Below are positions 1-64,000 of a stretch of 64,000 bases of DNA, piece after piece. The position numbers and the translations under genes were made by a program. Within the stretch, counting starts at the first letter, position 1. Each line of letters begins with the position of its first letter. This stretch comes from Alphaproteobacteria bacterium (GTDB lineage: Bacteria > Pseudomonadota > Alphaproteobacteria > Rickettsiales > 21-14-0-20-44-7), in NCBI GenBank assembly GCA_043757405.1, contig JAYVPI010000001.1, positions 211,437 to 275,436 on the forward strand. Reading direction: 5' to 3'. Under the pieces are notes generated by a model. The model had not been told where the DNA came from, searched no databases, and worked only from the letters and a program-made list of their open reading frames with translations.

Positions 1-567
1 GAGCGCTCATATGATATTTACTCGCGCCTCTTAAAAGAGCGCATCATCTTCGTCACCGGCGAAGTGGAAGATCATATGGCGACATTAATCGTTGCCCAGC
101 TCTTGTTTTTGGAATCTGAAAGCCCAGATAAGGATATATTCATGTATATCAACTCCCCTGGCGGCGTTGTTACTTCAGGTCTCGGAATTTATGATACAAT
201 GCAATATATTAAACCAAAAGTCGCCACTCTTTGCATGGGCCAAGCCGCCTCAATGGGATCGCTCCTGCTTACAGCGGGCGAGCCTGGCATGAGATATGCA
301 TTACCAAATGCAAGGATAATGATTCACCAACCAAGTGGCGGTTTCCGCGGTCAGGCAACTGATATCGAAATCCACGCCAAGGAGATTCTCGATTTGCGCC
401 ATAGACTTAACGAGCTTTATGTAAAACACACCGGTCAAAAACTGGCAGTTGTCGAAAAAGCGATGGAACGCGATAATTTCATGCCAGCCAGCAGGGCTAA
501 GGATTTCGGTCTGATAGATGAGGTTCTGTTGCAACGCCCAGGCGCAAAAGAAGGCACAAAAAAGTAG
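1..567 (+). CDS. clpP: ATP-dependent Clp protease proteolytic subunit ClpP (5' end outside window)
   Basis: Frame 1 is open from base 1 ([17 protein letters not shown]...). Catalytic Ser/His contexts GQAASMG and MIHQPSGG are present, and clpX follows. Confidence 0.95.
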
Positions 568-620
568 TATACGATTAATTAATGGTTTCATGTGTAGGAT
601 AATTATAGTCAGTATTATAT

Positions 621-1901
621 ATGTCAAAAAACGATAAAGAACTTGAAAACACCCTCTACTGCTCATTCTGCGGCAAAAGCCAGCATGAGGTAAAAAAACT
701 TATCGCCGGTCCAACCGTTTTCATCTGTGATGAATGCGTTGAGCTTTGTGTTGAAATTATCCGCGAGGAAACCAAGGCTAATACAATCAAGCCAGTCGAA
801 GGCGTTCCGAAACCAAAAGAAATCATGGATGTGCTTGATGATTATGTCATCGGCCAGACCCGCGCTAAACGTATTCTTTCCGTAGCGGTGCACAACCATT
901 ATAAGCGCCTCGCTTTGATGGAAAAAGGCTCCGATATCGAAATCGCGAAATCAAATATCTTGCTCGTCGGCCCATCCGGCTGCGGTAAAACCTTGCTCGC
1001 GCAAACCCTCGCCCGCTTTCTCGATGTTCCGTTCACCGTTGCTGACGCCACCACATTGACCGAAGCCGGTTATGTCGGCGAAGACGTTGAAAATATCATC
1101 CTCCGCCTCCTCCAGGCCGCTGACTACAACGTCGAGCGCGCGCAAAAAGGTATCGTGTACTTGGATGAAGTAGATAAAATTTCCCGCAAAGGCGATAATC
1201 CATCAATCACCCGCGACGTTTCCGGCGAAGGCGTCCAACAAGCGCTCCTTAAACTCATGGAAGGTACAGTCGCATCTGTCCCGCCACAAGGCGGCCGTAA
1301 ACATCCACAGCAAGAATTCTTACAAGTTGACACTTCAAACATCCTCTTCATCTGCGGCGGTGCATTCTCCGGTATCGAAAAAATCATTTCCGCCCGCGGC
1401 AAAGGCACGGCAATCGGCTTCGGTGCCGACGTAAAAGGCGAAGAAACCCGCCGTGCTGGTGAAATCTTGACTAATTTGGAAACAGAAGATCTCTTGAAAT
1501 TCGGCTTAATCCCTGAATTCGTTGGCCGTCTTCCGGTTATCGCCACGCTGAATGATTTGGATGAAGACACTCTCATCCGCATCCTCACCGAACCGAAAAA
1601 CTCATTGATCAAGCAATACAAAAAAATGTTTGAATATGAAAATGTCGAGCTGAATTTTACTGATGATGCGATGAAGGCGATTGCCAAAAAAGCTATTGTC
1701 CGCAAAACCGGTGCACGCGGCCTGCGTTCAATCCTCGAAACCACGCTTGTGGATTTGATGTATGACGTACCAGGCATGGATGATTTGATCGAAGTCGTTA
1801 TCGACGGCGATGTGGTTGACGGCAAAAAAGCGCCACTCTTAATCAAAGGCGCAGAGCCAAAAGCTAAAGAGAAAAAGAAAACCATTCAGAAAAAAGCTTA
1901 A
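621..1901 (+). CDS. clpX: ATP-dependent Clp protease ATP-binding subunit ClpX
   Basis: N-terminal zinc finger CSFCGK...CDEC and Walker A GPSGCGKT are present. Length is 426 aa and the gene sits in clpP-clpX synteny. Confidence 0.97.
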
Positions 1902-1997
1902 CAGTCTTCGGACGTCAGACTTCAGTATATGAAGTACGTATAAGCAACATATTTCGTGAATTTTTCTGGCGTCTAGTGCCTGATGTCTGAAGTCTTC
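1902..1997. repeat. Imperfect hairpin element (GTCTTCGGAC/TCAGAC family), ORF-less copy; possible clpX terminator
   Basis: TCAGACTTCAG (left) and CTGATGTCTGA (right) are inverted repeats. AGTCTTC is a direct repeat at both ends. The same words recur at 28546-28594 and 47264-47655. Confidence 0.5.
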
Positions 1998-2044
1998 AAG
2001 AAAAACTAGCCATTAACCTTACCATTTGTTAAAAACTGTAATAA

Positions 2045-4264
2045 ATGCAGTTAAGACAATTATTATTCACCACGACAGCAATGGCTCTGGCGCTTTATGC
2101 AACTGCGGCGGCAGTTTCCTTACCCAAATTTGAAGAAAAAAAATTACACATCCCGGAGATGAATAAAAAAGAAGAAGTCTTCATCGAAGCCGACCGTATG
2201 GATTATGACGCTGAAAAGAAACTCGTCACCGCGAGCGGCCATGTCGAAATCCTCAAAGGCGAAAACGTACTTTTCGCTGATAATGTCACTTACAGCAAAA
2301 GCACCGATATCGTAACCGCAGATGGCAATGTCAGTGCTGTGGGCGCGGAAGGCAACGCCCTGTTCACCGATCACATACAATTAAAAGGTGATTTCAACGA
2401 AGGCGTAATCAAATATTTCCGCGCCCGCCTGGTAGATAACTCACTCCTCGCCGCTGCCAGCGCGAAACGCATTGATGCCAATAAAATCGTGCTCCATAAA
2501 GCAGTTTATTCCCCTTGCCCAATATGCTCCACGAAAAACGAAGACGGCACCAGCAAAGCCCCGCAATGGCAAATCAAGGCCAACACCGTGACGCTTGATC
2601 GCGCCGAACAGCAGGTTAAATACCGCGACGCAAAATTTGAGCTTTATGGAATACCGGTTATGTACACCCCGTATTTCGCTCACGGCACACCTGGCGCGGA
2701 TAGGGAATCTGGCTTCTTAATGCCAACATTCCGAACTGACCGCAATTTGGGCGCCACTATCACCACTCCATATTATTGGGCCGTTTCCCCAAGCATGGAT
2801 TTGACCGCCGAACCGGTTTTCGTCGCCAATGAAGGCGTTGTTTATGGCGGCCAGTTCCGCCACCTCACCCCTTATGGCGGCTATGAACTTTACGGCAGTA
2901 TAACCAATCCCGGCAAAGTCTCAGATATAGACACCGCCAATAACGATGTTAATAAATGGCGCGGGCATTTGAAGGGTGATGGCAATTTCAGCCTGTCAAC
3001 ACATTGGGATGCCGGATTTGATGGCGAAATTTCCAGCGACGATACATATCTAAAACGCTATAATTACGCCCGTCAAGATTTGCCTTCCAGCCGCGCCTAT
3101 AGCCAGGATTTGTTAACCAGCAAAGTCTATGCTGAGCGTATTGAGAATCGGGATTATAGTTCAGTGCAGGCACTGCATTTCCAAGGATTGTTGCAACAGG
3201 ATGACGACCGCAGAATCCCTCTTGCGCTCCCATATGTCCAAAATCATATCGAAAGCGGCAAAGGAATTATACCAAGCTTCACAAACTCTACAATTTGGGG
3301 TGATGTTTCCGGATTCGGCATTAATCGTGATATTGGAGAAGAAAACCAGCGCGTTTCCGCCACAACCGGCGTCACTATCCCATTAATCGCACCAGGCGGG
3401 CAGCTATTCCAGCTCGACGGCTCACTTCGCGGCGATAAATATTATTTGCAAGACACCGCCTATGGCAGAGAGGCCCACCGTGTTATCCCGGAATTAGCCG
3501 CAACCTGGCGCTATCCTCTTTTCAGCCAAATTACCCATGATGGGCATTTATTACTTGAGCCGATCGTCAAATTGGTCCTGACGCCAAACCGCGATTACAA
3601 CAAAAACATCCCCAACGAAGACAGCCAGGATATCGAGTTTTCGGATTTAAACATGTTTGAAGATAACCGTTTCCGCGGCCTTGATCGCGTGGAAAGCGGC
3701 GCCCGCCTATATTACGGCCTGCGCGGCGGATTTTATGAGAATGACTACAACGTCAGCTATTTATTAGGCCAAGATTATCGCCTCGGGCAATCTCCGACAC
3801 AAATACCTTTGAATTCCGGCATTGAGGACGATCTTTCTGATTTCGTCGGCAGGGTCAGCGCCAGTTTTGATGGCAAGCTCGATGTCTCTTACAAATTCCG
3901 TTTCGACAAAGATAACTTCCGCAGCCGCCGCAATGAGTTGGATACAACGTTGAATATAAAGCCAGTCAAGCTATCTTTGAGCTATTTCAACCTCGATTAT
4001 GACTTCACCGATCCCACCAATAACCGCGAAGAAATCAACGGTTCGGCGCAAGTTGAAGTCAGCAACCAGTGGAGCGTCCTCTTCGGCGGCGAGCGCAACC
4101 TGGCTGCGGATAAAAATATCCAAGGCAGGGTGGGCTTGCTATATGAGGGAGATTGCACTAACATTTTGACCACGGCGCGGAAAGACTTCCTTTCCGACCG
4201 TGACGCCCATTCAGGCGTTTCTGTCACCTTCCAGTTGGGCTTGAAAAATCTCGGCAATTTATAA
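2045..4264 (+). CDS. lptD: LPS-assembly outer membrane protein LptD (OstA family)
   Basis: The 739-aa product has a signal peptide (MQLRQLLFTTTAMALALYATAAA) and beta-barrel-like composition. The gene sits in conserved lptD-surA-rsmA order. Confidence 0.85.
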   Translation: MQLRQLLFTTTAMALALYATAAAVSLPKFEEKKLHIPEMNKKEEVFIEADRMDYDAEKKLVTASGHVEILKGENVLFADNVTYSKSTDIVTADGNVSAVGAEGNALFTDHIQLKGDFNEGVIKYFRARLVDNSLLAAASAKRIDANKIVLHKAVYSPCPICSTKNEDGTSKAPQWQIKANTVTLDRAEQQVKYRDAKFELYGIPVMYTPYFAHGTPGADRESGFLMPTFRTDRNLGATITTPYYWAVSPSMDLTAEPVFVANEGVVYGGQFRHLTPYGGYELYGSITNPGKVSDIDTANNDVNKWRGHLKGDGNFSLSTHWDAGFDGEISSDDTYLKRYNYARQDLPSSRAYSQDLLTSKVYAERIENRDYSSVQALHFQGLLQQDDDRRIPLALPYVQNHIESGKGIIPSFTNSTIWGDVSGFGINRDIGEENQRVSATTGVTIPLIAPGGQLFQLDGSLRGDKYYLQDTAYGREAHRVIPELAATWRYPLFSQITHDGHLLLEPIVKLVLTPNRDYNKNIPNEDSQDIEFSDLNMFEDNRFRGLDRVESGARLYYGLRGGFYENDYNVSYLLGQDYRLGQSPTQIPLNSGIEDDLSDFVGRVSASFDGKLDVSYKFRFDKDNFRSRRNELDTTLNIKPVKLSLSYFNLDYDFTDPTNNREEINGSAQVEVSNQWSVLFGGERNLAADKNIQGRVGLLYEGDCTNILTTARKDFLSDRDAHSGVSVTFQLGLKNLGNL

Positions 4265-4273
4265 ACATAAAAT

Positions 4274-5518
4274 ATGCTATCTAAAAAAACACTTTTACTC
4301 GCCGCTATAATCTCATGCCTATCACTGGGTGTATGGGCGGCTAGTACGGAAATCATTGCCACAGTCGGCGATGATGCGATTACTACCCAAGACCTGATCG
4401 CCCGCACCCGTTTGATTATAGTTTCGTCAGGATTAAAAGCGGATGAGGATACCGCCAAAAAAATCGCGCCGCAGATCTTGCAGGGATTGATCAGCGAGCG
4501 TTTGGAGGTACTGGAGGCGCAAAAATTGGAAATTCCGATAAGTAAAGAGGAAATCGCCAAAGCTATTGCCAGTATCGAACAACAAAACAAAATGGGTGCC
4601 GGTCAGCTCAAAGTCATTCTCACTAAAGCGCATATCCCAATTTCTACGCTGGAACAACAAGTAAAAGGCCAGATCGCCTGGGCAAAAATCAGGGGTAAAA
4701 AAATCCAACCAAAGATATTTGTCACCGATGAAGAAGTGGACGATTATCTGAAAGCACAAAGCCTGCAACCGGTGCAAGTGGAATTGAATGTTAATGAAAT
4801 TATACTGCCGGTTGAAACGCCTAAGGAAGATGCAAAAGTAAAAACTCTTGCCAATAAACTTACCGGTGAATTGCAGAAAGGCGGTGATTTCAAAAAGATT
4901 GCCCGCCAATTTTCACAAGCCGCATCTGCAGCAAACGGCGGCGCGGTAGGTTGGCTGGCGGAAAGCCAGATCCCGAAGGAATTGCTGGAAGAAATCAAGG
5001 CAAAAGGCCCTAACAAAATTATCGGCCCGATAAAATCAGTGGAAGGCTATTTCATATTGCGAGTTGATGGCGCTCGTGATGCGGATAAGGCTTCCGACAC
5101 GCAAATTATAACGCTACGCCATTTTGAAACCCCATTAAATGAGAAAACCCTGAAAACTTCGGTTGATAAAATCAACGCCGTCGAAGATCCGATCCGCGGC
5201 TGTAAGGATTCCCAAGCCTATGCTGATTCATTAGGCGTGGATTTACAGGATTACGGTTCGCTCCAGGTCAAGGAACTCCAGCCCGCCATCCGCAAAATGA
5301 TAACCGGATTGCCAGTTGCCCGCTATAGCCATCCGCTGAATACCGGCACCTCACTAGTGACATTTCTCATCTGCTCTAAAGTTGATACTTCCAAATTGCC
5401 GGATGAAGTCCAACGCAACAACGCCCGCGAAACCCTGTTCAAGCGTAAAGTCGAGTTGGAATCGCGCACTTACCTGCGCGGTTTACGCCGTAACACTAAT
5501 ATCGAAGTCAAGATTTAG
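4274..5518 (+). CDS. surA: Periplasmic chaperone / parvulin-type peptidyl-prolyl isomerase SurA-like
   Basis: A signal peptide and a parvulin-like segment (GGAVGWLAESQIP) are present. The gene lies between lptD and rsmA. Confidence 0.75.
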   Translation: MLSKKTLLLAAIISCLSLGVWAASTEIIATVGDDAITTQDLIARTRLIIVSSGLKADEDTAKKIAPQILQGLISERLEVLEAQKLEIPISKEEIAKAIASIEQQNKMGAGQLKVILTKAHIPISTLEQQVKGQIAWAKIRGKKIQPKIFVTDEEVDDYLKAQSLQPVQVELNVNEIILPVETPKEDAKVKTLANKLTGELQKGGDFKKIARQFSQAASAANGGAVGWLAESQIPKELLEEIKAKGPNKIIGPIKSVEGYFILRVDGARDADKASDTQIITLRHFETPLNEKTLKTSVDKINAVEDPIRGCKDSQAYADSLGVDLQDYGSLQVKELQPAIRKMITGLPVARYSHPLNTGTSLVTFLICSKVDTSKLPDEVQRNNARETLFKRKVELESRTYLRGLRRNTNIEVKI

Positions 5519-6324
5519 TGATACCCAGCCCGGCGCAAATTGCTGATAATTATGGCCTCCGCGCCATCAAAAACCTCGGTCAGCATTTCCTCTTTGACTT
5601 AAACATCACCCGCAAGATCTGCGCCCATGCCGGCAACTTGGAGGGCATGAACATAATCGAAATCGGCCCCGGCCCTGGCGGCTTGACGCAGGCGATTCTG
5701 GAGCAGAATATCAATAAACTCGTCGTCATAGAATTCGACGAACGCGCAATTGCTGGGTTGGAAGAGCTGCAAAAACATTATTCGGGCAAGCTCGAAATTA
5801 TTAACGGCGATGCCTTGGACCTGGATTTGCGTGAGATCGCGCCCAGCCCAAGAATGATCATGTCCAACCTTCCCTATAATATCTCCACCAAACTCCTAAC
5901 TAATTGGCTGGATTATGCCGATGAGTTTGAGTCCATGGTGCTGATGTTCCAAAAAGAAGTAGCCGAGCGTCTATACGCCGAGCCGCGCACCAAGGATTAT
6001 GGCCGCCTCTCTGTCATAACGCAGTGGCTGTCCAACGTCGAAAACCTCTTTGACCTCCCGCCAAGCGTTTTTACCCCGCCACCAAAAGTCACCTCCAGCG
6101 TGGTAAAAATCACCCCATATAAAACTCTGCCCTATCCCGCTAATAAAAAGAAAATGGAAAATATCCTCCGCTCCGCCTTCGGCCAACGCCGGAAAATGCT
6201 GCGTTCATCACTGAAATCCATAGTTAAGCCGGAGCAATTGGAGGCAATCGGCATAAAGCCAACCGCCCGCGCCGAAGAATTATCAGTTGAAGATTTCACC
6301 AAAATCGCCAATCTACTGGCATGA
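5518..6324 (+). CDS. rsmA: 16S rRNA (adenine1518/1519-N6)-dimethyltransferase RsmA/KsgA
   Basis: Motifs GQHFLFD and the SAM-binding EIGPGPGGLT are present. The GTG start overlaps the surA stop. Confidence 0.9.
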   Translation: MIPSPAQIADNYGLRAIKNLGQHFLFDLNITRKICAHAGNLEGMNIIEIGPGPGGLTQAILEQNINKLVVIEFDERAIAGLEELQKHYSGKLEIINGDALDLDLREIAPSPRMIMSNLPYNISTKLLTNWLDYADEFESMVLMFQKEVAERLYAEPRTKDYGRLSVITQWLSNVENLFDLPPSVFTPPPKVTSSVVKITPYKTLPYPANKKKMENILRSAFGQRRKMLRSSLKSIVKPEQLEAIGIKPTARAEELSVEDFTKIANLLA

Positions 6325-7316
6325 ATAAACTTACCATATCCCTTGACGCAATCTCTGCCAATTATCGGGATTTAAAAAATAAATTCACCGGCAATGAATG
6401 CGGCGCAGTAGTGAAAGCCAATGGCTATGGTTTGGGCGCATCTCCAATTGCGGCGCGGTTGGCGAAGGAAGGTTGCCAAAAGTTTTTTGTGGCGGCTATT
6501 GAAGAAGGAATTGAACTGCGTAAAACTATTAAAGAACAGATTTTTGTTTTTCATGGGGCGCAGAAAAATGAAGTTTTGGATTTTCAGGCTCATAACCTGA
6601 TCCCCATATTGAATAGCCCGGAACAACTGGCAGCCTGGCCGAAAGATAAGCCATGCGTTTTGCATTATGATAGCGGCATGACTCGCCTGGGTCTCACGGA
6701 GCCGGTTTTGGATCATAATCCGGTGATGATAATGAGCCACCTCGCCTGTGCGGATCATCCTGATGATCATAAAAACGCTGAGCAATTGGAGAATTTCAAA
6801 AAATTGGCCGCCGCGCATCCTAAAACTCCAAAAAGCCTGTGCAATACATATGGAATTTCGCTTTCATCCGAATATCATTTCGACATCGCCCGCCCTGGAA
6901 TCGGGCTTTATGGCGGGTTTGGCATGAAAAATGTGGTCATGCTCACCGCTCCAATTATCCAAATTCATGAAGTCAAAAAAACCAGCACTGTCGGCTATGG
7001 CGCGGAATATGAGGCAGTTCCTGGAGATATCATTGCCACTATTCCGGTTGGCTATGCTGATGGAATCATGCGCTCGCTCAACCATAAGGGCAAAACATAT
7101 TGCGGCGAATATGAGCTGCCGGTGGTGGGGCGGATTTCAATGGATTTAATTACCATAAAAATAAACAATCTGCCCCCGGAATTGCGCCGGATCGGACAGA
7201 TGGTTGAAATCTTGGGCGAAAAATATAATATCTGCGATATGGCGCGTGATGCGGGAACGATTGAATATGAAATCATCACGCGGCTCGGTAACAGGTTTGA
7301 AAGGATTTATAAATAA
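6321..7316 (+). CDS. alr: Alanine racemase
   Basis: The PLP-lysine motif VVKANGYGLG and the C-terminal EYEIITRLG context are present. At 331 aa it is somewhat short. Confidence 0.85.
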   Translation: MNKLTISLDAISANYRDLKNKFTGNECGAVVKANGYGLGASPIAARLAKEGCQKFFVAAIEEGIELRKTIKEQIFVFHGAQKNEVLDFQAHNLIPILNSPEQLAAWPKDKPCVLHYDSGMTRLGLTEPVLDHNPVMIMSHLACADHPDDHKNAEQLENFKKLAAAHPKTPKSLCNTYGISLSSEYHFDIARPGIGLYGGFGMKNVVMLTAPIIQIHEVKKTSTVGYGAEYEAVPGDIIATIPVGYADGIMRSLNHKGKTYCGEYELPVVGRISMDLITIKINNLPPELRRIGQMVEILGEKYNICDMARDAGTIEYEIITRLGNRFERIYK

Positions 7317-8107
7317 TGGCAATGGCATTGGATAATAATCCGCTCGGCAGTATCGGCAGGATTTTTAACTCCTTCCTTTCCGCTATTGGCCGGTTTTCAT
7401 TTTTCACCGGCACTGCCGTAATAAACATTTTCCGTCCCAAATTTTACTTCCGCAACCTTTTTGCACAAATGAGGGAAATCGGGTTTTATTCCCTCCCCGT
7501 GGTCGGCCTCACCGCCGTTTTCACCGGTGCGGTGCTGGCGCTGCAATCATATACCGGCTTTTCACGCTTCAATGCCGAAAGCTCCATTCCGCTGGTCGTT
7601 GTTCTGTCCATCACCCGTGAACTTGGCCCCGTTCTCGCCGGACTGATGGTGGCGGGCCGCGTTGGCGCAGCAATGGCCGCTGAAATTGGAACCATGCGCG
7701 TTACCGAGCAAATTGATGCGCTGACAACGCTTTCCACAAACCCGGTGCGATATTTGATCGTCCCGCGCGTTGTAGCGGCGCTATTGATGATGCCATGCCT
7801 GGTGCTGATCGCGGATATAATCGGTGTTTACGGCGGTTATCTTGTCAGTATCCATAAACTTGGTTTTAATCCCGGTTCATATATGAAAAATACCGTGGAT
7901 ATTCTGCAATTCCGTGATGTTTCATGCGGACTGGTCAAAGCGGCGGTGTTTGGATTCATCATTTCTATCATGGGCTGCTACCACGGCTTCAACTCCAAAG
8001 GCGGCGCACAAGGCGTCGGCGCTGCAACTACAAATGCGGTAGTGGCATCGTCGATCATGATCCTGCTTTCCAATTATCTCGTAACCGAATTATTTTTCTC
8101 CCGATGA
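7316..8107 (+). CDS. mlaE: Phospholipid ABC transporter permease MlaE
   Basis: Multi-TM protein with the ITRELGPVL motif, followed by an ATPase through an ATGA overlap. Confidence 0.85.
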   Translation: MAMALDNNPLGSIGRIFNSFLSAIGRFSFFTGTAVINIFRPKFYFRNLFAQMREIGFYSLPVVGLTAVFTGAVLALQSYTGFSRFNAESSIPLVVVLSITRELGPVLAGLMVAGRVGAAMAAEIGTMRVTEQIDALTTLSTNPVRYLIVPRVVAALLMMPCLVLIADIIGVYGGYLVSIHKLGFNPGSYMKNTVDILQFRDVSCGLVKAAVFGFIISIMGCYHGFNSKGGAQGVGAATTNAVVASSIMILLSNYLVTELFFSR

Positions 8108-8871
8108 CCGCAAAAATCAAAGTTCAGAATTTGCATAAAAAATTCGGCGATAAAGTCGTGTTGGACGGTCTTGATGTTGAGGTTGCCAAAGGCGAATCGC
8201 TGGTGGTTATCGGCGGTTCAGGTACAGGAAAATCAGTGCTTATCAAATCTATCCTCGGAATAGTCCATCCCGATTCCGGCTCAATCCTGATCGATGGCAA
8301 AGAAAGTACCAAATTCAAGCGTCATCAGCGCGATGAATTCATGAAAAAATTCGGCATGCTGTTCCAGGGCGGCGCGTTGTTTGATTCATTGCCGGTATGG
8401 CAGAATATCGCATTCCGCCTCGTCAATAATGAAAAAATGTCACCAGGTGATGCGCGTGATTTGGCGATTATAAAATTGCAGCAAGTGGGCTTGAATGCCG
8501 ATGTTGCCAATCTTTCCCCATCGGAACTTTCCGGCGGTATGCAAAAACGCGTGGCGCTGGCGAGGGCAATTGCGGCGGAGCCGGAGATCATATTTTTTGA
8601 TGAGCCCACTACGGGTTTGGATCCGATAATGGCGGATGTTATCAATGATTTGATCGTCAAATGCTCCCAGGAATTGGGCGCGACTACAATCACTATTACC
8701 CACGATATGCACTCGGCCAAGAAGATCGGCAATAAACTGGCGATGATTTATAAGGGCAAAATCATCTGGCAAGGTGACGCCAAAACCATTGATAATAGCG
8801 GCAACGAATATGTCGATCAATTCGTCCACGGCAAGGCCGACGGGCCGATCAAAATGGAGCTGCGGCGGTGA
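8104..8871 (+). CDS. mlaF: Phospholipid ABC transporter ATP-binding protein MlaF
   Basis: Walker A GGSGTGKS, signature LSGGMQKR and Walker B IIFFDEPTTGLD are present. The start is set at ATG 8104 (MTAKIKVQNL); the upstream part of ORF 7924.. lies inside mlaE. Confidence 0.85.
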   Translation: MTAKIKVQNLHKKFGDKVVLDGLDVEVAKGESLVVIGGSGTGKSVLIKSILGIVHPDSGSILIDGKESTKFKRHQRDEFMKKFGMLFQGGALFDSLPVWQNIAFRLVNNEKMSPGDARDLAIIKLQQVGLNADVANLSPSELSGGMQKRVALARAIAAEPEIIFFDEPTTGLDPIMADVINDLIVKCSQELGATTITITHDMHSAKKIGNKLAMIYKGKIIWQGDAKTIDNSGNEYVDQFVHGKADGPIKMELRR

Positions 8872-9698
8872 CGTTCGCGAAGCTTATAAAAAAGGCACTG
8901 GTTGCGATTATTATCGCATACACAACATTAGTAGCGACAGTATTTTTTATGCAAGAGCAGATGATCTATCACCCTACCCCGCCAATTGGCCTGCCTGCTG
9001 ATTACGGCCTCAAGAATTTTGAACAGGTAAATATAACTACCAGCGATAATTATAAATTAGTCGCCTGGTTCCATAAACCAGCAACCGCCAGAAAAGCTTT
9101 GATTTATTTCTATGGCAATGCAGATTCACTACAAAGCTACCCGCAATTCCTAAAAAAGTTTGCCGATCATGGCTATATGGTTTTAGCCATTAATTATCGC
9201 GGCTATGGTGGCTCTGAAGGCAAACCTTCAGAAAAAGGTTTGTATAATGACGGCCGCGCTGCAATCAACTTTGTCTCGGAATATATTAAGTCAGAAAACA
9301 TAATTGTTGTAGGCAGGTCTATGGGAACTGGCGTAACCGTACAAATGGCTACAGAATTTAATTTGAATGCAATCGTTCTGATCTCACCATATACTTCAAT
9401 TACAGATATTGCCGAGCGGCTATATCCATATTTGCCGATACGCCTAATTTCCACAAACCGCTTTGATTCGTTGAAGAAAATCAGCAACATTGCCGAGCCG
9501 GTGCTATTTATTCATGGCGACTTGGATAACTTCATTCCCCTATCAAACGCTCAAACTTTGTTTGATGCCACTAAATCTCGCAAGGCTTTAAATATTTACA
9601 AGGGGGGAAATCACGTTCAGTTGGACAAAAGCCGCATAGCCGATGATATATTCAAATTCGTGGATGGCCAAATGAAAGATAGCAATGCCGATAAATGA
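8868..9698 (+). CDS. Alpha/beta hydrolase (serine hydrolase, unknown substrate)
   Basis: N-terminal TM segment and nucleophile elbow GRSMGTG are present. The GTG start overlaps the mlaF stop. Confidence 0.7.
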   Translation: MTFAKLIKKALVAIIIAYTTLVATVFFMQEQMIYHPTPPIGLPADYGLKNFEQVNITTSDNYKLVAWFHKPATARKALIYFYGNADSLQSYPQFLKKFADHGYMVLAINYRGYGGSEGKPSEKGLYNDGRAAINFVSEYIKSENIIVVGRSMGTGVTVQMATEFNLNAIVLISPYTSITDIAERLYPYLPIRLISTNRFDSLKKISNIAEPVLFIHGDLDNFIPLSNAQTLFDATKSRKALNIYKGGNHVQLDKSRIADDIFKFVDGQMKDSNADK

Positions 9699-10452
9699 AT
9701 TTATAACCGCGCAGATGTTCGGCGTCTTCCTGGTGTTTTGCCGGGTGGGTAGTTGCTTTATGCTGATTCCAGGTTTTGGTGATGCATATGTTTCGCCGCG
9801 GGTGCGGTTGGTTTTTGGCCTGGTCTTGAGTTTGGCTTTGGCAAATGCAGTATCTAATATCCCAAAAATGCCGGTGACGTCATTTGGCACGCTCATTTTG
9901 ATTTTTCATGAAGTGATAATCGGGCTTTTGATTGGGGCGATCATTAAAATCATGACTGCGGCGGTGCATATTGCCGGCACGATTATCGCAGCGCAGTCTT
10001 CATTGGGCCAGGCCAGCCTTTTTGATCCCAGCCAGCAAAGCCAGGGCGCGGTGTTTGGTACATTTATGAATATGCTGGCGCTGGCGATGATATTCGCATT
10101 GGATTTTCACCATTTAATTATCAGTGGGATCGTATCTAGCTATGACGTATTCCCCCCCGTTTCGCCTCTGGCATGGGGAGATTTCTCGGAATTAGCAGTA
10201 AAGACTACAGCGCGGAGCTTTGATATTGGCGTTAGGATTTCGGCGCCGCTGATAGTGGTTGGAATTTTGATCAACCTCACATCCGGCATTTTGGCGCGGT
10301 TGATGCCGGCGTTTCAAGTGTTTTTTGTTATTTTACCCTTACAGATATTGGTCTCGCTATTCATTTTCATGACAACTCTTTCTGGGATTATGTTGGTGTA
10401 TATCCATTACTTGAATGACTCACTCGCCAATATTTTTCCACTAGGTGAGTAA
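9685..10452 (+). CDS. fliR: Flagellar biosynthetic (export apparatus) protein FliR
   Basis: Polytopic 255-aa protein with a FliR-like N-terminus (FLVFCRVGSCFMLIPGFG). Confidence 0.85.
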   Translation: MPINEFITAQMFGVFLVFCRVGSCFMLIPGFGDAYVSPRVRLVFGLVLSLALANAVSNIPKMPVTSFGTLILIFHEVIIGLLIGAIIKIMTAAVHIAGTIIAAQSSLGQASLFDPSQQSQGAVFGTFMNMLALAMIFALDFHHLIISGIVSSYDVFPPVSPLAWGDFSELAVKTTARSFDIGVRISAPLIVVGILINLTSGILARLMPAFQVFFVILPLQILVSLFIFMTTLSGIMLVYIHYLNDSLANIFPLGE

Positions 10453-10523
10453 AATGCTAATAAAAGTTATCGGTTAGTTAATATTTATTAGTTATCTTAG
10501 GTTATCATTCTAGGAGGGAAAGA

Positions 10524-10874
10524 ATGGATAACCTAAATACTACAAATATAACTACACAACAGATAGCAGCCGACATCTACCACAGCTACCTTGAAGAGGC
10601 GCACGGCGTCTTGGAAGATTTTAATATCGGGGCAAGGCCCGAATCACTGAATAAGATGAATATATTGTGGAACCAACTGCATATGGCAGGCGGAGCAAAA
10701 TATATTTATGCCGACGCTTTATATGATGACTTTTCGTCCCAATGGCTAAGTTCCAAAGGTAAGCAACTGATAGACGAACTCATCGAGGACGCGAAAAAGT
10801 CGAAAATGAATAAAGCTCTGAAAACTTTGAAAGAGCTGCGCCAAATTCTGGAAGATAAGCATCTTATAAACTAA
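10524..10874 (+). CDS. Hypothetical protein (116 aa)
   Basis: The ATG is preceded by GGAGGG and the ORF is followed by a hairpin plus T-run. I recognise no family. Confidence 0.5.
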   Translation: MDNLNTTNITTQQIAADIYHSYLEEAHGVLEDFNIGARPESLNKMNILWNQLHMAGGAKYIYADALYDDFSSQWLSSKGKQLIDELIEDAKKSKMNKALKTLKELRQILEDKHLIN

Positions 10875-10902
10875 GCTCACCTTCCAGTTTAATCCGAAAA
10901 CG

Positions 10903-10935
10903 CCCCGGGGCTCCGCGTCCGGGGGTTTTCTTTTT
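10903..10935 (+). terminator. Probable Rho-independent terminator
   Basis: CCCCGG...CCGGGG stem followed by TTTTCTTTTT. Confidence 0.5.
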
Positions 10936-10985
10936 AATTATGGGTTTTGTAACAAAACTGCAATGATGTTGGTGTAGAATTTCTC

Positions 10986-11285
10986 ATGTTAAAATATGGG
11001 ATATTATTAATCGTTCTTTTGATAACCGCTTGCGAAGGTCATCGCGATAATTTTCCTATGCGTAATCCAATCACAAACGAAGCCGTTAATTGTGAAAGCG
11101 GCCCTTATTGGTTTGATGAAGGCGCTCCCCAATTAGAAATTGCACAGGCCTGCATACATGCTTGCGAACTTCATGGATATAGAAGATACACCGGCAATCT
11201 GCATACCGACAAACCACGTCCACAAGTTGCAAATAAATATATGCAATTCAAAATACCGGCTCAATGTCGTGGAGATAAATTATGA
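10986..11285 (+). CDS. Putative lipoprotein (99 aa, Cys-rich)
   Basis: Signal peptide with a lipobox-like LITAC, and four further Cys residues. Confidence 0.55.
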   Translation: MLKYGILLIVLLITACEGHRDNFPMRNPITNEAVNCESGPYWFDEGAPQLEIAQACIHACELHGYRRYTGNLHTDKPRPQVANKYMQFKIPAQCRGDKL

Positions 11286-11407
11286 GCGATTTCACAGCTG
11301 ATGGTAATTGGGCATTATATTCAATGCAAAAGACACTTCCTGGTTTAGGTTATATAGGCGGTATATTGGGCGGATTAAGTGTCCAGCAAGCTATGCGTAT
11401 TGCTTAG
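11282..11407 (+). CDS. Possible 41-aa small membrane protein (Gly-zipper-like), below the ORF-track cutoff
   Basis: The ATG overlaps the lipoprotein stop (ATGA). Product is MSDFTADGNWALYSMQKTLPGLGYIGGILGGLSVQQAMRIA. Support is weak. Confidence 0.3.
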   Translation: MSDFTADGNWALYSMQKTLPGLGYIGGILGGLSVQQAMRIA

Positions 11408-11408
11408 C

Positions 11409-12035
11409 TTATGCCGCCGCTTTAAATACTTCATTACTCGCCAAATTCTTAGCCGCGAATTCCCAGTTCAATAAGTTATCGAGGAAAACTTTGATGAAAT
11501 CAGGGCGTTTGTTTTGGTAATCGAGATAATATGCGTGTTCCCAAACATCGAGTGTCAATAATGGAACATCGCCTTTGGTAAACGGGGTTTCGGCATTTGG
11601 GGTTTTGACGATTTTTAATTTGCCTGATTTGTCAGCAACTAACCATGCCCAACCTGAACCAAACTGGGTGATTGCGGCTTGGGTAAAGTCGGCTGCGAAT
11701 TTATCATAGCCGCCGAGGTCGCTATCAATTTTCTTGGCCAAATCACCGCTTGGTTTGCCGCCGCCATTTTTAGGCGTCAGGCAATTCCAGAAAAATGTGT
11801 GGTTCCAAACTTGCGCGGCGTTGTTGAAAAGGACTTTCTTGGATTCATCATCGGCAGTTTCGAGGATAATATCTTCCAGTGATTTTTTCTCAAGCGGAGT
11901 TCCGGCAGTTAACTCGTTCAATTTTGTGACATAAGCCTGGTGGTGCTTGCCATAATGGAAATCAAAAGTCTTTGCGCTCATATGCGGTTCGAGCGCGGTT
12001 TTTTCATATGGCAATGGGGGCAATGTAAAGGGCAT
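11409..12035 (-). CDS. sodB: Superoxide dismutase (Fe-type)
   Basis: Motifs DVWEHAYYLDYQN and AAQVWNHTFFW are present. The start is set at ATG 12035, preceded by GGAG; the track's 12047 start is TTG. Confidence 0.9.
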   Translation of the reverse strand: MPFTLPPLPYEKTALEPHMSAKTFDFHYGKHHQAYVTKLNELTAGTPLEKKSLEDIILETADDESKKVLFNNAAQVWNHTFFWNCLTPKNGGGKPSGDLAKKIDSDLGGYDKFAADFTQAAITQFGSGWAWLVADKSGKLKIVKTPNAETPFTKGDVPLLTLDVWEHAYYLDYQNKRPDFIKVFLDNLLNWEFAAKNLASNEVFKAAA

Positions 12036-12107
12036 GGTATTCTCCAATTCTGATTAATGGGCCAAGTTTAGTCAAATGCGATAAAAATTCAATCAGGGAA
12101 TTTTATG

Positions 12108-12572
12108 TTATCGAACTGCCTCGGCAGTTAGTTGTGGTAATTTAAAAGCTTTGTCACCTAATCCTAATTGCTGGCAAGCTGAATTGAAATATGCTGCCAT
12201 GGATAGCAACAATACCGAAGCTCCTGGCTTACCTAATTCCGCATGTGATAACTTGCCATATGTAGTTGCGCCTGCAATGTGTTTTTCTACAGCACCTCTA
12301 TCTGTGGGTTTGGGAGTAGTCCTTTCACGATCAATTAATGTCTGCGTGGAGTGATAAGGGCCTGAAAAATTTAAAGGGAATGTGCTGATGGCGCCTAGTA
12401 TATAATTCTCAAGCGCCACTGTTGTTCCGCAGCGCCGAAGCTCATCATAAATTTTCGCCTGTACTGTCGCGGTACCTGAAACTACTTCATCGCCAACGGA
12501 GTCTTTTTGCGCGGCTATTTCATCTAACATTACTAGATAAGCACTTTTATGTATTTGTGGCGTGATATTCAT
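12108..12572 (-). CDS. Hypothetical protein (154 aa)
   Basis: Long ORF in an otherwise unassigned gap. I recognise no family. Confidence 0.5.
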   Translation of the reverse strand: MNITPQIHKSAYLVMLDEIAAQKDSVGDEVVSGTATVQAKIYDELRRCGTTVALENYILGAISTFPLNFSGPYHSTQTLIDRERTTPKPTDRGAVEKHIAGATTYGKLSHAELGKPGASVLLLSMAAYFNSACQQLGLGDKAFKLPQLTAEAVR

Positions 12573-12640
12573 GACTGTCCGCTCAATTAAGATTTATTAA
12601 GCAATATATCAATTAGTCAAATATAACAAGCAAAAAAGCA

Positions 12641-13108
12641 TTAGCTGCGGAGTTTTTCCAGTAGTCCCTGTAATATATAGCTGGCCGCCAACTTATCCAC
12701 CAATTCCTTCTGCCGCGTATGCGTCATCGCCATCATATCCATACTGCGTTCAACGGCTTGGCTACTCATGCGCTCGTCTTGGAAATATATGGGGATATCA
12801 CGGATTTTCAGCATATTACGGCCAAACTGGCGTGAAGACTGGCATTTTGGGCCTTCCGTGCCGTCCATGTTGACCGGAAGGCCGATGATTACGGCACCGG
12901 CCTCATGTTCGTCAATTATGGCAAACAAGCGCCCGGCATCTGCGGTAAATTTTTTGCGCCGGATGATTACTAATGGTGAGGCGATTGTCTGTAATTTGTC
13001 ACTAAGCGCAACCCCAATTGTCTTCTCACCCAGGTCCAGGCCGATTATTCTTTGATTCTTATGGAGTTGGGAAATATCTTCTATGAACATATATTTCTTA
13101 TAAATCAT
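12641..13108 (-). CDS. ruvX: Putative pre-16S rRNA nuclease / Holliday junction resolvase-like YqgF (RuvX)
   Basis: Motif IIGLDLGEKTIGVALSD. Length is about 150 aa. Confidence 0.85.
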   Translation of the reverse strand: MIYKKYMFIEDISQLHKNQRIIGLDLGEKTIGVALSDKLQTIASPLVIIRRKKFTADAGRLFAIIDEHEAGAVIIGLPVNMDGTEGPKCQSSRQFGRNMLKIRDIPIYFQDERMSSQAVERSMDMMAMTHTRQKELVDKLAASYILQGLLEKLRS

Positions 13109-13123
13109 AAGTCATAAAAAGTA

Positions 13124-13675
13124 ATGGTTATATTTGCCAAGAAAACTGTAATCGGCTGGGAGGAATGGCTGGGCTTGCCTGAGCTGGGGCTGCCGGCGAT
13201 CAAGGCCAAGGTGGATACAGGGGCGCAGACTTCTTCGCTGCATGCGATGAATATCAAAGTCGTGCTGCGTAATGGCATTAGGTTTGTAAAATTCCGCATC
13301 AACCCAATTCATAAAAACAAAAAATTCGTTGTCCATTGTTCGGCGCCGTTAATCGACAGGCGTTATGTTGTGGATTCAGGCGGACATAGGGAAAAGCGCT
13401 ATGTAATTGAAACTGAAATGATTTTGGGACGCAAACATCACCGGATCGAGCTTACACTTACTAATAGAAAAACTATGGCTTTTCGGATGTTATTGGGCCG
13501 CCAAGCGATGGAGGTTGCAAAATTAGTGGTCGATCCGGTAGAATCCTGCCGGATGGGCAAGCTCAAGTTGGAGCAGGTCAGAGAAATTTATACAAAAAAA
13601 TTGGAGCAAGAGCAGATAGTTTATGAAGAACAGCACCCCCCGCATGAAGATAGCAATACTGGGCTCCAATCCTGA
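13124..13675 (+). CDS. RimK-associated retropepsin-like / 'ATP-dependent zinc protease' family protein
   Basis: N-terminal [32 protein letters not shown] is typical of the family usually encoded next to rimK. The gene overlaps the rimK start. Confidence 0.7.
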
Positions 13676-14552
13676 ACTCTATTCGCATACAAGAATGATC
13701 GAAGCTGCCAAAGCGCGCGGCCATAAAATCGATTTCATCAATATCAAAAATTGCTACATGAATATTTCGCGCAATAACCCGCAGGTATTTTATCGCGGCG
13801 GCGAAAAGCTAAAAAATTATGATGCCATTATCCCGCGCATCCGCCCTGCCCTGACTTTTTATGGCACCGCAGTTGTACGCCAGTTCGAGATGATGGGCGT
13901 ATTTTGTCTGAATGAATCAGTGGCGATTACACGTAGCCGCGATAAATTGCGCACGCTGCAACTGCTGTCACGCAAGGGAATCGATATGCCGATCACCGCA
14001 TTCGCGCATTCACCGGAAGATACCAAAGACATGATCAGGCTGGTTGGCGGTGCGCCGCTAATTGTGAAATTGCTGGAAGGAACGCAAGGCGTGGGCGTAG
14101 TATTGGCGGAAACTTCCAAGGCGGCGGAATCGGTAATCACCGCGTTCAAATCTTTAAAGGCTGATATTCTCGTTCAGGAATTTATCAAGGAAGCTGCTGG
14201 CCGCGATATCCGCTGCTTCGTGGTCGGTGATCGCATTATCGGTTCGATGCAGCGCGTAGCGAAAGAAGGCGAATTCCGCGCCAATGTGCATTTGGGCGGG
14301 GCAGTAATGCCGGTGGAAATTACTGCTGAGGAAAAAAAACTGGCACTCAAAGCCACCAAAGTTTTGGGCCTGCGCTGCGCAGGCGTTGATATCATACGCT
14401 CCAAAACGGGGCCAAAGGTTCTGGAAGTGAACTCATCTCCAGGTTTGGAGGGAATTGAGGAAGCTACTAAAAAGGATATAGCTTCAGAAATTATCAAGTA
14501 TCTTGAAAAGAGCGCCATCCCCAATAAAGTAAGAACCAAGGGCAAGGGATGA
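13644..14552 (+). CDS. rimK: Ribosomal protein S6 glutamate ligase RimK (ATP-grasp)
   Basis: The [14 protein letters not shown] start and ATP-grasp motifs ([26 protein letters not shown]) are present. Confidence 0.85.
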
Positions 14553-14628
14553 TATTTTATTGCTACCTCATAGTGGTGTTATAATCATGCATTATTAGTT
14601 AGCCGCCTTTACGAAACATCCCATCTCT

Positions 14629-14644
14629 TGGCACGTAGATTGCT
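14629..14644 (+). promoter_or_regulatory. Sigma-54 (RpoN) -24/-12 promoter upstream of flgL
   Basis: TGGCAC-GTAGA-TTGCT is an exact match to TGGCAC-N5-TTGCW. It lies 27 nt upstream of the flgL ATG, with GGAG at 14662 in between. Confidence 0.6.
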
Positions 14645-14670
14645 TGTATTACCCCAGAAATGGAGTAATT

Positions 14671-15576
14671 ATGGCTATTAACCGCGTATCCACAGCTTCC
14701 TTATACCAGCAAAACCTGAGTGATATCAGCAGTGTACAAGTTGAGTTGGCGAAACTGAACAAGCAGATTTCCAGCGGCTATAAGGCTAATTCATGGGATG
14801 AGCTGAATGGCAGTGTAGAGCGCGTTTCAGCTTATCAAACCAAGATTGATAGCATCAGCACTTATAATTCTAATAACACCAGCGTAATGGCGCGGTTGAA
14901 TGTTATGGACCATACTATGGGCCAGCTACAGGATATTGCTACACAATATGCCTCGCTGATTTCCCAGCGTAATAGCGGCGTGGGTGGTAACAGCCTCAAC
15001 TTTGCGACTCAGGCTAAAGCTATGCTTGACCAGATTTCACAAGATATGAACGTACAGATTGCCGGACGCTATGTTTTCAGCGGTTCTAAGACTAATACTG
15101 CCCCGGTTAATCAGCCGATTGGTATTTCAGGCTCGAGCGGAACTCCGAGCAATAGTTATTATAATGGCTCCAGCGATGCTTTAACGGCGCGGATCAGTGA
15201 CGCGCAAGTATTGCATTATGGCGTCCCCGGGGATGACCCGGCTTTCCAAAACCTTATTAGCGCTATAACCACCGGTATTGCCGGCAACGCTTCTAATGAC
15301 TCATCCCTGCTCAGCAAATCGATTGATAATATCAACTTGGCCATCCAGGGTCTGGCTGACGTAAAAACGGGAGTTGATACCAGCATAACGAATATCCAAA
15401 ACGTACAGGATCAGCACGCCACTTTAAAATTATATTGGCAACAAGCACTTAGTGACGAAACAAGCACAGATGTTGCCGAAGCCAGCATAAAACTCGCCGC
15501 CGACCAAACTACCCTGCAAGCCACATTCCAGGCGTTTGCCGGATTAACGAAATTGAAACTAACTGATTACCTCTAA
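14671..15576 (+). CDS. flgL: Flagellar hook-associated protein 3 FlgL
   Basis: Flagellin-type N-terminus (MAINRVSTASLYQQ) and C-terminus are present. fliW follows. Confidence 0.8.
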   Translation: MAINRVSTASLYQQNLSDISSVQVELAKLNKQISSGYKANSWDELNGSVERVSAYQTKIDSISTYNSNNTSVMARLNVMDHTMGQLQDIATQYASLISQRNSGVGGNSLNFATQAKAMLDQISQDMNVQIAGRYVFSGSKTNTAPVNQPIGISGSSGTPSNSYYNGSSDALTARISDAQVLHYGVPGDDPAFQNLISAITTGIAGNASNDSSLLSKSIDNINLAIQGLADVKTGVDTSITNIQNVQDQHATLKLYWQQALSDETSTDVAEASIKLAADQTTLQATFQAFAGLTKLKLTDYL

Positions 15577-15636
15577 CTTAACGAATAATTAAGACAATTA
15601 ACCCAAACTATAAAAACAACTAAAGGAACCAAGAAC

Positions 15637-16092
15637 ATGCAAGCACAAACAACGGTAAAATCCGAAACTCAATTGAAAACACGCTTCGGCGATATTTCAG
15701 CTGATACTTCAAAAGCTATCGAGTTTCCAAACGGTATTCTTGGTATGCCTAATCAGAAAAAATTCCTCATCAGCGCAATGCCAGATAAGAAAATGGAAAA
15801 ATTCCAGGTTCTGCAATCATTGAATGATTCTGACGTTTCCTTCGCAGTGGTGCCTTTGGCAACATTGGGTGCGTTGATTGACAACGAACACCTGGAAGAA
15901 ATCCGCAAAGTTCTCGAAATGAGCCAAGCTGATTTCCTCACTATGCTGATCGTATCGATCCAAAAAACACCAAGCGGCGCGAAACTTTCAGTAAATCTTC
16001 GCGCTCCATTGTTTATCGATACTGCAAACCGCGCCGGCTACCAAATCGTTTTGGCCAGCAGCAAATACCCTGTTCAGCATTATTTAGACTAG
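15637..16092 (+). CDS. fliW: Flagellar assembly factor FliW
   Basis: Contains TRFGDIS...IEFPNGILGMP...F. Length is about 150 aa. Confidence 0.85.
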   Translation: MQAQTTVKSETQLKTRFGDISADTSKAIEFPNGILGMPNQKKFLISAMPDKKMEKFQVLQSLNDSDVSFAVVPLATLGALIDNEHLEEIRKVLEMSQADFLTMLIVSIQKTPSGAKLSVNLRAPLFIDTANRAGYQIVLASSKYPVQHYLD

Positions 16093-16113
16093 TGATTGGC
16101 CTGTAATGAATTT

Positions 16114-16146
16114 AAGGCCCCGGCTATTGACCGGGGCCTTTTTTTA
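16114..16146 (+). terminator. Rho-independent terminator after fliW
   Basis: AAGGCCCCGG-ctattga-CCGGGGCCTT perfect 10-bp stem followed by a T-run. Confidence 0.75.
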
Positions 16147-16160
16147 TATAAGCTGCTGGA

Positions 16161-16925
16161 ATGAAAATAATCACCTGGAACGTCAATTCCATCGGCGCAA
16201 GGCTCCCGCATCTTTTGGTCTATTTAAAAGACCAAAGCCCCGACATTGCATTGTTGCAGGAAACCAAGACGGTGAATGAGAACTTCCCGCGGATGGAGAT
16301 CGAGGATCTGGGGTATAATTTGGCGATTCACGGGCAAAAGTCATATAACGGCGTGGCGATTTTGAGCAAATATGCGATCGAGGATGTTGTCACTACCCTG
16401 CCTGGCGATGATAATGATGTTGAGGCGCGGTATATCGAGGCGGTGGTAAAAGGCTTTCGAGTGGCCAGTGTTTATGTGCCCAACGGGATGGAAATCGGGC
16501 ATGATAAATTCCATTATAAATTGAAGTTTTTTGAACGCCTCCGCGACCACGCGCAAAATTTGCTGCAGTATAATGAAAAGCTGGTGATGGGCGGGGATTA
16601 TAATGTGGCACCGCAGGCGATAGATACGCATGATCCCAGCCGTGACGGGGTGGTTTGTTATCATCCGGCAGAGCGGTCACGTTTTCATGCTATTGAATAT
16701 TTGGGATTAACCGATGCGTTTCGGGCAGTGCATCCAGATAAGCAGAAGTTCAGCTGGTGGGATTATCGCGCTGGCGCATTCCAGCAAAATAAAGGGCTGC
16801 GTATCGACCATCTTTTGCTCTCAGCGGAAGCGGCGGATGGGTTGAGCGCATGTGATATTGATACTACGCCGCGCATATTGGAAAGACCATCAGACCATAC
16901 TCCGGTATGGTGCGATATAAATTGA
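16161..16925 (+). CDS. xthA: Exodeoxyribonuclease III
   Basis: Contains MKIITWNVNSI, LQETK and PSDHTPVW. Confidence 0.9.
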   Translation: MKIITWNVNSIGARLPHLLVYLKDQSPDIALLQETKTVNENFPRMEIEDLGYNLAIHGQKSYNGVAILSKYAIEDVVTTLPGDDNDVEARYIEAVVKGFRVASVYVPNGMEIGHDKFHYKLKFFERLRDHAQNLLQYNEKLVMGGDYNVAPQAIDTHDPSRDGVVCYHPAERSRFHAIEYLGLTDAFRAVHPDKQKFSWWDYRAGAFQQNKGLRIDHLLLSAEAADGLSACDIDTTPRILERPSDHTPVWCDIN

Positions 16926-16931
16926 GGTAAA

Positions 16932-17477
16932 ATGGGCAACCCGAAAAAAAACTTTGCTGAACGTTTCCTGGCCCTCACAGCCAAAATGCAAAAACCGCTA
17001 AGGCCCAAGGCTCCGGGCGAAGTTATTTATGGCGATATGCATAACCGCACTTTTGCGGCGCTGATCGATATAATTTTGCTTTTACCGATTATCCTAGTTC
17101 TTCCAACATTGTTGCTTTCTGATGCCGATGCCCAGAAGCGGACGATTATAATCAACTCTTATCAATTTATTGTGATCGGGATTTATAATATTTACTTCAC
17201 CCATAAATGCGGCGCAACACCGGGCAAGGTTATTGTGGGGCTGAAAGTGGTGGATATTATCACCAATGACAAACTCACTCTCAGCCAATGTGTGATTCGG
17301 TATCTGGCATATGTAACCTTCCCGCTGGGAATGCTTTTTGGCTCATTTCGACGTAATAAGCGCACTTGGCATGATCATATCGCCGATACTGTGGTGATTT
17401 TTTCGTCGAATCGGTGGTACAAGCTACAAGCCGATAGATTGAAGCAGAAGGTGAAATCGTACTTCAATATGCGTTGA
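16932..17477 (+). CDS. RDD family membrane protein
   Basis: TM segments plus an RTWHDHIADTVV C-terminal motif. Confidence 0.7.
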   Translation: MGNPKKNFAERFLALTAKMQKPLRPKAPGEVIYGDMHNRTFAALIDIILLLPIILVLPTLLLSDADAQKRTIIINSYQFIVIGIYNIYFTHKCGATPGKVIVGLKVVDIITNDKLTLSQCVIRYLAYVTFPLGMLFGSFRRNKRTWHDHIADTVVIFSSNRWYKLQADRLKQKVKSYFNMR

Positions 17478-17538
17478 TTTGTTGATTAAGTTAACAATTT
17501 GTCATAAATTGTTCAAATTCTAATGATAATGATTGTTT

Positions 17539-18378
17539 ATGACAGATGAAATAGCAGACCCGTTCAGTAGCTCGTTCACTAAAGGTGAAATTGGCAAATA
17601 TGGAATTGAGGCAATACCACAAGTGGCACTGACGCCAACTGAGGCGCTTGCGGCTACACTCCAAACTTTGGTGGTTGAAGGTAAAGGCGTAGATGTAAAA
17701 AAATTAAAATCCATGGTTGTTAATCTCAAAAACCTGGCGCCTTTGGTTGATAGTGACAATGATGGTAAAGTTACGCGCGAAGAATTTGGCGTAGCATTAC
17801 GTAAATTGCAATTAGCAGATAAAACAATAACTGCCGCGCTATCACCATCGGTAATAACGGATCTTGTTAAAACGATTCCGCCCGAAGGTCTAGGGATTGA
17901 TGAAATTAATGGGCAATTTGATTCGCTGAATGAAAAACTTGATGCCGCCGATAAAGATGGCAACGGTTATTATGATGGCAGTGAAATAATAATGCCAATT
18001 ACTAATGAAGGCGCATATAACTATGAGCAGTTTATAAAAGAAGTTTCTGAAGGTGAGCTCAGCAAGCCACTAAAAATTCCAACTGGATTCGGACAATTTA
18101 TAAGAATCACCCCTGCTCCTGAAACGCTTATTGGGGCTAAATTAGTATTGGATACAGTGCCAAAAGATATCGATAAATTGGACCTCAATGGCGATGGCGG
18201 GGTTTCCTTGAGTGAGTTAAAGCAACAATTGTTTAAAAGTATCGGTATGGATGCAGGCCAGCAAATTCTGCATAGTATTGGGCTGGATAAAATACCGGAT
18301 GGCGATCCACAGCTGACTGCGCCATTACAGGGAATAGCCAATCCGCTCCCGAATACTGAAATTGATAAAACAAGATAA
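17539..18378 (+). CDS. EF-hand calcium-binding-motif protein (3 loops), otherwise unknown
   Basis: Canonical 12-residue loops DSDNDGKVTREE, DKDGNGYYDGSE and DLNGDGGVSLSE are present. The first ATG is 17539; the track's 17533 start is TTG. Confidence 0.6.
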   Translation: MTDEIADPFSSSFTKGEIGKYGIEAIPQVALTPTEALAATLQTLVVEGKGVDVKKLKSMVVNLKNLAPLVDSDNDGKVTREEFGVALRKLQLADKTITAALSPSVITDLVKTIPPEGLGIDEINGQFDSLNEKLDAADKDGNGYYDGSEIIMPITNEGAYNYEQFIKEVSEGELSKPLKIPTGFGQFIRITPAPETLIGAKLVLDTVPKDIDKLDLNGDGGVSLSELKQQLFKSIGMDAGQQILHSIGLDKIPDGDPQLTAPLQGIANPLPNTEIDKTR

Positions 18379-18382
18379 AGCT

Positions 18383-19222
18383 TTAATCTGATTTTTTCAC
18401 AATCTCGTCAATGGCTTTCAACTGGGTCAGCAATCCTTCCATATCTTTTAACTTCACCATGCACGGCCCGTCAGATGGCGCGTTGTCCGGATCCTGATGC
18501 GTTTCCGCAAACACGCCCGCCACACCTGCCGCCACTGCGGCGCGGGAGATGTATGGAACCATATCGCGGTTACCGCCGCTGGCCGTACCCTGCCCGCCTG
18601 GTTGTTGGACTGAGTGGGTGGCGTCGATAACTACCGGATATCCTGTTTCCGCCATAATCGGCAGGGCGCGGATATCTGTCACCAATGTATTATAACCAAA
18701 TGATGCGCCGCGATCGGTGAGGATTATTTTATCGCAACCGGTGGAGGCGATTTTATCGGCGACATTTTTCATATCCCACGGTGCGAGAAATTGGCCTTTT
18801 TTGACATTGATGGCGCAGCCGTGTTTTACTGAAGCTTCCCCCGCCGCAATCAGGAGGTCGGTCTGGCGGCATAAAAACGCCGGAATTTGCATAATATCGA
18901 CAACTTGCGCCAGTTCGTCGCATTGCTGGCGTTCGTGGATATCGGTGAGGACGGGGACTTTAAATTCTTTTTTCAACGCCTCAAAAACCGCCAGTGATTT
19001 TTCAAGCCCCATCCCGCGCTGGCCTTTCAAGCTTGTGCGGTTTGCCTTGTCGAACGAGGTTTTGTAAATCAACGGGATGCCGAGCTTTTTGGTAATTTCC
19101 ACCAACTCGCCGCACATCATGAATGCATGGTCTTTCGACTCCATCTGGCATGGGCCGGCGATGAGGACGAAAGGCTTTTTATTGCTGAATTCTACGTTTT
19201 TAACTTTTACAGTTTTTTGCAT
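18383..19222 (-). CDS. kdsA: 2-dehydro-3-deoxyphosphooctonate aldolase (KDO-8-P synthase)
   Basis: The 279-aa product resembles KdsA along its full length (PFVLIAGPCQMES, ATHSVQ). Confidence 0.95.
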   Translation of the reverse strand: MQKTVKVKNVEFSNKKPFVLIAGPCQMESKDHAFMMCGELVEITKKLGIPLIYKTSFDKANRTSLKGQRGMGLEKSLAVFEALKKEFKVPVLTDIHERQQCDELAQVVDIMQIPAFLCRQTDLLIAAGEASVKHGCAINVKKGQFLAPWDMKNVADKIASTGCDKIILTDRGASFGYNTLVTDIRALPIMAETGYPVVIDATHSVQQPGGQGTASGGNRDMVPYISRAAVAAGVAGVFAETHQDPDNAPSDGPCMVKLKDMEGLLTQLKAIDEIVKKSD

Positions 19223-19231
19223 ATAGCTAAT

Positions 19232-20860
19232 TTAAGCCACCCGTTTAGGTTTTGCAACCTTGCCTTTCCCCATTGCCGCTTTCACGAAACTTACAAATAA
19301 CGGGTGCGGCTGGAACGGGCGGGATTTTAGTTCCGGATGGAACTGCACTGCTACAAACCACGGGTGGTCTTTGCGCTCTACTATTTCTGGTAATTTTCCA
19401 TCGGGGGAGATTCCGGAGATAATCAGGCCGGCTTTTTCTAATTGGGCAGCGTAATTTATGTTGGCCTCATACCGGTGGCGGTGGCGTTCGCTGATTTTGG
19501 CGGCGCCATAAATTTCGTGCGCTTTGCTGCCTTTTTTAAGTTCGCATGGATATGCACCAAGGCGCATTGTGCCGCCGATATCGCCTTTATCACCGCGTTT
19601 TTCTTTTTTCGCGCCCTTCTTCCATTCCGTCATCAAACCAACAACTGGCGATGCGCATGGGCCGAATTCTGTGGTATTGGCGTCCTTGATTTTGGCGACA
19701 TTACGCGCCGTTTCGATTACGGCCATTTGCATGCCGAAGCATATTCCGAGGAATGGGATTTTTTTCTCGCGGGCATAGCGAATAGCATCAATCTTGCCCT
19801 TGGTTCCGCGCTCGCCAAAGCCGCCGGGGACTACTATTGCATCAACGTCTTTATAATCTTTGCCGGTGGCGAATTCCGCATCCAGCCACTTTACTTTTAC
19901 TTTTGCGTTATTTACAAACCCGCCGTGGTCAAGAGCTTCGAGGAGGGATTTATAGGCATCGGCCAGGTTATATTTGCCGACAATCGCCACAGTCACCTCA
20001 CCTTTTAAACTGCGGATGGTTTTGATTATGTTGTTCCAGTTTTTCAAATCCGGCTTCTTATTACTCAGTTTAAAATAATTCGCCACGCGTGTATCGAGAC
20101 CATATTCATGATAGCTCACCGGAACTTCATAAATATTTTTTGCGTCGAGCGCCGGAATTACATCAGCCTCCGGAACATTACAAAACAATGCAATTTTCTT
20201 GAGTAAATCTTGCGGGATTACGCGGTCACTGCGGCACAAAATCATGTTTGGCTGGATACCGATCGAGCGTAGTTCTTTTACGGAGTGTTGTGTCGGTTTG
20301 GTTTTCAATTCTTTGGCTGACGGGATGTATGGCAACAATGTTAAATGGATATACATCGTTTTATCGCTGCCGAGTTGATAACCAATCTGGCGGATGGCTT
20401 CATAAAACGGCAAGCCCTCGATATCGCCGATGGTGCCGCCGATTTCACACAAAATGAAATCCGCGCCGTCAGTATCTTTCAAAACAAAGTTTTTGATTAG
20501 GTCGGTTACGTGCGGAATCACCTGCACCGTGCCGCCCAGATAATCGCCTTTGCGTTCCTTGGCGAGCAAGGTGGAATAAATTTTTCCGGCGGTGACGTTG
20601 TCGCCTTTGCGTGCATCGACACCGGTGAAGCGCTCATAGTGGCCAAGGTCGAGATCAGTTTCTGCGCCATCTTCGGTCACAAAAACTTCGCCATGCTGGA
20701 TCGGCGACATCGTGCCGGGGTCAATGTTTAAGTATGGGTCTAATTTGCGGAGACGGGTTTTATATCCGCGGGCCTGGAGCAAAGCTGCCAAACTGGCTGC
20801 CGCAAGGCCTTTCCCAAGTGATGAAGCAACCCCGCCGGTGATGAATATAAATCTGGTCAT
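19232..20860 (-). CDS. pyrG: CTP synthase
   Basis: Contains [18 protein letters not shown] and a GATase domain (GICFGMQ). Confidence 0.97.
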
Positions 20861-20924
20861 GACGGGAGACTATTTAAACTATTTATATAGCCGGGCGCAA
20901 GGATTAAGTTGCATAACCATTATC

Positions 20925-21145
20925 GTCATTGCGAGCTCTTGCGCGGTGTTGTATGGTAAGACTCCATAACATAAATAAGGACTGTCATCCTCGAACCGAA
21001 GGTTCGGGGATCCAGGGTTAAAGCCACCGGCGGAGTGTTTGATCCTGGATCCCCGCCCAAGTGGGCGAGGATGACGGTGTCTGTTTTTGGTAATCAAATA
21101 TCAATAACTTACCGAGCCATGCAACAATGCCGCTCTTGCAATGAC
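20925..21145. repeat. Composite nested palindromic element: outer GTCATTGCGAG...CTTGCAATGAC, with inner GTCATCC...GGATGAC at 20984-21075
   Basis: The outer arms are imperfect inverted repeats and the inner element has two hairpin modules. The reverse complement closely matches 23849-24119. Confidence 0.8.
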
Positions 21146-21155
21146 GGCTATCATA

Positions 21156-21911
21156 TTAACGGAAGAAGATTCTGATTGCCTCTAATCCCGCCTCACTACC
21201 ATATGGCAAATTGCACATAATCAGCCCGGAGCCGAGTGTGTTGGCGGTTTTGGAGAATATAATTTCCTGCTGCCAAAACTTCGGTAAATTATAGGTTTTT
21301 ATGGTGTCGACCATCACATCATGCGCCCCACTTTTTAAGATTGGGTACCATAGCATGATCACCGTTTCCGGCCATTTCTTGTGGAGCTTGCGGACGAATT
21401 CAGCCGTCTGGCCATATTCATCCTTTATCTCATAACTAGGATCAATCAGCACCAGCCCGCGCCGCACAATCGGCGGCGAAAGCGCCAGGGTTTGGGCGTA
21501 ACCATCTTCATTATGGGTAAATACATTACTGTAATTACCCATATTATCTTTCAAAATCCGAAATTCCTGCGGGTGCAGTTCCATCAAAAACATACGGTCA
21601 TCACGGCGTAGGATTTTATGGGCGATTGTCGGCGAGCCGGGATAAATGTTTTTGGGCAGGGAGTTTAAGATTTTTGTATATGGATGATTGGCAGGGAGTT
21701 TGTTCCGCAAAGCAATAATCCCCGCATTAGCCTCCCCGGTTTTTGTAGATTCGACACTGCTCAAATCATACAGGCCGCGACCGGCATGAGTTTCCATATA
21801 ATAAAGCGGTTTGTCTTTTTGCACCAACTGCTCCAGCACAACCGCCAGCGCCGCGTGTTTTTGGACATCAGCCAGGCATCCGGCATGGTATATATGTTGA
21901 TATGAGAGCAT
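21156..21911 (-). CDS. rlmJ: 23S rRNA (adenine2030-N6)-methyltransferase RlmJ
   Basis: N-terminus MLSYQHIYHAGCLADVQKH. Length is about 250 aa. Confidence 0.85.
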   Translation of the reverse strand: MLSYQHIYHAGCLADVQKHAALAVVLEQLVQKDKPLYYMETHAGRGLYDLSSVESTKTGEANAGIIALRNKLPANHPYTKILNSLPKNIYPGSPTIAHKILRRDDRMFLMELHPQEFRILKDNMGNYSNVFTHNEDGYAQTLALSPPIVRRGLVLIDPSYEIKDEYGQTAEFVRKLHKKWPETVIMLWYPILKSGAHDVMVDTIKTYNLPKFWQQEIIFSKTANTLGSGLIMCNLPYGSEAGLEAIRIFFR

Positions 21912-21927
21912 GAATTAGAAATTGAAT

Positions 21928-22218
21928 TTAGCGCATTATATCGGCTTTAGCTTGAGAAGCTGTAAGTGCATTAGCGTTAAAACCATTCTGCTTTGCGGTT
22001 GCCATAATAAAATCTCTTTGAGTGGCCGCAATACCTATGGGCATATTTGATATATCAATTGTGACTCTAAATCGCGGTATATCAACATCTAGCTTGAAAT
22101 ACTTTAATATATCTCTGAATGCCGGTTCTCTAAGTATCCAGAAATTAATATTTATTGCGGCAGGAGCTATTGGCTGCTGGCTTATTACTATATGCGTTAA
22201 TTCTTCTGGTTTCACCAT
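21928..22218 (-). CDS. Hypothetical protein (start uncertain)
   Basis: The track ORF extends to 22293, but that GTG lies inside the tRNA. The first ATG is at 22218. The region is AT-rich and no family is recognised. Confidence 0.35.
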   Translation of the reverse strand: MVKPEELTHIVISQQPIAPAAININFWILREPAFRDILKYFKLDVDIPRFRVTIDISNMPIGIAATQRDFIMATAKQNGFNANALTASQAKADIMR

Positions 22219-22263
22219 ATACAAAGATATATGCGATATCTTAACAAATGTCAATATTTGAAG

Positions 22264-22348
22264 TGGTGCGGTTAAAAAGACTCGAACTTTCACCCCGTGA
22301 AGGACAGCGACCTCAACGCTGCGCGTCTACCAATTCCGCCATAACCGC
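22264..22348 (-). tRNA. tRNA-Leu (anticodon GAG), class II, CCA encoded
   Basis: Manual fold: acceptor GCGGTTA/TAACCGC; anticodon stem CAGCG/CGCTG with loop TTGAGGT; long variable arm; T-loop TTCGAGT. The 3' end is ACCA. Confidence 0.85.
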
Positions 22349-22395
22349 ACACTGGAAGCGGGTTTAGCAGGGGGCAGAAAAAGAATCAACTGATT

Positions 22396-22455
22396 TCGTT
22401 TATCGTTGATCGTTGATCGTAAATTGTATAACGGTAAACGATCAACGATAAACGA
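22396..22455. repeat. TCGTTGATCG-type palindromic element (copy 1)
   Basis: TCGTTTATCGTTGATCGTT and AACGATCAACGATAAACGA are perfect 19-bp arms around AAATTGTATA. The element is related to 46953-47024. Confidence 0.7.
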
Positions 22456-22459
22456 GCTC

Positions 22460-23071
22460 ATGCAAATCATAAGATCAAACGAGCTGGTAGATTATCCTTC
22501 GGCGCTTTCCTTCATGGAAAACCGGGTGGACGCGATTATTGAGGGCACGGCGGAAAACACGCTTTGGCTGCTGGAACATCCGCCACTATACACTTCAGGT
22601 ACCTCAGCCAAAATCTCGGATTTATTGCAGCCGGAATTTCCAGTTTACAAGGCCGGGCGTGGCGGGGAATATACTTATCACGGGCCAGGGCAGCGCGTGG
22701 TTTATGTTATGCGGCGGCTGGAGAAACATGACTTGCGGGCCTATGTGCGGGATTTGGAACAGTGGATAATCAATACGCTGGCGCATTTTGGGATCATGGG
22801 TGAGCGGCGTGAGGGGCGGATTGGAATTTGGGTGGCGGCGAATGGCAGCGAAGCAAAAATCGCAGCACTGGGAATCCGCGTGCGGAAATGGGTGGCTTAT
22901 CATGGGATCGCGATCAACGTGAAACCGGATTTGCGCCATTTTGGCGGAATTGTTCCCTGTGGGATTTCAGAATTTGGGGTGACATCGTTTGAGAAACTGG
23001 GAGTGAAAGTTTCGCTGAATGAAGTGGATGAAGTTTTGATTGAGGAATTCATAAAATTATTTAAAAACTAA
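22460..23071 (+). CDS. lipB: Octanoyltransferase LipB
   Basis: Contains [11 protein letters not shown] and [17 protein letters not shown]. The start is set at MQIIRSNE; the upstream part of the track ORF runs through the palindrome. Confidence 0.9.
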
Positions 23072-23072
23072 C

Positions 23073-23119
23073 GTCATCCTGAGCATAGCGAAGGATCTTT
23101 CGCTTGCGCTCAAGATGAC
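23073..23119. repeat. 48-bp-type palindromic element (GTCATYCTGAGCGCAAGCGAAGGATC... family), intergenic copy
   Basis: GTCATCCTGAGCATAGCGAAGGATCTTTCGCTTGCGCTCAAGATGAC begins 2 nt after the lipB stop. Confidence 0.8.
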
Positions 23120-23133
23120 GTATAGATGGAATT

Positions 23134-23841
23134 ATGAAGCTAATAATCTCCCCTGCTAAAACCCTGGATTTTGAAACACCGGCGCAAACCAAAAAATTCA
23201 CGCAGCCGCTTTTTAAAGATGAGACGAAAAAACTACTTGGTAATCTGGAAAAATTCTCAGCTAAGAAAATTGGTGCGCTGATGCATATCAGCCCAAAACT
23301 TGCGGCACTGAATTATGAGCGATTTCAGAATTTTGCGGGACAGCCGAAGAAACAGGCCATCCTTGCATTTGACGGCGATGTTTATCTGGGACTGCAGGCG
23401 GGCGATTTTACGGAAGTCGAATTGTTATTTGCGCAAGAGCATTTATTTATTCTATCCGGACTTTATGGTTTGTTGCGGCCATTGGATTTGATCCAGGCCT
23501 ATCGTTTGGAAATGGGAACGGAACTAAAGCCGAACTTATATAAATTCTGGGGCGATAAGCTGACCAATACAATCGGTGATGAATTGGTCATCAACCTCGC
23601 CTCTGTCGAATATTCCAGCGCAGTGAAGCCAAAAAATATGATCAATGTGCATTTCAAAGAAATGAAAAACGGCAAGCCGGCTGTGGTTGCATTATTCGCC
23701 AAAAAAGCGCGCGGCATGATGGCGCGGTTTGTTATTAAAAATCGGGTGGCGGACGCTGAAGGATTAAAGGAGTTTGCGGATAGTGGATATAAGTTTTCCA
23801 AACAATCTTCTAACATAACTAACTTTGTATTTATTAGATAA
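23134..23841 (+). CDS. yaaA: Peroxide stress protein YaaA (UPF0246)
   Basis: N-terminus MKLIISPAKTLDF. Length is 235 aa. Confidence 0.85.
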   Translation: MKLIISPAKTLDFETPAQTKKFTQPLFKDETKKLLGNLEKFSAKKIGALMHISPKLAALNYERFQNFAGQPKKQAILAFDGDVYLGLQAGDFTEVELLFAQEHLFILSGLYGLLRPLDLIQAYRLEMGTELKPNLYKFWGDKLTNTIGDELVINLASVEYSSAVKPKNMINVHFKEMKNGKPAVVALFAKKARGMMARFVIKNRVADAEGLKEFADSGYKFSKQSSNITNFVFIR

Positions 23842-23848
23842 GTTTATT

Positions 23849-24119
23849 GTCATTGTGGGCTTAGCCAGCGTTGTTGCATGGCTCGGAAAGTTATTGATAT
23901 TTGGTCACCAAAAACAGACGCCGTCATCCTCGCCCGCTTGGGCGGGGATCCAGGGTCGAACACTCCGTAGGTGTCTGTAGCCCTGGATCCCCGAACCTTC
24001 GGTTCGAGGATGACAGTCTTTATTCGTGCTATGGAATCTTAACCATGCAACAACGCCGCTTAAAGCCGTAATCAATCTCCATGCTTGAGTTGAGATTGCG
24101 GCTCGTAGGCCGCAATGAC
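23849..24119. repeat. Composite nested palindromic element, inverted copy of 20925-21145 (inner element 23923-24014)
   Basis: Aligns base for base, with few differences, to the reverse complement of 20925-21145. It carries an extra hairpin, ATTGCGGCTCGTAGGCCGCAAT. Confidence 0.8.
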
Positions 24120-24131
24120 AGAGTTAGATAA

Positions 24132-25952
24132 TTAGTGGAAAAAATTATAAACTATCTCAGCCGTCTTGGCGTTAATCCCCTCAACCGTCTGTAAATCTTT
24201 TACACTTGCTTCTTTTATCGCGCCCACTGAACCGAAGTGATGGAGCAAAGCTTTTTTACGCACCGCCCCTACTCCGCTGATTTCATCCAGCCCGGATTTC
24301 ACAAAATCTTTTGCGCGTTTGGCGCGGTGCGTTGTGATGGCAAAGCGGTGGGCTTCGTCGCGGATGCGTTGCATGAAATAAGCGAGCTCACTGCCTTTAC
24401 GAAGGCGGAATGGGGCGCGGCCAACCATATGATATTCTTCGTTTCCAGCGTTGCGCTCAGGCCCTTTGGCGATAGCGATTAGGGTAACGGCGCTGACTCC
24501 CATATCATCGAAAACTTGTTTCGCGGCGCTCAATTGCCCTGCCCCGCCGTCGATTAACACTACATCCGGCAACACCCATTCATCCGTTTTTGCGCGTGCA
24601 AAGCGGCGGGTCAGCACTTCACGCATCATGGCGAAGTCGTCATTGCCAGCTGCGGTTTTGATGTTGAATTTACGGTATGATTTTTTGTCCATGCCATTTT
24701 CGTTGATGACAATCATCGCGCCTATGGAATTTGTGCCGGAGATGTGGCTGTTGTCATAAACCTCAATGCGTTCCGGCTGGCCGTCGAGTTTAAATTCTTC
24801 GCAAAAAAGTTTCAGCAATTTTTTCTGCGTTGCGTTTTCCGCCATGCGCCGTGCCAAAGCTTCCTGCGCATTGCGCTCGCCTTGCTTCAAAAGCACTAGT
24901 TTATCGCCCTTTTGCGGATTCTCAATTTCAACTTTGTGACCCGATTTTATAGCCAGCGCTTCTTCAATTACTGATTTATCTTCCAGTGCCGTATTAATAA
25001 TAATTACTTTTGGAATCGGATTGCTTTGATAAAATTGCATCAAAAATTCCTGCGGCATTTCGCTTTCTTGCATGCCTTCATGATAAGTTGGGAAATATGA
25101 GTTGTTGCCATAGTTAAAACCGTTCCTAATAAATGTCACCTCAACGCAAATTTTTCCGGCCTCGTTATAAAACGCAACTGCATCAAGATTTGTATCGGAT
25201 GACATATTCATCCTGCTTTCCGATTGCACGCGGGATAATGCATAAATACGATCGCGCATTGTCGCGGCCCGCTCAAAATCCATATGGTCGGAGGCTTGCT
25301 GCATTTGTTTTGACAACTCGCCTTGCACATCAGAAGTTTTGCCGGAAAGGAATTTCGCCGCCTGGCTTTCAATTTCTTTATAATCTTCCAATGAGATTTT
25401 TTCTACGCATGGAGCGGCGCAACGCTTGATTTGATATTCAAGGCATGGGCGAGTGCGTGAGGCTAAGGTTGCATCAGTGCAGGTGCGTAGCGGAAAGGCT
25501 TTTTGCAAATGATTGAGAGTTTGCATCACGATTCCAGCGGATACAAACGGGCCGAAATATTGCCCCTTGCGCGTCTGCTTGCCGCGGAATTTGAGCATCA
25601 TATTATAATCTTTATCGCCGGTAAGCAGGATATACGGAAAAGATTTACCGTCTTTGAGGAGGATATTATAACGCGGCTGCAATTCATGGACGAGGTTGGA
25701 TTCCAGCAATAACGCCTCCGCTTCGGATTTTGTGACGTTGAATTGCATCGAGCGTGTAAGCGAAATCATCACCTGCAGCCGGTATGGCAGCGCCTCAGGC
25801 CGCGTATAACTGGCCACCCGCTTAGGTAACGACTTGGCCTTGCCAATATAAAGGGGGGCGCCTTTTTCATCGAGGAAACGATAAACACCCGCCGAATCCG
25901 GCATCTTCTTGATATGCTCACGGATGATTTCGATGCTGGTTTTTAAGGACAT
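24132..25952 (-). CDS. uvrC: Excinuclease ABC subunit C
   Basis: GIY-YIG N-terminus (GVYRFLDEKGAPLYIGKAKSL) and a C-terminal HhH are present. Length is 606 aa. Confidence 0.95.
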   Translation of the reverse strand: MSLKTSIEIIREHIKKMPDSAGVYRFLDEKGAPLYIGKAKSLPKRVASYTRPEALPYRLQVMISLTRSMQFNVTKSEAEALLLESNLVHELQPRYNILLKDGKSFPYILLTGDKDYNMMLKFRGKQTRKGQYFGPFVSAGIVMQTLNHLQKAFPLRTCTDATLASRTRPCLEYQIKRCAAPCVEKISLEDYKEIESQAAKFLSGKTSDVQGELSKQMQQASDHMDFERAATMRDRIYALSRVQSESRMNMSSDTNLDAVAFYNEAGKICVEVTFIRNGFNYGNNSYFPTYHEGMQESEMPQEFLMQFYQSNPIPKVIIINTALEDKSVIEEALAIKSGHKVEIENPQKGDKLVLLKQGERNAQEALARRMAENATQKKLLKLFCEEFKLDGQPERIEVYDNSHISGTNSIGAMIVINENGMDKKSYRKFNIKTAAGNDDFAMMREVLTRRFARAKTDEWVLPDVVLIDGGAGQLSAAKQVFDDMGVSAVTLIAIAKGPERNAGNEEYHMVGRAPFRLRKGSELAYFMQRIRDEAHRFAITTHRAKRAKDFVKSGLDEISGVGAVRKKALLHHFGSVGAIKEASVKDLQTVEGINAKTAEIVYNFFH

Positions 25953-26007
25953 GCGTTAATATCTGTTAATTTACCTTGATTGCGCTTGCTGGAACTATAT
26001 AATAACT

Positions 26008-26730
26008 ATGAAACTTAATGGAATAATAAATACACCTACATCTGATATGCACAGAAGATTTTTTACTGAAGAGGATATATGCAAGTTAAGCGCTGACTTA
26101 GCTAAATATATACCTAGATTTTTATTTGAAGAAGCTTTTGGGGAGGATGATAGCAAACATATGATCACCAGCTTACCCTCAGGAGCCAGGATCATTATGC
26201 CTAAAAATCCCCGAACATTAGATCGACTATATGATGCACTATTAGAGTTTGGTCTTATCTATGGTATGGCTCGAAAGGAACATCATATTGAAATTGACGC
26301 TGCGGAAGCTAGGGAATGTTTGGACTATGCGCATAAGTTAGAAAAATACATTGGCACAAAACTAGAAGCCGCATTACATAATACAACTTACTACACGTGC
26401 TTTAGTCAAATGGTGGAATCGGGTTTTGATGTAGTTGAAGATAAAATTGATCCTATAATCCAATGGAGACCGCTCGAAACCGATATAACATTATTTTTTC
26501 CGCCAATGGATGATCAATTAATAGGTTATGCGTCAATACCTGCAATTGATAATTTTACACGTGCGACACGATCACTCAGAGATGACGTTTGTGTTAGAGA
26601 GCATATAATAGAAAAAACGGCAGTTATTATACGTATGGATTCGGAAAAGTTGCTTACTAGATTAGGTATTAATCCTAATGCAGTACAATTTATAAACGTT
26701 GCTAAGGGTATTGAAAGAAGCGCAGATTAG
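26008..26730 (+). CDS. Hypothetical protein (240 aa)
   Basis: ORF in an AT-rich spacer between uvrC and mutL. I recognise no family. Confidence 0.5.
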   Translation: MKLNGIINTPTSDMHRRFFTEEDICKLSADLAKYIPRFLFEEAFGEDDSKHMITSLPSGARIIMPKNPRTLDRLYDALLEFGLIYGMARKEHHIEIDAAEARECLDYAHKLEKYIGTKLEAALHNTTYYTCFSQMVESGFDVVEDKIDPIIQWRPLETDITLFFPPMDDQLIGYASIPAIDNFTRATRSLRDDVCVREHIIEKTAVIIRMDSEKLLTRLGINPNAVQFINVAKGIERSAD

Positions 26731-28490
26731 CCTTTTCGCCCAAACAGCTTCTCTACATCACTCAACTTTAATTCCACATATGTCGGCCGGCCGTGGTTGC
26801 ATTGGCCGGAGTGTGGCGTGGCTTCCATTTGGCGGAGCATTTCGTCCATTTCCTGGATGCTGAGTTTGCGGCCAGCGCGGATGGAATTGTGGCAGGCGGC
26901 GGTTTCCAATACATGCTCAAAAGCTTGCATCAGGCTCAAATCGGAGCCATGTTCGATGATGTCGTCGGCGATGTCTTTTAATAATTCGGAGGCGGAATGT
27001 TTGGTGAGTAAAGTAGGGATTTGCCGAACTTCGATTTCTCCCGCGCCAAATTTCTCAACTTCAAAGCCGAATTTGCTCAACACAAGTTTGAGGTTGAGGA
27101 TGATGTCTAATTGTTTTTCATTCAAGCGTATAATTTCGGGAACTAGCAAAGGCTGTTTTTGCAGACGGTTTTCGTCAATCTGGCTTTTGTAATTCTCATA
27201 AACCAGGCGCTCATGCGCTGCGTGTTGATCGACAATTACGATTGAATTTGCGGTTTCGGCTATAATATAAGTCGCATGCAATTGCGCCTTGGCGTGGCCG
27301 AGCGGATACCCTTCCCCAGCCCCTTCCTTGAGGGAAGAGGCTTCAATTATCTCCTCCTCCCTCAGGAAGGAGGTCGGGTGGAGGGTAAACGCCACGGCCT
27401 CTTCGCGCAGCGGCAGATAATTTGTTTGCGGCGCGTTGTAATAAGCGTTCTTATAAGCCGCTCCTGCATTATTGCGCGACATAGAGTGCAACGCGAAATC
27501 GGCAATCGTCGTCGAGGCTTTGTGGCCAGCAGAGCTGATGGCGCCGCGCAGGGCGGAAATTAATAAGCCGCTCATCATGCGGCCATCACGAAAACGGACT
27601 TCAGATTTGGCGGGGTGGACGTTGACATCAACTTCGGCGCTGGGAATTGTGATGAATAGCGCCAAAGCCGGAAAGCGGCCGCCGCCGAGGAAATCGGCAT
27701 AGGCGGCGCGGATCGCCCCTTGGAGGACTTTGTCTTTTACCGGACGGTTATTGACAAAGATATACTGGCTCTCGCTGGTGCGGCGGTTATAGGTTGGGAT
27801 GCCTGCGAAACCGGTGAGTTTTATGTCTCCGCGTATGGCGTCAATGGCGACGGAGTTGTCTCCGAAGTCATCACCGATAATATCAGATATTCTTTGCACT
27901 GGCGATGCGGGTAGGAAATGTAGTTTTTCTTTGCCGTCAACTTCAACTCTAAACGCAGTTTCAGGATTGGCCATAGCGATTTTGCGGATGATATCCAGGC
28001 ACTGCGATTTTTCGCTATCATCGGTTTTTAGAAATTTCAGGCGTGCGGGAGTGGCGAAGAATAAGTCACGCACATCAATTTTAGTGCCAGCGTGCGTTGG
28101 GGTTGGCTGTATCTCGCTAACATCGCCGCCGATAACTTCGATTTTCGCACCGCGGCTGCTGATTTTCAACTTTGCTACGGAGCCGATTGCGGGCAATGCC
28201 TCACCCCGGAAGCCGAAAAAGCGAATATTGAAAAGGTCATCGTCCAGTAATTTGGAAGTGGCGTGGCGTTGCACTGCCAGTTTCAATTCCTCGGCATTCA
28301 TGCCTATGCCATCGTCGGAAATGCTGATTAAGTTTTTTCCGCCAGCTTCGATTTTTATTTCGATATTTTTTGCACCGGCATCGAGGGAGTTTTCCACCAG
28401 CTCTTTAACTGCGGAACTTGGACGCTCAAGCACCTCACCGGCGGCGATGCGGTTGATTATATTTTGCGGGAGAAGGCGGATTATGGTCAT
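26727..28490 (-). CDS. mutL: DNA mismatch repair protein MutL
   Basis: Contains INRIAAGEVLERPSSAVKELVENSLDAGA. Length is 587 aa. Confidence 0.95.
   Translation of the reverse strand: MTIIRLLPQNIINRIAAGEVLERPSSAVKELVENSLDAGAKNIEIKIEAGGKNLISISDDGIGMNAEELKLAVQRHATSKLLDDDLFNIRFFGFRGEALPAIGSVAKLKISSRGAKIEVIGGDVSEIQPTPTHAGTKIDVRDLFFATPARLKFLKTDDSEKSQCLDIIRKIAMANPETAFRVEVDGKEKLHFLPASPVQRISDIIGDDFGDNSVAIDAIRGDIKLTGFAGIPTYNRRTSESQYIFVNNRPVKDKVLQGAIRAAYADFLGGGRFPALALFITIPSAEVDVNVHPAKSEVRFRDGRMMSGLLISALRGAISSAGHKASTTIADFALHSMSRNNAGAAYKNAYYNAPQTNYLPLREEAVAFTLHPTSFLREEEIIEASSLKEGAGEGYPLGHAKAQLHATYIIAETANSIVIVDQHAAHERLVYENYKSQIDENRLQKQPLLVPEIIRLNEKQLDIILNLKLVLSKFGFEVEKFGAGEIEVRQIPTLLTKHSASELLKDIADDIIEHGSDLSLMQAFEHVLETAACHNSIRAGRKLSIQEMDEMLRQMEATPHSGQCNHGRPTYVELKLSDVEKLFGRKG
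27301..27385. repeat. CCTCC/GGAGG double-hairpin element inserted in frame in the mutL linker
   Basis: The reverse complement aligns with 57667-57747 in thiC. It encodes ...PTSFLREEEIIEASSLKEGAGEGYP... Confidence 0.7.
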
Positions 28491-28545
28491 GAAGCCAGAT
28501 TAGCTTTCTCGCCTCAGTTGTGCAACTTAAATAGACTTTGGTCAT

Positions 28546-28594
28546 CAGTCTTCGGACTTCAATAATTATTTAAAAACTGACGTCTGATGTCTGG
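28546..28594. repeat. GTCTTCGGAC/TCAGAC-family element, short ORF-less copy
   Basis: The sequence is CAGTCTTCGGACTTCA...CTGACGTCTGATGTCTGG, between the mutL start and the rne stop. Confidence 0.4.
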
Positions 28595-28601
28595 CGACTA
28601 A

Positions 28602-31130
28602 CTACTCGATCATTTTCCGCCACCAGCCTTTGCGATTATCAGAAGGCTTCGCTGAGCCGCCTTCTTCACCGGCATGGGCGACTTCTTTGACCGGTTTTTC
28701 ACGGTAGCCTTGCGGGCTTTCCTCGCCGGTGCTTACCTGGGTTTGCCTGGCTGGGCGTTGCGGGCGTGCGCTTTTCTTTTTCTCCGGCGCAAAGCTCATG
28801 CGAACTGGTTTGCCTGGCTCGAAATGTGTGACGGCGGGGACATCTGCGATGACTTTACTGCTACCGCGTCTTGGTGATGCTGCCTCAACTTCGATTTTTT
28901 CACCCGGGAGTTCGTGCGCGTGGTCATGCTGCTGTTGCGGCTGGCGTTCGCCACGATCTCGGCTGCGATTGCGATTTCTGCTGCGGTTGCGGTTGCGGCG
29001 GTTGCCTCCGCGGCGTTCGCGGTTTTCGTTGAAGCCAACTTCTTCCACGTTTTGCGGACGGGTTTCGCCACCTTCGTTTTCCATGGTCTGGATTTCGTTT
29101 TCAATAAATTTATCATCAGAAACTTGTCCGCTGGACTTGCGCCCGCCGCGATCGCGGTCACGGCCTCGGTCACGCCCACCACGGCTGCGCTTGCCTTTTT
29201 CACCGCGCGATTGCGGCAAGCGGGAAGTATCCCGGTCATCGGATGAAACGGAGCGTGATTTACCGCCTGCGGAATCTTCCAATTGGATACGGAAGGCGGC
29301 TGGGCTCATTTCGGCGACGTCGAGGACTAGTTCAAAACTATATTTGGATTCCAGTTCCGCGATATGTTTCCGTTTATTGTTCAGGAAATATAGACCGAGG
29401 GAAGCCGCGGTTGTGACTATTACGCGGCCAATTTGTACTCCCTGCTCTTGCGCGACTGCCAATTCGTTTTCAATTGAACGGGCGAGTTGTATCATTGCGG
29501 AATCGTTGGAGCGGATGATGCCAGCACCTTTGCAGGTTGGGCATTCGACCATGTTGATTTCGGTGAGTGATGGGCGCAGGCGCTGGCGCGACATTTCCAT
29601 CAAACCAAATGGGGAAATTCTGCCAACTTGGATTTTGGCACGATCGGAGCGCAGCGCGTCTTTCAAATTGCGCTCGACATTGCGGCGATGGCGTGAATCC
29701 ATCATATCGATAAAGTCGATGACGATAAGTCCGGCCAAATCGCGCAGGCGGAGTTGCCTTGCAATTTCATGCGCGGCTTCGATATTAGTGCGCGTGGCAG
29801 TATCTTCGACATTACGCTCCCCAGTGGCGCGTCCGGAGTTGACGTCGATGGCGATCAAAGCTTCGGTAGTGTTGATGACGATATAACCGCCGTTTGGCAA
29901 AGTGACCATCGGATCATTCATCGAGGCAAGATGGCGTTCGATGTTATATTTGTTGAAGATCGGAACCGGCTCTTCGTATTGAACAATTTTTTTGACATGC
30001 GTGGGCATGATCAGCTTCATAAAATCGCGGGCAGTCTCGAAGGCTTTTTGGCCGGCGACTAATACTTCCTCGACATCGCTATTATAAAAATCGCGCAAGC
30101 CGCGTTTGATCATGTTGCCTTCTTCATGCACCAGTGCGGGTGCGGACGAAACAAGTGTATCTTCGCGGATTTTATTCCAGAGTTTGATGAGATAAGTATA
30201 ATCACGCGTAATATCTGCTTTAGTGCGGCCCATACCGTTGGTGCGGACGATCAGGCTCATTCCATCTTTTAACTCTAAACCTTCGATTGTTTCTTTGAGT
30301 TTCCGGCGTTCTTTGACGTCGTTGATTTTGCGCGATACGCCACCACCGCGATTTGTGTTTGGCATAAGCACGCAATAGCGTCCCGGCAATGAAATATAGC
30401 TGGTAACGGAAGCGCCTTTATTGCCGCGCTCTTCTTTGATTACTTGAATCAGGACAATTTGGTTTTTCTTGATTACTTCTTGGATTTTGTAACGGCGGAT
30501 ATTGGCGCGGCGTGGGCGCTCGTACACTTCGTCATTGCCTAAATCCTCGATACCTTCCTGGCTGCCGGATTGTAATTGCTGCTCTTCACCCTCGTGGTGA
30601 TGCTCGGAATTTTCCGCTTCTTCGGCGGAAGTTAGCGGAAGGATTTGCTCGTTTATTGAAAGTTCCTCTTCCTGCGGCAGAACTAAATCTTCCGGAACTA
30701 TATGCGCTTCGTCATCATGTTCAATTTCGCTGATTTCTTCGGATACTGCGACTTCTTCGATGCCACTATCGTTTCTTGCCTCGCGGCCACTGCGTGACTC
30801 ACGCTCGATTTCGGCTTCAACCTGGCGGTTTTCAGCTTCACGCTCTTCGGCTTGGGCGCGTAATAAATCTTGCTTATCAGCAACTGGAATCTGGTAATAA
30901 TCCGGGTGAATCTCTGAAAATGGCAAAAAGCCCTGGCGGCCGGAACCATATTCGACAAATGCGGCCTGAAGCGAAGGCTCAACCCTCGTTACTTTTGCCA
31001 GATATATATTGCCTTTATTTTGCTTCTTAAAACTGGATTCTATATCAAATTCGATTAAAGCATCATCATCCGCGATTGCCAGACGAGTTTCTTCTTCGTG
31101 GAGGCCATCCACCAGCATACGTAAAGTCAT
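28602..31130 (-). CDS. rne: Ribonuclease E (Rne/Rng family)
   Basis: The S1 domain (GNIYLAKVTRVEPSLQAAFVEYG) and catalytic core are present. The C-terminal half is Arg-rich, with an acidic insert. Confidence 0.9.
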   Translation of the reverse strand: MTLRMLVDGLHEEETRLAIADDDALIEFDIESSFKKQNKGNIYLAKVTRVEPSLQAAFVEYGSGRQGFLPFSEIHPDYYQIPVADKQDLLRAQAEEREAENRQVEAEIERESRSGREARNDSGIEEVAVSEEISEIEHDDEAHIVPEDLVLPQEEELSINEQILPLTSAEEAENSEHHHEGEEQQLQSGSQEGIEDLGNDEVYERPRRANIRRYKIQEVIKKNQIVLIQVIKEERGNKGASVTSYISLPGRYCVLMPNTNRGGGVSRKINDVKERRKLKETIEGLELKDGMSLIVRTNGMGRTKADITRDYTYLIKLWNKIREDTLVSSAPALVHEEGNMIKRGLRDFYNSDVEEVLVAGQKAFETARDFMKLIMPTHVKKIVQYEEPVPIFNKYNIERHLASMNDPMVTLPNGGYIVINTTEALIAIDVNSGRATGERNVEDTATRTNIEAAHEIARQLRLRDLAGLIVIDFIDMMDSRHRRNVERNLKDALRSDRAKIQVGRISPFGLMEMSRQRLRPSLTEINMVECPTCKGAGIIRSNDSAMIQLARSIENELAVAQEQGVQIGRVIVTTAASLGLYFLNNKRKHIAELESKYSFELVLDVAEMSPAAFRIQLEDSAGGKSRSVSSDDRDTSRLPQSRGEKGKRSRGGRDRGRDRDRGGRKSSGQVSDDKFIENEIQTMENEGGETRPQNVEEVGFNENRERRGGNRRNRNRSRNRNRSRDRGERQPQQQHDHAHELPGEKIEVEAASPRRGSSKVIADVPAVTHFEPGKPVRMSFAPEKKKSARPQRPARQTQVSTGEESPQGYREKPVKEVAHAGEEGGSAKPSDNRKGWWRKMIE

Positions 31131-31377
31131 GTTTATTCCTTAAATTGTAAAAAGGCGCAGCGGGCAAATCAATGCATATATATGTGTGAAGACCCGTCAT
31201 TTGCGACCTAAAGTTGAAATTTCCTATATTCTCCGGTTTACCGGCGGCTCTTATAATTGCAGGTTTGCCCCCCCAATTGCAAGAAGAGTTTTATATTTCT
31301 TCGTTCTGTTAACCGTTTCTTAGAAATTATGGGTCATTATAGAATAAATTTAATTAAAATTTAATTGGTAGGCCCTT

Positions 31378-31830
31378 ATGAAACAGATCCTTATTGAAAA
31401 CATCCTCTACATCGAACGCCTCCACCGCCGGTTTTTGGACGTTATCAAGGCCGAATTGGATCGCTTGCGGGTTGATGATATCAACAACGTGCAAACGCTT
31501 ATTTTATATAACATAAGCTCTGAGCGCATGACCATTTCCGAGTTGACCAATCGCGGTTATTATTTAGGCTCAAACGTATCATATAACATCAAAAAACTGG
31601 TCGAAAACGGCTATTTAATACAAGAAAAATCCCCCCACGATAAACGCGCCGTCCGCATCAAGCTTTCTGAAAAAGGCCTGGAACTGACTGGCAAAATCGA
31701 TGCTTTCCTGGAACGATCAGTAGTCGTTATGAAAGACATGGGCGTGAAGGAACAGGAAATGGGCGATACCAGCAAAGTATTACGCAAAGTTGAGCGCTTC
31801 TTGAGCGATTTGTTGGCTAATGTAGTGTAG
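31378..31830 (+). CDS. MarR-like winged-helix transcriptional regulator
   Basis: The 150-aa product has a wHTH-like centre (ISELTNRGYYLGSNVSYNIKKLVENGYL...DKRAVRIKLSEKG). Confidence 0.6.
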   Translation: MKQILIENILYIERLHRRFLDVIKAELDRLRVDDINNVQTLILYNISSERMTISELTNRGYYLGSNVSYNIKKLVENGYLIQEKSPHDKRAVRIKLSEKGLELTGKIDAFLERSVVVMKDMGVKEQEMGDTSKVLRKVERFLSDLLANVV

Positions 31831-31850
31831 TAATTTTTCTAAGAGGGTCC

Positions 31851-32603
31851 GTGTCCAGCAGAAAAGGATTTACACTTGTTGAACTGGCTATTGTATTAGT
31901 CATAGTCGGCTTACTAATTGGTGGCATACTTGCAGCACAAAGCATGTCAGGAACTGCAAAAGTTACGGCTCAGGTTAAGCAAATCCAACAGTTTGATATA
32001 GCAGTCACCAATTTTAAAACCAATTATGGCGGCCTTCCAGGAGATACAGCCAAAATCTCGCCTGGCACAGCTAATGGCGATGGATTAATAGACGTAACTA
32101 ATTGCTGCGGCGGCCAGGAGTGGATGACCAACGAAAACGGTTATTTTTGGACGCAGCTAACTACAACACAAATGTTCAACGACACCCATTCATATACAAG
32201 TGGCTGGTGTTCTACTGCTTCTTGGCCAAGCACATGCGCCCCGACTAGCCCTTTGAATCCTAAAGCCGGCACAGTTGCTTATGGTATAACATCACTGAAT
32301 AAAAATTATTACAATATAGTCTGCGGCAATTCATCCAACTACTTTGCCCAATGTCCGTCAATTAATCCGGTTGATGCGTTAGCCTTAGATAGCAAAATGG
32401 ACGATGGAGATCCGAGCGCCGGTACGGTCGTGGCTAGAAATGGCCCCGACTCGCAAACGACGACATTAGGAAACGGTTGGTGGAATGATAACTGCACCGC
32501 TGTATCAGGAAAATACAATGTTAGCGGCACAACAGGTTATATAACTGCTGCAGTTAAATGTAACATGCGGATCGAAATGCTGGCACAGACTGGGCAGCAA
32601 TAA
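31851..32603 (+). CDS. Prepilin-type N-terminal cleavage/methylation domain protein (pilin/pseudopilin-like)
   Basis: The GTG start follows AAGAGGG. The N-terminus is KGFTLVELAIVLVIVGLLIGG and the C-domain is rich in Cys and Trp. Confidence 0.65.
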   Translation: MSSRKGFTLVELAIVLVIVGLLIGGILAAQSMSGTAKVTAQVKQIQQFDIAVTNFKTNYGGLPGDTAKISPGTANGDGLIDVTNCCGGQEWMTNENGYFWTQLTTTQMFNDTHSYTSGWCSTASWPSTCAPTSPLNPKAGTVAYGITSLNKNYYNIVCGNSSNYFAQCPSINPVDALALDSKMDDGDPSAGTVVARNGPDSQTTTLGNGWWNDNCTAVSGKYNVSGTTGYITAAVKCNMRIEMLAQTGQQ

Positions 32604-32706
32604 GAAATGCATATATAAGAGGCGCTTAAAACGTCTAAATTTTACCCTCTTGCATTGCACAAAATTAGGCGTATTATGCGCGCGATTTAGTCACTTTTAA
32701 TGGCAA

Positions 32707-34683
32707 ATGATAGAATTTAAAAAATTGCGGGATCGACTTTTAGGCCCGCCGCGTGATCCTTTCAGCAAAGACACAAGACATAAGATAAGCCTTGCGATTT
32801 TCCTTGCCTGGGTCGGACTTGGCGCGGATGGTCTTTCGTCATCATGCTATGGCCCGCAGGAAGCATTTATCGCGCTGGGTGAGCATTCAAGCCTCGCCTT
32901 TTATCTGGCAGTCGCAACTGTAATTACCGTTTTCATCATTTCATTTGCCTATATGCAAGTGATCGAACTTTTCCCCAATGGCGGCGGCGGATATCAAGTG
33001 GCGACCAAATTACTTGGGCCATATGCGGGGCTACTTTCCGGCTCGGCATTAATTGTTGATTATGTCCTCACCATCTCAATTTCCATCGCCAGCGGTATCG
33101 ATGCATTGTTCAGCCTTTTTCCCGAAGTCCCCCATGTTTATAAAATTGTGCTATCGGTCGGGATAATTTTGGGCATGGTTTATCTGAACCTGCGCGGCAT
33201 TAAAGAATCGATCAAAATCCTTATGCCGATTTTCCTCGGCTTCGTGGTTACGCATGTATTCTTAATTTTATGGGGAATTTTCGCGCATCGCACGGCAGTG
33301 CCGGAGATGATTCCGAATGCGATCCACGAAACCACAACTCTCGGTGCGACGATGGGGTGGATATTTGTGGTTACATTATTGATGAAGGCGATTTCTCTCG
33401 GCGGCGGAACCTACACCGGTTTGGAAGCTGTATCTAATAATGTCGGTACAATTGAGGAGCCGCGGGTTCGTAATAGCAAGCTGACGATGCTATTAGTCGC
33501 CTGCTCATTGGCCTTTATGGCGGCGGGTATAATTACACTTTATTTAATTTGGAATGTAAAATACGTCCCCGGAGAAACGCTTAACGCAACCGTGTTCGGC
33601 GCCATCATGCAAAACTGGAATATCGGCGGTTTCGAACTCAAAACCATCCTCCTCCCGATAGTATTGTTCCTCGAAACCGGACTTTTATTCGTTGCCGCCA
33701 ATACCGGATTTATCACCGGCCCAATCGTATTGGCGAAAATGGCGACGGACAAATGGATGCCGGATTCCTTCTCTGCACTTTCCAGCCGCCTGGTTACCAA
33801 AAACGGCGTTATGCTGATGGGAGCCGCGGCAATCGGGGTGATTTTGGCGACTAATGGCCGCGTTTCGACCCTCGTCGTATTATATTCCATCAACGTATTC
33901 ATCACCTTCTCCCTCTCCTTCCTCGGACTGATGAAACACTGGCTTGGACGCCACCGCAAGAAAATCAGCATCGGTAAATGGTTCGTGAAGTTCACCTTGG
34001 CCCTACTCGGTTTTATCATGGCCACCGGCATCCTCATCATCACTATAGTCGAAAAATTCGGCACTGGCGGCTGGCTGACAATTTTGATTACTAGTTTCGT
34101 GGTTTATATCGGGTTGTCCATCCGCAAAAGTTATCGTCAACTTTCCAACCGCCTCAATAAATCGGAATGCAAGGTTGAGATCGGTGAGAAAAAAGATCCG
34201 CGCCATACTCCGCATATCCACCACGAAAAACCGACAGCAGTATTTATTCTTGATTCAAATGTCGGCAGCACGACTTACGCCGCGGAATGGGTGCACAAAA
34301 CATTCCCCGGAATTTATAAAAACTTCGTTTTCGTCGGTGTCGGCGAAGTAGATTCGGATAATTTTACCGAAGATGAAGTTTGGGAAAAGCAAAAGCGCGA
34401 TATCAAGCAGAAGCTGCGCTACTTCGTGAACCATTGGCACAATCTTGATGTTGCCTCGACTTCATATATTTCCTACGGAACGGATATCGTAGAAAAAGTC
34501 AGCGAACTCGCCGGTAAAATCGCCCATGATTTCCCGAATTCAGTTTTCTTCGCCACAAAAATGGTGATCAAGGATGAGAACTTCTTTACGCAGATGCTGT
34601 ACAACGAAACCAGCTATATCATCCAACGCCGCCTGCATAATACCGGACATACGATGATTATTATTCCGATGAATTTGCAGTAA
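32707..34683 (+). CDS. APC-superfamily permease with C-terminal soluble domain
   Basis: About 12 predicted TM segments over the first ~470 aa, then a ~180-aa hydrophilic tail. Confidence 0.6.
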   Translation: MIEFKKLRDRLLGPPRDPFSKDTRHKISLAIFLAWVGLGADGLSSSCYGPQEAFIALGEHSSLAFYLAVATVITVFIISFAYMQVIELFPNGGGGYQVATKLLGPYAGLLSGSALIVDYVLTISISIASGIDALFSLFPEVPHVYKIVLSVGIILGMVYLNLRGIKESIKILMPIFLGFVVTHVFLILWGIFAHRTAVPEMIPNAIHETTTLGATMGWIFVVTLLMKAISLGGGTYTGLEAVSNNVGTIEEPRVRNSKLTMLLVACSLAFMAAGIITLYLIWNVKYVPGETLNATVFGAIMQNWNIGGFELKTILLPIVLFLETGLLFVAANTGFITGPIVLAKMATDKWMPDSFSALSSRLVTKNGVMLMGAAAIGVILATNGRVSTLVVLYSINVFITFSLSFLGLMKHWLGRHRKKISIGKWFVKFTLALLGFIMATGILIITIVEKFGTGGWLTILITSFVVYIGLSIRKSYRQLSNRLNKSECKVEIGEKKDPRHTPHIHHEKPTAVFILDSNVGSTTYAAEWVHKTFPGIYKNFVFVGVGEVDSDNFTEDEVWEKQKRDIKQKLRYFVNHWHNLDVASTSYISYGTDIVEKVSELAGKIAHDFPNSVFFATKMVIKDENFFTQMLYNETSYIIQRRLHNTGHTMIIIPMNLQ

Positions 34684-34699
34684 TATCCCTATGCTACAT

Positions 34700-34763
34700 G
34701 TCATCCTGCGACTTGATCGCAGGATCTCTTAGAGAAGACCCTATGGTCAAGCCATAGGATGAC
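34700..34763. repeat. GTCATCC...GGATGAC palindromic element, intergenic
   Basis: GTCATCCTGCGACTTGATCGCAGGATC...CCTATGGTCAAGCCATAGGATGAC. The left module is identical to the one in dnaE (42660). Confidence 0.85.
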
Positions 34764-34769
34764 GTATAT

Positions 34770-35417
34770 TTATGATTGAGATTTAAAGCCGATCGCGACA
34801 ATAAACGTCTCCGCTGAGTCCTTACGGCTGGCTTCCGGCTTTATGAACTTTACCTTATCATAATATTTATGCAGTTCTTTGGCGAATCCCTGTTCCTCGC
34901 CGCCTTGCAGAATTTTGGTTAGGAAGATGCCGCCCGTTCTCGTGTTTTCTAGAGCGAATTGCAGCGCCGTTTCCACCAATTCCATAATGCGCAAATGGTC
35001 CGTGTTGGGATAACCGCTGGAGGCTGCGGCCATATCAGAGATTACGGCGTCATATTTGCCGGAAATTAATGGGAGGATAGCGTCGTCAAGAAAATCGCCT
35101 TTGATAAAGCGCACGCCGGTAATCGGCTCCACATCCAGGAGATCGATAGCGGTGACGAGGCAACCGAGCTTCGCCGCATATTGGCTCCAGCCGCCGGGCG
35201 CGGAGCCAAGATCCATAACTTTCATGCCTTTTTTAATGACATGGGTTTTTTCGTTTATATCGATTAGTTTATAGACTGCGCGGCTGCGATAACCATCAAT
35301 CTTAGCCTGCCGCACAAACGGATCATTAAGCTGCCGCTCGAGCCATAACTTGGAGCTCATTTTGCGGCCTTTAGCGGTTTTAACGCGGGTCTTCTCGTTG
35401 CGTCCTGAGGTTTTCAT
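34770..35417 (-). CDS. rlmE: 23S rRNA (uridine2552-2'-O)-methyltransferase RlmE/FtsJ
   Basis: Contains RSRAVYKLIDINEK and DLGSAPGGWSQ. Confidence 0.9.
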   Translation of the reverse strand: MKTSGRNEKTRVKTAKGRKMSSKLWLERQLNDPFVRQAKIDGYRSRAVYKLIDINEKTHVIKKGMKVMDLGSAPGGWSQYAAKLGCLVTAIDLLDVEPITGVRFIKGDFLDDAILPLISGKYDAVISDMAAASSGYPNTDHLRIMELVETALQFALENTRTGGIFLTKILQGGEEQGFAKELHKYYDKVKFIKPEASRKDSAETFIVAIGFKSQS

Positions 35418-35848
35418 GGCTGGCGCACCTTGCCCGCCAGTTCCGGCATGACGCGGATAAAATCTTTTTCATTCAGCGTATAGATATTATCCGCCTGCGC
35501 TTTTTGCGCCGCATACATATGTATTGCATCATAAACCGCGCCACCGCGGATACCGTTCCTGGCAGCACTGGTTATTATTGTTAGATAATCATCTCCATCC
35601 ATGGAAACCAGGGAGATATTCCGCGTAAGGTCATCAATGATTGCCAAAATTTCCGCATGGGTAAAATATGCGCTAAACCGCCGCGCGCTCAAGACATTAT
35701 AAAACTCAGCCAGGCTATGCTGGCTGATAAAAGTATTTTTCTTGTTTGCCCGGGAAATTATCAACCCGCATATTTTGGAATGCGGGTTCATTTCATCAAG
35801 CGCCGCGATCAGGATCGAGGTGTCCAAGTAATTTATCTGTTCTTTCAT
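35414..35848 (-). CDS. vapC: PIN-domain toxin VapC
   Basis: Contains YLDTSILI (Asp), AEF (Glu), VYDAIH (Asp) and TLNEKDF. The stop overlaps the rlmE ATG (ATGA). Confidence 0.8.
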   Translation of the reverse strand: MKEQINYLDTSILIAALDEMNPHSKICGLIISRANKKNTFISQHSLAEFYNVLSARRFSAYFTHAEILAIIDDLTRNISLVSMDGDDYLTIITSAARNGIRGGAVYDAIHMYAAQKAQADNIYTLNEKDFIRVMPELAGKVRQP

Positions 35849-36083
35849 CGCGGGCTTCTTTTAAATAATCCGTCATATCAGTAGGGCTGCCTGATTTACG
35901 CTTCAACAGCCACCAGTTGCCGTTCCTTACCAATTGCGTGGCTTCCTTAATCGGGCGGAGAATTATCTCCTCGCCGTTAAAAATCGTATCCAGCTTGGTA
36001 GCTTCATTAATTCCCAGCGCATCACGCATGGTTTTAGGAATCACCACCCGTCCGGCTTTATCTATATGAGTCTCAACTTGCAT
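35796..36083 (-). CDS. vapB: AbrB/SpoVT-type antitoxin VapB
   Basis: N-terminus MQVETHIDKAGRVVIPKTMRDALGI. The gene overlaps the vapC start. Confidence 0.7.
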   Translation of the reverse strand: MQVETHIDKAGRVVIPKTMRDALGINEATKLDTIFNGEEIILRPIKEATQLVRNGNWWLLKRKSGSPTDMTDYLKEARDERTDKLLGHLDPDRGA

Positions 36084-36123
36084 AATGGTATTTTACAATA
36101 CCATTTACCATTTGTCAATGGTA
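36084..36123 (-). promoter_or_regulatory. Candidate VapB operator: four AATGGTA half-sites as two adjacent palindromes
   Basis: AATGGTAT-tttaca-ATACCATT and TACCATT-tgtc-AATGGTA lie immediately upstream of the vapB ATG. Confidence 0.5.
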
Positions 36124-36158
36124 TTTAGCGTTAAGCCTGCCATAACCTTATTTAACCG

Positions 36159-38381
36159 CTAATACCCAAATTTATTATTTCGTGGAAATCCCTGCGGCGG
36201 CATTTTGCCTGCGGTGCCGCGATCGGCAACCCAGGTGGCGAGAGAGGTTTCGGTCGTGGTGCCGTTGCCGAATTTATAAGTTAAGCCCGCAGAGCGTTTG
36301 AAAGTTATAACATCAGCAAGTTTGCCGTCTTTATATTTCTGCAAAGATATACCCGTACCGCGTTTCATTTCCGGCAAGGCAGTGATCGCGAAAATCAACA
36401 TTTTGCGGTTATTTCCTATTACGGCGATATGATCATGGTCAGCGCCCATTTCCGTCGCCTTAACCGCGCGGTCCCCCTCCTTGACGTTCAAAATCTGTTT
36501 GCCGTTCTTAGTCTGCGCCACAACATCATCAGCCGGCACGATAAATCCTTTGCCGCTTTCTGCCGCAACCAGTATTTTCGTGCCTGGCTTATAAATTAAT
36601 AAATTTTGCAAATCTTCCTGCTGCGCCATATCAACTTGTACTGAAAGCGGCTCGCCGAAGCCTTTGCCTGGCGGGAGTTTGTCGCAGCCGATGGTGTAAA
36701 ATTTTCCAGTGGATGAGAAGACCAGCAACTTATCGGTGGTTTTTGCGCGGATCACGAAGCGCTCTTCGTCGCCTTCCTTATATTTGGCATCGGAAACATC
36801 TTCCTTGTGGCCCTTCAACGCGCGGATCCAGCCCTTATCGGAGCAGAGGATGGTGATCGGCTCGCTTTCCACGAAGGCTTGGATATCGACGACTACACCA
36901 ACAGGTTCCTTGCCAAGTTTGGTACGGCGTTTGCCCAGTTCGGTATCTTTGCCGAAACGATCGCGGATTCCTTGGAGTTCAGTGCTGATGAGTTTTTTGC
37001 GCTTTTTTTCATCATTGACAATTTCCTGCAATGCCGCCTGCTCTTCCATCAATGCTTTTTTCTCGGCCTTGATTTCAAATTCTTCCAAACGGCGTAAATT
37101 GCGAAGGCGTAAGTTAAGGATGCTTTCGGCCTGGAGATCAGTGATTTTGAATTTCTTCATCAATACCGGCTTCGGCTCATCCTGCTCGCGGATGATTTTG
37201 ATCAGTTCGTCAATATTCAAATATGCGACCAATAGCCCACCCAGGATTTCCAAGCGGCGGGCGATTTCGGCAAGGCGGTTATTAGAGCGGCGCAAAACTA
37301 CATTGTTGCGGTGCGCGAGGAAATCTTCCAGCGCTTCCTTGATATTCATCACGCGCGGAACGCCTTTGATGTCGATGACGTTTAGGTTTAATGATATGCG
37401 TTTCTCGAATTCGGTGAGCTTGAACACCGATTCCATCAGCATTTCCGGCTCAACCTGGCGGTTACGAGGCTCAAGTACAATGCGGATTTCCTCGGATGAT
37501 TCGTCGCGGAAGTTGCCGAGTAATGGCAGTTTTTTGGCGAAATACAATTCAGCGAATTTCTCGATCAGTTTATCTTTTTGGACTTGGTAAGGAATCTGCG
37601 TAATGACGATTTGATATGTGCCGTGTGACAATTCCTCTTTCTTCCACTTCGAGCGAATGCGGAAACCGCCGCGGCCGGTCTTATATGCTTCACGCATACT
37701 GGCGCGGCTTTCAATTATTATACCGCCTGTTGGAAGGTCAGGCCCCTGCACTATCTTGCAGATATCCTCGATCGTCGTGGCTTTGCTTTTGAGCAACGCT
37801 TGCGCGGCCTCACACAACTCGTCCAGATTATGCGGCGGAATCGAAGTCGCCATGCCCACTGCGATACCGTCGGAACCATTAGCCAAAAGATTCGGGAAAG
37901 TGGCTGGCATTACTACCGGCTCCTCTTCCGAGCCATCGTAGGTTGGAGAAAAATCCACCGTATCGCGGTGAATGTCGCGCAATAACTCCATCGCTATCGG
38001 CGTCAGCCGCGCCTCGGTATAACGCATGGCGGCGGCGTTATCACCGTCGATCGAGCCGAAATTGCCCTGTCCTTCCACCAACGGATAACGAACTGCGAAA
38101 TTTTGTGCGAGGCGAACCATCGCATCATAAACGGAAATATCGCCATGCGGGTGGTATTTACCGATTACGTCACCAACAACGCGGGCGCATTTTTTGAAGC
38201 CGGTTTCGGGGTTAAGCTTCAACTGCTGCATCGCATAAAGCAAACGGCGGTGAACGGGCTTTAGCCCGTCACGGACATCCGGCAGCGAGCGCGACATGAT
38301 TGTGGACAGAGAATATGCCAAATAGCGCTGCTCAAGAGCGCTTTTAAAACTGACGTCTTCGATGTTCTGTTTAGTTGCCAT
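36159..38381 (-). CDS. parC: DNA topoisomerase IV subunit A
   Basis: KYHPHGD and [10 protein letters not shown] (active-site Tyr) are present. The 740-aa product shows no GyrA-box. Confidence 0.85.
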
Positions 38382-38439
38382 AAAATATTAATTGTGGGCG
38401 ATTGCATTATGGGCGCCAGCGGCCCGCCTATCTTTAATT

Positions 38440-39192
38440 TCAGGCATAAATGCCAGCTTTTATGCGGGTTTGCAAGTGTTTCTTTACCGCCGAAACAAAC
38501 CGTTCGCGCTCAGCCGGAAGCTTGCGCTCGTGGGGAGTGAACAGGTTTTCGGTAATAAAATAGCCGGTGATTTCCAACGCCGCCATAATCTCCCTGTGAT
38601 CATCCATCTGCCCATCCAGCAGGAATTTTGGCAAAGCAAACAACCGCTCCTCATAACCCTTCGCCCCTTCTGCCGTTACTGCGCGGCCGGTGCGGGGGGA
38701 GATGAATTGCAGACCTTCAGTTTTTCCCGTTACTGCACAGGAGCTTAAGTCCATACCAAAGCCCAGATAACGCAACAGCGCCACTTCCATCCACACATAA
38801 CCAGTCAACCAATTATCCTCGCGGCACATCTCGCGCAAATGGTCATGCAAACAATCATACAAATCATTATACGGATTCCTGTCGATCAGGGCTTTGCGCA
38901 GGAGAGAAGTTAGGCTGAGAAGCGCTAATAACTTCATCTGGTCATGGATAAGTTTTGCGGAGATGGCATCGGTCATTTCGGCGCTGAATGTGCCTAATTG
39001 TTCTTCCAATCGGCCAAACCAGGTGGCAGTGACTACATTCCCGGGCTGATAGATGTTGAGCTTTGCTTTTGACTGGCCGCCGCGTACTAAGCCGGAATAA
39101 AGTCCTTTGGATTGGGCGAAAACTTCCACCAGCAATCCGGACTCGCCGAATTTGCGGTTGGAAAGGATGATCGCTTGCTCAGTCCACTGCAT
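38440..39192 (-). CDS. recO: DNA repair protein RecO
   Basis: The 250-aa product has an OB-fold N-terminus (AIILSNRKFGESGLLVEVF). The gene sits in era-recO synteny. Confidence 0.85.
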   Translation of the reverse strand: MQWTEQAIILSNRKFGESGLLVEVFAQSKGLYSGLVRGGQSKAKLNIYQPGNVVTATWFGRLEEQLGTFSAEMTDAISAKLIHDQMKLLALLSLTSLLRKALIDRNPYNDLYDCLHDHLREMCREDNWLTGYVWMEVALLRYLGFGMDLSSCAVTGKTEGLQFISPRTGRAVTAEGAKGYEERLFALPKFLLDGQMDDHREIMAALEITGYFITENLFTPHERKLPAERERFVSAVKKHLQTRIKAGIYA

Positions 39193-39203
39193 TAGTCACT
39201 CCC

Positions 39204-39229
39204 GTCATCCCCGCTTGCGTGAGGATGAC
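39204..39229. repeat. Minimal GTCATCC-hairpin-GGATGAC element between era and recO
   Basis: The sequence is GTCATCCCCGCTTGCGTGAGGATGAC. Its last base is the first base of the era stop-codon complement. Confidence 0.55.
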
Positions 39230-40110
39230 TAAGAAATATTTTTTTTGTCATCTGCTTTTTTCACCTTCACATGTAAAAACAAATGCACCTTATTCCCCAA
39301 CATTTTGCCAAGCTCCAGCCGCGAATTCTGGCCGATTTTTTTGATCATGCTGGCATTGTCGCCGATAATGATTTTTTTGTGACCAAGGCTGCCTGCATAA
39401 ATCGTTTGGTGGATGGTGATGCCTTTTGGACCATTGTCCTTATAAATATCAGTTTCCACATCAATCGCATATGGCAGTTCTTCGCGCAGGAGGTAGAAGA
39501 GTTTTTCCCGCGTAACTTCCGCGGCAGTAAAACGGTCATCTTTGTCGGAAAGTTGGTCTTCAGGATATGCCCAGGGCTGGTCGCCGGAGTTTTTTACTAA
39601 ATATTCCACCAATTCATCGATGCCTTTATTTTTGCTGACCGAGGTCATGAAAATTTCACCAAAAATTCCTGAGTCGAACAATTCCTGCGCCAGTTCCAAC
39701 TTGGCCTCCTGCTCGGCAATGTCGATTTTGTTGATTACCGCAACGGCCTTTACCGCGCCCTGCGCCTTGCTAATCTTGCCTCTAATACCATCAATAATCT
39801 TCTGTGATAATTCCGTCATCCCGCGTTTGGCGTCTAGCAGAAATACAATCTGCTCAACATCTCCAATCCCCTGCCAGGCATGATCCACCATCTTCTTCTG
39901 GCGGTCGTCGTGTGGATTCATGATTCCGGGAGTATCCACAAAAACCAATTGGGTTTCGCCCCTTACAACAATCCCGCGAATATTTTCGCGCGTGGTTTGT
40001 GGCCGCGGGGAAACGATACTAACTTTGGAACCGACAATATGATTCACCAACGAAGACTTGCCCGCATTTGGTGCGCCGCATATGCCGATAAATGATGATT
40101 TTTGGCTCAT
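39229..40110 (-). CDS. era: GTPase Era
   Basis: GAPNAGKSSLVN, DTPG and a KH domain are present. The start is set at MSQKSSFIG (40110); the 25 upstream codons of the track ORF are read-through of a repeat element. Confidence 0.9.
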   Translation of the reverse strand: MSQKSSFIGICGAPNAGKSSLVNHIVGSKVSIVSPRPQTTRENIRGIVVRGETQLVFVDTPGIMNPHDDRQKKMVDHAWQGIGDVEQIVFLLDAKRGMTELSQKIIDGIRGKISKAQGAVKAVAVINKIDIAEQEAKLELAQELFDSGIFGEIFMTSVSKNKGIDELVEYLVKNSGDQPWAYPEDQLSDKDDRFTAAEVTREKLFYLLREELPYAIDVETDIYKDNGPKGITIHQTIYAGSLGHKKIIIGDNASMIKKIGQNSRLELGKMLGNKVHLFLHVKVKKADDKKNIS

Positions 40111-40125
40111 GGCCACATGATATAC

Positions 40126-40173
40126 GTCATCTTGAGCGCAAGCGAAAGATCTTTCGCTCGCGCTCAAGATGAC
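40126..40173. repeat. 48-bp palindromic element at the era/dnaE junction
   Basis: GTCATCTTGAGCGCAAGCGAAAGA|TCTTTCGCTCGCGCTCAAGATGAC has one arm mismatch. It contains the dnaE stop codon (40164-40166). Confidence 0.85.
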
Positions 40174-43100
40174 GATGGAAGGCAAATGCCCTCGATGAAC
40201 ATTATCTGCTCTTTTAAATTATCATTCACCGCATAATATCCCGGCAGTTCCAGCACCACTTCGCTAACGCCCGTTTGCGCTTTTAATATTACGCGGTTTT
40301 TGAACAACATGCCGCTTTCATATATATTCGCAGCTAATAAATTTCTCAGTTTCGCCACCGCTTCCAGGTTATCTGCAACAAAATTCAAGTCCTGGACTTT
40401 TATAAAACGCAGGAAATTTGCCTTAATTGCCGCTTGCAATTCTTCTATCCTCTCTGCCAACAAACGCACACCACCTTCATCTTTCTTCGCCTCGGCCGTA
40501 ATCAATATCGGCGTATTACTCGCCAACATTTCCGCCGCGCGGGTGATTAGGTCATCTTCGTAGAGAACAATTTCAAACACCCCCATCCCATCCGAAACTT
40601 TCGCAAACGCAAACCGCCCACGCTTGCCGGAACGAATATTCAAGGTTGCCAGCACACCAGCTAAACGAACTTTGGTCGAAGCGCTCTTCAGGCGTTCTTC
40701 GATTTGTATTGATGGCAACACGCCCATTTCATCGAGGATATGCTGATAATCATTCAATGGATGGTCTGATAAATAAAACCCAAATGCCTCATATTCCGCC
40801 TTCAGACGCTCATTGGAATCCCAATCGCTGGCCTGTACTAACGAGGGTTTTGGCGCTTCGCCAATCGTTCCTTCGCCAAATAAGCTGATTTGCGAAGAGT
40901 CAATTTCTTCCTGGCAAATATTGTTATACCGGCTGAGCATCTCCGCCGATTCCAGGATCTGCCGGCGGTTGCAAGCCATGCCGTCAAACGCCCCTGCCTT
41001 CGCCAAACCTTCCAAATGCTTCTTATTAATCACCTTAACATCGCAGCGTTTGCAAAAATCAAACACATCGGCGAACTTCCCGTTCTCCTTCCTCTGCGCC
41101 GCCATTGCTTTCGCCGCTTCGATACCAACGCCTTTTAATGCACCTAGCGCATAACGGATTGAGCCGTTTTCAGGTTGGAAATAAGCCTCTGAGGAGTTGA
41201 TATCAGGAGACAAAACTTTGATACCGCGTTTGCTGGCTTCGTGTTTATAAAAGCTGAGTTTGTCGGTGTCGGCAATATCGAGGTTCATACAGGCGGTCAA
41301 AAACTCCACCGGGTAATGGCAGCTCAAATATGCTGTCTGGTAGGCAATCACCGAATAAGCCACCGCGTGGGATTTGTTGAAACCGTAACCGGCGAATTTG
41401 GCGATCAAATCAAAAATATCCGCCGCCAGTTTTTTATTGATCCCCTTCTCCGCCGCACCTTCGGCAAACATCAGGCGTTGTTCATCCATCTCCGCCTTAA
41501 TCTTCTTGCCCATCGCCCGCCGCAGCAAATCCGCTTTGCCAAGCGAATATCCGGCCAATATTTGCGCGGATTGCATAACCTGTTCTTGATAAACCAAAAT
41601 TCCATATGTCTCATTCAACAAATCCGACAATGAAATATGCGGATATTGCACCTCTTCCTTGCCGTGTTTCCGCGCATTATAACTCGGAATATTTTCCATC
41701 GGGCCGGGGCGGCAAAGCGAAGTTAGTGCCACGATATCCTCAAATTTATCAGGGCGCATTTTGCGAATTGCGTCTTTCACCAAAGTTGTATCCAACTGGA
41801 ATACACCCGCCGTTTCACCTTTGGAAAGCATATGGAAAATCTTCTCATCATCCAGCGGTAGGTTGTGGATATCAACTTTATTCCCCCCAGCCTCAACAAA
41901 CTGCCGCGCCTTATCCACCAGCGTCAATGTACGCAAACCGAGGAAATCGAACTTCACCAACCCGGCCGTTTCCGCATCTTTCATCGAATATTGCGAAACC
42001 GGCATTTCTGAGCGCGGGTCTTTATATAACGGCACCAACTCCACCAATGGCCGGTCAGCAATCAATATTCCCGCCGCATGTGTAGAAGCATGGCGATTCA
42101 ATCCTTCGAGTTTCAGCGCCACATTCAACAATCGTCCGATATTCTCATCATCACGTTGCAACCGCCGCAGTTCAGGATCCATATCTATCGCTTTGGAAAG
42201 CGTCACCGGGTCAATTGGATTGAACGGAATCATTTTAGAAATCCTATCAACTTCCATGTAGGGAATTTGCATCACCCGCCCGACATCGCGCAGCACCGCC
42301 CGCGCTTGTAGTTTTCCGAAAGTGATAATCTGGCAGACACGGTCGTGGCCATATTTATTACGCACATAATCGATCACCTCATCGCGCCGCTCCTGGCAGA
42401 AATCGATATCAAAATCCGGCATTGATACACGTTCAGGATTCAAGAACCGTTCAAACAGCAAGCCAAACCGCAACGGGTCAACATCGGTGATTTGTAGCGC
42501 CCAGGCTACTAAGGAACCTGCACCCGAACCCCGTCCCGGCCCCACCGGAATTCCCTGGCCCTTCGCCCATTTGATGAAGTCGGATACGATTAAGAAATAG
42601 CCCGGAAATTTCATCTTGATAATGACATCAAGCTCGAATTCCAGCCTAGTCCAATATTCGTCATCCTGCGACTTGATCGCAGGATCTTGTGAGTGCATCT
42701 CAGGAGGTCCTGCGGTCAAGCCGCAGGATGACGTTTTAGTATTTAAGCGCTCCTGCAAACCCTCACGCGCCTGCACCCGTAACTCATCTTCCTGCGTCCT
42801 GCCAGCCTCAGTTGGATAATCCGGCAACATCGGCTGACGTCCTTCTGCTTTAACCGAGCAACGTTTCGCAAGCTGCACCGTATTGGCAATCGCCTCCGGA
42901 ATATCCGCAAAAATCGCTATCATTTCCTCAGCTGATTTAAAATAGAATTGGTCGTTATATTTCTTGCGGTTTTCATCAACCAAATATTTGCCCTCGGCGA
43001 TACATATCAGCGCGTCATGGGCCTCGGACATATCCTGGGTTGAATAGAAGCAATTATTAGTGGCGATCAGTGGGAGATTATATTTATAGGCTATATCTAT

Positions 43101-43625
43101 CAGGCCAGGTTCAACTTTTTCCTCTTCCTCCAATCCATGCCGCGTCAATTCAACATAGAGGCGGTTCGGGAACATACCATTCAGGCGCTCGGCGAATTGT
43201 TGGGCTTTTTGGGTTTCACCCTTGGAGATGAGTTTAGCCATTTCCCCTTCCACTCCGGCGGTTAGGCATAGCAAACCTTCGGTATATTGTTCCAACTCCA
43301 CCAGATCAAGGCTCGCTTCGTGCGGGGAGCTGGAGCGGAGTATAGATTGGCTGACTAATTTGAGGAGATTTTGGAAGCCTGTTTGATTTTGCGCATATAA
43401 AACTAATTTTGAACCCTCAACTTTGACTTCGCAGCCGATAATGGGCTGCACACCTTTATAGGCCGCCGCTTTGGAAAATTCCAGGATGCCAAAAAGATTG
43501 CCGCTATCAGTAATCGCCACAGCCGGCATATCATAATGCACCGCCATCTCCACCAGTTCCCCAATCCTAATCGCGCCCTCGGAAAGCGAAAACTGGGTGT
43601 GGTTGCGGAGATGGATGAATTGCAT
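40164..43625 (-). CDS. dnaE: DNA polymerase III subunit alpha
   Basis: The PHP N-terminus (MQFIHLRNHTQFSLSEGA) and FPGYFLIV are present. Length is 1153 aa. Confidence 0.97.
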   Translation of the reverse strand: MQFIHLRNHTQFSLSEGAIRIGELVEMAVHYDMPAVAITDSGNLFGILEFSKAAAYKGVQPIIGCEVKVEGSKLVLYAQNQTGFQNLLKLVSQSILRSSSPHEASLDLVELEQYTEGLLCLTAGVEGEMAKLISKGETQKAQQFAERLNGMFPNRLYVELTRHGLEEEEKVEPGLIDIAYKYNLPLIATNNCFYSTQDMSEAHDALICIAEGKYLVDENRKKYNDQFYFKSAEEMIAIFADIPEAIANTVQLAKRCSVKAEGRQPMLPDYPTEAGRTQEDELRVQAREGLQERLNTKTSSCGLTAGPPEMHSQDPAIKSQDDEYWTRLEFELDVIIKMKFPGYFLIVSDFIKWAKGQGIPVGPGRGSGAGSLVAWALQITDVDPLRFGLLFERFLNPERVSMPDFDIDFCQERRDEVIDYVRNKYGHDRVCQIITFGKLQARAVLRDVGRVMQIPYMEVDRISKMIPFNPIDPVTLSKAIDMDPELRRLQRDDENIGRLLNVALKLEGLNRHASTHAAGILIADRPLVELVPLYKDPRSEMPVSQYSMKDAETAGLVKFDFLGLRTLTLVDKARQFVEAGGNKVDIHNLPLDDEKIFHMLSKGETAGVFQLDTTLVKDAIRKMRPDKFEDIVALTSLCRPGPMENIPSYNARKHGKEEVQYPHISLSDLLNETYGILVYQEQVMQSAQILAGYSLGKADLLRRAMGKKIKAEMDEQRLMFAEGAAEKGINKKLAADIFDLIAKFAGYGFNKSHAVAYSVIAYQTAYLSCHYPVEFLTACMNLDIADTDKLSFYKHEASKRGIKVLSPDINSSEAYFQPENGSIRYALGALKGVGIEAAKAMAAQRKENGKFADVFDFCKRCDVKVINKKHLEGLAKAGAFDGMACNRRQILESAEMLSRYNNICQEEIDSSQISLFGEGTIGEAPKPSLVQASDWDSNERLKAEYEAFGFYLSDHPLNDYQHILDEMGVLPSIQIEERLKSASTKVRLAGVLATLNIRSGKRGRFAFAKVSDGMGVFEIVLYEDDLITRAAEMLASNTPILITAEAKKDEGGVRLLAERIEELQAAIKANFLRFIKVQDLNFVADNLEAVAKLRNLLAANIYESGMLFKNRVILKAQTGVSEVVLELPGYYAVNDNLKEQIMFIEGICLPSSS
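42660..42732. repeat. GTCATCC...GGATGAC element inserted in frame in dnaE
   Basis: GTCATCCTGCGACTTGATCGCAGGATC...CCTGCGGTCAAGCCGCAGGATGAC encodes SSCGLTAGPPEMHSQDPAIKSQDD. Confidence 0.85.
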
Positions 43626-43706
43626 GGTTCATTTATAAACCATGCAGTTGCCAAATATCAAATGCCAAATGTTAGTTCTGTTATTTGATATCTGACATTT
43701 GGCATC

Positions 43707-44378
43707 CTATTCAACCTTCCCGCCATGGATCTTCAACACACGATCCATCTTATCGACCAGCGCCTGGTTATGCGTGGCGATCAACGCGCAGCAGTTGGTT
43801 TTTTTAATCATCTGGCGCAGCAAATCGAAGACTATACCGGAATTGTGCTCGTCCAGGTTTCCGGTTGGTTCATCGGCCAAAATCACCGCTGGACTATTCG
43901 CCAATGCCCGTGCAATTGCCACACGCTGCTGCTGCCCGCCGGAGAGTTGGGATGGGCGGTGAGTTTTACGGTCGGACAGGCCCATTACTTCCAAAAGTTC
44001 TTCTGCTTTTTTGAGGGCGGCGGTTTTGGCAACGCCATTTATGATTTGTGGGATGCACAGGTTTTCCAGGGCTGTAAACTCCGGGAGTAAATGATGGAAT
44101 TGATAAACGAAGCCAATATTCTTACGGCGGGCGGCGGTGCGCCTTTTATCATTCGCAGTGGCGAAATCTTCATCGCTGATTTTGATAATACCGGATTGGG
44201 GTTTGTCTAATAGTCCTGCGATTTGCAGCAATGTGGTTTTGCCGGAACCGCTTGGCCCCACGAGCGCAACAACTTCGCCAGGATTGAGGCTGATATTTAT
44301 GCCGTTAAGGACTTTGATTTCCTCGCCGCCCTGGATGAAATGCTTATGCACATTTTGCATTTCAAGTAACTTACTCAT
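43707..44378 (-). CDS. lolD: Lipoprotein-releasing system ATP-binding protein LolD
   Basis: GPSGSGKTT, LSGGQQQRVAIARA and a LolD-type motif region are present. ATG 44378 is preceded by AAGGATGGAG. Confidence 0.85.
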   Translation of the reverse strand: MSKLLEMQNVHKHFIQGGEEIKVLNGINISLNPGEVVALVGPSGSGKTTLLQIAGLLDKPQSGIIKISDEDFATANDKRRTAARRKNIGFVYQFHHLLPEFTALENLCIPQIINGVAKTAALKKAEELLEVMGLSDRKTHRPSQLSGGQQQRVAIARALANSPAVILADEPTGNLDEHNSGIVFDLLRQMIKKTNCCALIATHNQALVDKMDRVLKIHGGKVE

Positions 44379-44396
44379 AACTCCATCCTTCAACAG

Positions 44397-44476
44397 CCGT
44401 CACCCCGCACTTGTTGCGGGGTCTATTCACAAGTTCATGCCCTGTAATGGATGCCGCAACAAGTGCGGGGTGACGG
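44397..44476. repeat. GTCACCCCG...CGGGGTGAC palindromic element between lolC/E and lolD
   Basis: Perfect 23-bp inverted arms CCGTCACCCCGCACTTGTTGCGG / CCGCAACAAGTGCGGGGTGACGG flank 34 bp. Confidence 0.9.
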
Positions 44477-44485
44477 TTTTGGTGG

Positions 44486-45736
44486 CTATTCATAACGCAA
44501 CGCCTCCGCCGGATCTAGTTTGGCGGCGCGCCAGCTTGGATAGATCGTGGCGATCAGGGAAATTAATAGCGAAATTCCCGCTACTTCGAGAACTTCTTTT
44601 GGGTTCACCAGCGCTGGAAGATGATCGAGGTGATAGATCTCCGGGTTAAAAACTTGTGTTTTGGTGACATATTCAACTGCTTTTTGTATGGGGCCGATGT
44701 AGTGGCAGAATAATAAGCCAAGTAAAACTCCGCTAAGCGTTCCGACGACGCCATTAAAACTGCCAACTAGCATAAATGCGCGTTGCACGGCGCGGCGCTC
44801 CATTCCCATTGTGCGGAGGATGGCGATTGATTGGGACTTGTCTTTTACAAGCATAATCATGCCGCTGATGATGTTGAATGAGGCCACCAAAATTATCATG
44901 CTGAGGATTATGAACATCATATTGCGCTCGGTTTGCACGGCGCCAAAGAATTGGGAGTTGGCTTGCTGCCAGTCATAGACGCGGTACCTGTCGCCGTAGC
45001 GATCGTGCAGTTTATAAGCATATGGCAGCGCATCGTCTAAATTTTTGACTTCAATGCCAAGGCTTTCAACCTTACCGCCAAAATCAAAGAGCCCTTGCGC
45101 AGTTTCAAGCGGGATATAAACCATATTGCGATCATATTCCTGCATACCAAGATTAAAGATGCCGACGATTTTGAAAGTTTTCTTGCGCGGGATGGCGCCA
45201 AAGACGGTTGAGGTGGATTGAGGAGTGAGGATGGTAATTTCGTTGCCGATATATGCATCCAACGCACTGGCCAGTTTGAATCCGATGATGATGCCATCTT
45301 CGCCAAAATCTTTCCATTCGCCAACAAAATCCATATTATTGACGAGCTTATTCGCCTGTAATTTTTCCGACGGAACCCCGCGTACTTTGACGCCTTCAAC
45401 CGCACCTTTGGCATGCGGGTTGAAAATCACCGCATTGCCCTCGATAGTTGGCGTCACGGATTTAACTTCCGGATCTTTCTCAATTTCCTTTTGAAGCAAC
45501 TGCCAATCCGGCAATCCGCGCTCCAGTGAATAAACCGAAACATGCGAATTTACGCCAAGGATGCGGCCCAGCAAGTCATTACGAAAGCCGTTCATAACTG
45601 AGAGGACGATGATAAGCGTCGCCACGCCGAGGCTTATGCCGACAATCGAAAGTCCCGCCACAATCGATATCATTCCCTCCCGCTTTTTTGTGCGTAGATA
45701 GCGGGCGGCGAGTGTTAGTTCCAGTTTATTGAACAT
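44486..45736 (-). CDS. Lipoprotein-releasing system transmembrane protein, LolC/LolE family
   Basis: N-terminus [21 protein letters not shown], with MacB-like periplasmic and FtsX domains. Length is 416 aa. Confidence 0.85.
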
Positions 45737-46949
45737 TTATTACCTTATTTAAAGCCGCCTCAACCGAAACTTCCTGCTTCTCACTAGATTTGCGATTCTT
45801 CAACTCAACCATTCCATTGGCCGCGCTTCTTGGCCCCACAGCAATTTGCCACGGTAGCCCGATCAAATCCATCGTTGCAAATTTCGCACCCGCTGAACCA
45901 TCGCGGTCATCGTATAAGCAGCTTGCGACTTTGCCATAGATTTCACTGCAGATTTTATCGCAGGCAGCATCACCAGGTTTGATGTTGATTAGCCCGAGTT
46001 TATATGGCGCGACCGGTTCCGGCCAGATGATGCCATTTTCGTCGTGGCTGGCTTCGATAATCGCCCCCACCAGTCGCGAAACGCCGATGCCGTAACTGCC
46101 CATTTGCGGGATAATTTCCTTACCGTCCGGCCCTTGGACTTTGACTTTCATGGCACGCGAATATTTATCGCCGAAATAGAATATGTGGCCAACTTCAATC
46201 CCCCGCGCTTCCTTGAAACCTTGTGGCGCGGTTTTGGGATCGTGCATTTCATCGGCCATGGCATATGAAAAATCATCGGTGTAATAAAGCGCCGACTCTC
46301 CGGTCTGCGCGACGATATGGAATTCGTGGCTCAAATCTCCGCCGATTGGCCCTGTATTGGCGCGAACAGGCACGGCTTTCAATCCCATGCGGGAGAAGGC
46401 TTTTAAATATGCGCCGTGATATTTCCAATATGTTTCCTGCGCCGCTTTTTCGTCGATATCAAAGCTATAAGCATCCTTCATCAAAAATTCGCGGCCGCGC
46501 ATGACGCCGAACCGTGGGCGGACTTCGTCGCGGAATTTCCATTGGATGTTATAAAGCATTTTTGGCAGGTCTTTATATGACTTGCAGGATTGGCGGAAAA
46601 TATCGGTGACAACTTCCTCCGCTGTCGGGCCAAAGAGCAGATCGCGGTCAGAGCGGTCTTTTATACGCAGCATTTCCTTGCCATAAGCTTCATATCGCCC
46701 AGATTCCTGCCATAATTCAGCCGGTTGCATAGTCGGCATCAATAGTTCCAGCGAGCCGATCGCGTCCATTTCCTCCCGAACGATTTGTTCGATATTTTTG
46801 AGGACTTTCAAGCCCAAAGGCAGCCAATTATAGATCCCCGCCCCCACTTGGCGCACCATTCCGGCACGCAGCATCAGGCGATGTGAGGCAATTTGCGCCT
46901 CAGCCGGATTTTCTTTGATTATCGGAAGGAGATATTGGCTTAGTTTCAT
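45726..46949 (-). CDS. proS: Proline--tRNA ligase (short form without editing domain)
   Basis: N-terminus [34 protein letters not shown]. Class II motifs are present. Confidence 0.9.
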
Positions 46950-46952
46950 AAG

Positions 46953-47024
46953 TCGTTCGTTGTTAATCGTTGATCGTTCATCGCTTGTAATTCGATAAAC
47001 GATTAACGATGAACGATCAACGAA
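46953..47024. repeat. TCGTTGATCG-type palindromic element (copy 2)
   Basis: TCGTTGATCGTTCATCG...CGATGAACGATCAACGA with a TTGTAA centre, between the proS and rpmG starts. Confidence 0.65.
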
Positions 47025-47089
47025 AAAGCTTGACTTTGCTGTGGGCGATGGCTAAAAACCCTGACAAATCAAAGAATCGGATAAGAAAA

Positions 47090-47257
47090 ATGGCTAAAAA
47101 AGACGCAATGTTAATCAAGCTGGTCAGCACCGCTGGCACAGGCTTTTATTATGTAAAAAAACGCAATCCGAAGCGTTATCCTAACAAACTGGCTTTCACT
47201 AAATATGACCCAGTAGTTCGTAAGCATGTTGAGTTTAAGGAAGAAAAGCTGAAATAG
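47090..47257 (+). CDS. rpmG: 50S ribosomal protein L33
   Basis: The 55-aa product is [29 protein letters not shown]...[18 protein letters not shown]. Confidence 0.9.
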
Positions 47258-47263
47258 GCTTCA

Positions 47264-47655
47264 GTCTTTCAGACATCGGACTTCAGTGAAAAAGGGCCAC
47301 AGGGAATTAAAAGTTTGGCAAAAATCTGTGGAGTTGGTTGATAATGTATACAACCTCATAGAGAAATTTCCTAAACATGAAATTTATTCTTTATCTACCC
47401 AATTAAAAAGATCCGCGGTCTCCGTTCCCTCAAACATAGCAGAGGGCTCAGCTAGAAAATCTGACAAAGAATTCATACGTTTTTTGAATATTGCATACGG
47501 CTCATTGGTGGAAGCGGATACGCAAATTTACATAGCCGAAAAAAGAAAATATATCTCCTCTGAAGAAGCAATTTCTATTATCAATGATCTTAACGAAGTA
47601 GGCAGAATGATAAATGGCCTAAGAAACTACTTACTGAAGTCCGATGTCTGAAGAC
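47264..47655. mobile_element. IVS-like hairpin cassette: 22/23-nt inverted repeats enclosing a four-helix-bundle ORF
   Basis: The left arm is GTCTTTCAGACATCGGACTTCAG (47264-47286). The right arm is CTGAAGTCCGATGTCTGAAGAC (47634-47655). They are complementary apart from one extra T. Confidence 0.5.
47286..47651 (+). CDS. Four-helix-bundle protein ('23S rRNA intervening sequence protein' / Avd-like family)
   Basis: Family hallmarks LKVWQKS...FPKHEIYSLSTQLKRSAVSVPSNIAEGSAR...FLNIAYGSLVE are present. The GTG start lies at the last base of the left stem and the stop lies inside the right stem. Confidence 0.8.
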   Translation: MKKGHRELKVWQKSVELVDNVYNLIEKFPKHEIYSLSTQLKRSAVSVPSNIAEGSARKSDKEFIRFLNIAYGSLVEADTQIYIAEKRKYISSEEAISIINDLNEVGRMINGLRNYLLKSDV

Positions 47656-47661
47656 CGCAGT

Positions 47662-48546
47662 CTATTTTTTTGCAAAATAATAATGTTCCCCGCGTTCCGA
47701 TTTAAGGATTTTGAGCCTGCGCTCGGTTTCAATGTTTTGCTGTAACTCGTGATATAGCTTAGTTTCCTGTAACGTGAAGCCAGCCCTTTCGACTATCTTT
47801 TTAATCTCGGAAACCGGTGCGGCGAATTTGTATTTTTCTTTTTTCTTGGCCAATACCATATCCGCAGTTTTTGTTCGCGCATTGCCTTCCATCTCGGACA
47901 TCGAGCCGAAAACTATATAACTTCCCTTAGCGCTTAACGAGGAAATATCGGAGAAAAGTTTTTCCACATCTTTCCTTTCCAAATATGGCAAAACACCCTC
48001 AATCACAAAAAAGCTTTTTTGCTTTTTATCAAATTTAGTTGGCCGCAACGCTTCTTTTAGGTTCTTTTTAGAAAGGTCGGCAGCAACAAAATTCATATTA
48101 GAAGTTGTAATTCCCGGCATCCTGGCCAAAGCATCAAGCTTAATTCTTTGTGTCGCTTGCTGATCCAGTTCAAAAAATTCCATTTGCGGATGTAAGTGTG
48201 AATATTCCAGGCAAAGTGTATCAAATCCAGCACCGATCATTGTTACTTGCGTGACTTCCCCAGCCACAGCTTGCAATTGCTTACGGATATAATTTTTGCG
48301 GGCAGCATAATGTACCGGCGAGCCTTTTATGCCGAAATTATCGATGAGCCAGATAGCGGCGCCGTTCCCAATCAAGTTATGCAAAAGCTTTATGCTCAAA
48401 TCGTTTTTTGCACATTCATTGGCCATTAAACGGCTTATTTCAACCTGCTGTTTAGTCACAAGATCAAAATATTTTTTACTCGCAGCGAGTGCTGGCAGAA
48501 CTTTGGGGATCAGGAAAGCGGTAAAACTCGGCTTCTCCTTTGCCAT
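47662..48546 (-). CDS. Class I SAM-dependent methyltransferase (leucine carboxyl/O-methyltransferase-like family)
   Basis: Contains VTMIGAGFDT and FFVIEGVLPYL. Confidence 0.65.
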   Translation of the reverse strand: MAKEKPSFTAFLIPKVLPALAASKKYFDLVTKQQVEISRLMANECAKNDLSIKLLHNLIGNGAAIWLIDNFGIKGSPVHYAARKNYIRKQLQAVAGEVTQVTMIGAGFDTLCLEYSHLHPQMEFFELDQQATQRIKLDALARMPGITTSNMNFVAADLSKKNLKEALRPTKFDKKQKSFFVIEGVLPYLERKDVEKLFSDISSLSAKGSYIVFGSMSEMEGNARTKTADMVLAKKKEKYKFAAPVSEIKKIVERAGFTLQETKLYHELQQNIETERRLKILKSERGEHYYFAKK

Positions 48547-48548
48547 TT

Positions 48549-49598
48549 CTAGACCGCAGCCAATGCCGGTTTGGCTTTCAGGTTATAATCTTTAACCAAG
48601 GCCTCCGCAATCTGCACAGCATTTAACGCCGCGCCTTTACGCAGATTATCGCCAACCACCCATAAATTGATTCCGTTTTTGATAGTAAAGTCTCTACGGA
48701 TACGGGAAACGAAAACATCGTCTTCGCCAACCACCTCAACTGGGGTTGCGTAACCACCATCTTCCTGCTTATCAAAAACTCTCACGCCCGGGGCATCTTC
48801 CAAAATTTCACGCACCTGCTCAGGAGTGATTGGGTTTTCAAATTCGATATTGATCGATTCCGAGTGTCCAACAAAAACCGGCACGCGCACACAAGTGGCG
48901 CTCACAGCGATATTCGCACCCAATATTTTCTTTGTCTCATTCACCATTTTCAACTCTTCCTTGGTATAACCATCATCCGCGAATGAATCGATATGCGGGA
49001 TAACATTGAAGGAAATGCGTTTAGTAAATTTTTGCGGCGCGACTTTATCGTTCATATAAACGGCTTTCGTTTGCGAAAACAACTCATCCATCGCCTCTTT
49101 ACCGGCGCCGGAAACTGATTGGTAAGTTGAAACTACGATACGTTTGATTTTGGCAGCATCATGCAACGGTTTCAAAGCCGTGACCATTTGGATAGTCGAG
49201 CAGTTTGGGTTGGCGATGATATATTTTTTTGTATATTCGGAAATCGCCGCTGCATTAACTTCCGGCACCACCAATGGAACTTCCGGATCCATGCGGAATT
49301 GTGAAGTGTTATCAATAACAATACATTTTGCCGCCGCCGCTTTTGGCGCGTAAATCGCAGAAACTTTGCTGCCTGGTGAAAACAAGGCGATATCAGTGCC
49401 GTGGAAGTCATGTTTTTCCAAATTTTGGACTTTAACAATTTTGTGATCGCCGAAGCTAACTTCAAGGCCGGCAGAACGAGCGGATGCAAGCGCAACTAAC
49501 TCACGAACCGGGAATTTGCGCTCCGATAAAATTTTTAATATTTCACGGCCAACATTGCCCGTGGCGCCGACGACGGCGACTTTGTAACCTGAGGACAT
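48549..49598 (-). CDS. asd: Aspartate-semialdehyde dehydrogenase
   Basis: VAVVGATGNVGRE and the active-site NCST context are present. Length is 349 aa. Confidence 0.95.
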   Translation of the reverse strand: MSSGYKVAVVGATGNVGREILKILSERKFPVRELVALASARSAGLEVSFGDHKIVKVQNLEKHDFHGTDIALFSPGSKVSAIYAPKAAAAKCIVIDNTSQFRMDPEVPLVVPEVNAAAISEYTKKYIIANPNCSTIQMVTALKPLHDAAKIKRIVVSTYQSVSGAGKEAMDELFSQTKAVYMNDKVAPQKFTKRISFNVIPHIDSFADDGYTKEELKMVNETKKILGANIAVSATCVRVPVFVGHSESINIEFENPITPEQVREILEDAPGVRVFDKQEDGGYATPVEVVGEDDVFVSRIRRDFTIKNGINLWVVGDNLRKGAALNAVQIAEALVKDYNLKAKPALAAV

Positions 49599-49654
49599 AA
49601 CTAACCTTAGAATTTGATAATGGCCGATAATACAGATTTTATTGACTTATTCCA

Positions 49655-50377
49655 CTATTTTTTATCGCAAACCGCCTCAAAAAATATCGCCCGCGTGGTA
49701 TTGGCGAGGTTTTTCTTCTGATACTTAGTTTCAATATGGTCAATAGGTTGTGTTTGCCAATCTGCCCTGGAACCTGCCAACCAACGAAATTTATCGTGTT
49801 CCAGCAATTCTCTGGCGATCCATTTAGCATAATCTTCGTGATCCGTGGCAATTCTGAGCCTGGCATCCCGCTTCATAATTCGTGCAAGCAAGTCTAAAGT
49901 TTGCTTCGATATTATCCGGCGTTTATTCTGCCGTTTCTTTGGCCACGGATCGGGGAACAGTATAAATACACGATCAATAACTCCCTCCCACACGTCATCC
50001 TGCGGCTCGACCGCAGGATCTCCTATGGTCAAGCCATATGGTGACGTAATTAATTGACGAAAATCTCCGGCATAGACTCGGATATTCTTAAGCTCATTCT
50101 CTTCAATCCCACGCAATAATTTTACAGTTCCGTTTACAAACGGCTCGCAGCCAATAAAGCCAATTTTGGGATTTGCCAGCGCCTGATGCAATAAATGACC
50201 ACCATCACCAAAGCCGATCTCCAGCCAGATTTCTTTGAAATCAAACTTAGGAAAGCCGTCAACTTTCACTTTGGGCAAAACTTCCGCCAACAGCTTTTTG
50301 GAATTATCACGCAGCTTGCGCGACTTGGTACGACCAAAGCTTTGCAGGTATTTAGGCGACTGCTTTGCGTAATTCAT
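49655..50377 (-). CDS. trmB: tRNA (guanine46-N7)-methyltransferase TrmB
   Basis: Contains [14 protein letters not shown]. The start is set at ATG 50377 and overlaps the metK 3' end by 26 nt. The track's 50443 start is less likely. Confidence 0.85.
49994..50045. repeat. GTCATCC...GGTGAC element inserted in frame in trmB
   Basis: GTCATCCTGCGGCTCGACCGCAGGATCTCCTATGGTCAAGCCATATGGTGAC encodes [17 protein letters not shown]. Confidence 0.8.
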
Positions 50378-51548
50378 CCGCCAAATCCGTTTTCTCCCAC
50401 GAGAAGCCGCCGTCTTTTTCCGGTTTGCGGCCAAAGTGGCCATAAGCGCTGGTGCGGCGGTAGATTGGTTTGTTAAGCTCTAATCTGGTGCGGATTCCAC
50501 GTGGAGATAAATCCACAATCTCAAGAATTTTCTGCGCCAGTTTTTGCTCGTCTACTTTTCCAGAACCATGTGTATTCACATAAAGCGCCAATGGTTTTGA
50601 AACGCCGATTGCATAGGCAACCTGCATTGTACAGCGATCGGCAAGACCTGCGGCAACCACGTTTTTAGCAACATAACGCATTGCATATGCCGCTGAACGA
50701 TCAACTTTAGTTGGGTCTTTGCCGCTGAATGCGCCGCCGCCATGTGGGGCAGACCCGCCGTAAGTATCGACGATAATTTTACGGCCGGTCAAACCAGAAT
50801 CACCTTCCGGGCCACCGATTACGAAATTGCCGGTTGGGTTGACATAAAATTCTTCTTCACTCGGCATCCAGCCTTTTGGTAAAATACGTTCGACAACCGG
50901 ACGGATGATATCGCGTACATCTTTGGTTTTTAAACCCGCATCATGCTGGTGCGAAACTACAACTGAAGTTGCTTTGACGGCACGGCCATTGCCTTCGTCG
51001 TTGTTTTGATAAAGCAATGTAACCTGTGATTTCGCGTCCGGGCCGAGGCCTTTGATTTTGCCGGATTTGCGCAGGTCAGTCAGTTCTTTCAAAATTTTGT
51101 GCGAATAATAAATTGGAGCCGGCATTAAATCTTCAGTTTCATTACAAGCATAGCCGAACATGATACCTTGATCGCCAGCGCCTTCATCTTTAGTGTCATT
51201 AGAATTTACACCCATTGCGATATCTGGGGATTGGCTGATCATATAGTTATGGATATTCACTTTTTGCCAGTGGAAGCGCTCTTGTTCATAACCCACATCT
51301 TTCACCACACCGCGTGCGATTGCGCAGATTTCGTCCTTGGTCAGGGCTTGTTTGGCCGTTGCTTCGCCGCCGATGATGATATTATCAGGCGTAACCATGC
51401 ACTCCGCGGCAACGCGGGCATATGGGTCTTTGCTTAAATAAGCATCAACAATCGCGTCAGAAATTTGATCGCAAAGCTTGTCCGGATGGCCCTCCGCCAC
51501 TGATTCGCTGGTAAATAAAAATTCGCCGGGATGATTTTTCATGTTCAT
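50352..51548 (-). CDS. metK: S-adenosylmethionine synthase
   Basis: Contains [11 protein letters not shown] and GGGAFSGKD. Length is 398 aa. Confidence 0.97.
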
Positions 51549-51575
51549 TTGGATACCTTGAATATCTGTTATATC

Positions 51576-51659
51576 GTCACCCCGGACTCGTTCCGGGGTC
51601 TGGCATTAGACACAATCTCTTGCCTCAACTTCCGGATCGCGGAACCAGTCCGCGATGAC
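51576..51659. repeat. GTCACCCCGG...CGCGATGAC two-hairpin element in the metK leader
   Basis: The hairpins are CCCCGGACTCGTTCCGGGG and ATCGCGGAACCAGTCCGCGAT. The architecture is that of the superfamily. Confidence 0.7.
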
Positions 51660-51693
51660 GATTATTAATGATGAAGTGGGTTTAACAGAGCTC

Positions 51694-52089
51694 TTACTTA
51701 TCCGCAAGCGACTTAATTAACTCTAACGCCTTCTTGCGAACTTTTGGGTCAGTAATTTGGTAATAAGCTTTGACCAGAGCCATAGTTTCGCGATTTTTGA
51801 GGTTGTCCTCATGCTCAAATGCCGCAGTATCTTCCGCCAGGGCATATTTATTTGCACCAGCTGCACCGCTATCATATTCATCAAAAAAGAAATTAACCGG
51901 GACGCTTAACGATTTTGCAATGTCAAACAACCGGCTTGAGCCGATACGGTTCACACCTTTTTCATATTTTTGCACTTGCTGGAAGGTAATACCAAGCATG
52001 TCCGCCAATTTTTCTTGGCTGATGCCGGTAACTGTGCGGCGGAGGCGGAGGCGTTTGCCTACGTGAATATCGATCGGGTTAGCACTCAT
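51694..52089 (-). CDS. XRE-family helix-turn-helix transcriptional regulator
   Basis: Contains GKRLRLRRTVTGISQEKLADMLGITFQQVQKYEKGVNRI. The lnt-HTH-metK-trmB order is a common alphaproteobacterial arrangement (recalled from memory). Confidence 0.75.
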   Translation of the reverse strand: MSANPIDIHVGKRLRLRRTVTGISQEKLADMLGITFQQVQKYEKGVNRIGSSRLFDIAKSLSVPVNFFFDEYDSGAAGANKYALAEDTAAFEHEDNLKNRETMALVKAYYQITDPKVRKKALELIKSLADK

Positions 52090-52126
52090 TATAAAAATCT
52101 ATAATTAAAAGTAGTAATTGATAGAT

Positions 52127-52140
52127 TAGGAACATTCCTA
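52127..52140. promoter_or_regulatory. Inverted repeat TAGGAA-CA-TTCCTA upstream of the XRE regulator (candidate operator)
   Basis: Perfect 6-bp arms lie 38-51 nt upstream of ATG 52089, flanked by AGATTAG / CTAATCT. Support is weak. Confidence 0.3.
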
Positions 52141-52194
52141 TTATCTGTTATCTAATCTTAATAAGCGAAAATTCCGCGCCCTGCAAGAGAAGTT

Positions 52195-53760
52195 TTAAAC
52201 TTTTCTTCTAAAAATTAATAAAAACTCCACACTGATTATGATTAATCCAAATATTATCCAATCACCGTATAATGAATATATAGTTACCGAATTATTTAAT
52301 TCAAGATCGGCGGATAAAAATCCATGCTGATTATAAGCCAATGATTTTACAATCCGCCCATTCTTATCAATAATCGCCGAAACTCCTGTATTAGCCGCCC
52401 GCAACATTGGCACCCCTTGCTCAATTGAACGCATTTGCGACATCGCCAGATGTTGATACGGCCCCGTCGAATTTCCAAACCACCCATCATTAGTAACATT
52501 AACCAGCAAATCCGGCTTGACTGCCGAATGGGAAAATTCCGGAAATGTGACTTCATAACAAATCAACGGCAAAAACCCCGGCCCGTTTTTATATTTCATC
52601 ACCTCACGCTTGCCCCCTTGCGAAAAATCCAGCGCTCCAGGCGTAATTTTTTCCAGCGGCAAATAATTCCGGAACGGCACAAACTCCCCAAACGGCACAA
52701 GGTGAATTTTGTCATAAGACTGATAAATCCCATCTTTGCTGATAGCATAAAGCGTGTTCCAAACCTGGTAATTACTTTTGCTTTCCCCGCTAGAGCGCAA
52801 CCCGCCAGTAACCAACACCCCATTATCCGGCGCCACACGCCTCAACAAATCCGTCACTGGCTGCTGCCGGTTCAAATAATAAGGCGCTCCCGATTCCGGC
52901 CACAAAACTATATCCGCGTTTTTATAATCCAGCGTCTGCATGAAATCTATATTCTCAATAAACTGCTTCTTCGCCGCCAACGGCTCCCACTTCAACGATT
53001 GCTCAACATTGGGTTGGAAGATTATGACTTTGGCAGTTTTATCTAAATCACCCTCACCTTTGCCAAAACATAACAGGCCATACAGAATTATAATCCCTAC
53101 AAGAGCAACAACCCCAACAAGTGATTTCTTATTTTTATAATAAAGCGGCAATAGCGAAATAATTATCACTACATAGCTCAACAAATAAACTCCGCCCGCT
53201 GAAGCAAGCTGTGAAAAAATAGTTGAAACTAGTGCCGTATATCCAATCAAATTCCATGGAAACCCCGTGAACAACCATGTGCGGATTAATTCAAAAACCA
53301 CCCATAATATAGAGAAAAGGATAATATCATTCCAATTCCCGCATTTGTCATCCTCGGGCTTGACCCGAGGGTCCAGCGATGAGTATGCCGCATGGCTGGA
53401 TCCCAGCCTTCGCTGGGATGACCTAAATGCGAGAGCAAACAACCCAATATAAATCGCCAGACCAAATGGAATCCCGCATACCGCAAACGGAATCAGCCAC
53501 GCAAATTTTTCTGCATCAACAAGTAGTGAGTTAGCAATCCAATATAAGCCAAACACAAAATACCCAAAGCCGAATGCCCAGCCGATTTTGAATGCCTGTA
53601 TCTTATTTTCCGCCGCAGCAAGAATTTTAAAAAATATTGGGAATGAGATAAATAAAACCGGAAAGATATAAAACGGCGCCAATGCCAAATCCGCCAATCC
53701 GCCAGCGGCAATTAGCGTTAAATACTTCAGCTTTCCTTGCAAAAAAAATTTTATCCCCAT
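52195..53760 (-). CDS. lnt: Apolipoprotein N-acyltransferase
   Basis: An N-terminal polytopic region and a CN-hydrolase domain with the LICYEVTFPE catalytic Cys context are present. Confidence 0.9.
   Translation of the reverse strand: MGIKFFLQGKLKYLTLIAAGGLADLALAPFYIFPVLFISFPIFFKILAAAENKIQAFKIGWAFGFGYFVFGLYWIANSLLVDAEKFAWLIPFAVCGIPFGLAIYIGLFALAFRSSQRRLGSSHAAYSSLDPRVKPEDDKCGNWNDIILFSILWVVFELIRTWLFTGFPWNLIGYTALVSTIFSQLASAGGVYLLSYVVIIISLLPLYYKNKKSLVGVVALVGIIILYGLLCFGKGEGDLDKTAKVIIFQPNVEQSLKWEPLAAKKQFIENIDFMQTLDYKNADIVLWPESGAPYYLNRQQPVTDLLRRVAPDNGVLVTGGLRSSGESKSNYQVWNTLYAISKDGIYQSYDKIHLVPFGEFVPFRNYLPLEKITPGALDFSQGGKREVMKYKNGPGFLPLICYEVTFPEFSHSAVKPDLLVNVTNDGWFGNSTGPYQHLAMSQMRSIEQGVPMLRAANTGVSAIIDKNGRIVKSLAYNQHGFLSADLELNNSVTIYSLYGDWIIFGLIIISVEFLLIFRRKV
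53347..53422. repeat. GTCATCC...GGGATGAC element inserted in frame in lnt
   Basis: GTCATCCTCGGGCTTGACCCGAGG...GATCCCAGCCTTCGCTGGGATGAC encodes GSSHAAYSSLDPRVKPEDD. Confidence 0.8.
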
Positions 53761-53763
53761 AAC

Positions 53764-53834
53764 GTCATCCTGCGGCTTGACCGCAGGAACTCCTCATACA
53801 CGCACCAGACCCTGCAATCAAGTAGCAGGGTGAC
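53764..53834. repeat. GTCATCC...GGGTGAC element at the lnt start / bioF end
   Basis: GTCATCCTGCGGCTTGACCGCAGG...CCCTGCAATCAAGTAGCAGGGTGAC. It contains the bioF stop (53818-53820) and lies 3 nt upstream of the lnt ATG. Confidence 0.8.
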
Positions 53835-54951
53835 ACATATTTAGTGTTTTAAGCCAATCCGCCAATAAATCAATTTCACTTTTCGTATGCGCCGCCGTCA
53901 CCGAAATGCGGAGCCGCGCCGTCCCCTTAGGCACCGTTGGCGGCCGCATCGCCGAGACTAGTATTTTATTATCCTTAAGCAACTTCTCCGCCGCTAGCGC
54001 CTTTTCCTCGCTGCCCAAAATAATAGGAACGATACTTGAAGTTCCGTCATTACGAGCGAAGCGCGGCAATGACGATTTAAGATATTCCGTATTCTTCAAT
54101 ACTTTCAAATATAGCTCATCCCGCCCAGCAATCTCCAGCGCCTTTATCGCCGCACCAACCGCGAATGGCGGCAGCCCAGTTGAATAAATCAATGATCGCG
54201 CCTTAGTCTCCAAATACCGAATCAAAGCCCGAGAACCACAAACATACCCCCCATAACTCCCCAGCGCCTTTGACATTGTCCCGATATAAATGTGAGCTTT
54301 AAGTTTTGATTTTTGATAAATGGAGTGTGCGCCGTCAACTATTAGTGTGCAGTTGTTTTTATCGGCGATTTCCTTCAGCTCATCAACCGGAGCAAAATCC
54401 CCATCCATTGAAAAGATCTCTTCGGTGATGATGAGCCGCCTGCGCTTATCGTCATTCTGAGCGCAAGCGAAGGATCCTTCGCTTGCGCTCAGAATGACGT
54501 CTTTCTCCAAACACTTCTTCAAGTCAGCAACATCATTATGCTTAAACCGCACCAGCTTTGCGCCGGAGAGCTTTATTGCGTCGATTATAGAAGCGTGGAC
54601 TAATTTATCGGCATAAACCACTTCCGGCTCCAGCGCTGTGATAACGCCAAGATTTGCCAGATATCCGCTGCCAAATACCGTGGCGGCCTCATAACCTTTA
54701 TAAGCCGCGATTTTTTCAGCAAATTCCCCAAATAATGGATGATTTCCGCCCGCAATCCTGCTTGCCCCCGCTCCTGCGCCATATTTTTCCGCAGCTTCTA
54801 TTCCGGCAATAATCACTTCCGGATGGCGGCTTAAACCTAAATAATCATTTGATGTAAAATTGATAAATCCTTCCCCCCACTCACCCTTGGGCGTTCGCAG
54901 GAGATTTTTATCCTTCAAATCATTTAGTTTTTGCTGTAATAGACTATCCAT
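53818..54951 (-). CDS. bioF: 8-amino-7-oxononanoate synthase
   Basis: SNDYLGL and the PLP-Lys context [12 protein letters not shown] are present. The start is set at ATG 54951 (MDSLLQQKL...); the track's 55011 start is TTG. Confidence 0.85.
54451..54498. repeat. Perfect 48-bp palindrome inserted in frame in bioF
   Basis: GTCATTCTGAGCGCAAGCGAAGGA|TCCTTCGCTTGCGCTCAGAATGAC has 24+24 arms with no mismatch. It encodes [16 protein letters not shown]. Confidence 0.9.
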
Positions 54952-55900
54952 GAACATCCGACACGATTGGAAACAGTCTGAAGTTATAGATTTATTCGCC
55001 CTGCCTTTCAACGACCTAATATTTCAGGCCGCCAGCGTGCACCGCGCCAATCATGATCCAAACGCGGTTCAAATCTCGACATTACTCTCCATAAAAACCG
55101 GCGGCTGCGCGGAAGATTGTAAATATTGCCCGCAATCCGCATCATATGACACCCCCGTAAAAGCCGAAAAACTCACCACAGTTGAACATGTCCGCTCCGA
55201 GGCCACAAAAGCCAAAGCCGCCGGAGCTTCCCGCTTTTGCATGGGCGCCGCCTGGCGTTCGCCTAAGGATCGGGATTTGGATAATGTTATTGAGATGGTG
55301 AAGGTGGTGAAGGATCTGGGGTTGGAGTCGTGCTGCACATTGGGCATGTTGACGAAACCACAAGCCGAGAAATTGAAGGATGCGGGGCTGGATTATTACA
55401 ACCACAACATCGATACTTCCCCGGAATATTACGGAAATATAATCACCACCCGCACCTTCCAAGACCGCCTCGATACACTCGCGCATGTGCGCGAGGCCGG
55501 AATGAAAACCTGCTGCGGCGGCATAGTAGGAATGGGCGAATCAGTGGCCGACCGCGCCGGTATGCTGCTGACATTGGCGAATTTGCCTGAACACCCGGAA
55601 TCCGTCCCGATTAATCTGCTAGTCCCAGTCGAAGGCACCCCATTCGGCAATCGGCAATCGGCAATCGGCAATCTCGACTTCGTCCGCATGATCGCCGTGG
55701 CGCGGATATTAATGCCAAAATCCGCAATACGCCTGTCAGCAGGCCGCGAAGAAATGTCAGACGAAATGCAGGCGTTATGTTTCCTAGCGGGTGCAAATTC
55801 GATTTTTTATGGCGAAAAATTATTAACCACTCCGAATCCGGAAGCCCTTGAAGATAAGAAGCTTTTTGACCGACTGGGTCTTAAAGCTATGGCAGTTTAA
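54950..55900 (+). CDS. bioB: Biotin synthase
   Basis: The radical-SAM motif [11 protein letters not shown] is present. The start is the first ATG, at 54950 ([16 protein letters not shown]). Confidence 0.95.
55645..55673 (+). repeat. Heptanucleotide tandem repeat (CGGCAAT)x4 +1 inside bioB
   Basis: The run is perfect: cggcaat cggcaat cggcaat cggcaat c. It encodes GNRQSAIGN. Confidence 0.95.
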
Positions 55901-55934
55901 TTGACCATTAATCCCTTTCCCCTAATATCCCCCC

Positions 55935-59082
<3,148 letters not shown>

Positions 59083-59136
59083 TCCAATGCTTGCAAAGCT
59101 TTAACCTTTTATCTATAAAGGTTGAAGAGGGTTAAT

Positions 59137-59469
59137 ATGGCAAGACGTATTAAAAATGACGGCGTTTATTTTTGCAAAGCTTTAGGACGTGATTTCGTAG
59201 TTACCGAAACGGCACTCAACAATGTTTTATATGTCCGTGGCCTAAGAAGTATTCCTGGTCAAGAACGCGAGAGAGAGGAACTGGCAGAAATCGTTGGCGG
59301 CAGGAACAATACTGACAGAACAGACTTCATACATGCGATAATTAGAAGCAATCCATCAACCACCATGAATGAAAGAAGGACTTTATGGGACGAATTGATG
59401 AAAAAATCCCCAGCTTTACTAAGGGTTATATGCCCCAAAAATGAACCTCAGGAACTTTCTATTGGCTAA
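59137..59469 (+). CDS. Hypothetical protein (paralogue A)
   Basis: The ATG follows GAAGAGGG. The C-terminal segment FIHAIIRSNPSTTMNERRTLWDELMKK resembles the next ORF. Confidence 0.45.
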   Translation: MARRIKNDGVYFCKALGRDFVVTETALNNVLYVRGLRSIPGQEREREELAEIVGGRNNTDRTDFIHAIIRSNPSTTMNERRTLWDELMKKSPALLRVICPKNEPQELSIG

Positions 59470-59522
59470 ATTGTAATTTCTTACTTGCATATCACCCCAA
59501 ATAGCCTTAATAACTATTAACC

Positions 59523-59810
59523 ATGATCCGTCGAGCATTTACACATCTTGCATTAAAAACAGAGCCCTACCAATCAGCGGCCTTGCATCGCGAAATTTAT
59601 CTCTCAGCTCCAGCTATTAATGCACTAATAAAAGAAAAGGCTAGGGCAACTCCTGACATGGGAAAATTACACTTTCGCGACGCTATTGAAAAAGTAAATC
59701 CAGGAATTACAATTCCTGATAGCAGATTGTTATGTGACGAATTATTTGCCAAAACTGCTGATGATTTAACGGCATTGAAACCTATTGGCAGAGTCTCAAG
59801 CAAAGCCTGA
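59523..59810 (+). CDS. Hypothetical protein (paralogue B)
   Basis: FRDAIEKVNPGITIPDSRLLCDELFAK aligns with the preceding ORF at about 14/39 identities by eye. Confidence 0.45.
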   Translation: MIRRAFTHLALKTEPYQSAALHREIYLSAPAINALIKEKARATPDMGKLHFRDAIEKVNPGITIPDSRLLCDELFAKTADDLTALKPIGRVSSKA

Positions 59811-59818
59811 TTAGCACT

Positions 59819-60697
59819 TTAGGGCTTAGTAATATACTGATATTGCTTAAACCAAGCATCCACATCTTCCAGGACCGGTGCGCGGTTTCTGGCGATGATG
59901 GTTAATGACGCGATGATGTCTATGTGATCGACATTATCATAAAATTTTATTTTATATTCCCCGCCCCTCGCATCAAGTCCGCCTTTTAGGTGGGTGATGT
60001 TTATTTCGCCTACAACGCTGTCTTTTTTGCCCCACAGCAATAACATCGGCGCTTGTTTGCCGTCTATGAAGTTGGTTACGCGGATTAATTTATAATTATC
60101 ACCGGCGGTGGAGAACATTTTGACATAATATTCTTCCTCAGGTGTGAAGTCATAGGGGCCGGCCAATCCGGCGAATGCTTTTATCCATGAGCGATCGCCG
60201 CCGGCTCTTTTCATATATTGGTTATCGGTGGCCAATAATGCCCCGATCTGGGCACCGGCTGAATGCCCGAGCACGTTTATATGTCCGGAGTCTCCTTGAT
60301 ATTTATCGATATTATTATGCACCCATGCCACCGCCCTTGCCGATTCATCTTGCCAGACTGGAAATTTATATTGCGGGTATTTTACATAATCCGGGATCAC
60401 GACAACATAACCGCGGCTTGTAAATGCATCAGCGGTAAAGCGGTACATCTCCTTTGTCCCCATCCGCCAGCCGCCGCCATAGAAATAAATAATTACCGGG
60501 TGGTTTGGCTTATTATCATTGGGCACATAGACATCAAGTTTTGAGCCGTGCCCGCCGCCAAAGTCTATGTCGCGGGTGATTTTTTGATCGGAGAAATATG
60601 CCGGGAGGTTAGCGATAAAACCCATCGCCCTCGCGCTATTAACCGCAAAAAGCAAAACGAGACCAATAAATAGCAGTAGGCTAAGAATTATTTTCAT
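59819..60697 (-). CDS. Secreted alpha/beta-hydrolase fold-3 esterase/lipase
   Basis: Signal peptide, oxyanion motif YGGGW and nucleophile elbow GHSAG are present. The ATG overlaps the stop of the upstream gene. Confidence 0.7.
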   Translation of the reverse strand: MKIILSLLLFIGLVLLFAVNSARAMGFIANLPAYFSDQKITRDIDFGGGHGSKLDVYVPNDNKPNHPVIIYFYGGGWRMGTKEMYRFTADAFTSRGYVVVIPDYVKYPQYKFPVWQDESARAVAWVHNNIDKYQGDSGHINVLGHSAGAQIGALLATDNQYMKRAGGDRSWIKAFAGLAGPYDFTPEEEYYVKMFSTAGDNYKLIRVTNFIDGKQAPMLLLWGKKDSVVGEINITHLKGGLDARGGEYKIKFYDNVDHIDIIASLTIIARNRAPVLEDVDAWFKQYQYITKP

Positions 60698-61425
60698 TCA
60701 AAGGTTAGAATTTTTCTCTTTTTCAAGTAACGTACAGCACCCATCATAGCCACGCATAATAAAGAAGCTATTATGAGACTTATTTCGATGTTGCCGGTGG
60801 TGATGTAGAGCTTATACTGCTCAATGAATAAAATTATCAAAAATGTAGTGAAAATTGTTGGGTAATCTTTGATAATGACTTTGCGGAAGTTGAAAAACAT
60901 CCCTTTAGTCGCAGTGCGGAATTGCGTGAAATCGATAATCCAACGGTTGGTTTGCATTTCGTAAACATCATATTCGGCACCAAATTTATTGCGTAAATAT
61001 CTTTCCTCAGTGGCGATGATGCAGATATAGATAAAATAAAATAACAAGGAACCAACGACTATTGCCAGAGGCGTGCCGTAAAAGAGGAAAATGCCAACGT
61101 AGATTAGCATATTGCCATAATAAAGCGGGTTCCGGCAGATGGTGAACATGCCTTCCGTCACCAATTTATCGGCGAAGACTTGTTTATTGACTCCGCCGCG
61201 TTTGATATATGCAAAACCGATGACCAATGCACGCACCAGAAGTCCGGATAGCGAAAGAAGGATCGCTATTCCATCTTTGATGCCTTCAATGGCATTAGCG
61301 CGGAATAATGCATATGGCGGCTGGATCAGGAACAACACCCCGATAACAAGTGGAAACACTTTGTTGCGATATTTAAAAAAGAAATTGCCGATTTTGACGA
61401 TTGTATCGTTTTTATAAATGCTCAT
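60694..61425 (-). CDS. Isoprenylcysteine carboxyl methyltransferase (ICMT/PEMT) family membrane protein
   Basis: Polytopic protein with the RNPLYYGNMLIYVG motif, typical of the family. Confidence 0.7.
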   Translation of the reverse strand: MSIYKNDTIVKIGNFFFKYRNKVFPLVIGVLFLIQPPYALFRANAIEGIKDGIAILLSLSGLLVRALVIGFAYIKRGGVNKQVFADKLVTEGMFTICRNPLYYGNMLIYVGIFLFYGTPLAIVVGSLLFYFIYICIIATEERYLRNKFGAEYDVYEMQTNRWIIDFTQFRTATKGMFFNFRKVIIKDYPTIFTTFLIILFIEQYKLYITTGNIEISLIIASLLCVAMMGAVRYLKKRKILTFE

Positions 61426-61442
61426 AACTCTCCAGACTTCCT

Positions 61443-61536
61443 GTCACCCCGTCCCCAGCCTTCGCTGGGGCAAGCCTTTGTGACGGGGTCAAGCGGTTCT
61501 TGTAAACGCCAGACCCCGCAACAAGTGCGGGGTGAC
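61443..61536. repeat. Mosaic GTCACCCC...GGGGTGAC element
   Basis: The right arm CCGCAACAAGTGCGGGGTGACGG (61516-61538) is identical to 44454-44476. The internal CCCAGCCTTCGCTGGG is identical to the module in lnt (53402-53417). Confidence 0.8.
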
Positions 61537-61566
61537 GGATAATATTTGTTATTTTAAATGTATCCA

Positions 61567-62334
61567 TCACTTGATTGCGATAATTGCGCAGAAATTATAC
61601 CAGCGGAAATAAACTTCCATGCTTTTGAAGCCGACACGCTTGAGCATGTCAAAGTTTTCATCCATGCGATACGGAATCAGCACATTTTCCAGCGCTTCCC
61701 GTTTTTGTGAGATTTCGGTTTCTGAATAACCATTACGGCGCTTGAAATCATAATAATTATCGATGAACAAGCGATTAAAGATTGTATCTTCGCTAGTCAC
61801 CTTCTCAATCAAAATGAAACAACCGTCATTATTAAGTCCGTCATAAATATTCTGTACTATCCGCTCACGGTGCAAAGGCCGCGCAAATTGCAGAGTCAAA
61901 ATCATCGTGGCGACGCTTGCATTCTCAATCGAAAATGGCTGGTGCAAATCTGCCGTAACCAAATCAATATCCCGCGTAATTCCTGATTCAGCAATTTTGG
62001 TACGCGCTTTTTCAAGCATCTCCGGCGCATTGTCATAGCCAACGAATTTGACTGATTTATCAACTATATCGTCAAATAAAATCATCGTCGTCGCCGTCGA
62101 GCAGCCGATATCATATAAATTCGTGCCTGGCTTGGCGAATTCCGCCACCAGCTCCCCGGTCATGCGCTGCATCTCGGCATAATATGGGACAGAGCGCGAA
62201 ACCATATCGTCAAAGACCTTGGCCACTTTTTGATCGAATTTGAAATCATTGACGCTGGCATTGCCGTCGGCAAATACCTTGTCCGACCCTACTGGCGCCG
62301 ATAACACCAATTTGGGAGTTTTGTCATTTTTCAT
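61567..62334 (-). CDS. cmoA: Carboxy-S-adenosyl-L-methionine synthase CmoA-like methyltransferase
   Basis: FDDMVSRSVPYYAEMQRM...LYDIGCSTATT resembles E. coli CmoA (recalled from memory). Confidence 0.7.
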   Translation of the reverse strand: MKNDKTPKLVLSAPVGSDKVFADGNASVNDFKFDQKVAKVFDDMVSRSVPYYAEMQRMTGELVAEFAKPGTNLYDIGCSTATTMILFDDIVDKSVKFVGYDNAPEMLEKARTKIAESGITRDIDLVTADLHQPFSIENASVATMILTLQFARPLHRERIVQNIYDGLNNDGCFILIEKVTSEDTIFNRLFIDNYYDFKRRNGYSETEISQKREALENVLIPYRMDENFDMLKRVGFKSMEVYFRWYNFCAIIAIK

Positions 62335-62362
62335 GTGGGGGAATTTACTGTTTTAAGCCGCC

Positions 62363-63658
62363 TTAGGCAAGCTTATTCCTCAATTTGTCCCAATATGCCA
62401 TACGTTTCACAATCTCCCGCTCAAACCCGCGGTCAACGGGCTTGTAATAGGATGCACGCTGCATATTATCGGGAAAATAGTTCTGCCCTGAGAAGCCTTC
62501 CTCAGTGTCGTGGTCATATTGATAACCCTTGCCATACCCCTCCTCCTTCATCAATTTGGTCGGGGCATTCAATATATGTTTCGGCGGCATCAACGATCCG
62601 GATTTTTTAGCATCCCGATTCGCCGCCCCATATGCCGTATAAAGCGCGTTCGATTTTGGCGCAGTGGCAAGATATACGACTAATTGGGCGATATTCAACT
62701 CACCCTCAGGCGAACCCAAAGTTTCATAAGCAGTTTGCGCCGCGATTGCCTGCAGCAAGGCTTGAGGATCGGCCATGCCGATATCTTCTGAGGAAAATCT
62801 TATTAACCGGCGCACGATATATAATGGGTTCTCACCACCATCCAGCATCCTCGAAAACCAATAAAGCGCCGCATCAACATCCGAGCCGCGCAGGCTTTTA
62901 TGCAGCGCCGAAATCAAATTATAATGCCCTTCTTGCGACTTATCATATAGCGGTGCGCGTTTTTGGATCAGTTCCAGCAGGCTTTCAGAATCAAGCGGGG
63001 TTTTTATATTGAATAACTCCTCCACCATATTTAGCAAATACCGCCCATCCCCATCCGCCAGGGAACACAACAATTCCCGCGCCGCTTCGTCTAATGATAA
63101 TTTCTTGCCGGTAAAGCCCTCTGCCTGCTTCAGCATTTCCAATAATACTGATGTTTCCAGCCGCTTGAGAACCAGCACCTTGCACCGCGAAAGCAATGCG
63201 CCGTTGATTTCAAATGATGGATTTTCAGTGGTCGCGCCAATCAGCGTAATCGTCCCATTCTCCACATACGGCAAAAACAAATCCTGCTGCGAGCGGTTGA
63301 AGCGGTGAATTTCATCTACTAATAATATCGTCCGCTTACCCGCCGCTTTATCAATCTCCGCTTTCTCAAAAACCTTGCGCAAATCCGCCGTCGCCTGCTG
63401 GATTGCCGAAAACTTGATGAAATTCGCCTTCACCTTCTCCGCAATCAGCCGCGCAATCGTAGTCTTCCCGCAACCCGGCGGCCCCCAGAAAATAATCGAC
63501 GGCAAATTGCCGCTATCCAATGATTTGATAAACAACGAATCCGCAGAAAGTACATGTTCCTGCCCCAGCACTTCACCGAAATTGGTTGGCCGCATCTTAT
63601 CCGCCAGTGGGCGCAGGTCATCGGCGGGGGCAAGGTCTAATATAGGTTGTGATGGCAT
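62363..63658 (-). CDS. rarA: Replication-associated recombination protein A (AAA+ ATPase RarA/MgsA)
   Basis: GPPGCGKTT and VDEIHRFN are present. The start is set at ATG 63658 (MPSQPILDL). Confidence 0.9.
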   Translation of the reverse strand: MPSQPILDLAPADDLRPLADKMRPTNFGEVLGQEHVLSADSLFIKSLDSGNLPSIIFWGPPGCGKTTIARLIAEKVKANFIKFSAIQQATADLRKVFEKAEIDKAAGKRTILLVDEIHRFNRSQQDLFLPYVENGTITLIGATTENPSFEINGALLSRCKVLVLKRLETSVLLEMLKQAEGFTGKKLSLDEAARELLCSLADGDGRYLLNMVEELFNIKTPLDSESLLELIQKRAPLYDKSQEGHYNLISALHKSLRGSDVDAALYWFSRMLDGGENPLYIVRRLIRFSSEDIGMADPQALLQAIAAQTAYETLGSPEGELNIAQLVVYLATAPKSNALYTAYGAANRDAKKSGSLMPPKHILNAPTKLMKEEGYGKGYQYDHDTEEGFSGQNYFPDNMQRASYYKPVDRGFEREIVKRMAYWDKLRNKLA

Positions 63659-63699
63659 CTTTATAATATAATCAATAATTCTTATATTTAAAGGTAGAT

Positions 63700-64000
63700 A
63701 TGGCAATTAGCATTCCCAAAATAATCTGGCCGGATAATGCGGCTGATGCAGTTATTATTCAAAATGAATTGCGGCACAAAGTCAGCTTGAGAAATGACTT
63801 TCCTGAAATTAAAACCATCGCCGGAGTCGATTGCAGCTTCGGTGATGAGGGGCGGGTTTCCAAAGCTTTTATCGTATTAATGAAATTCCCTGAGCTGGAA
63901 GTTATCACCTCCACCCATGCCGAACTTCCCACCACTTTCCCATATATCCCCGGCTTTCTCTCCTTCCGTGAAATCCCGGTTATTTTGGAGGCGATAAAAC
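63700..64000 (+). CDS. nfi: Endonuclease V (3' end outside window)
   Basis: The ORF is open from ATG 63700 to the window end. It contains IAGVDCSF and PYIPGFLSFREIP. It is absent from the ORF track because there is no stop in the window. Confidence 0.85.
   Translation, partial: MAISIPKIIWPDNAADAVIIQNELRHKVSLRNDFPEIKTIAGVDCSFGDEGRVSKAFIVLMKFPELEVITSTHAELPTTFPYIPGFLSFREIPVILEAIK

Follow-up and report, generated by a model that had tools for sequence, protein, structure and literature searches.

A dimer of CGTC-tagged palindromic repeats at the bioF/lnt junction of an alphaproteobacterium supplies the BioF tail and stop codon and carries a Shine-Dalgarno-like motif that is probably incidental

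In the 64-kb stretch of alphaproteobacterial DNA analysed here (the window), a palindromic repeat fills the junction between bioF and lnt, and the question raised by this locus is whether such a repeat has been recruited for the expression of the two genes or is a tolerated insertion whose apparent signals are by-products. The list of open reading frames (ORFs) in the window places both genes on the minus strand (Table 1), and BioF has a class I/II aminotransferase domain, its best non-self homologues being 8-amino-7-oxononanoate synthases. On that strand the junction reads ...CTT AAA ACA CTA AAT ATG TGT CAC CCT GCT ACT TGA ttgcagggtctggtgcgtgtatgaggagttcctgcggtcaagccgcAGGAtgacgtt ATG GGG ATA AAA..., with a distance of 57 nt from the bioF stop to the lnt ATG. 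An earlier, sequence-only reading had described a 71-bp element (53764-53834) that fills the junction, is entered by bioF for 17 nt (53818-53834) encoding (C)HPAT and TGA, has its left end (53764) 3 nt from the lnt ATG, and holds AGGA at a canonical Shine-Dalgarno (SD) distance; all four statements agree with the sequence, the AGGA (53771-53768) being followed by 7 nt and then by the lnt ATG. When the terminal tags are counted, the element comprises 53763-53835 (73 nt), lies 2 nt from the lnt ATG and is entered by bioF for 18 nt. The tetranucleotide TATG is present at both flanks (53836-53839 and 53759-53762), probably by chance.

Table 1. Positions of the junction genes, the parts of the repeat dimer between them, and related repeats in the 64-kb window.
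Feature	Position	Strand	Remarks
Junction-family copy, permease/FtsJ	~34699-34766		Flanked by convergent genes for an amino-acid permease and an FtsJ-like methyltransferase, whose stops are 15 and 5 nt away
Second-family repeat, dnaE/era	40125-40174	-	50 nt, CGTC-ended, palindromic; supplies the dnaE TGA
Junction-family copy in dnaE	~42659-42734		In-frame insert
Junction-family copy in TrmB-like methyltransferase ORF	~49993-50047		No spacer; in frame
lnt (apolipoprotein N-acyltransferase)	52195-53760	-	LNT_N and CN_hydrolase (Pfam); ATG at 53760 backed by homology
TGTC-tagged unit in lnt	53346-53372		In frame
lnt-proximal REP unit	53763-53789	+	Tag CGTC, stem ATCCTGCGG/CCGCAGGAA, loop CTTGA; identical to family consensus
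AGGA, SD-like tetramer	53768-53771	-	3' arm of REP stem; 7 nt before lnt ATG (53760-53758)
Tails and variable spacer between units	53790-53808	-	GAGGAG on the mRNA strand at 53795-53790
bioF-proximal REP unit	53809-53835	-	Tag TGTC, stem ACCCTGCTA/TTGCAGGGT, loop CTTGA; holds the (C)HPAT codons and stop
bioF (8-amino-7-oxononanoate synthase)	53818-54951	-	Aminotran_1_2 (Pfam); longest ORF extends to 55011
bioF stop TGA	53818-53820	-	Inside the CTTGA loop of the REP unit
Two further repeat inserts in bioF	54450-54499; about 54040-54070		In frame
Junction-family copy in bioA	~56998-57065		In-frame insert

We found that the element is a head-to-head dimer, with the tags outside, of CGTC-tagged REP hairpins. 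A search of the window for GTCAYCCTGC-N9-GCAGG, allowing up to 2 mismatches, returned 11 matches against an expectation of 0.19 derived from 100 shuffles, none of which reached 11, and the matches resolve into five two-armed copies that can be aligned over their whole length. Each arm consists of a CGTC or TGTC tag, a 9-bp stem (ATCCTGCGG), a 5-nt loop (CTTGA) and a 3-nt tail, and the two arms of each copy are inverted, with the tags outside and a spacer of 0-21 nt between them. A generic search for this anatomy (stem of 9-10 bp beginning A(T/C), loop of 3-5 nt, tail of 3 nt) located at least 19 tagged units belonging to several sub-families in the 64 kb, all of them tagged CGTC or TGTC. In the junction copy, the bioF-proximal stem has one T-T mismatch and, relative to the consensus, two compensatory pair changes, the second pair now being C-G. 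The tails in the junction family are CTC and CTG, and other units in the window have CCA. No target-site duplication was consistent across the flanks of the five copies, the TATG pair being confined to the junction copy, and in this the element departs from a classical MITE (a transposase-derived element with terminal inverted repeats). Rfam contained no family for the element (best match Yfr1, E = 7.2); the only Rfam or ARAGORN match in the window is a tRNA-Leu (GAG) at 22264-22348 on the minus strand.

This anatomy is that of the CGTC-tagged REPs, which have a CGTC tag (variants TGTC and CCTC), a stem of 8-9 bp starting with AT, a loop of 4-5 nt and, at the untagged end, an unpaired 3-nt tail that is mostly CCA, and among which head-to-head dimers, whose tags point outward and whose spacer varies in length, predominate and can be folded into one large stem-loop (PMC3733652). 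The junction dimer carries CGTC on the lnt side and TGTC on the bioF side, its two hairpins are ATCCTGCGG/CTTGA/CCGCAGGAA and ACCCTGCTA/CTTGA/TTGCAGGGT, and the head-to-head form is found in 5/5 copies of the family (spacers 0-21 nt); its tail, CTN, departs from the CCA usual for the sub-family. The published hosts are mainly Alphaproteobacteria, with copies found mostly between co-directional or convergent ORFs, clustering near the 3' ends of upstream ORFs, and some lying within genes, including dnaE, and RPE-4 and RPE-6 of Rickettsia are equated with CGTC-4 and CGTC-1 (PMC3733652); the host of the window is an undescribed lineage. Dispersal in the window follows the same pattern, with copies at the bioF/lnt, dnaE/era, lipB-like/yaaA and permease/ftsJ junctions and in frame within dnaE, bioA, bioF, lnt and the trmB-like gene. 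Judged by peptides and anatomy, the window repeats resemble the CGTC-3 type: units in the window encode DPAVKPQDD and, inside Lnt, DPRVKPEDD, which share the xVKPxxD type with the CGTC-3 peptides DGRVKPGHD and DARVKPAHD of the published supplement (PMC3733652). They are also like the Rickettsia palindromic elements in being palindromic, in occurring in alphaproteobacteria and in being inserted in frame into essential genes, to which they add short peptides. RPE-1, however, is longer (about 100-150 bp), and the interest here lies in a gene junction rather than an internal insert.

One frame of the consensus unit reads (R/C)HPAA followed by a stop in CTTGA, and the other two are open; the open frames are those used in bioA, dnaE and other genes, and at the bioF/lnt junction it is the frame with the stop that is in use. 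The intragenic units or dimers (in dnaE, bioA, the TrmB-like gene and lnt, and twice in bioF) add segments of 9-25 residues. Donation of a stop codon is not unique to bioF, because the dnaE/era junction has the same layout: the TGA of dnaE (40164-43625; stop at 40164-40166) sits 11 nt into the second-family repeat, and era (about 39229-40113, minus strand) begins 6-14 nt beyond that repeat. Another second-family copy (23071-23120) fills the gap between a LipB-like gene, whose TAA stop abuts the CGTC tag, and yaaA, whose ATG follows 13 nt after the repeat. A third family of CGTC/TGTC-tagged dimers is represented at 20983-21076 and 23922-24015, with the stem ATCCTCGCCC/GGGCGGGGAT, the tail CCA and spacers of ~37 nt. 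REP termini that supply stop codons have been reported, about 10% of intragenic REPs being located at ORF ends (Di Nocera, De Gregorio and Rocco 2013, PMC3733652). The stops in those published cases come from the GTAG tag (TAG), whereas the bioF stop is a TGA in the hairpin loop.

The state of the junction in the absence of the repeat was deduced from nine relatives (L001, L002, L003/L004, L005, L086, L087, L094, L095 and L096/L097), whose contigs include the closest BioF homologues found (57-75% identity). All nine keep the gene order bioB <- -> bioF-lnt-HTH-metK. In eight of them, bioF and lnt overlap by 4 nt (GTGA/ATGA), and in L086 the bioF TGA is mutated and the overlap is 16 nt; neither a spacer nor a repeat is present at the junction in any of the nine. 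The junction repeat family was absent from all 88 loci that were searched, and the relatives contain other REP types instead. BioF of the relatives ends in ...LK(K/R/T)I(L/T)* and stops some six residues short of the end of the window BioF, and BioF tails are naturally variable. This comparison bears out the proposal that the element provides the C-terminal tail (CHPAT) and stop of BioF, as the repeat is absent and BioF is shorter in the nine relatives and the extra tail is not conserved. The lnt start is likewise sound, because no earlier start codon lies between the ATG and the in-frame stop that precedes it, and because the N-terminal sequence, MGIKFFLQGKLKYLT, can be aligned with (V/M)NKFFQGRLKYLT of the relatives; the start is conserved, and homology gives no sign of initiation elsewhere. 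A scan of GTDB species genomes for BioF returned nothing closer than 42-43% identity, and a metagenome scan for the conserved DNA pattern at the 3' end of bioF returned only L005 and L004 again, plus three chance matches; the BioF homologues with source names, which are more distant (45-50% identity), come from MAG Alphaproteobacteria or Rickettsiales. The insert in the window BioA is missing from BioA of L001, L003 and L088. The two BioF loops and the BioA loop that hold inserts in the window are occupied in L005, L086 and L087 by different REP-like inserts (for example CHSRAGGNPGSQTQELDPSLRWDG in L005 BioA), and these shared sites may be either recurrent insertion hot spots or the positions of old inserts that have diverged.

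Excision of exactly 53763-53835 gives CTA AAT ATG TTA TGG GGA TAA, in which BioF would end in ...LKTLNMLWG* and overlap lnt by 10 nt, a workable, L086-like arrangement that may have preceded the insertion. Treating TATG as a target duplication is implausible, because an in-frame BioF-Lnt fusion would be implied, and the excision model with no duplication is therefore preferred. As no relative above about 75% BioF identity was found, we can only infer when the repeat arrived and precisely what sequence it interrupted.

These comparisons show that the repeat created a new BioF tail (...NM-CHPAT) together with its stop. We consider that the locus is best explained, with a probability of roughly 0.6, by a tolerated insertion of a selfish REP dimer that brought signals as by-products, and not by one that was recruited to express the genes. 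In this account, a palindromic repeat of the CGTC-3/RPE-like kind, mobile now or in the past, entered the ancestral stop-start overlap of bioF and lnt at a point 2 nt before the lnt ATG. The old end of bioF was thereby cut off, and the frame now runs 17-18 nt into the repeat and ends at the TGA of the CTTGA loop. The BioF tail is about six residues longer, with five extra codons taken from the repeat, and the ancestral start of lnt is retained, at a distance of 57 nt from the bioF stop. Such a copy may persist because in this frame the repeat quickly replaces the lost stop and because BioF tolerates variable tails. The AGGA would be a mere invariant part of the stem, which may add some anti-SD pairing and so make up in part for the hidden lnt start; Lnt synthesis is predicted to be reduced, the lnt start being buried in a stable hairpin and efficient re-initiation at the -4 overlap being lost.

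The sequence-only reading had suggested that the element was exapted for the expression signals of both genes, and of that claim the origin of the BioF tail and stop in the repeat stands, while the recruitment of an SD is disfavoured by an invariant stem, predicted pairing, a net energetic cost and weak use of SDs in the window. The tetramer does have an SD core and an appropriate spacing (7 nt to the ATG), its duplex with the anti-SD ACCUCCUUA amounts to -4.1 kcal/mol, and the junction copy is the only one in the window that abuts a start at SD distance. It is, however, an invariant part of the stem in all copies of the family, whatever their context, without adaptation specific to this locus. 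The element alone is predicted to fold as a single hairpin of -36.9 kcal/mol, and the 121-nt stretch around it has a minimum free energy (MFE) of -37.4 kcal/mol (z-score -2.2; 7/200 shuffles fold as well). In every state modelled, including those with the 5' arm removed, the probability that AGG is unpaired is at most 0.002. Removal of the 5' half, which mimics a ribosome on the bioF UGA, leaves the 3' unit to refold alone into a 9-bp hairpin of -15.9 kcal/mol, and the cost of opening the region from -20 to +12 of lnt falls from 14.3 to only 13.1-13.5 kcal/mol. In these models the AGGA thus lacks the accessibility of a functional SD. The folding is thermodynamic and takes no account of the kinetics of co-transcriptional folding, of helicases, of S1 or of standby binding, and all statements on RNA are predictions.

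The opening cost of 14.3 kcal/mol compares with 4.6 kcal/mol for the dimer-less junction and with 3.9-8.9 kcal/mol in eight relatives, and among 51 starts in the window (median 8.3) that of lnt ranks 8th in the degree of structure, counted from the most structured. Anti-SD pairing before lnt is -4.1 kcal/mol, as against +1.5 kcal/mol in the excision model and about -1 kcal/mol in most relatives. On balance, the insertion is predicted to hinder the initiation of lnt, because the cost in structure (+9.7 kcal/mol) exceeds the gain in pairing (about -5.6 kcal/mol). A census of 54 genes in the window, with crude start calls (the first start codon of each ORF), found an SD core before about 17% of starts, compared with 8% of random positions, and mean anti-SD energies that are equal at starts (-2.4) and in the background (-2.2); in six or seven of eight relatives, lnt is not preceded by an SD. 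Most leaders are A/T-rich, and this lineage seems to lean little on SD pairing. On these models, a functional role of the AGGA as an SD is not supported, and the apparent motif is probably incidental. The variable spacer of the junction copy contains a GAGGAG (53795-53790, minus strand) specific to this copy, located 29 nt before the lnt ATG and predicted to be partly unpaired. Were the 3' hairpin to form, this motif would be brought to a spatial distance of about 10 nt from the ATG; it could be part of a split ribosome-binding site or a chance occurrence.

The opposite view, that the terminus of the repeat has been exapted as a functional SD and that lnt translation depends on the AGGA at -11 to -8, is in our opinion unlikely. 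It draws on the position of the AGGA, at optimal spacing (7 nt) before a start supported by homology, on the gain in anti-SD pairing over both the excision model and most relatives, and on the loss of the -4 overlap, the arrangement in which ribosomes re-initiate most efficiently (Tian and Salis 2015, PMC4538824); with that overlap destroyed, an independent ribosome-binding site would be useful and lnt may need the AGGA, which is a point against regarding the motif as a by-product. Repeats that carry a ribosome-binding site are also known: Neisseria REP2 and the Borrelia IR bring a promoter, ribosome-binding site and ATG (Morelle 2003; review PMC3184786), and the junction dimer is like them in being a dispersed repeat directly upstream of a gene and in having a ribosome-binding motif. 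The site and start of REP2, however, are dedicated and accessible, and REP2 occurs regularly upstream of genes, whereas the AGGA here is a residue of a hairpin stem. The tetramer is the same in all copies in any context, it is predicted to be paired both in the long hairpin and in the local 9-bp hairpin, the predicted net initiation energy is worse with the insert than without it, and most genes of the window and most lnt orthologues manage with no SD.

A further possibility, to which we give still less weight, is that the dimer acts mainly at the level of RNA: as a barrier to 3'-exonucleases, as an RNase III-type site that uncouples the mRNA levels of the two genes, or as a cause of ribosome stalling that lowers BioF. 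The hairpin is stable, though only moderately beyond shuffled sequences, and Di Nocera et al. (PMC3733652) argue that REPs between co-directional genes are RNA elements. REPs of Escherichia coli located up to 15 nt from a stop stall ribosomes and lower the expression of the upstream gene (Liang, Rudd and Deutscher 2015, as cited in PMC12306157), and the bioF stop is inside the hairpin itself and so within that distance. The two cases are alike in having a stable REP hairpin near a stop in an operon; the E. coli REP/BIME repeats are of the GTAG type, a different superfamily, whereas here the stop is both enclosed and donated by the hairpin. The two compensatory changes that preserve the bioF-proximal stem indicate that the hairpin has been maintained, or else a subtype, and could hint at selection on RNA structure, a second point against the by-product interpretation. 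A scan of 53600-54000 for promoters and terminators, however, found none, with no terminator-like T-run at the junction, and the same family is present inside ORFs, where such roles are unlikely; the placement of these copies suggests tolerance rather than function.

It is very doubtful that the REP dimer was turned into a module that controls the two cistrons; such a module would have replaced the -4 coupling, would keep Lnt low and separately tunable, with the AGGA as a true SD gated by RNase, helicase or temperature, and would trim BioF through stalling at the buried stop. In that case, selection on RNA structure would explain why the bioF-proximal unit has compensatory substitutions. As regards translational coupling (PMC4538824), the relatives have the classic -4 overlap, and the window hairpin overlaps the upstream coding sequence in the manner of a 'coupled' inhibitory structure; the hairpin predicted to hide the lnt start is self-contained and downstream ('non-coupled'), however, and ribosomes arriving from upstream are therefore not predicted to free that start. 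It is most improbable that ribosomes ending bioF open the one hairpin whose 5' arm is the end of bioF and whose 3' arm is the lnt SD, and so uncover the lnt start and restore coupling across 57 nt. In favour of this idea, bioF codons (GUCACCCUGC) are paired with the lnt SD region (GCAGGAUGAC) in the MFE structure, and coupling through unfolding by ribosomes is well established (PMC4538824). Without the 5' half, however, the 3' unit refolds with AGG paired, and a modelled relief of at most 1.2 kcal/mol led us to reject this as the main mechanism.

The locus reveals no new mechanism, since stop-donating REPs and repeats resembling ribosome-binding sites have already been described, and the family, the dimer form, the preference for 3' ends of ORFs, in-frame insertion and the donation of stops are all published. 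What is distinctive here is that the hairpin loop, and not the tag, furnishes the stop, and that the disruption of an ancestral overlap is well documented: because nine relatives pin down that overlap, replacement of the stop, lengthening of the tail and breaking of the coupling can be seen as a single step. The bioF/lnt junction is a clean and, in principle, datable case of selfish palindromic repeats reshaping gene ends in a repeat-ridden alphaproteobacterial genome. It also exemplifies a general filter, in which only insertions whose frame soon meets the loop TGA are likely to survive at such a position. The locus would be useful mainly as a test case for the modulation of translation by REP hairpins outside E. 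coli.

Follow-up and report, generated by a model that had tools for sequence, protein, structure and literature searches.

The CGTC REPs surveyed by Di Nocera, De Gregorio and Rocco (2013, PMC3733652) are found mostly in Alphaproteobacteria as head-to-head dimers, and they equal RPE-4/-6 and dRS3. Their 5' tag, CGTC (or TGTC/CCTC), is unpaired and adjoins a stem of 8-9 bp that begins with A-T and T-A pairs and closes on a loop of 4-5 nt. Within genes these dimers code for 20-30 aa, and many lie in replication and repair genes; the survey, which tolerated at most one mismatch per repeat, linked no transposase to the class. In 2025 the class was linked to Ssn, the small GIY-YIG single-strand DNA nucleases (Chenal et al. 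2025, PMC11893778), in a study reporting the NTS-ssnA-NTS arrangement and single-strand-specific cleavage. The characterised Ssn proteins recognise the hairpin in single-stranded DNA and cleave immediately upstream; transposition has been shown for no Ssn protein and is only hypothesised (PMC11893778). In their full form, NTS/SRM elements have inverted hairpins on both sides of a ~95-aa single-domain GIY-YIG gene. Two other systems are close to the locus described here. The RPE-1 elements (Ogata et al. 2000, via PMC10969869) are in-frame palindromic repeats in housekeeping genes that are left intact, and REPINs combine two short inverted hairpin repeats into a longer hairpin.

The locus under study is a palindrome within bioF. 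We analysed it together with the window, i.e., the whole 64-kb stretch of alphaproteobacterial DNA in which it lies, and with the corresponding loci of related genomes.

A palindromic insertion in bioF

The host gene and the palindrome are placed as follows.

53818..54957, minus strand: bioF (8-amino-7-oxononanoate synthase), the host gene, start uncertain
54450..54499, unstranded: perfect 50-bp palindrome inside bioF, a CGTC-tagged tandem-GA head-to-head dimer

The original prediction had described a perfect palindrome with arms of 24+24 nt. The arms (CGTCATTCTGAGCGCAAGCGAAGGA and TCCTTCGCTTGCGCTCAGAATGACG) are in fact slightly longer, 25+25 nt, with 100% complementarity and no spacer. Two hairpin units, at 54451-54475 (plus strand) and 54474-54498 (minus strand), share 2 nt at the GGATCC centre. 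The gene gains a net 48 bp, or 16 codons, so that the reading frame is kept, and the bioF ORF is intact around it. Alternative starts exist for this ORF, which extends to 55011 (53818..55011); the database version, P0001, begins at 54918. The claim that these 16 codons were inserted in frame holds on alignment with BioF orthologues: the 16 residues correspond to a gap in 23 of 27 aligned BioF sequences and to a 15-residue gap in solved homologues, and the segment is conserved in no relative. It lies six residues upstream of a 13-residue BioF segment (the FSMDGD region). All 62 invariant columns of the 27-sequence alignment are kept in the host BioF, by construction, as the alignment includes the host.

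In the AF2 model of BioF (mean pLDDT 85.7) the insert corresponds to residues 141-156, placed after the helix at 130-146 and before the strand at 161-166, with residues 148-156 having a pLDDT below 50. According to this model, the insert would occupy a tolerant surface loop between this helix and the strand that leads into the FSMDGD motif. Only one of the three reading phases of the palindrome, phase 2, is free of stop codons. As in the RPEs, a peptide segment is added at a tolerant place in the protein: an in-frame palindromic repeat lies in an otherwise intact bioF, and the low-confidence loop would be the structurally tolerant site. The differences from RPE-1 are clear, however. RPE-1 is ~150 bp long and Rickettsia-specific, whereas the bioF element measures 48-50 bp, belongs to a non-Rickettsia alphaproteobacterium of ~47% G+C and has an arm sequence common almost unchanged to many phyla.

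As single-stranded DNA the palindrome folds into one 23-bp hairpin of -30 kcal/mol (z = -11.8). A lone arm reaches -1.3 kcal/mol, no better than its shuffles, and no stable hairpin is predicted for it with nearest-neighbour DNA parameters. These predictions suggest that in the bioF copy the long 23-bp hairpin would dominate rather than single-arm hairpins. Palindromes of ~50 bp are usually tolerated, and severe instability appears above roughly 100-150 bp. The suggestion that the palindrome is a cruciform or replication-slippage hazard was thus overstated. At gathering thresholds Rfam recognised no family in the whole window other than one tRNA, and near the palindrome, with E values up to 10, it returned only generic hairpin (miRNA-type) noise. 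A hammerhead-like reading of CUGA…GAA was ruled out by inspection, the UGA of the CUGANGA core being missing. Literature searches with the literal palindrome sequence gave unrelated primer matches only.

Short-read assemblers break or go astray at perfect inverted repeats longer than k, and a chimeric or fold-back join could have made the palindrome. Apart from the source record, we saw no read or contig spanning both arms, and looking up the exact BioF product in other assemblies gave no second full-length record. Independent Logan contigs end inside or before the palindrome. One of them, L204 from a k-mer assembly of run SRR23617274, is 100% identical to window positions 54470-56648; it runs through the entire right arm and the GGATCC centre, continues for 5 nt into the left arm and ends there. 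Such a stop inside the palindrome is expected because the inverted repeat is perfect. Moreover, L204 supports the right arm, the centre and 5 nt of the left arm independently, the frame is exactly kept with conserved BioF sequence on either side, and two sister copies and many related elements occur elsewhere in the source contig and in other genomes. We therefore regard an assembly artefact as very improbable. By the sequence comparisons, the palindrome is a real, lineage-specific, in-frame insertion.

CGTC hairpins across the window and the age of the bioF copy

The palindrome had been noticed as a single feature with two sister copies; that it belongs to a large and known class of repeats had been missed. 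A tag-plus-stem scan of the 64 kb gave 24 hairpins starting with GTCAY, of which ~20 are genuine. The window has three dimers of the tandem-GA subtype, at least eight that belong to other CGTC subtypes, and a number of single units. The elements mapped outside the palindrome itself are these.

23072..23120, unstranded: sister copy directly after the lipB stop codon, with arms ATCCT/AGGAT and ATCTT/AAGAT
34700..34763, unstranded: intergenic CGTC dimer between convergent amino-acid permease and rlmE/ftsJ genes
40125..40174, unstranded: sister copy of the tandem-GA subtype between dnaE and era, with one arm mismatch; gives the dnaE stop codon TGA
42659..42733, unstranded: CGTC dimer in frame in dnaE, 25 codons, in the Pol III alpha NTPase domain; decayed copy in L203
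44399..44474, unstranded: CGTC dimer of the GTCAC type in the intergenic region that separates the genes for an ABC ATPase and a MacB/FtsX-type permease
49988..50028, unstranded: CGTC unit in frame in trmB, giving 12 residues; absent from L121
51576..51659, unstranded: intergenic CGTC dimer immediately before the metK start (metK ORF 50352..51548, minus strand)
53346..53422, unstranded: in-frame CGTC dimer of lnt (…SSLDPRVKPEDDK…), which L121 and L203 lack
53764..53834, unstranded: CGTC hairpin dimer at the lnt-bioF junction, providing the end of bioF, both its final codons (CHPAT) and its stop
54045..54074, minus strand: mini element, a single 30-bp hairpin (CGTCATTACGAGCGAAGCGCGGCAATGACG on the plus strand), giving 10 residues at a second bioF loop
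56998..57063, unstranded: canonical SRM-type CGTC dimer in frame in bioA, 22 codons; site occupied in L203, empty in L121

Hairpins of this kind are in frame at bioF sites 1 and 2 and in bioA, dnaE, lnt and trmB, and two of them provide the stops of bioF and dnaE. They explain the odd extra segments in BioF, BioA, DnaE, Lnt and TrmB as well as two gene ends. About half of the composite CGTC elements mapped in the window touch coding sequence, compared with 2% of NTS repeats inside genes in N. meningitidis (PMC11893778). The window is a clear non-Rickettsia case of CDS colonisation by CGTC hairpin repeats. Another Logan contig, L202, terminates at the 44399..44474 dimer. That independent assemblies break exactly at CGTC hairpin elements is a warning for annotators and assemblers.

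Orthologue DNA at bioF was compared in L119, L120, L121 and L203. Both bioF sites are empty in the two nearest relatives with DNA, L203 (MetK 96% identical) and L121 (MetK 92-93%), so that the insert is absent from them, and at the lnt-bioF junction L203 carries a different CGTC dimer. Among named organisms MetK identity did not exceed ~70%, with Dongia, Sneathiella and Rhodoligotrophos, all of them Alphaproteobacteria, as the best matches. In other relatives the same BioF loops hold other repeats, a different CGTC dimer in L119 and CCCTCCCTGAGGGAGGG-type repeats in L120, and at the second site P0002 and P0008 have longer GTCATTGCGAG-type dimers that begin at the same codon. This reuse of the same protein loops by unrelated repeats in related genomes is useful for studying the tolerance and recruitment of inserted peptides.

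The insertions in bioA and dnaE are older, because the same sites are occupied in L203, and their arms are 96% (bioA) and 86% (dnaE) complementary. Since these older insertions common with L203 have imperfect arms, recency of the perfect, lineage-specific bioF copy is plausible, and the original argument from perfection to a recent insertion is reasonable and consistent with the data. A C-to-T change peculiar to the bioF copy is mirrored in both arms, however, and the perfect palindrome may therefore also reflect homogenisation of the arms or a variant master copy.

We consider it highly probable that the palindrome is a gene-less, non-autonomous hairpin-repeat copy that landed in bioF and is carried as a tolerated passenger. 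The hairpin repeat family would have expanded in the alphaproteobacterial lineage of the host, and one dimer would have entered bioF after the split from the nearest sampled relatives. This copy probably survived owing to its net insertion of 48 bp, the sole stop-free phase and the surface loop. The insert is probably a tolerated passenger that, once translated, would add a disordered loop without contributing to BioF function; we infer that BioF carrying it stays active and that the insert is neutral.

Alternatively, the insert may have been kept for a function, either as an mRNA or DNA hairpin of the bio cluster (an RNase or pause site, or a nuclease target limiting recombination of incoming bioF DNA) or as a loop modifying BioF. 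The very stable DNA hairpin would fit such a role, as would the concentration of six CGTC elements in ~4 kb around lnt, bioF and bioA, and in Neisseria gene-flanking NTS repeats lower transformation (PMC11893778). Nevertheless, the peptide is conserved in no relative, the same loop in relatives holds unrelated repeats or nothing, the segment is disordered in the AF2 model, and like inserts in the unrelated dnaE, lnt and trmB genes argue against a bio-specific role. Retention for function is thus unlikely.

The hairpin unit and its kinship with CGTC REPs

The unit of the bioF dimer reads GTC + ATTCT + GA + GC-GCAA-GC + GA + AGGAT: its outer stem is 5 bp long and starts A-T/T-A, and a tandem G.A pair and then a short inner stem-loop follow. 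Written as a stem, the arm is ATTCTGAGC / GCAA / GCGAAGGAT, with nine stem positions, a 4-nt loop and A-T and T-A as its first pairs; its mispairs are G.A/A.G at positions 6-7 and T.G at position 3. When the window was searched with the 24-nt half-arm allowing up to 3 mismatches, 4 matches were found, compared with 0 in 100 dinucleotide shuffles. The two imperfect sister copies claimed for the window do exist. The one at 40125-40174 differs by one mismatch in an arm, and the one at 23072-23120 combines arms of two different subtypes, each of which retains its own stem complementarity, which supports the hairpin unit rather than the long palindrome as the basic structure. The same picture was obtained in other genomes: among partner arms with GA at positions 9-10, 40 out of 62 close their own 5-nt stem perfectly after the second GA, compared with 2.6% in a control using another arm's stem, and 26 out of 40 inner segments have at least two stacked Watson-Crick pairs (~3.4 out of 40 when shuffled). 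The 24-nt core of the tandem-GA hairpin, GTCAT-yyy-GA-[stem-loop]-GA-rrr-AT, is nearly identical across phyla, including Alphaproteobacteria, Bacillota, Bacteroidota, Chloroflexota, Verrucomicrobiota, Acidobacteriota, Cyanobacteria, Patescibacteria and others.

Judged by these sequence features, the palindrome appears to be a member of the known CGTC-tagged REP class, which corresponds to RPE-4/-6 and dRS3/NTS (for RPE-4/-6, PMC3733652 gives CGTC-4/-1 as the equivalents). Both bioF arms start CGTC-AT… with the tag unpaired, and the A-T/T-A first pairs, the 9-position stem and the 4-nt loop are shared with the class. In the 64-kb window the hairpins are repeated in many copies, mainly as head-to-head dimers, and 9 out of 9 composite elements are bounded by (C/T)GTCAY…RTGAC(G/A). 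The alphaproteobacterial host, the positions beside stop codons and the in-frame intragenic dimers (~16-25 aa here, one of them in the replication gene dnaE) are also common features. On the other hand, the bioF stem has a mid-stem tandem G.A and one T.G, whereas the four published families have continuous stems of 8-9 bp, and the bioF units overlap by 2 nt without spacer or tail, which gives the perfect palindrome. Because of the two G.A pairs and the T.G pair, the bioF arms would have been pruned in the CGTC-REP survey, given its mismatch limit.

Two other classes were considered and rejected. REPINs resemble the bioF element in joining two short inverted hairpin repeats into a longer hairpin, in being non-autonomous and acting at the single-strand level, and in having a cognate gene with the repeats on either side, but they have a GTAG tag and an HUH/Y1 transposase (RAYT) instead of a GIY-YIG protein, and they are almost always extragenic. 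Membership of REPIN/RAYT was ruled out on the tag, which is CGTC in every copy. Membership of the MITEs was rejected for want of a target-site duplication at the three sister copies. Comparison of the flanks of these copies (TAA and TAT, ATA and ATG, TAT and TCT) revealed neither such a duplication nor a common target sequence, and only the palindrome-extending C…G is common to them.

GIY-YIG genes and the possible mobilisation of the repeats

The published SRM pattern, HGTCWYN(0-2)YYVSBRHN(0-5)WNVSBRGN(0-2)RNCYNB, has 12 matches in the window, 11 of them clearly CGTC-type hairpins, compared with 0 in 30 random windows. It has no match at 54450-54499, 40125-40174 or 23072-23120. The tandem-GA hairpins are similar to NTS/SRM in having a CGTCAT-type tag followed by a hairpin and in their wide phylogenetic spread, and they too occur as inverted hairpins on both sides of a GIY-YIG gene.

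This link to GIY-YIG genes came from two loci alone, and a search starting from the proteins then tested it. In L072 an 82-aa PF01541 gene (P0122) stands between the arms, and in L001 a dimer lies 13 nt upstream of a GIY-YIG gene. The sampled GIY-YIG clade also contains P0178 and P0125, the latter an intact homologue of 96 aa from the Adhaeribacter clade. A tandem-GA arm adjoins the GIY-YIG gene in 57 out of 80 sampled metagenome loci, and in 28 of the 80 the gene stands in an inverted bracket, with a plus arm upstream and a minus arm downstream. Matches to the SRM pattern adjoin a GIY-YIG gene in none (0/80) of these loci. Neither tblastn nor profile searches detected a GIY-YIG gene either in the 64-kb window or at the loci of the relatives, and when 3744 ORFs from 118 loci were clustered all against all, no recurrent neighbour of the hairpin emerged. 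As the tandem-GA subtype is outside the published motif and stands beside or brackets many small GIY-YIG genes, it may extend the Ssn family and its ssDNA targets. A further proposal is that the tandem-GA hairpin represents a separate, undescribed Ssn-type hairpin/GIY-YIG branch missed by the published motif, and that its GIY-YIG protein is the transposase of a ~450-bp IS-like element whose gene-less dimers colonised bioF, dnaE and bioA. We offer this two-part proposal tentatively and think it somewhat doubtful.

An equally doubtful alternative is that another engine (RAYT, another transposase, host recombination or template switching) spread the same hairpin family, the GIY-YIG genes being mere frequent neighbours or users of the hairpins, e.g., for single-strand DNA restriction as in Neisseria. 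The head-to-head dimer design is the same as that of RAYT-mobilised REPINs (PMC3116915, PMC3333891), the Ssn work demonstrates binding, cleavage and an effect on transformation but not transposition (PMC11893778), and the 64-kb window has no GIY-YIG gene. Against this, the tag is CGTC and not the GTAG recognised by RAYT, the 2013 survey found CGTC REPs without an associated transposase (PMC3733652), ORF clustering around 129 motif instances gave no other recurrent protein, and the hairpin–GIY-YIG–inverted hairpin order in 28 out of 80 loci mimics an insertion sequence. For the tolerated passenger copy in bioF that we prefer, mobilisation in this genome by a GIY-YIG nuclease or any dedicated enzyme would be presumed.

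The sampled GIY-YIG proteins were assigned to PF01541 by Pfam and to nothing specific by NCBIfam, and the closest solved sequence relatives of their clade are UPF0213 proteins. The density of tandem-GA arms is 3.8 per kb near the GIY-YIG gene and 0.46 per kb farther off, compared with 0.004 per kb in random sequence.

Insertion of the palindrome into bioF

The bioF palindrome occupies window positions 54450-54499 and reads CGTCATTCTGAGCGCAAGCGAAGGA followed directly by TCCTTCGCTTGCGCTCAGAATGACG, i.e. 25+25 nt with no mismatch and no spacer. The perfect palindrome originally noticed is confirmed, with each side one base longer than reported. Folded as single-stranded DNA, the 50 nt form one 23-bp hairpin (-30 kcal/mol, z = -11.8). 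At up to three mismatches, the half-arm has four matches in the window (both bioF arms and one arm of each of two sister copies) and none in dinucleotide shuffles.

bioF and repeat elements in the window
53818..55011, minus strand: host ORF bioF, a class I/II aminotransferase whose best solved relatives are 8-amino-7-oxononanoate synthases
54045-54074: second bioF element, a 30-bp single-hairpin remnant, in frame, encoding 10 residues
53764-53834: element at the bioF end, contributing bioF's final five codons plus its stop codon
40125-40174: sister copy at the dnaE end, providing the final few dnaE codons and the stop codon
23072-23120: sister copy beginning immediately 3' of the lipB stop
56998-57063: in-frame CGTC element in bioA, 22 codons; site also occupied in L203
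42659-42733: in-frame CGTC element in dnaE, 25 codons, inside the Pol III alpha NTPase domain; site occupied in L203
53346-53422: in-frame CGTC element in lnt; site empty in L121 and L203
49988-50028: in-frame CGTC element in trmB; site empty in L121

The palindrome encodes 16 residues (net insertion length 48 bp), and six residues separate them from a downstream 13-residue segment. When the protein was aligned with 26 relatives, 23 sequences were gapped opposite the 16 residues, which confirms the in-frame insertion, and the solved BioF homologues have a 15-residue gap there. The two nearest relatives in the database, the JGI metagenome contig L203 (MetK 96%, DnaE N-terminal half 87%) and contig L121 (MetK 92-93%, BioB 88%), have no insert at this site, L203 showing a 20-residue gap, so that the comparison with orthologues also came out as proposed. 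The gene order bioA, bioB / bioF, lnt, HTH gene, metK, trmB is kept in four related contigs, and therefore the compared genes are orthologues. Judged by these alignments, the palindrome is a lineage-specific insertion.

An assembly artefact was considered using Logan contigs matching the window, which are independent assemblies from two sequencing runs. Contig L204 (run SRR23617274) matches window 54470-56648 without a single difference. Beginning 5 nt beyond the palindrome centre, it takes in the complete right arm, the centre itself and five left-arm bases. L205 is identical to 54537-56648, and L202 matches 44392-53420 with one mismatch in 9 kb, both of its ends lying inside CGTC elements. 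Since k-mer assemblers break exactly at real repeats, contig breaks at CGTC elements are the expected behaviour. No repeat was found at 56648, the common end of L204 and L205.

The bioF copy is both perfect and lineage-specific, whereas the bioA and dnaE sites, occupied in L203 as well, are older and imperfect: arm complementarity in the window is 96% for bioA and 86% for dnaE, and L203 has a decayed copy in dnaE and bioA stems altered by paired changes. This supports a recent event, as originally predicted, although it falls short of proof. Overall, the palindrome is real, was rightly read as a recent in-frame insertion, and is one copy of a known hairpin-repeat class.

Architecture and distribution of the hairpin unit

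Each arm of the bioF palindrome has the structure GTC-ATTCT-GA-GC-GCAA-GC-GA-AGGAT, in which a tag is followed by a 5-bp outer stem starting A-T/T-A; tandem G.A separates this from a 2-bp inner stem closed by a GCAA loop. Placed head to head, the arms meet at GGATCC, whose central AT belongs to both. A C-to-T change (ATCCT to ATTCT) marks both arms of this copy, so that the stem of each contains a T.G. For both arms to have it, the copy must descend from a variant master or one arm must have been corrected against its partner, and perfection is therefore not proof of a recent event. The sister copies do carry mismatches, as had been noticed. Relative to the bioF copy, the one at 40125-40174 has three changes in each arm, mirrored between them. 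The one at 23072-23120 joins an ATCCT…AGGAT arm to an ATCTT…AAGAT arm; these two subtypes are each self-complementary, with the inter-arm palindrome broken. From sequence comparison, the conserved entity appears to be the hairpin unit rather than the long palindrome.

Over 118 stretches among the one-genome-per-species contigs scanned contain the half-arm GTCATYYTGAGCGCRAGCGAARGA, a count that is a lower bound. By record title, the sources include Alphaproteobacteria, Deltaproteobacteria, Burkholderiales, Bacillota, Bacteroidota, Chloroflexota, Verrucomicrobiota, Acidobacteriota, Gemmatimonadota, Cyanobacteria, Nitrospirae, Actinomycetota, Omnitrophota, Patescibacteria and others. An inverted partner arm is usual, with a spacer of variable size between. 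Among 82 partner arms picked by the 5-nt tag alone, 62 have GA at positions 9-10, and in 40 of these 62 the arm's own outer stem pairs perfectly after a second GA (2.6% in the control with a stem taken from a different arm). Five distinct outer stems occur (TCT/AGA, CCT/AGG, GCT/AGC, GTT/AAC and CCC/GGG), and inner segments with at least two stacked Watson-Crick pairs were present in 26/40 partner arms versus about 3.4/40 when shuffled.

Related elements and their tolerance in coding sequence

A tag-plus-stem scan gave 24 hairpins in the 64-kb window, about 20 of them convincing; among relatives' contigs, it gave 11 matches in L203 (about 8 convincing), 6 in L120 (about 4), 3 in L119 and none in 13 kb of L121. 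Nine composite elements in the window have the borders (C/T)GTCAY…RTGAC(G/A). The in-frame CGTC hairpin insertions in bioA, dnaE, lnt and trmB add 14-27 residues. A 26-bp mini palindrome (39204-39229) adjoins the era stop codon. A second inverted-repeat family without the CGTC tag, with units TCGTTGATCGTT / AACGATCAACGA, is present at 22391-22460 and 46944-47025, one copy adjoining tRNA-Leu (22264-22348). Beside rpmG, at about 47286-47651 (L202:5770-6135), lies a 121-aa gene with precomputed matches to PF05635 (23S rRNA intervening sequence protein) and PF22296 (bAvd).

Both strands of the palindrome read alike; two of the three phases contain TGA, which leaves a single stop-free one. In an AlphaFold2 model of BioF (27-sequence alignment, mean pLDDT 85.7, pTM 0.86), the insert corresponds to residues 141-156. 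Its initial residues are predicted to prolong helix 130-146, pLDDT falls below 50 at residues 148-156, and the next modelled element is strand 161-166. The second insert (residues 284-292) is likewise modelled as a loop, with helix 269-283 before it and strand 296-302 after it. In relatives, other inserts are present in both loops: loop 1 has a different CGTC dimer in L119, CCCTCCCTGAGGGAGGG-type repeats in L120 and another insert in the BioF relative P0002, while in loop 2 GTCATTGCGAG-type dimers begin at the identical codon in P0002 and P0008, with other elements in P0013, P0021 and P0023. Such a distribution is consistent with selection retaining insertions only in tolerant loops; local preference for certain targets may also contribute.

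Other repeats also read through coding sequence. In BioF P0008 (L120:6001-7224), the loop corresponding to the one with the palindrome in the window has three copies of a CCCTC(T/C)CCCTGAGGGAG(A/G)GG-type repeat from another family, with peptides SPSGRG and SPSLREG. TrmB of L203 (11677-12438) has two insertions of yet another type (peptides EPRNFGTSELRN… and EPRNSGIPELQ…), one overlapping the position of the window TrmB's CGTC unit and the second further upstream.

Known repeat classes and GIY-YIG partners

Di Nocera et al. 2013 (PMC3733652) recognised two superfamilies of prokaryotic REPs, one tagged GTAG and the other CGTC. The stems of CGTC REPs are 8-9 bp, with first pairs nearly always A-T, T-A, and their loops 4-5 nt; they occur chiefly in Alphaproteobacteria and chiefly as head-to-head dimers, take in dRS3 of Neisseria as well as RPE-4 and RPE-6 of Rickettsia, and apparently have no dedicated transposase. 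Intragenic dimers code for 20-30 residues, often in replication/repair genes. An alphaproteobacterial host fits this range: the window has 44-49% G+C, its best named MetK matches (68-70% identity) are Dongia, Sneathiella and Rhodoligotrophos, all Alphaproteobacteria, and named BioF matches at 45-50% are Alphaproteobacteria or Rickettsiales MAGs.

The Neisseria version, NTS (CGTCATTCCCGCGMAVGCGGGAATCYRG), is described by Chenal et al. 2025 (PMC11893778), in whose work NTS-related 'Ssn-related motifs' (SRM) flank ssnA, encoding a 94-aa single-domain GIY-YIG protein. SsnA binds the hairpin solely in single-stranded form, cutting on its upstream side; NTS-ssnA-NTS was likened to an insertion sequence, the demonstrated effect being on transformation only. 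Hairpins identical to the NTS core (GTCATTCCCGCGCAGGCGGGAAT) are found at L119:2939-2961, L120:1991-2013 and 5919-5941, and L203:12489-12570; the identity shows that the class has changed little across very distant bacteria.

The published SRM search pattern has 12 matches in the window versus none in 30 random windows, with none at the bioF palindrome or its two sisters. The 2013 survey removed hairpins with more than one stem mismatch (PMC3733652), and tandem-GA units, the bioF subtype, would therefore have been left out. By its architecture the bioF element therefore belongs to the known class, but the text of neither description (PMC3733652, PMC11893778) explicitly covers its tandem-GA subtype. 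In-frame hairpin repeats in housekeeping genes have been known since the Rickettsia work; the mildly new points are this subtype, which has GIY-YIG partners of its own, and how densely insertions occupy coding sequence in a lineage other than Rickettsia.

No GIY-YIG gene is present in the 64-kb window or the relatives' loci. Elsewhere, an 82-aa PF01541 gene of Adhaeribacter soli is bracketed by two tandem-GA arms, and in an alphaproteobacterial MAG a homologous GIY-YIG gene has a complete dimer 13 nt upstream. Tandem-GA arms adjoin the gene in 57/80 GIY-YIG metagenome loci, and the SRM pattern in none of the 80. An arm lies within 200 bp upstream in 41/80, within 250 bp downstream in 49/80 and on both sides in 34/80; 28/80 have a + arm upstream with a - arm downstream (median gaps 39 and 55 bp). 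Arm density per kb is 3.8 beside the gene, 0.46 elsewhere in the loci and 0.004 in random sequence. The nearest solved relatives of the sampled clade by sequence are UPF0213 proteins. Most of the GIY-YIG proteins beside tandem-GA hairpins (P0123-P0241) are on very short contigs (0.5-3 kb), and some called products extend into the hairpin (e.g., P0174 starts MGVAVTSVILSAAKDL); these two observations suggest multi-copy, assembly-breaking elements.
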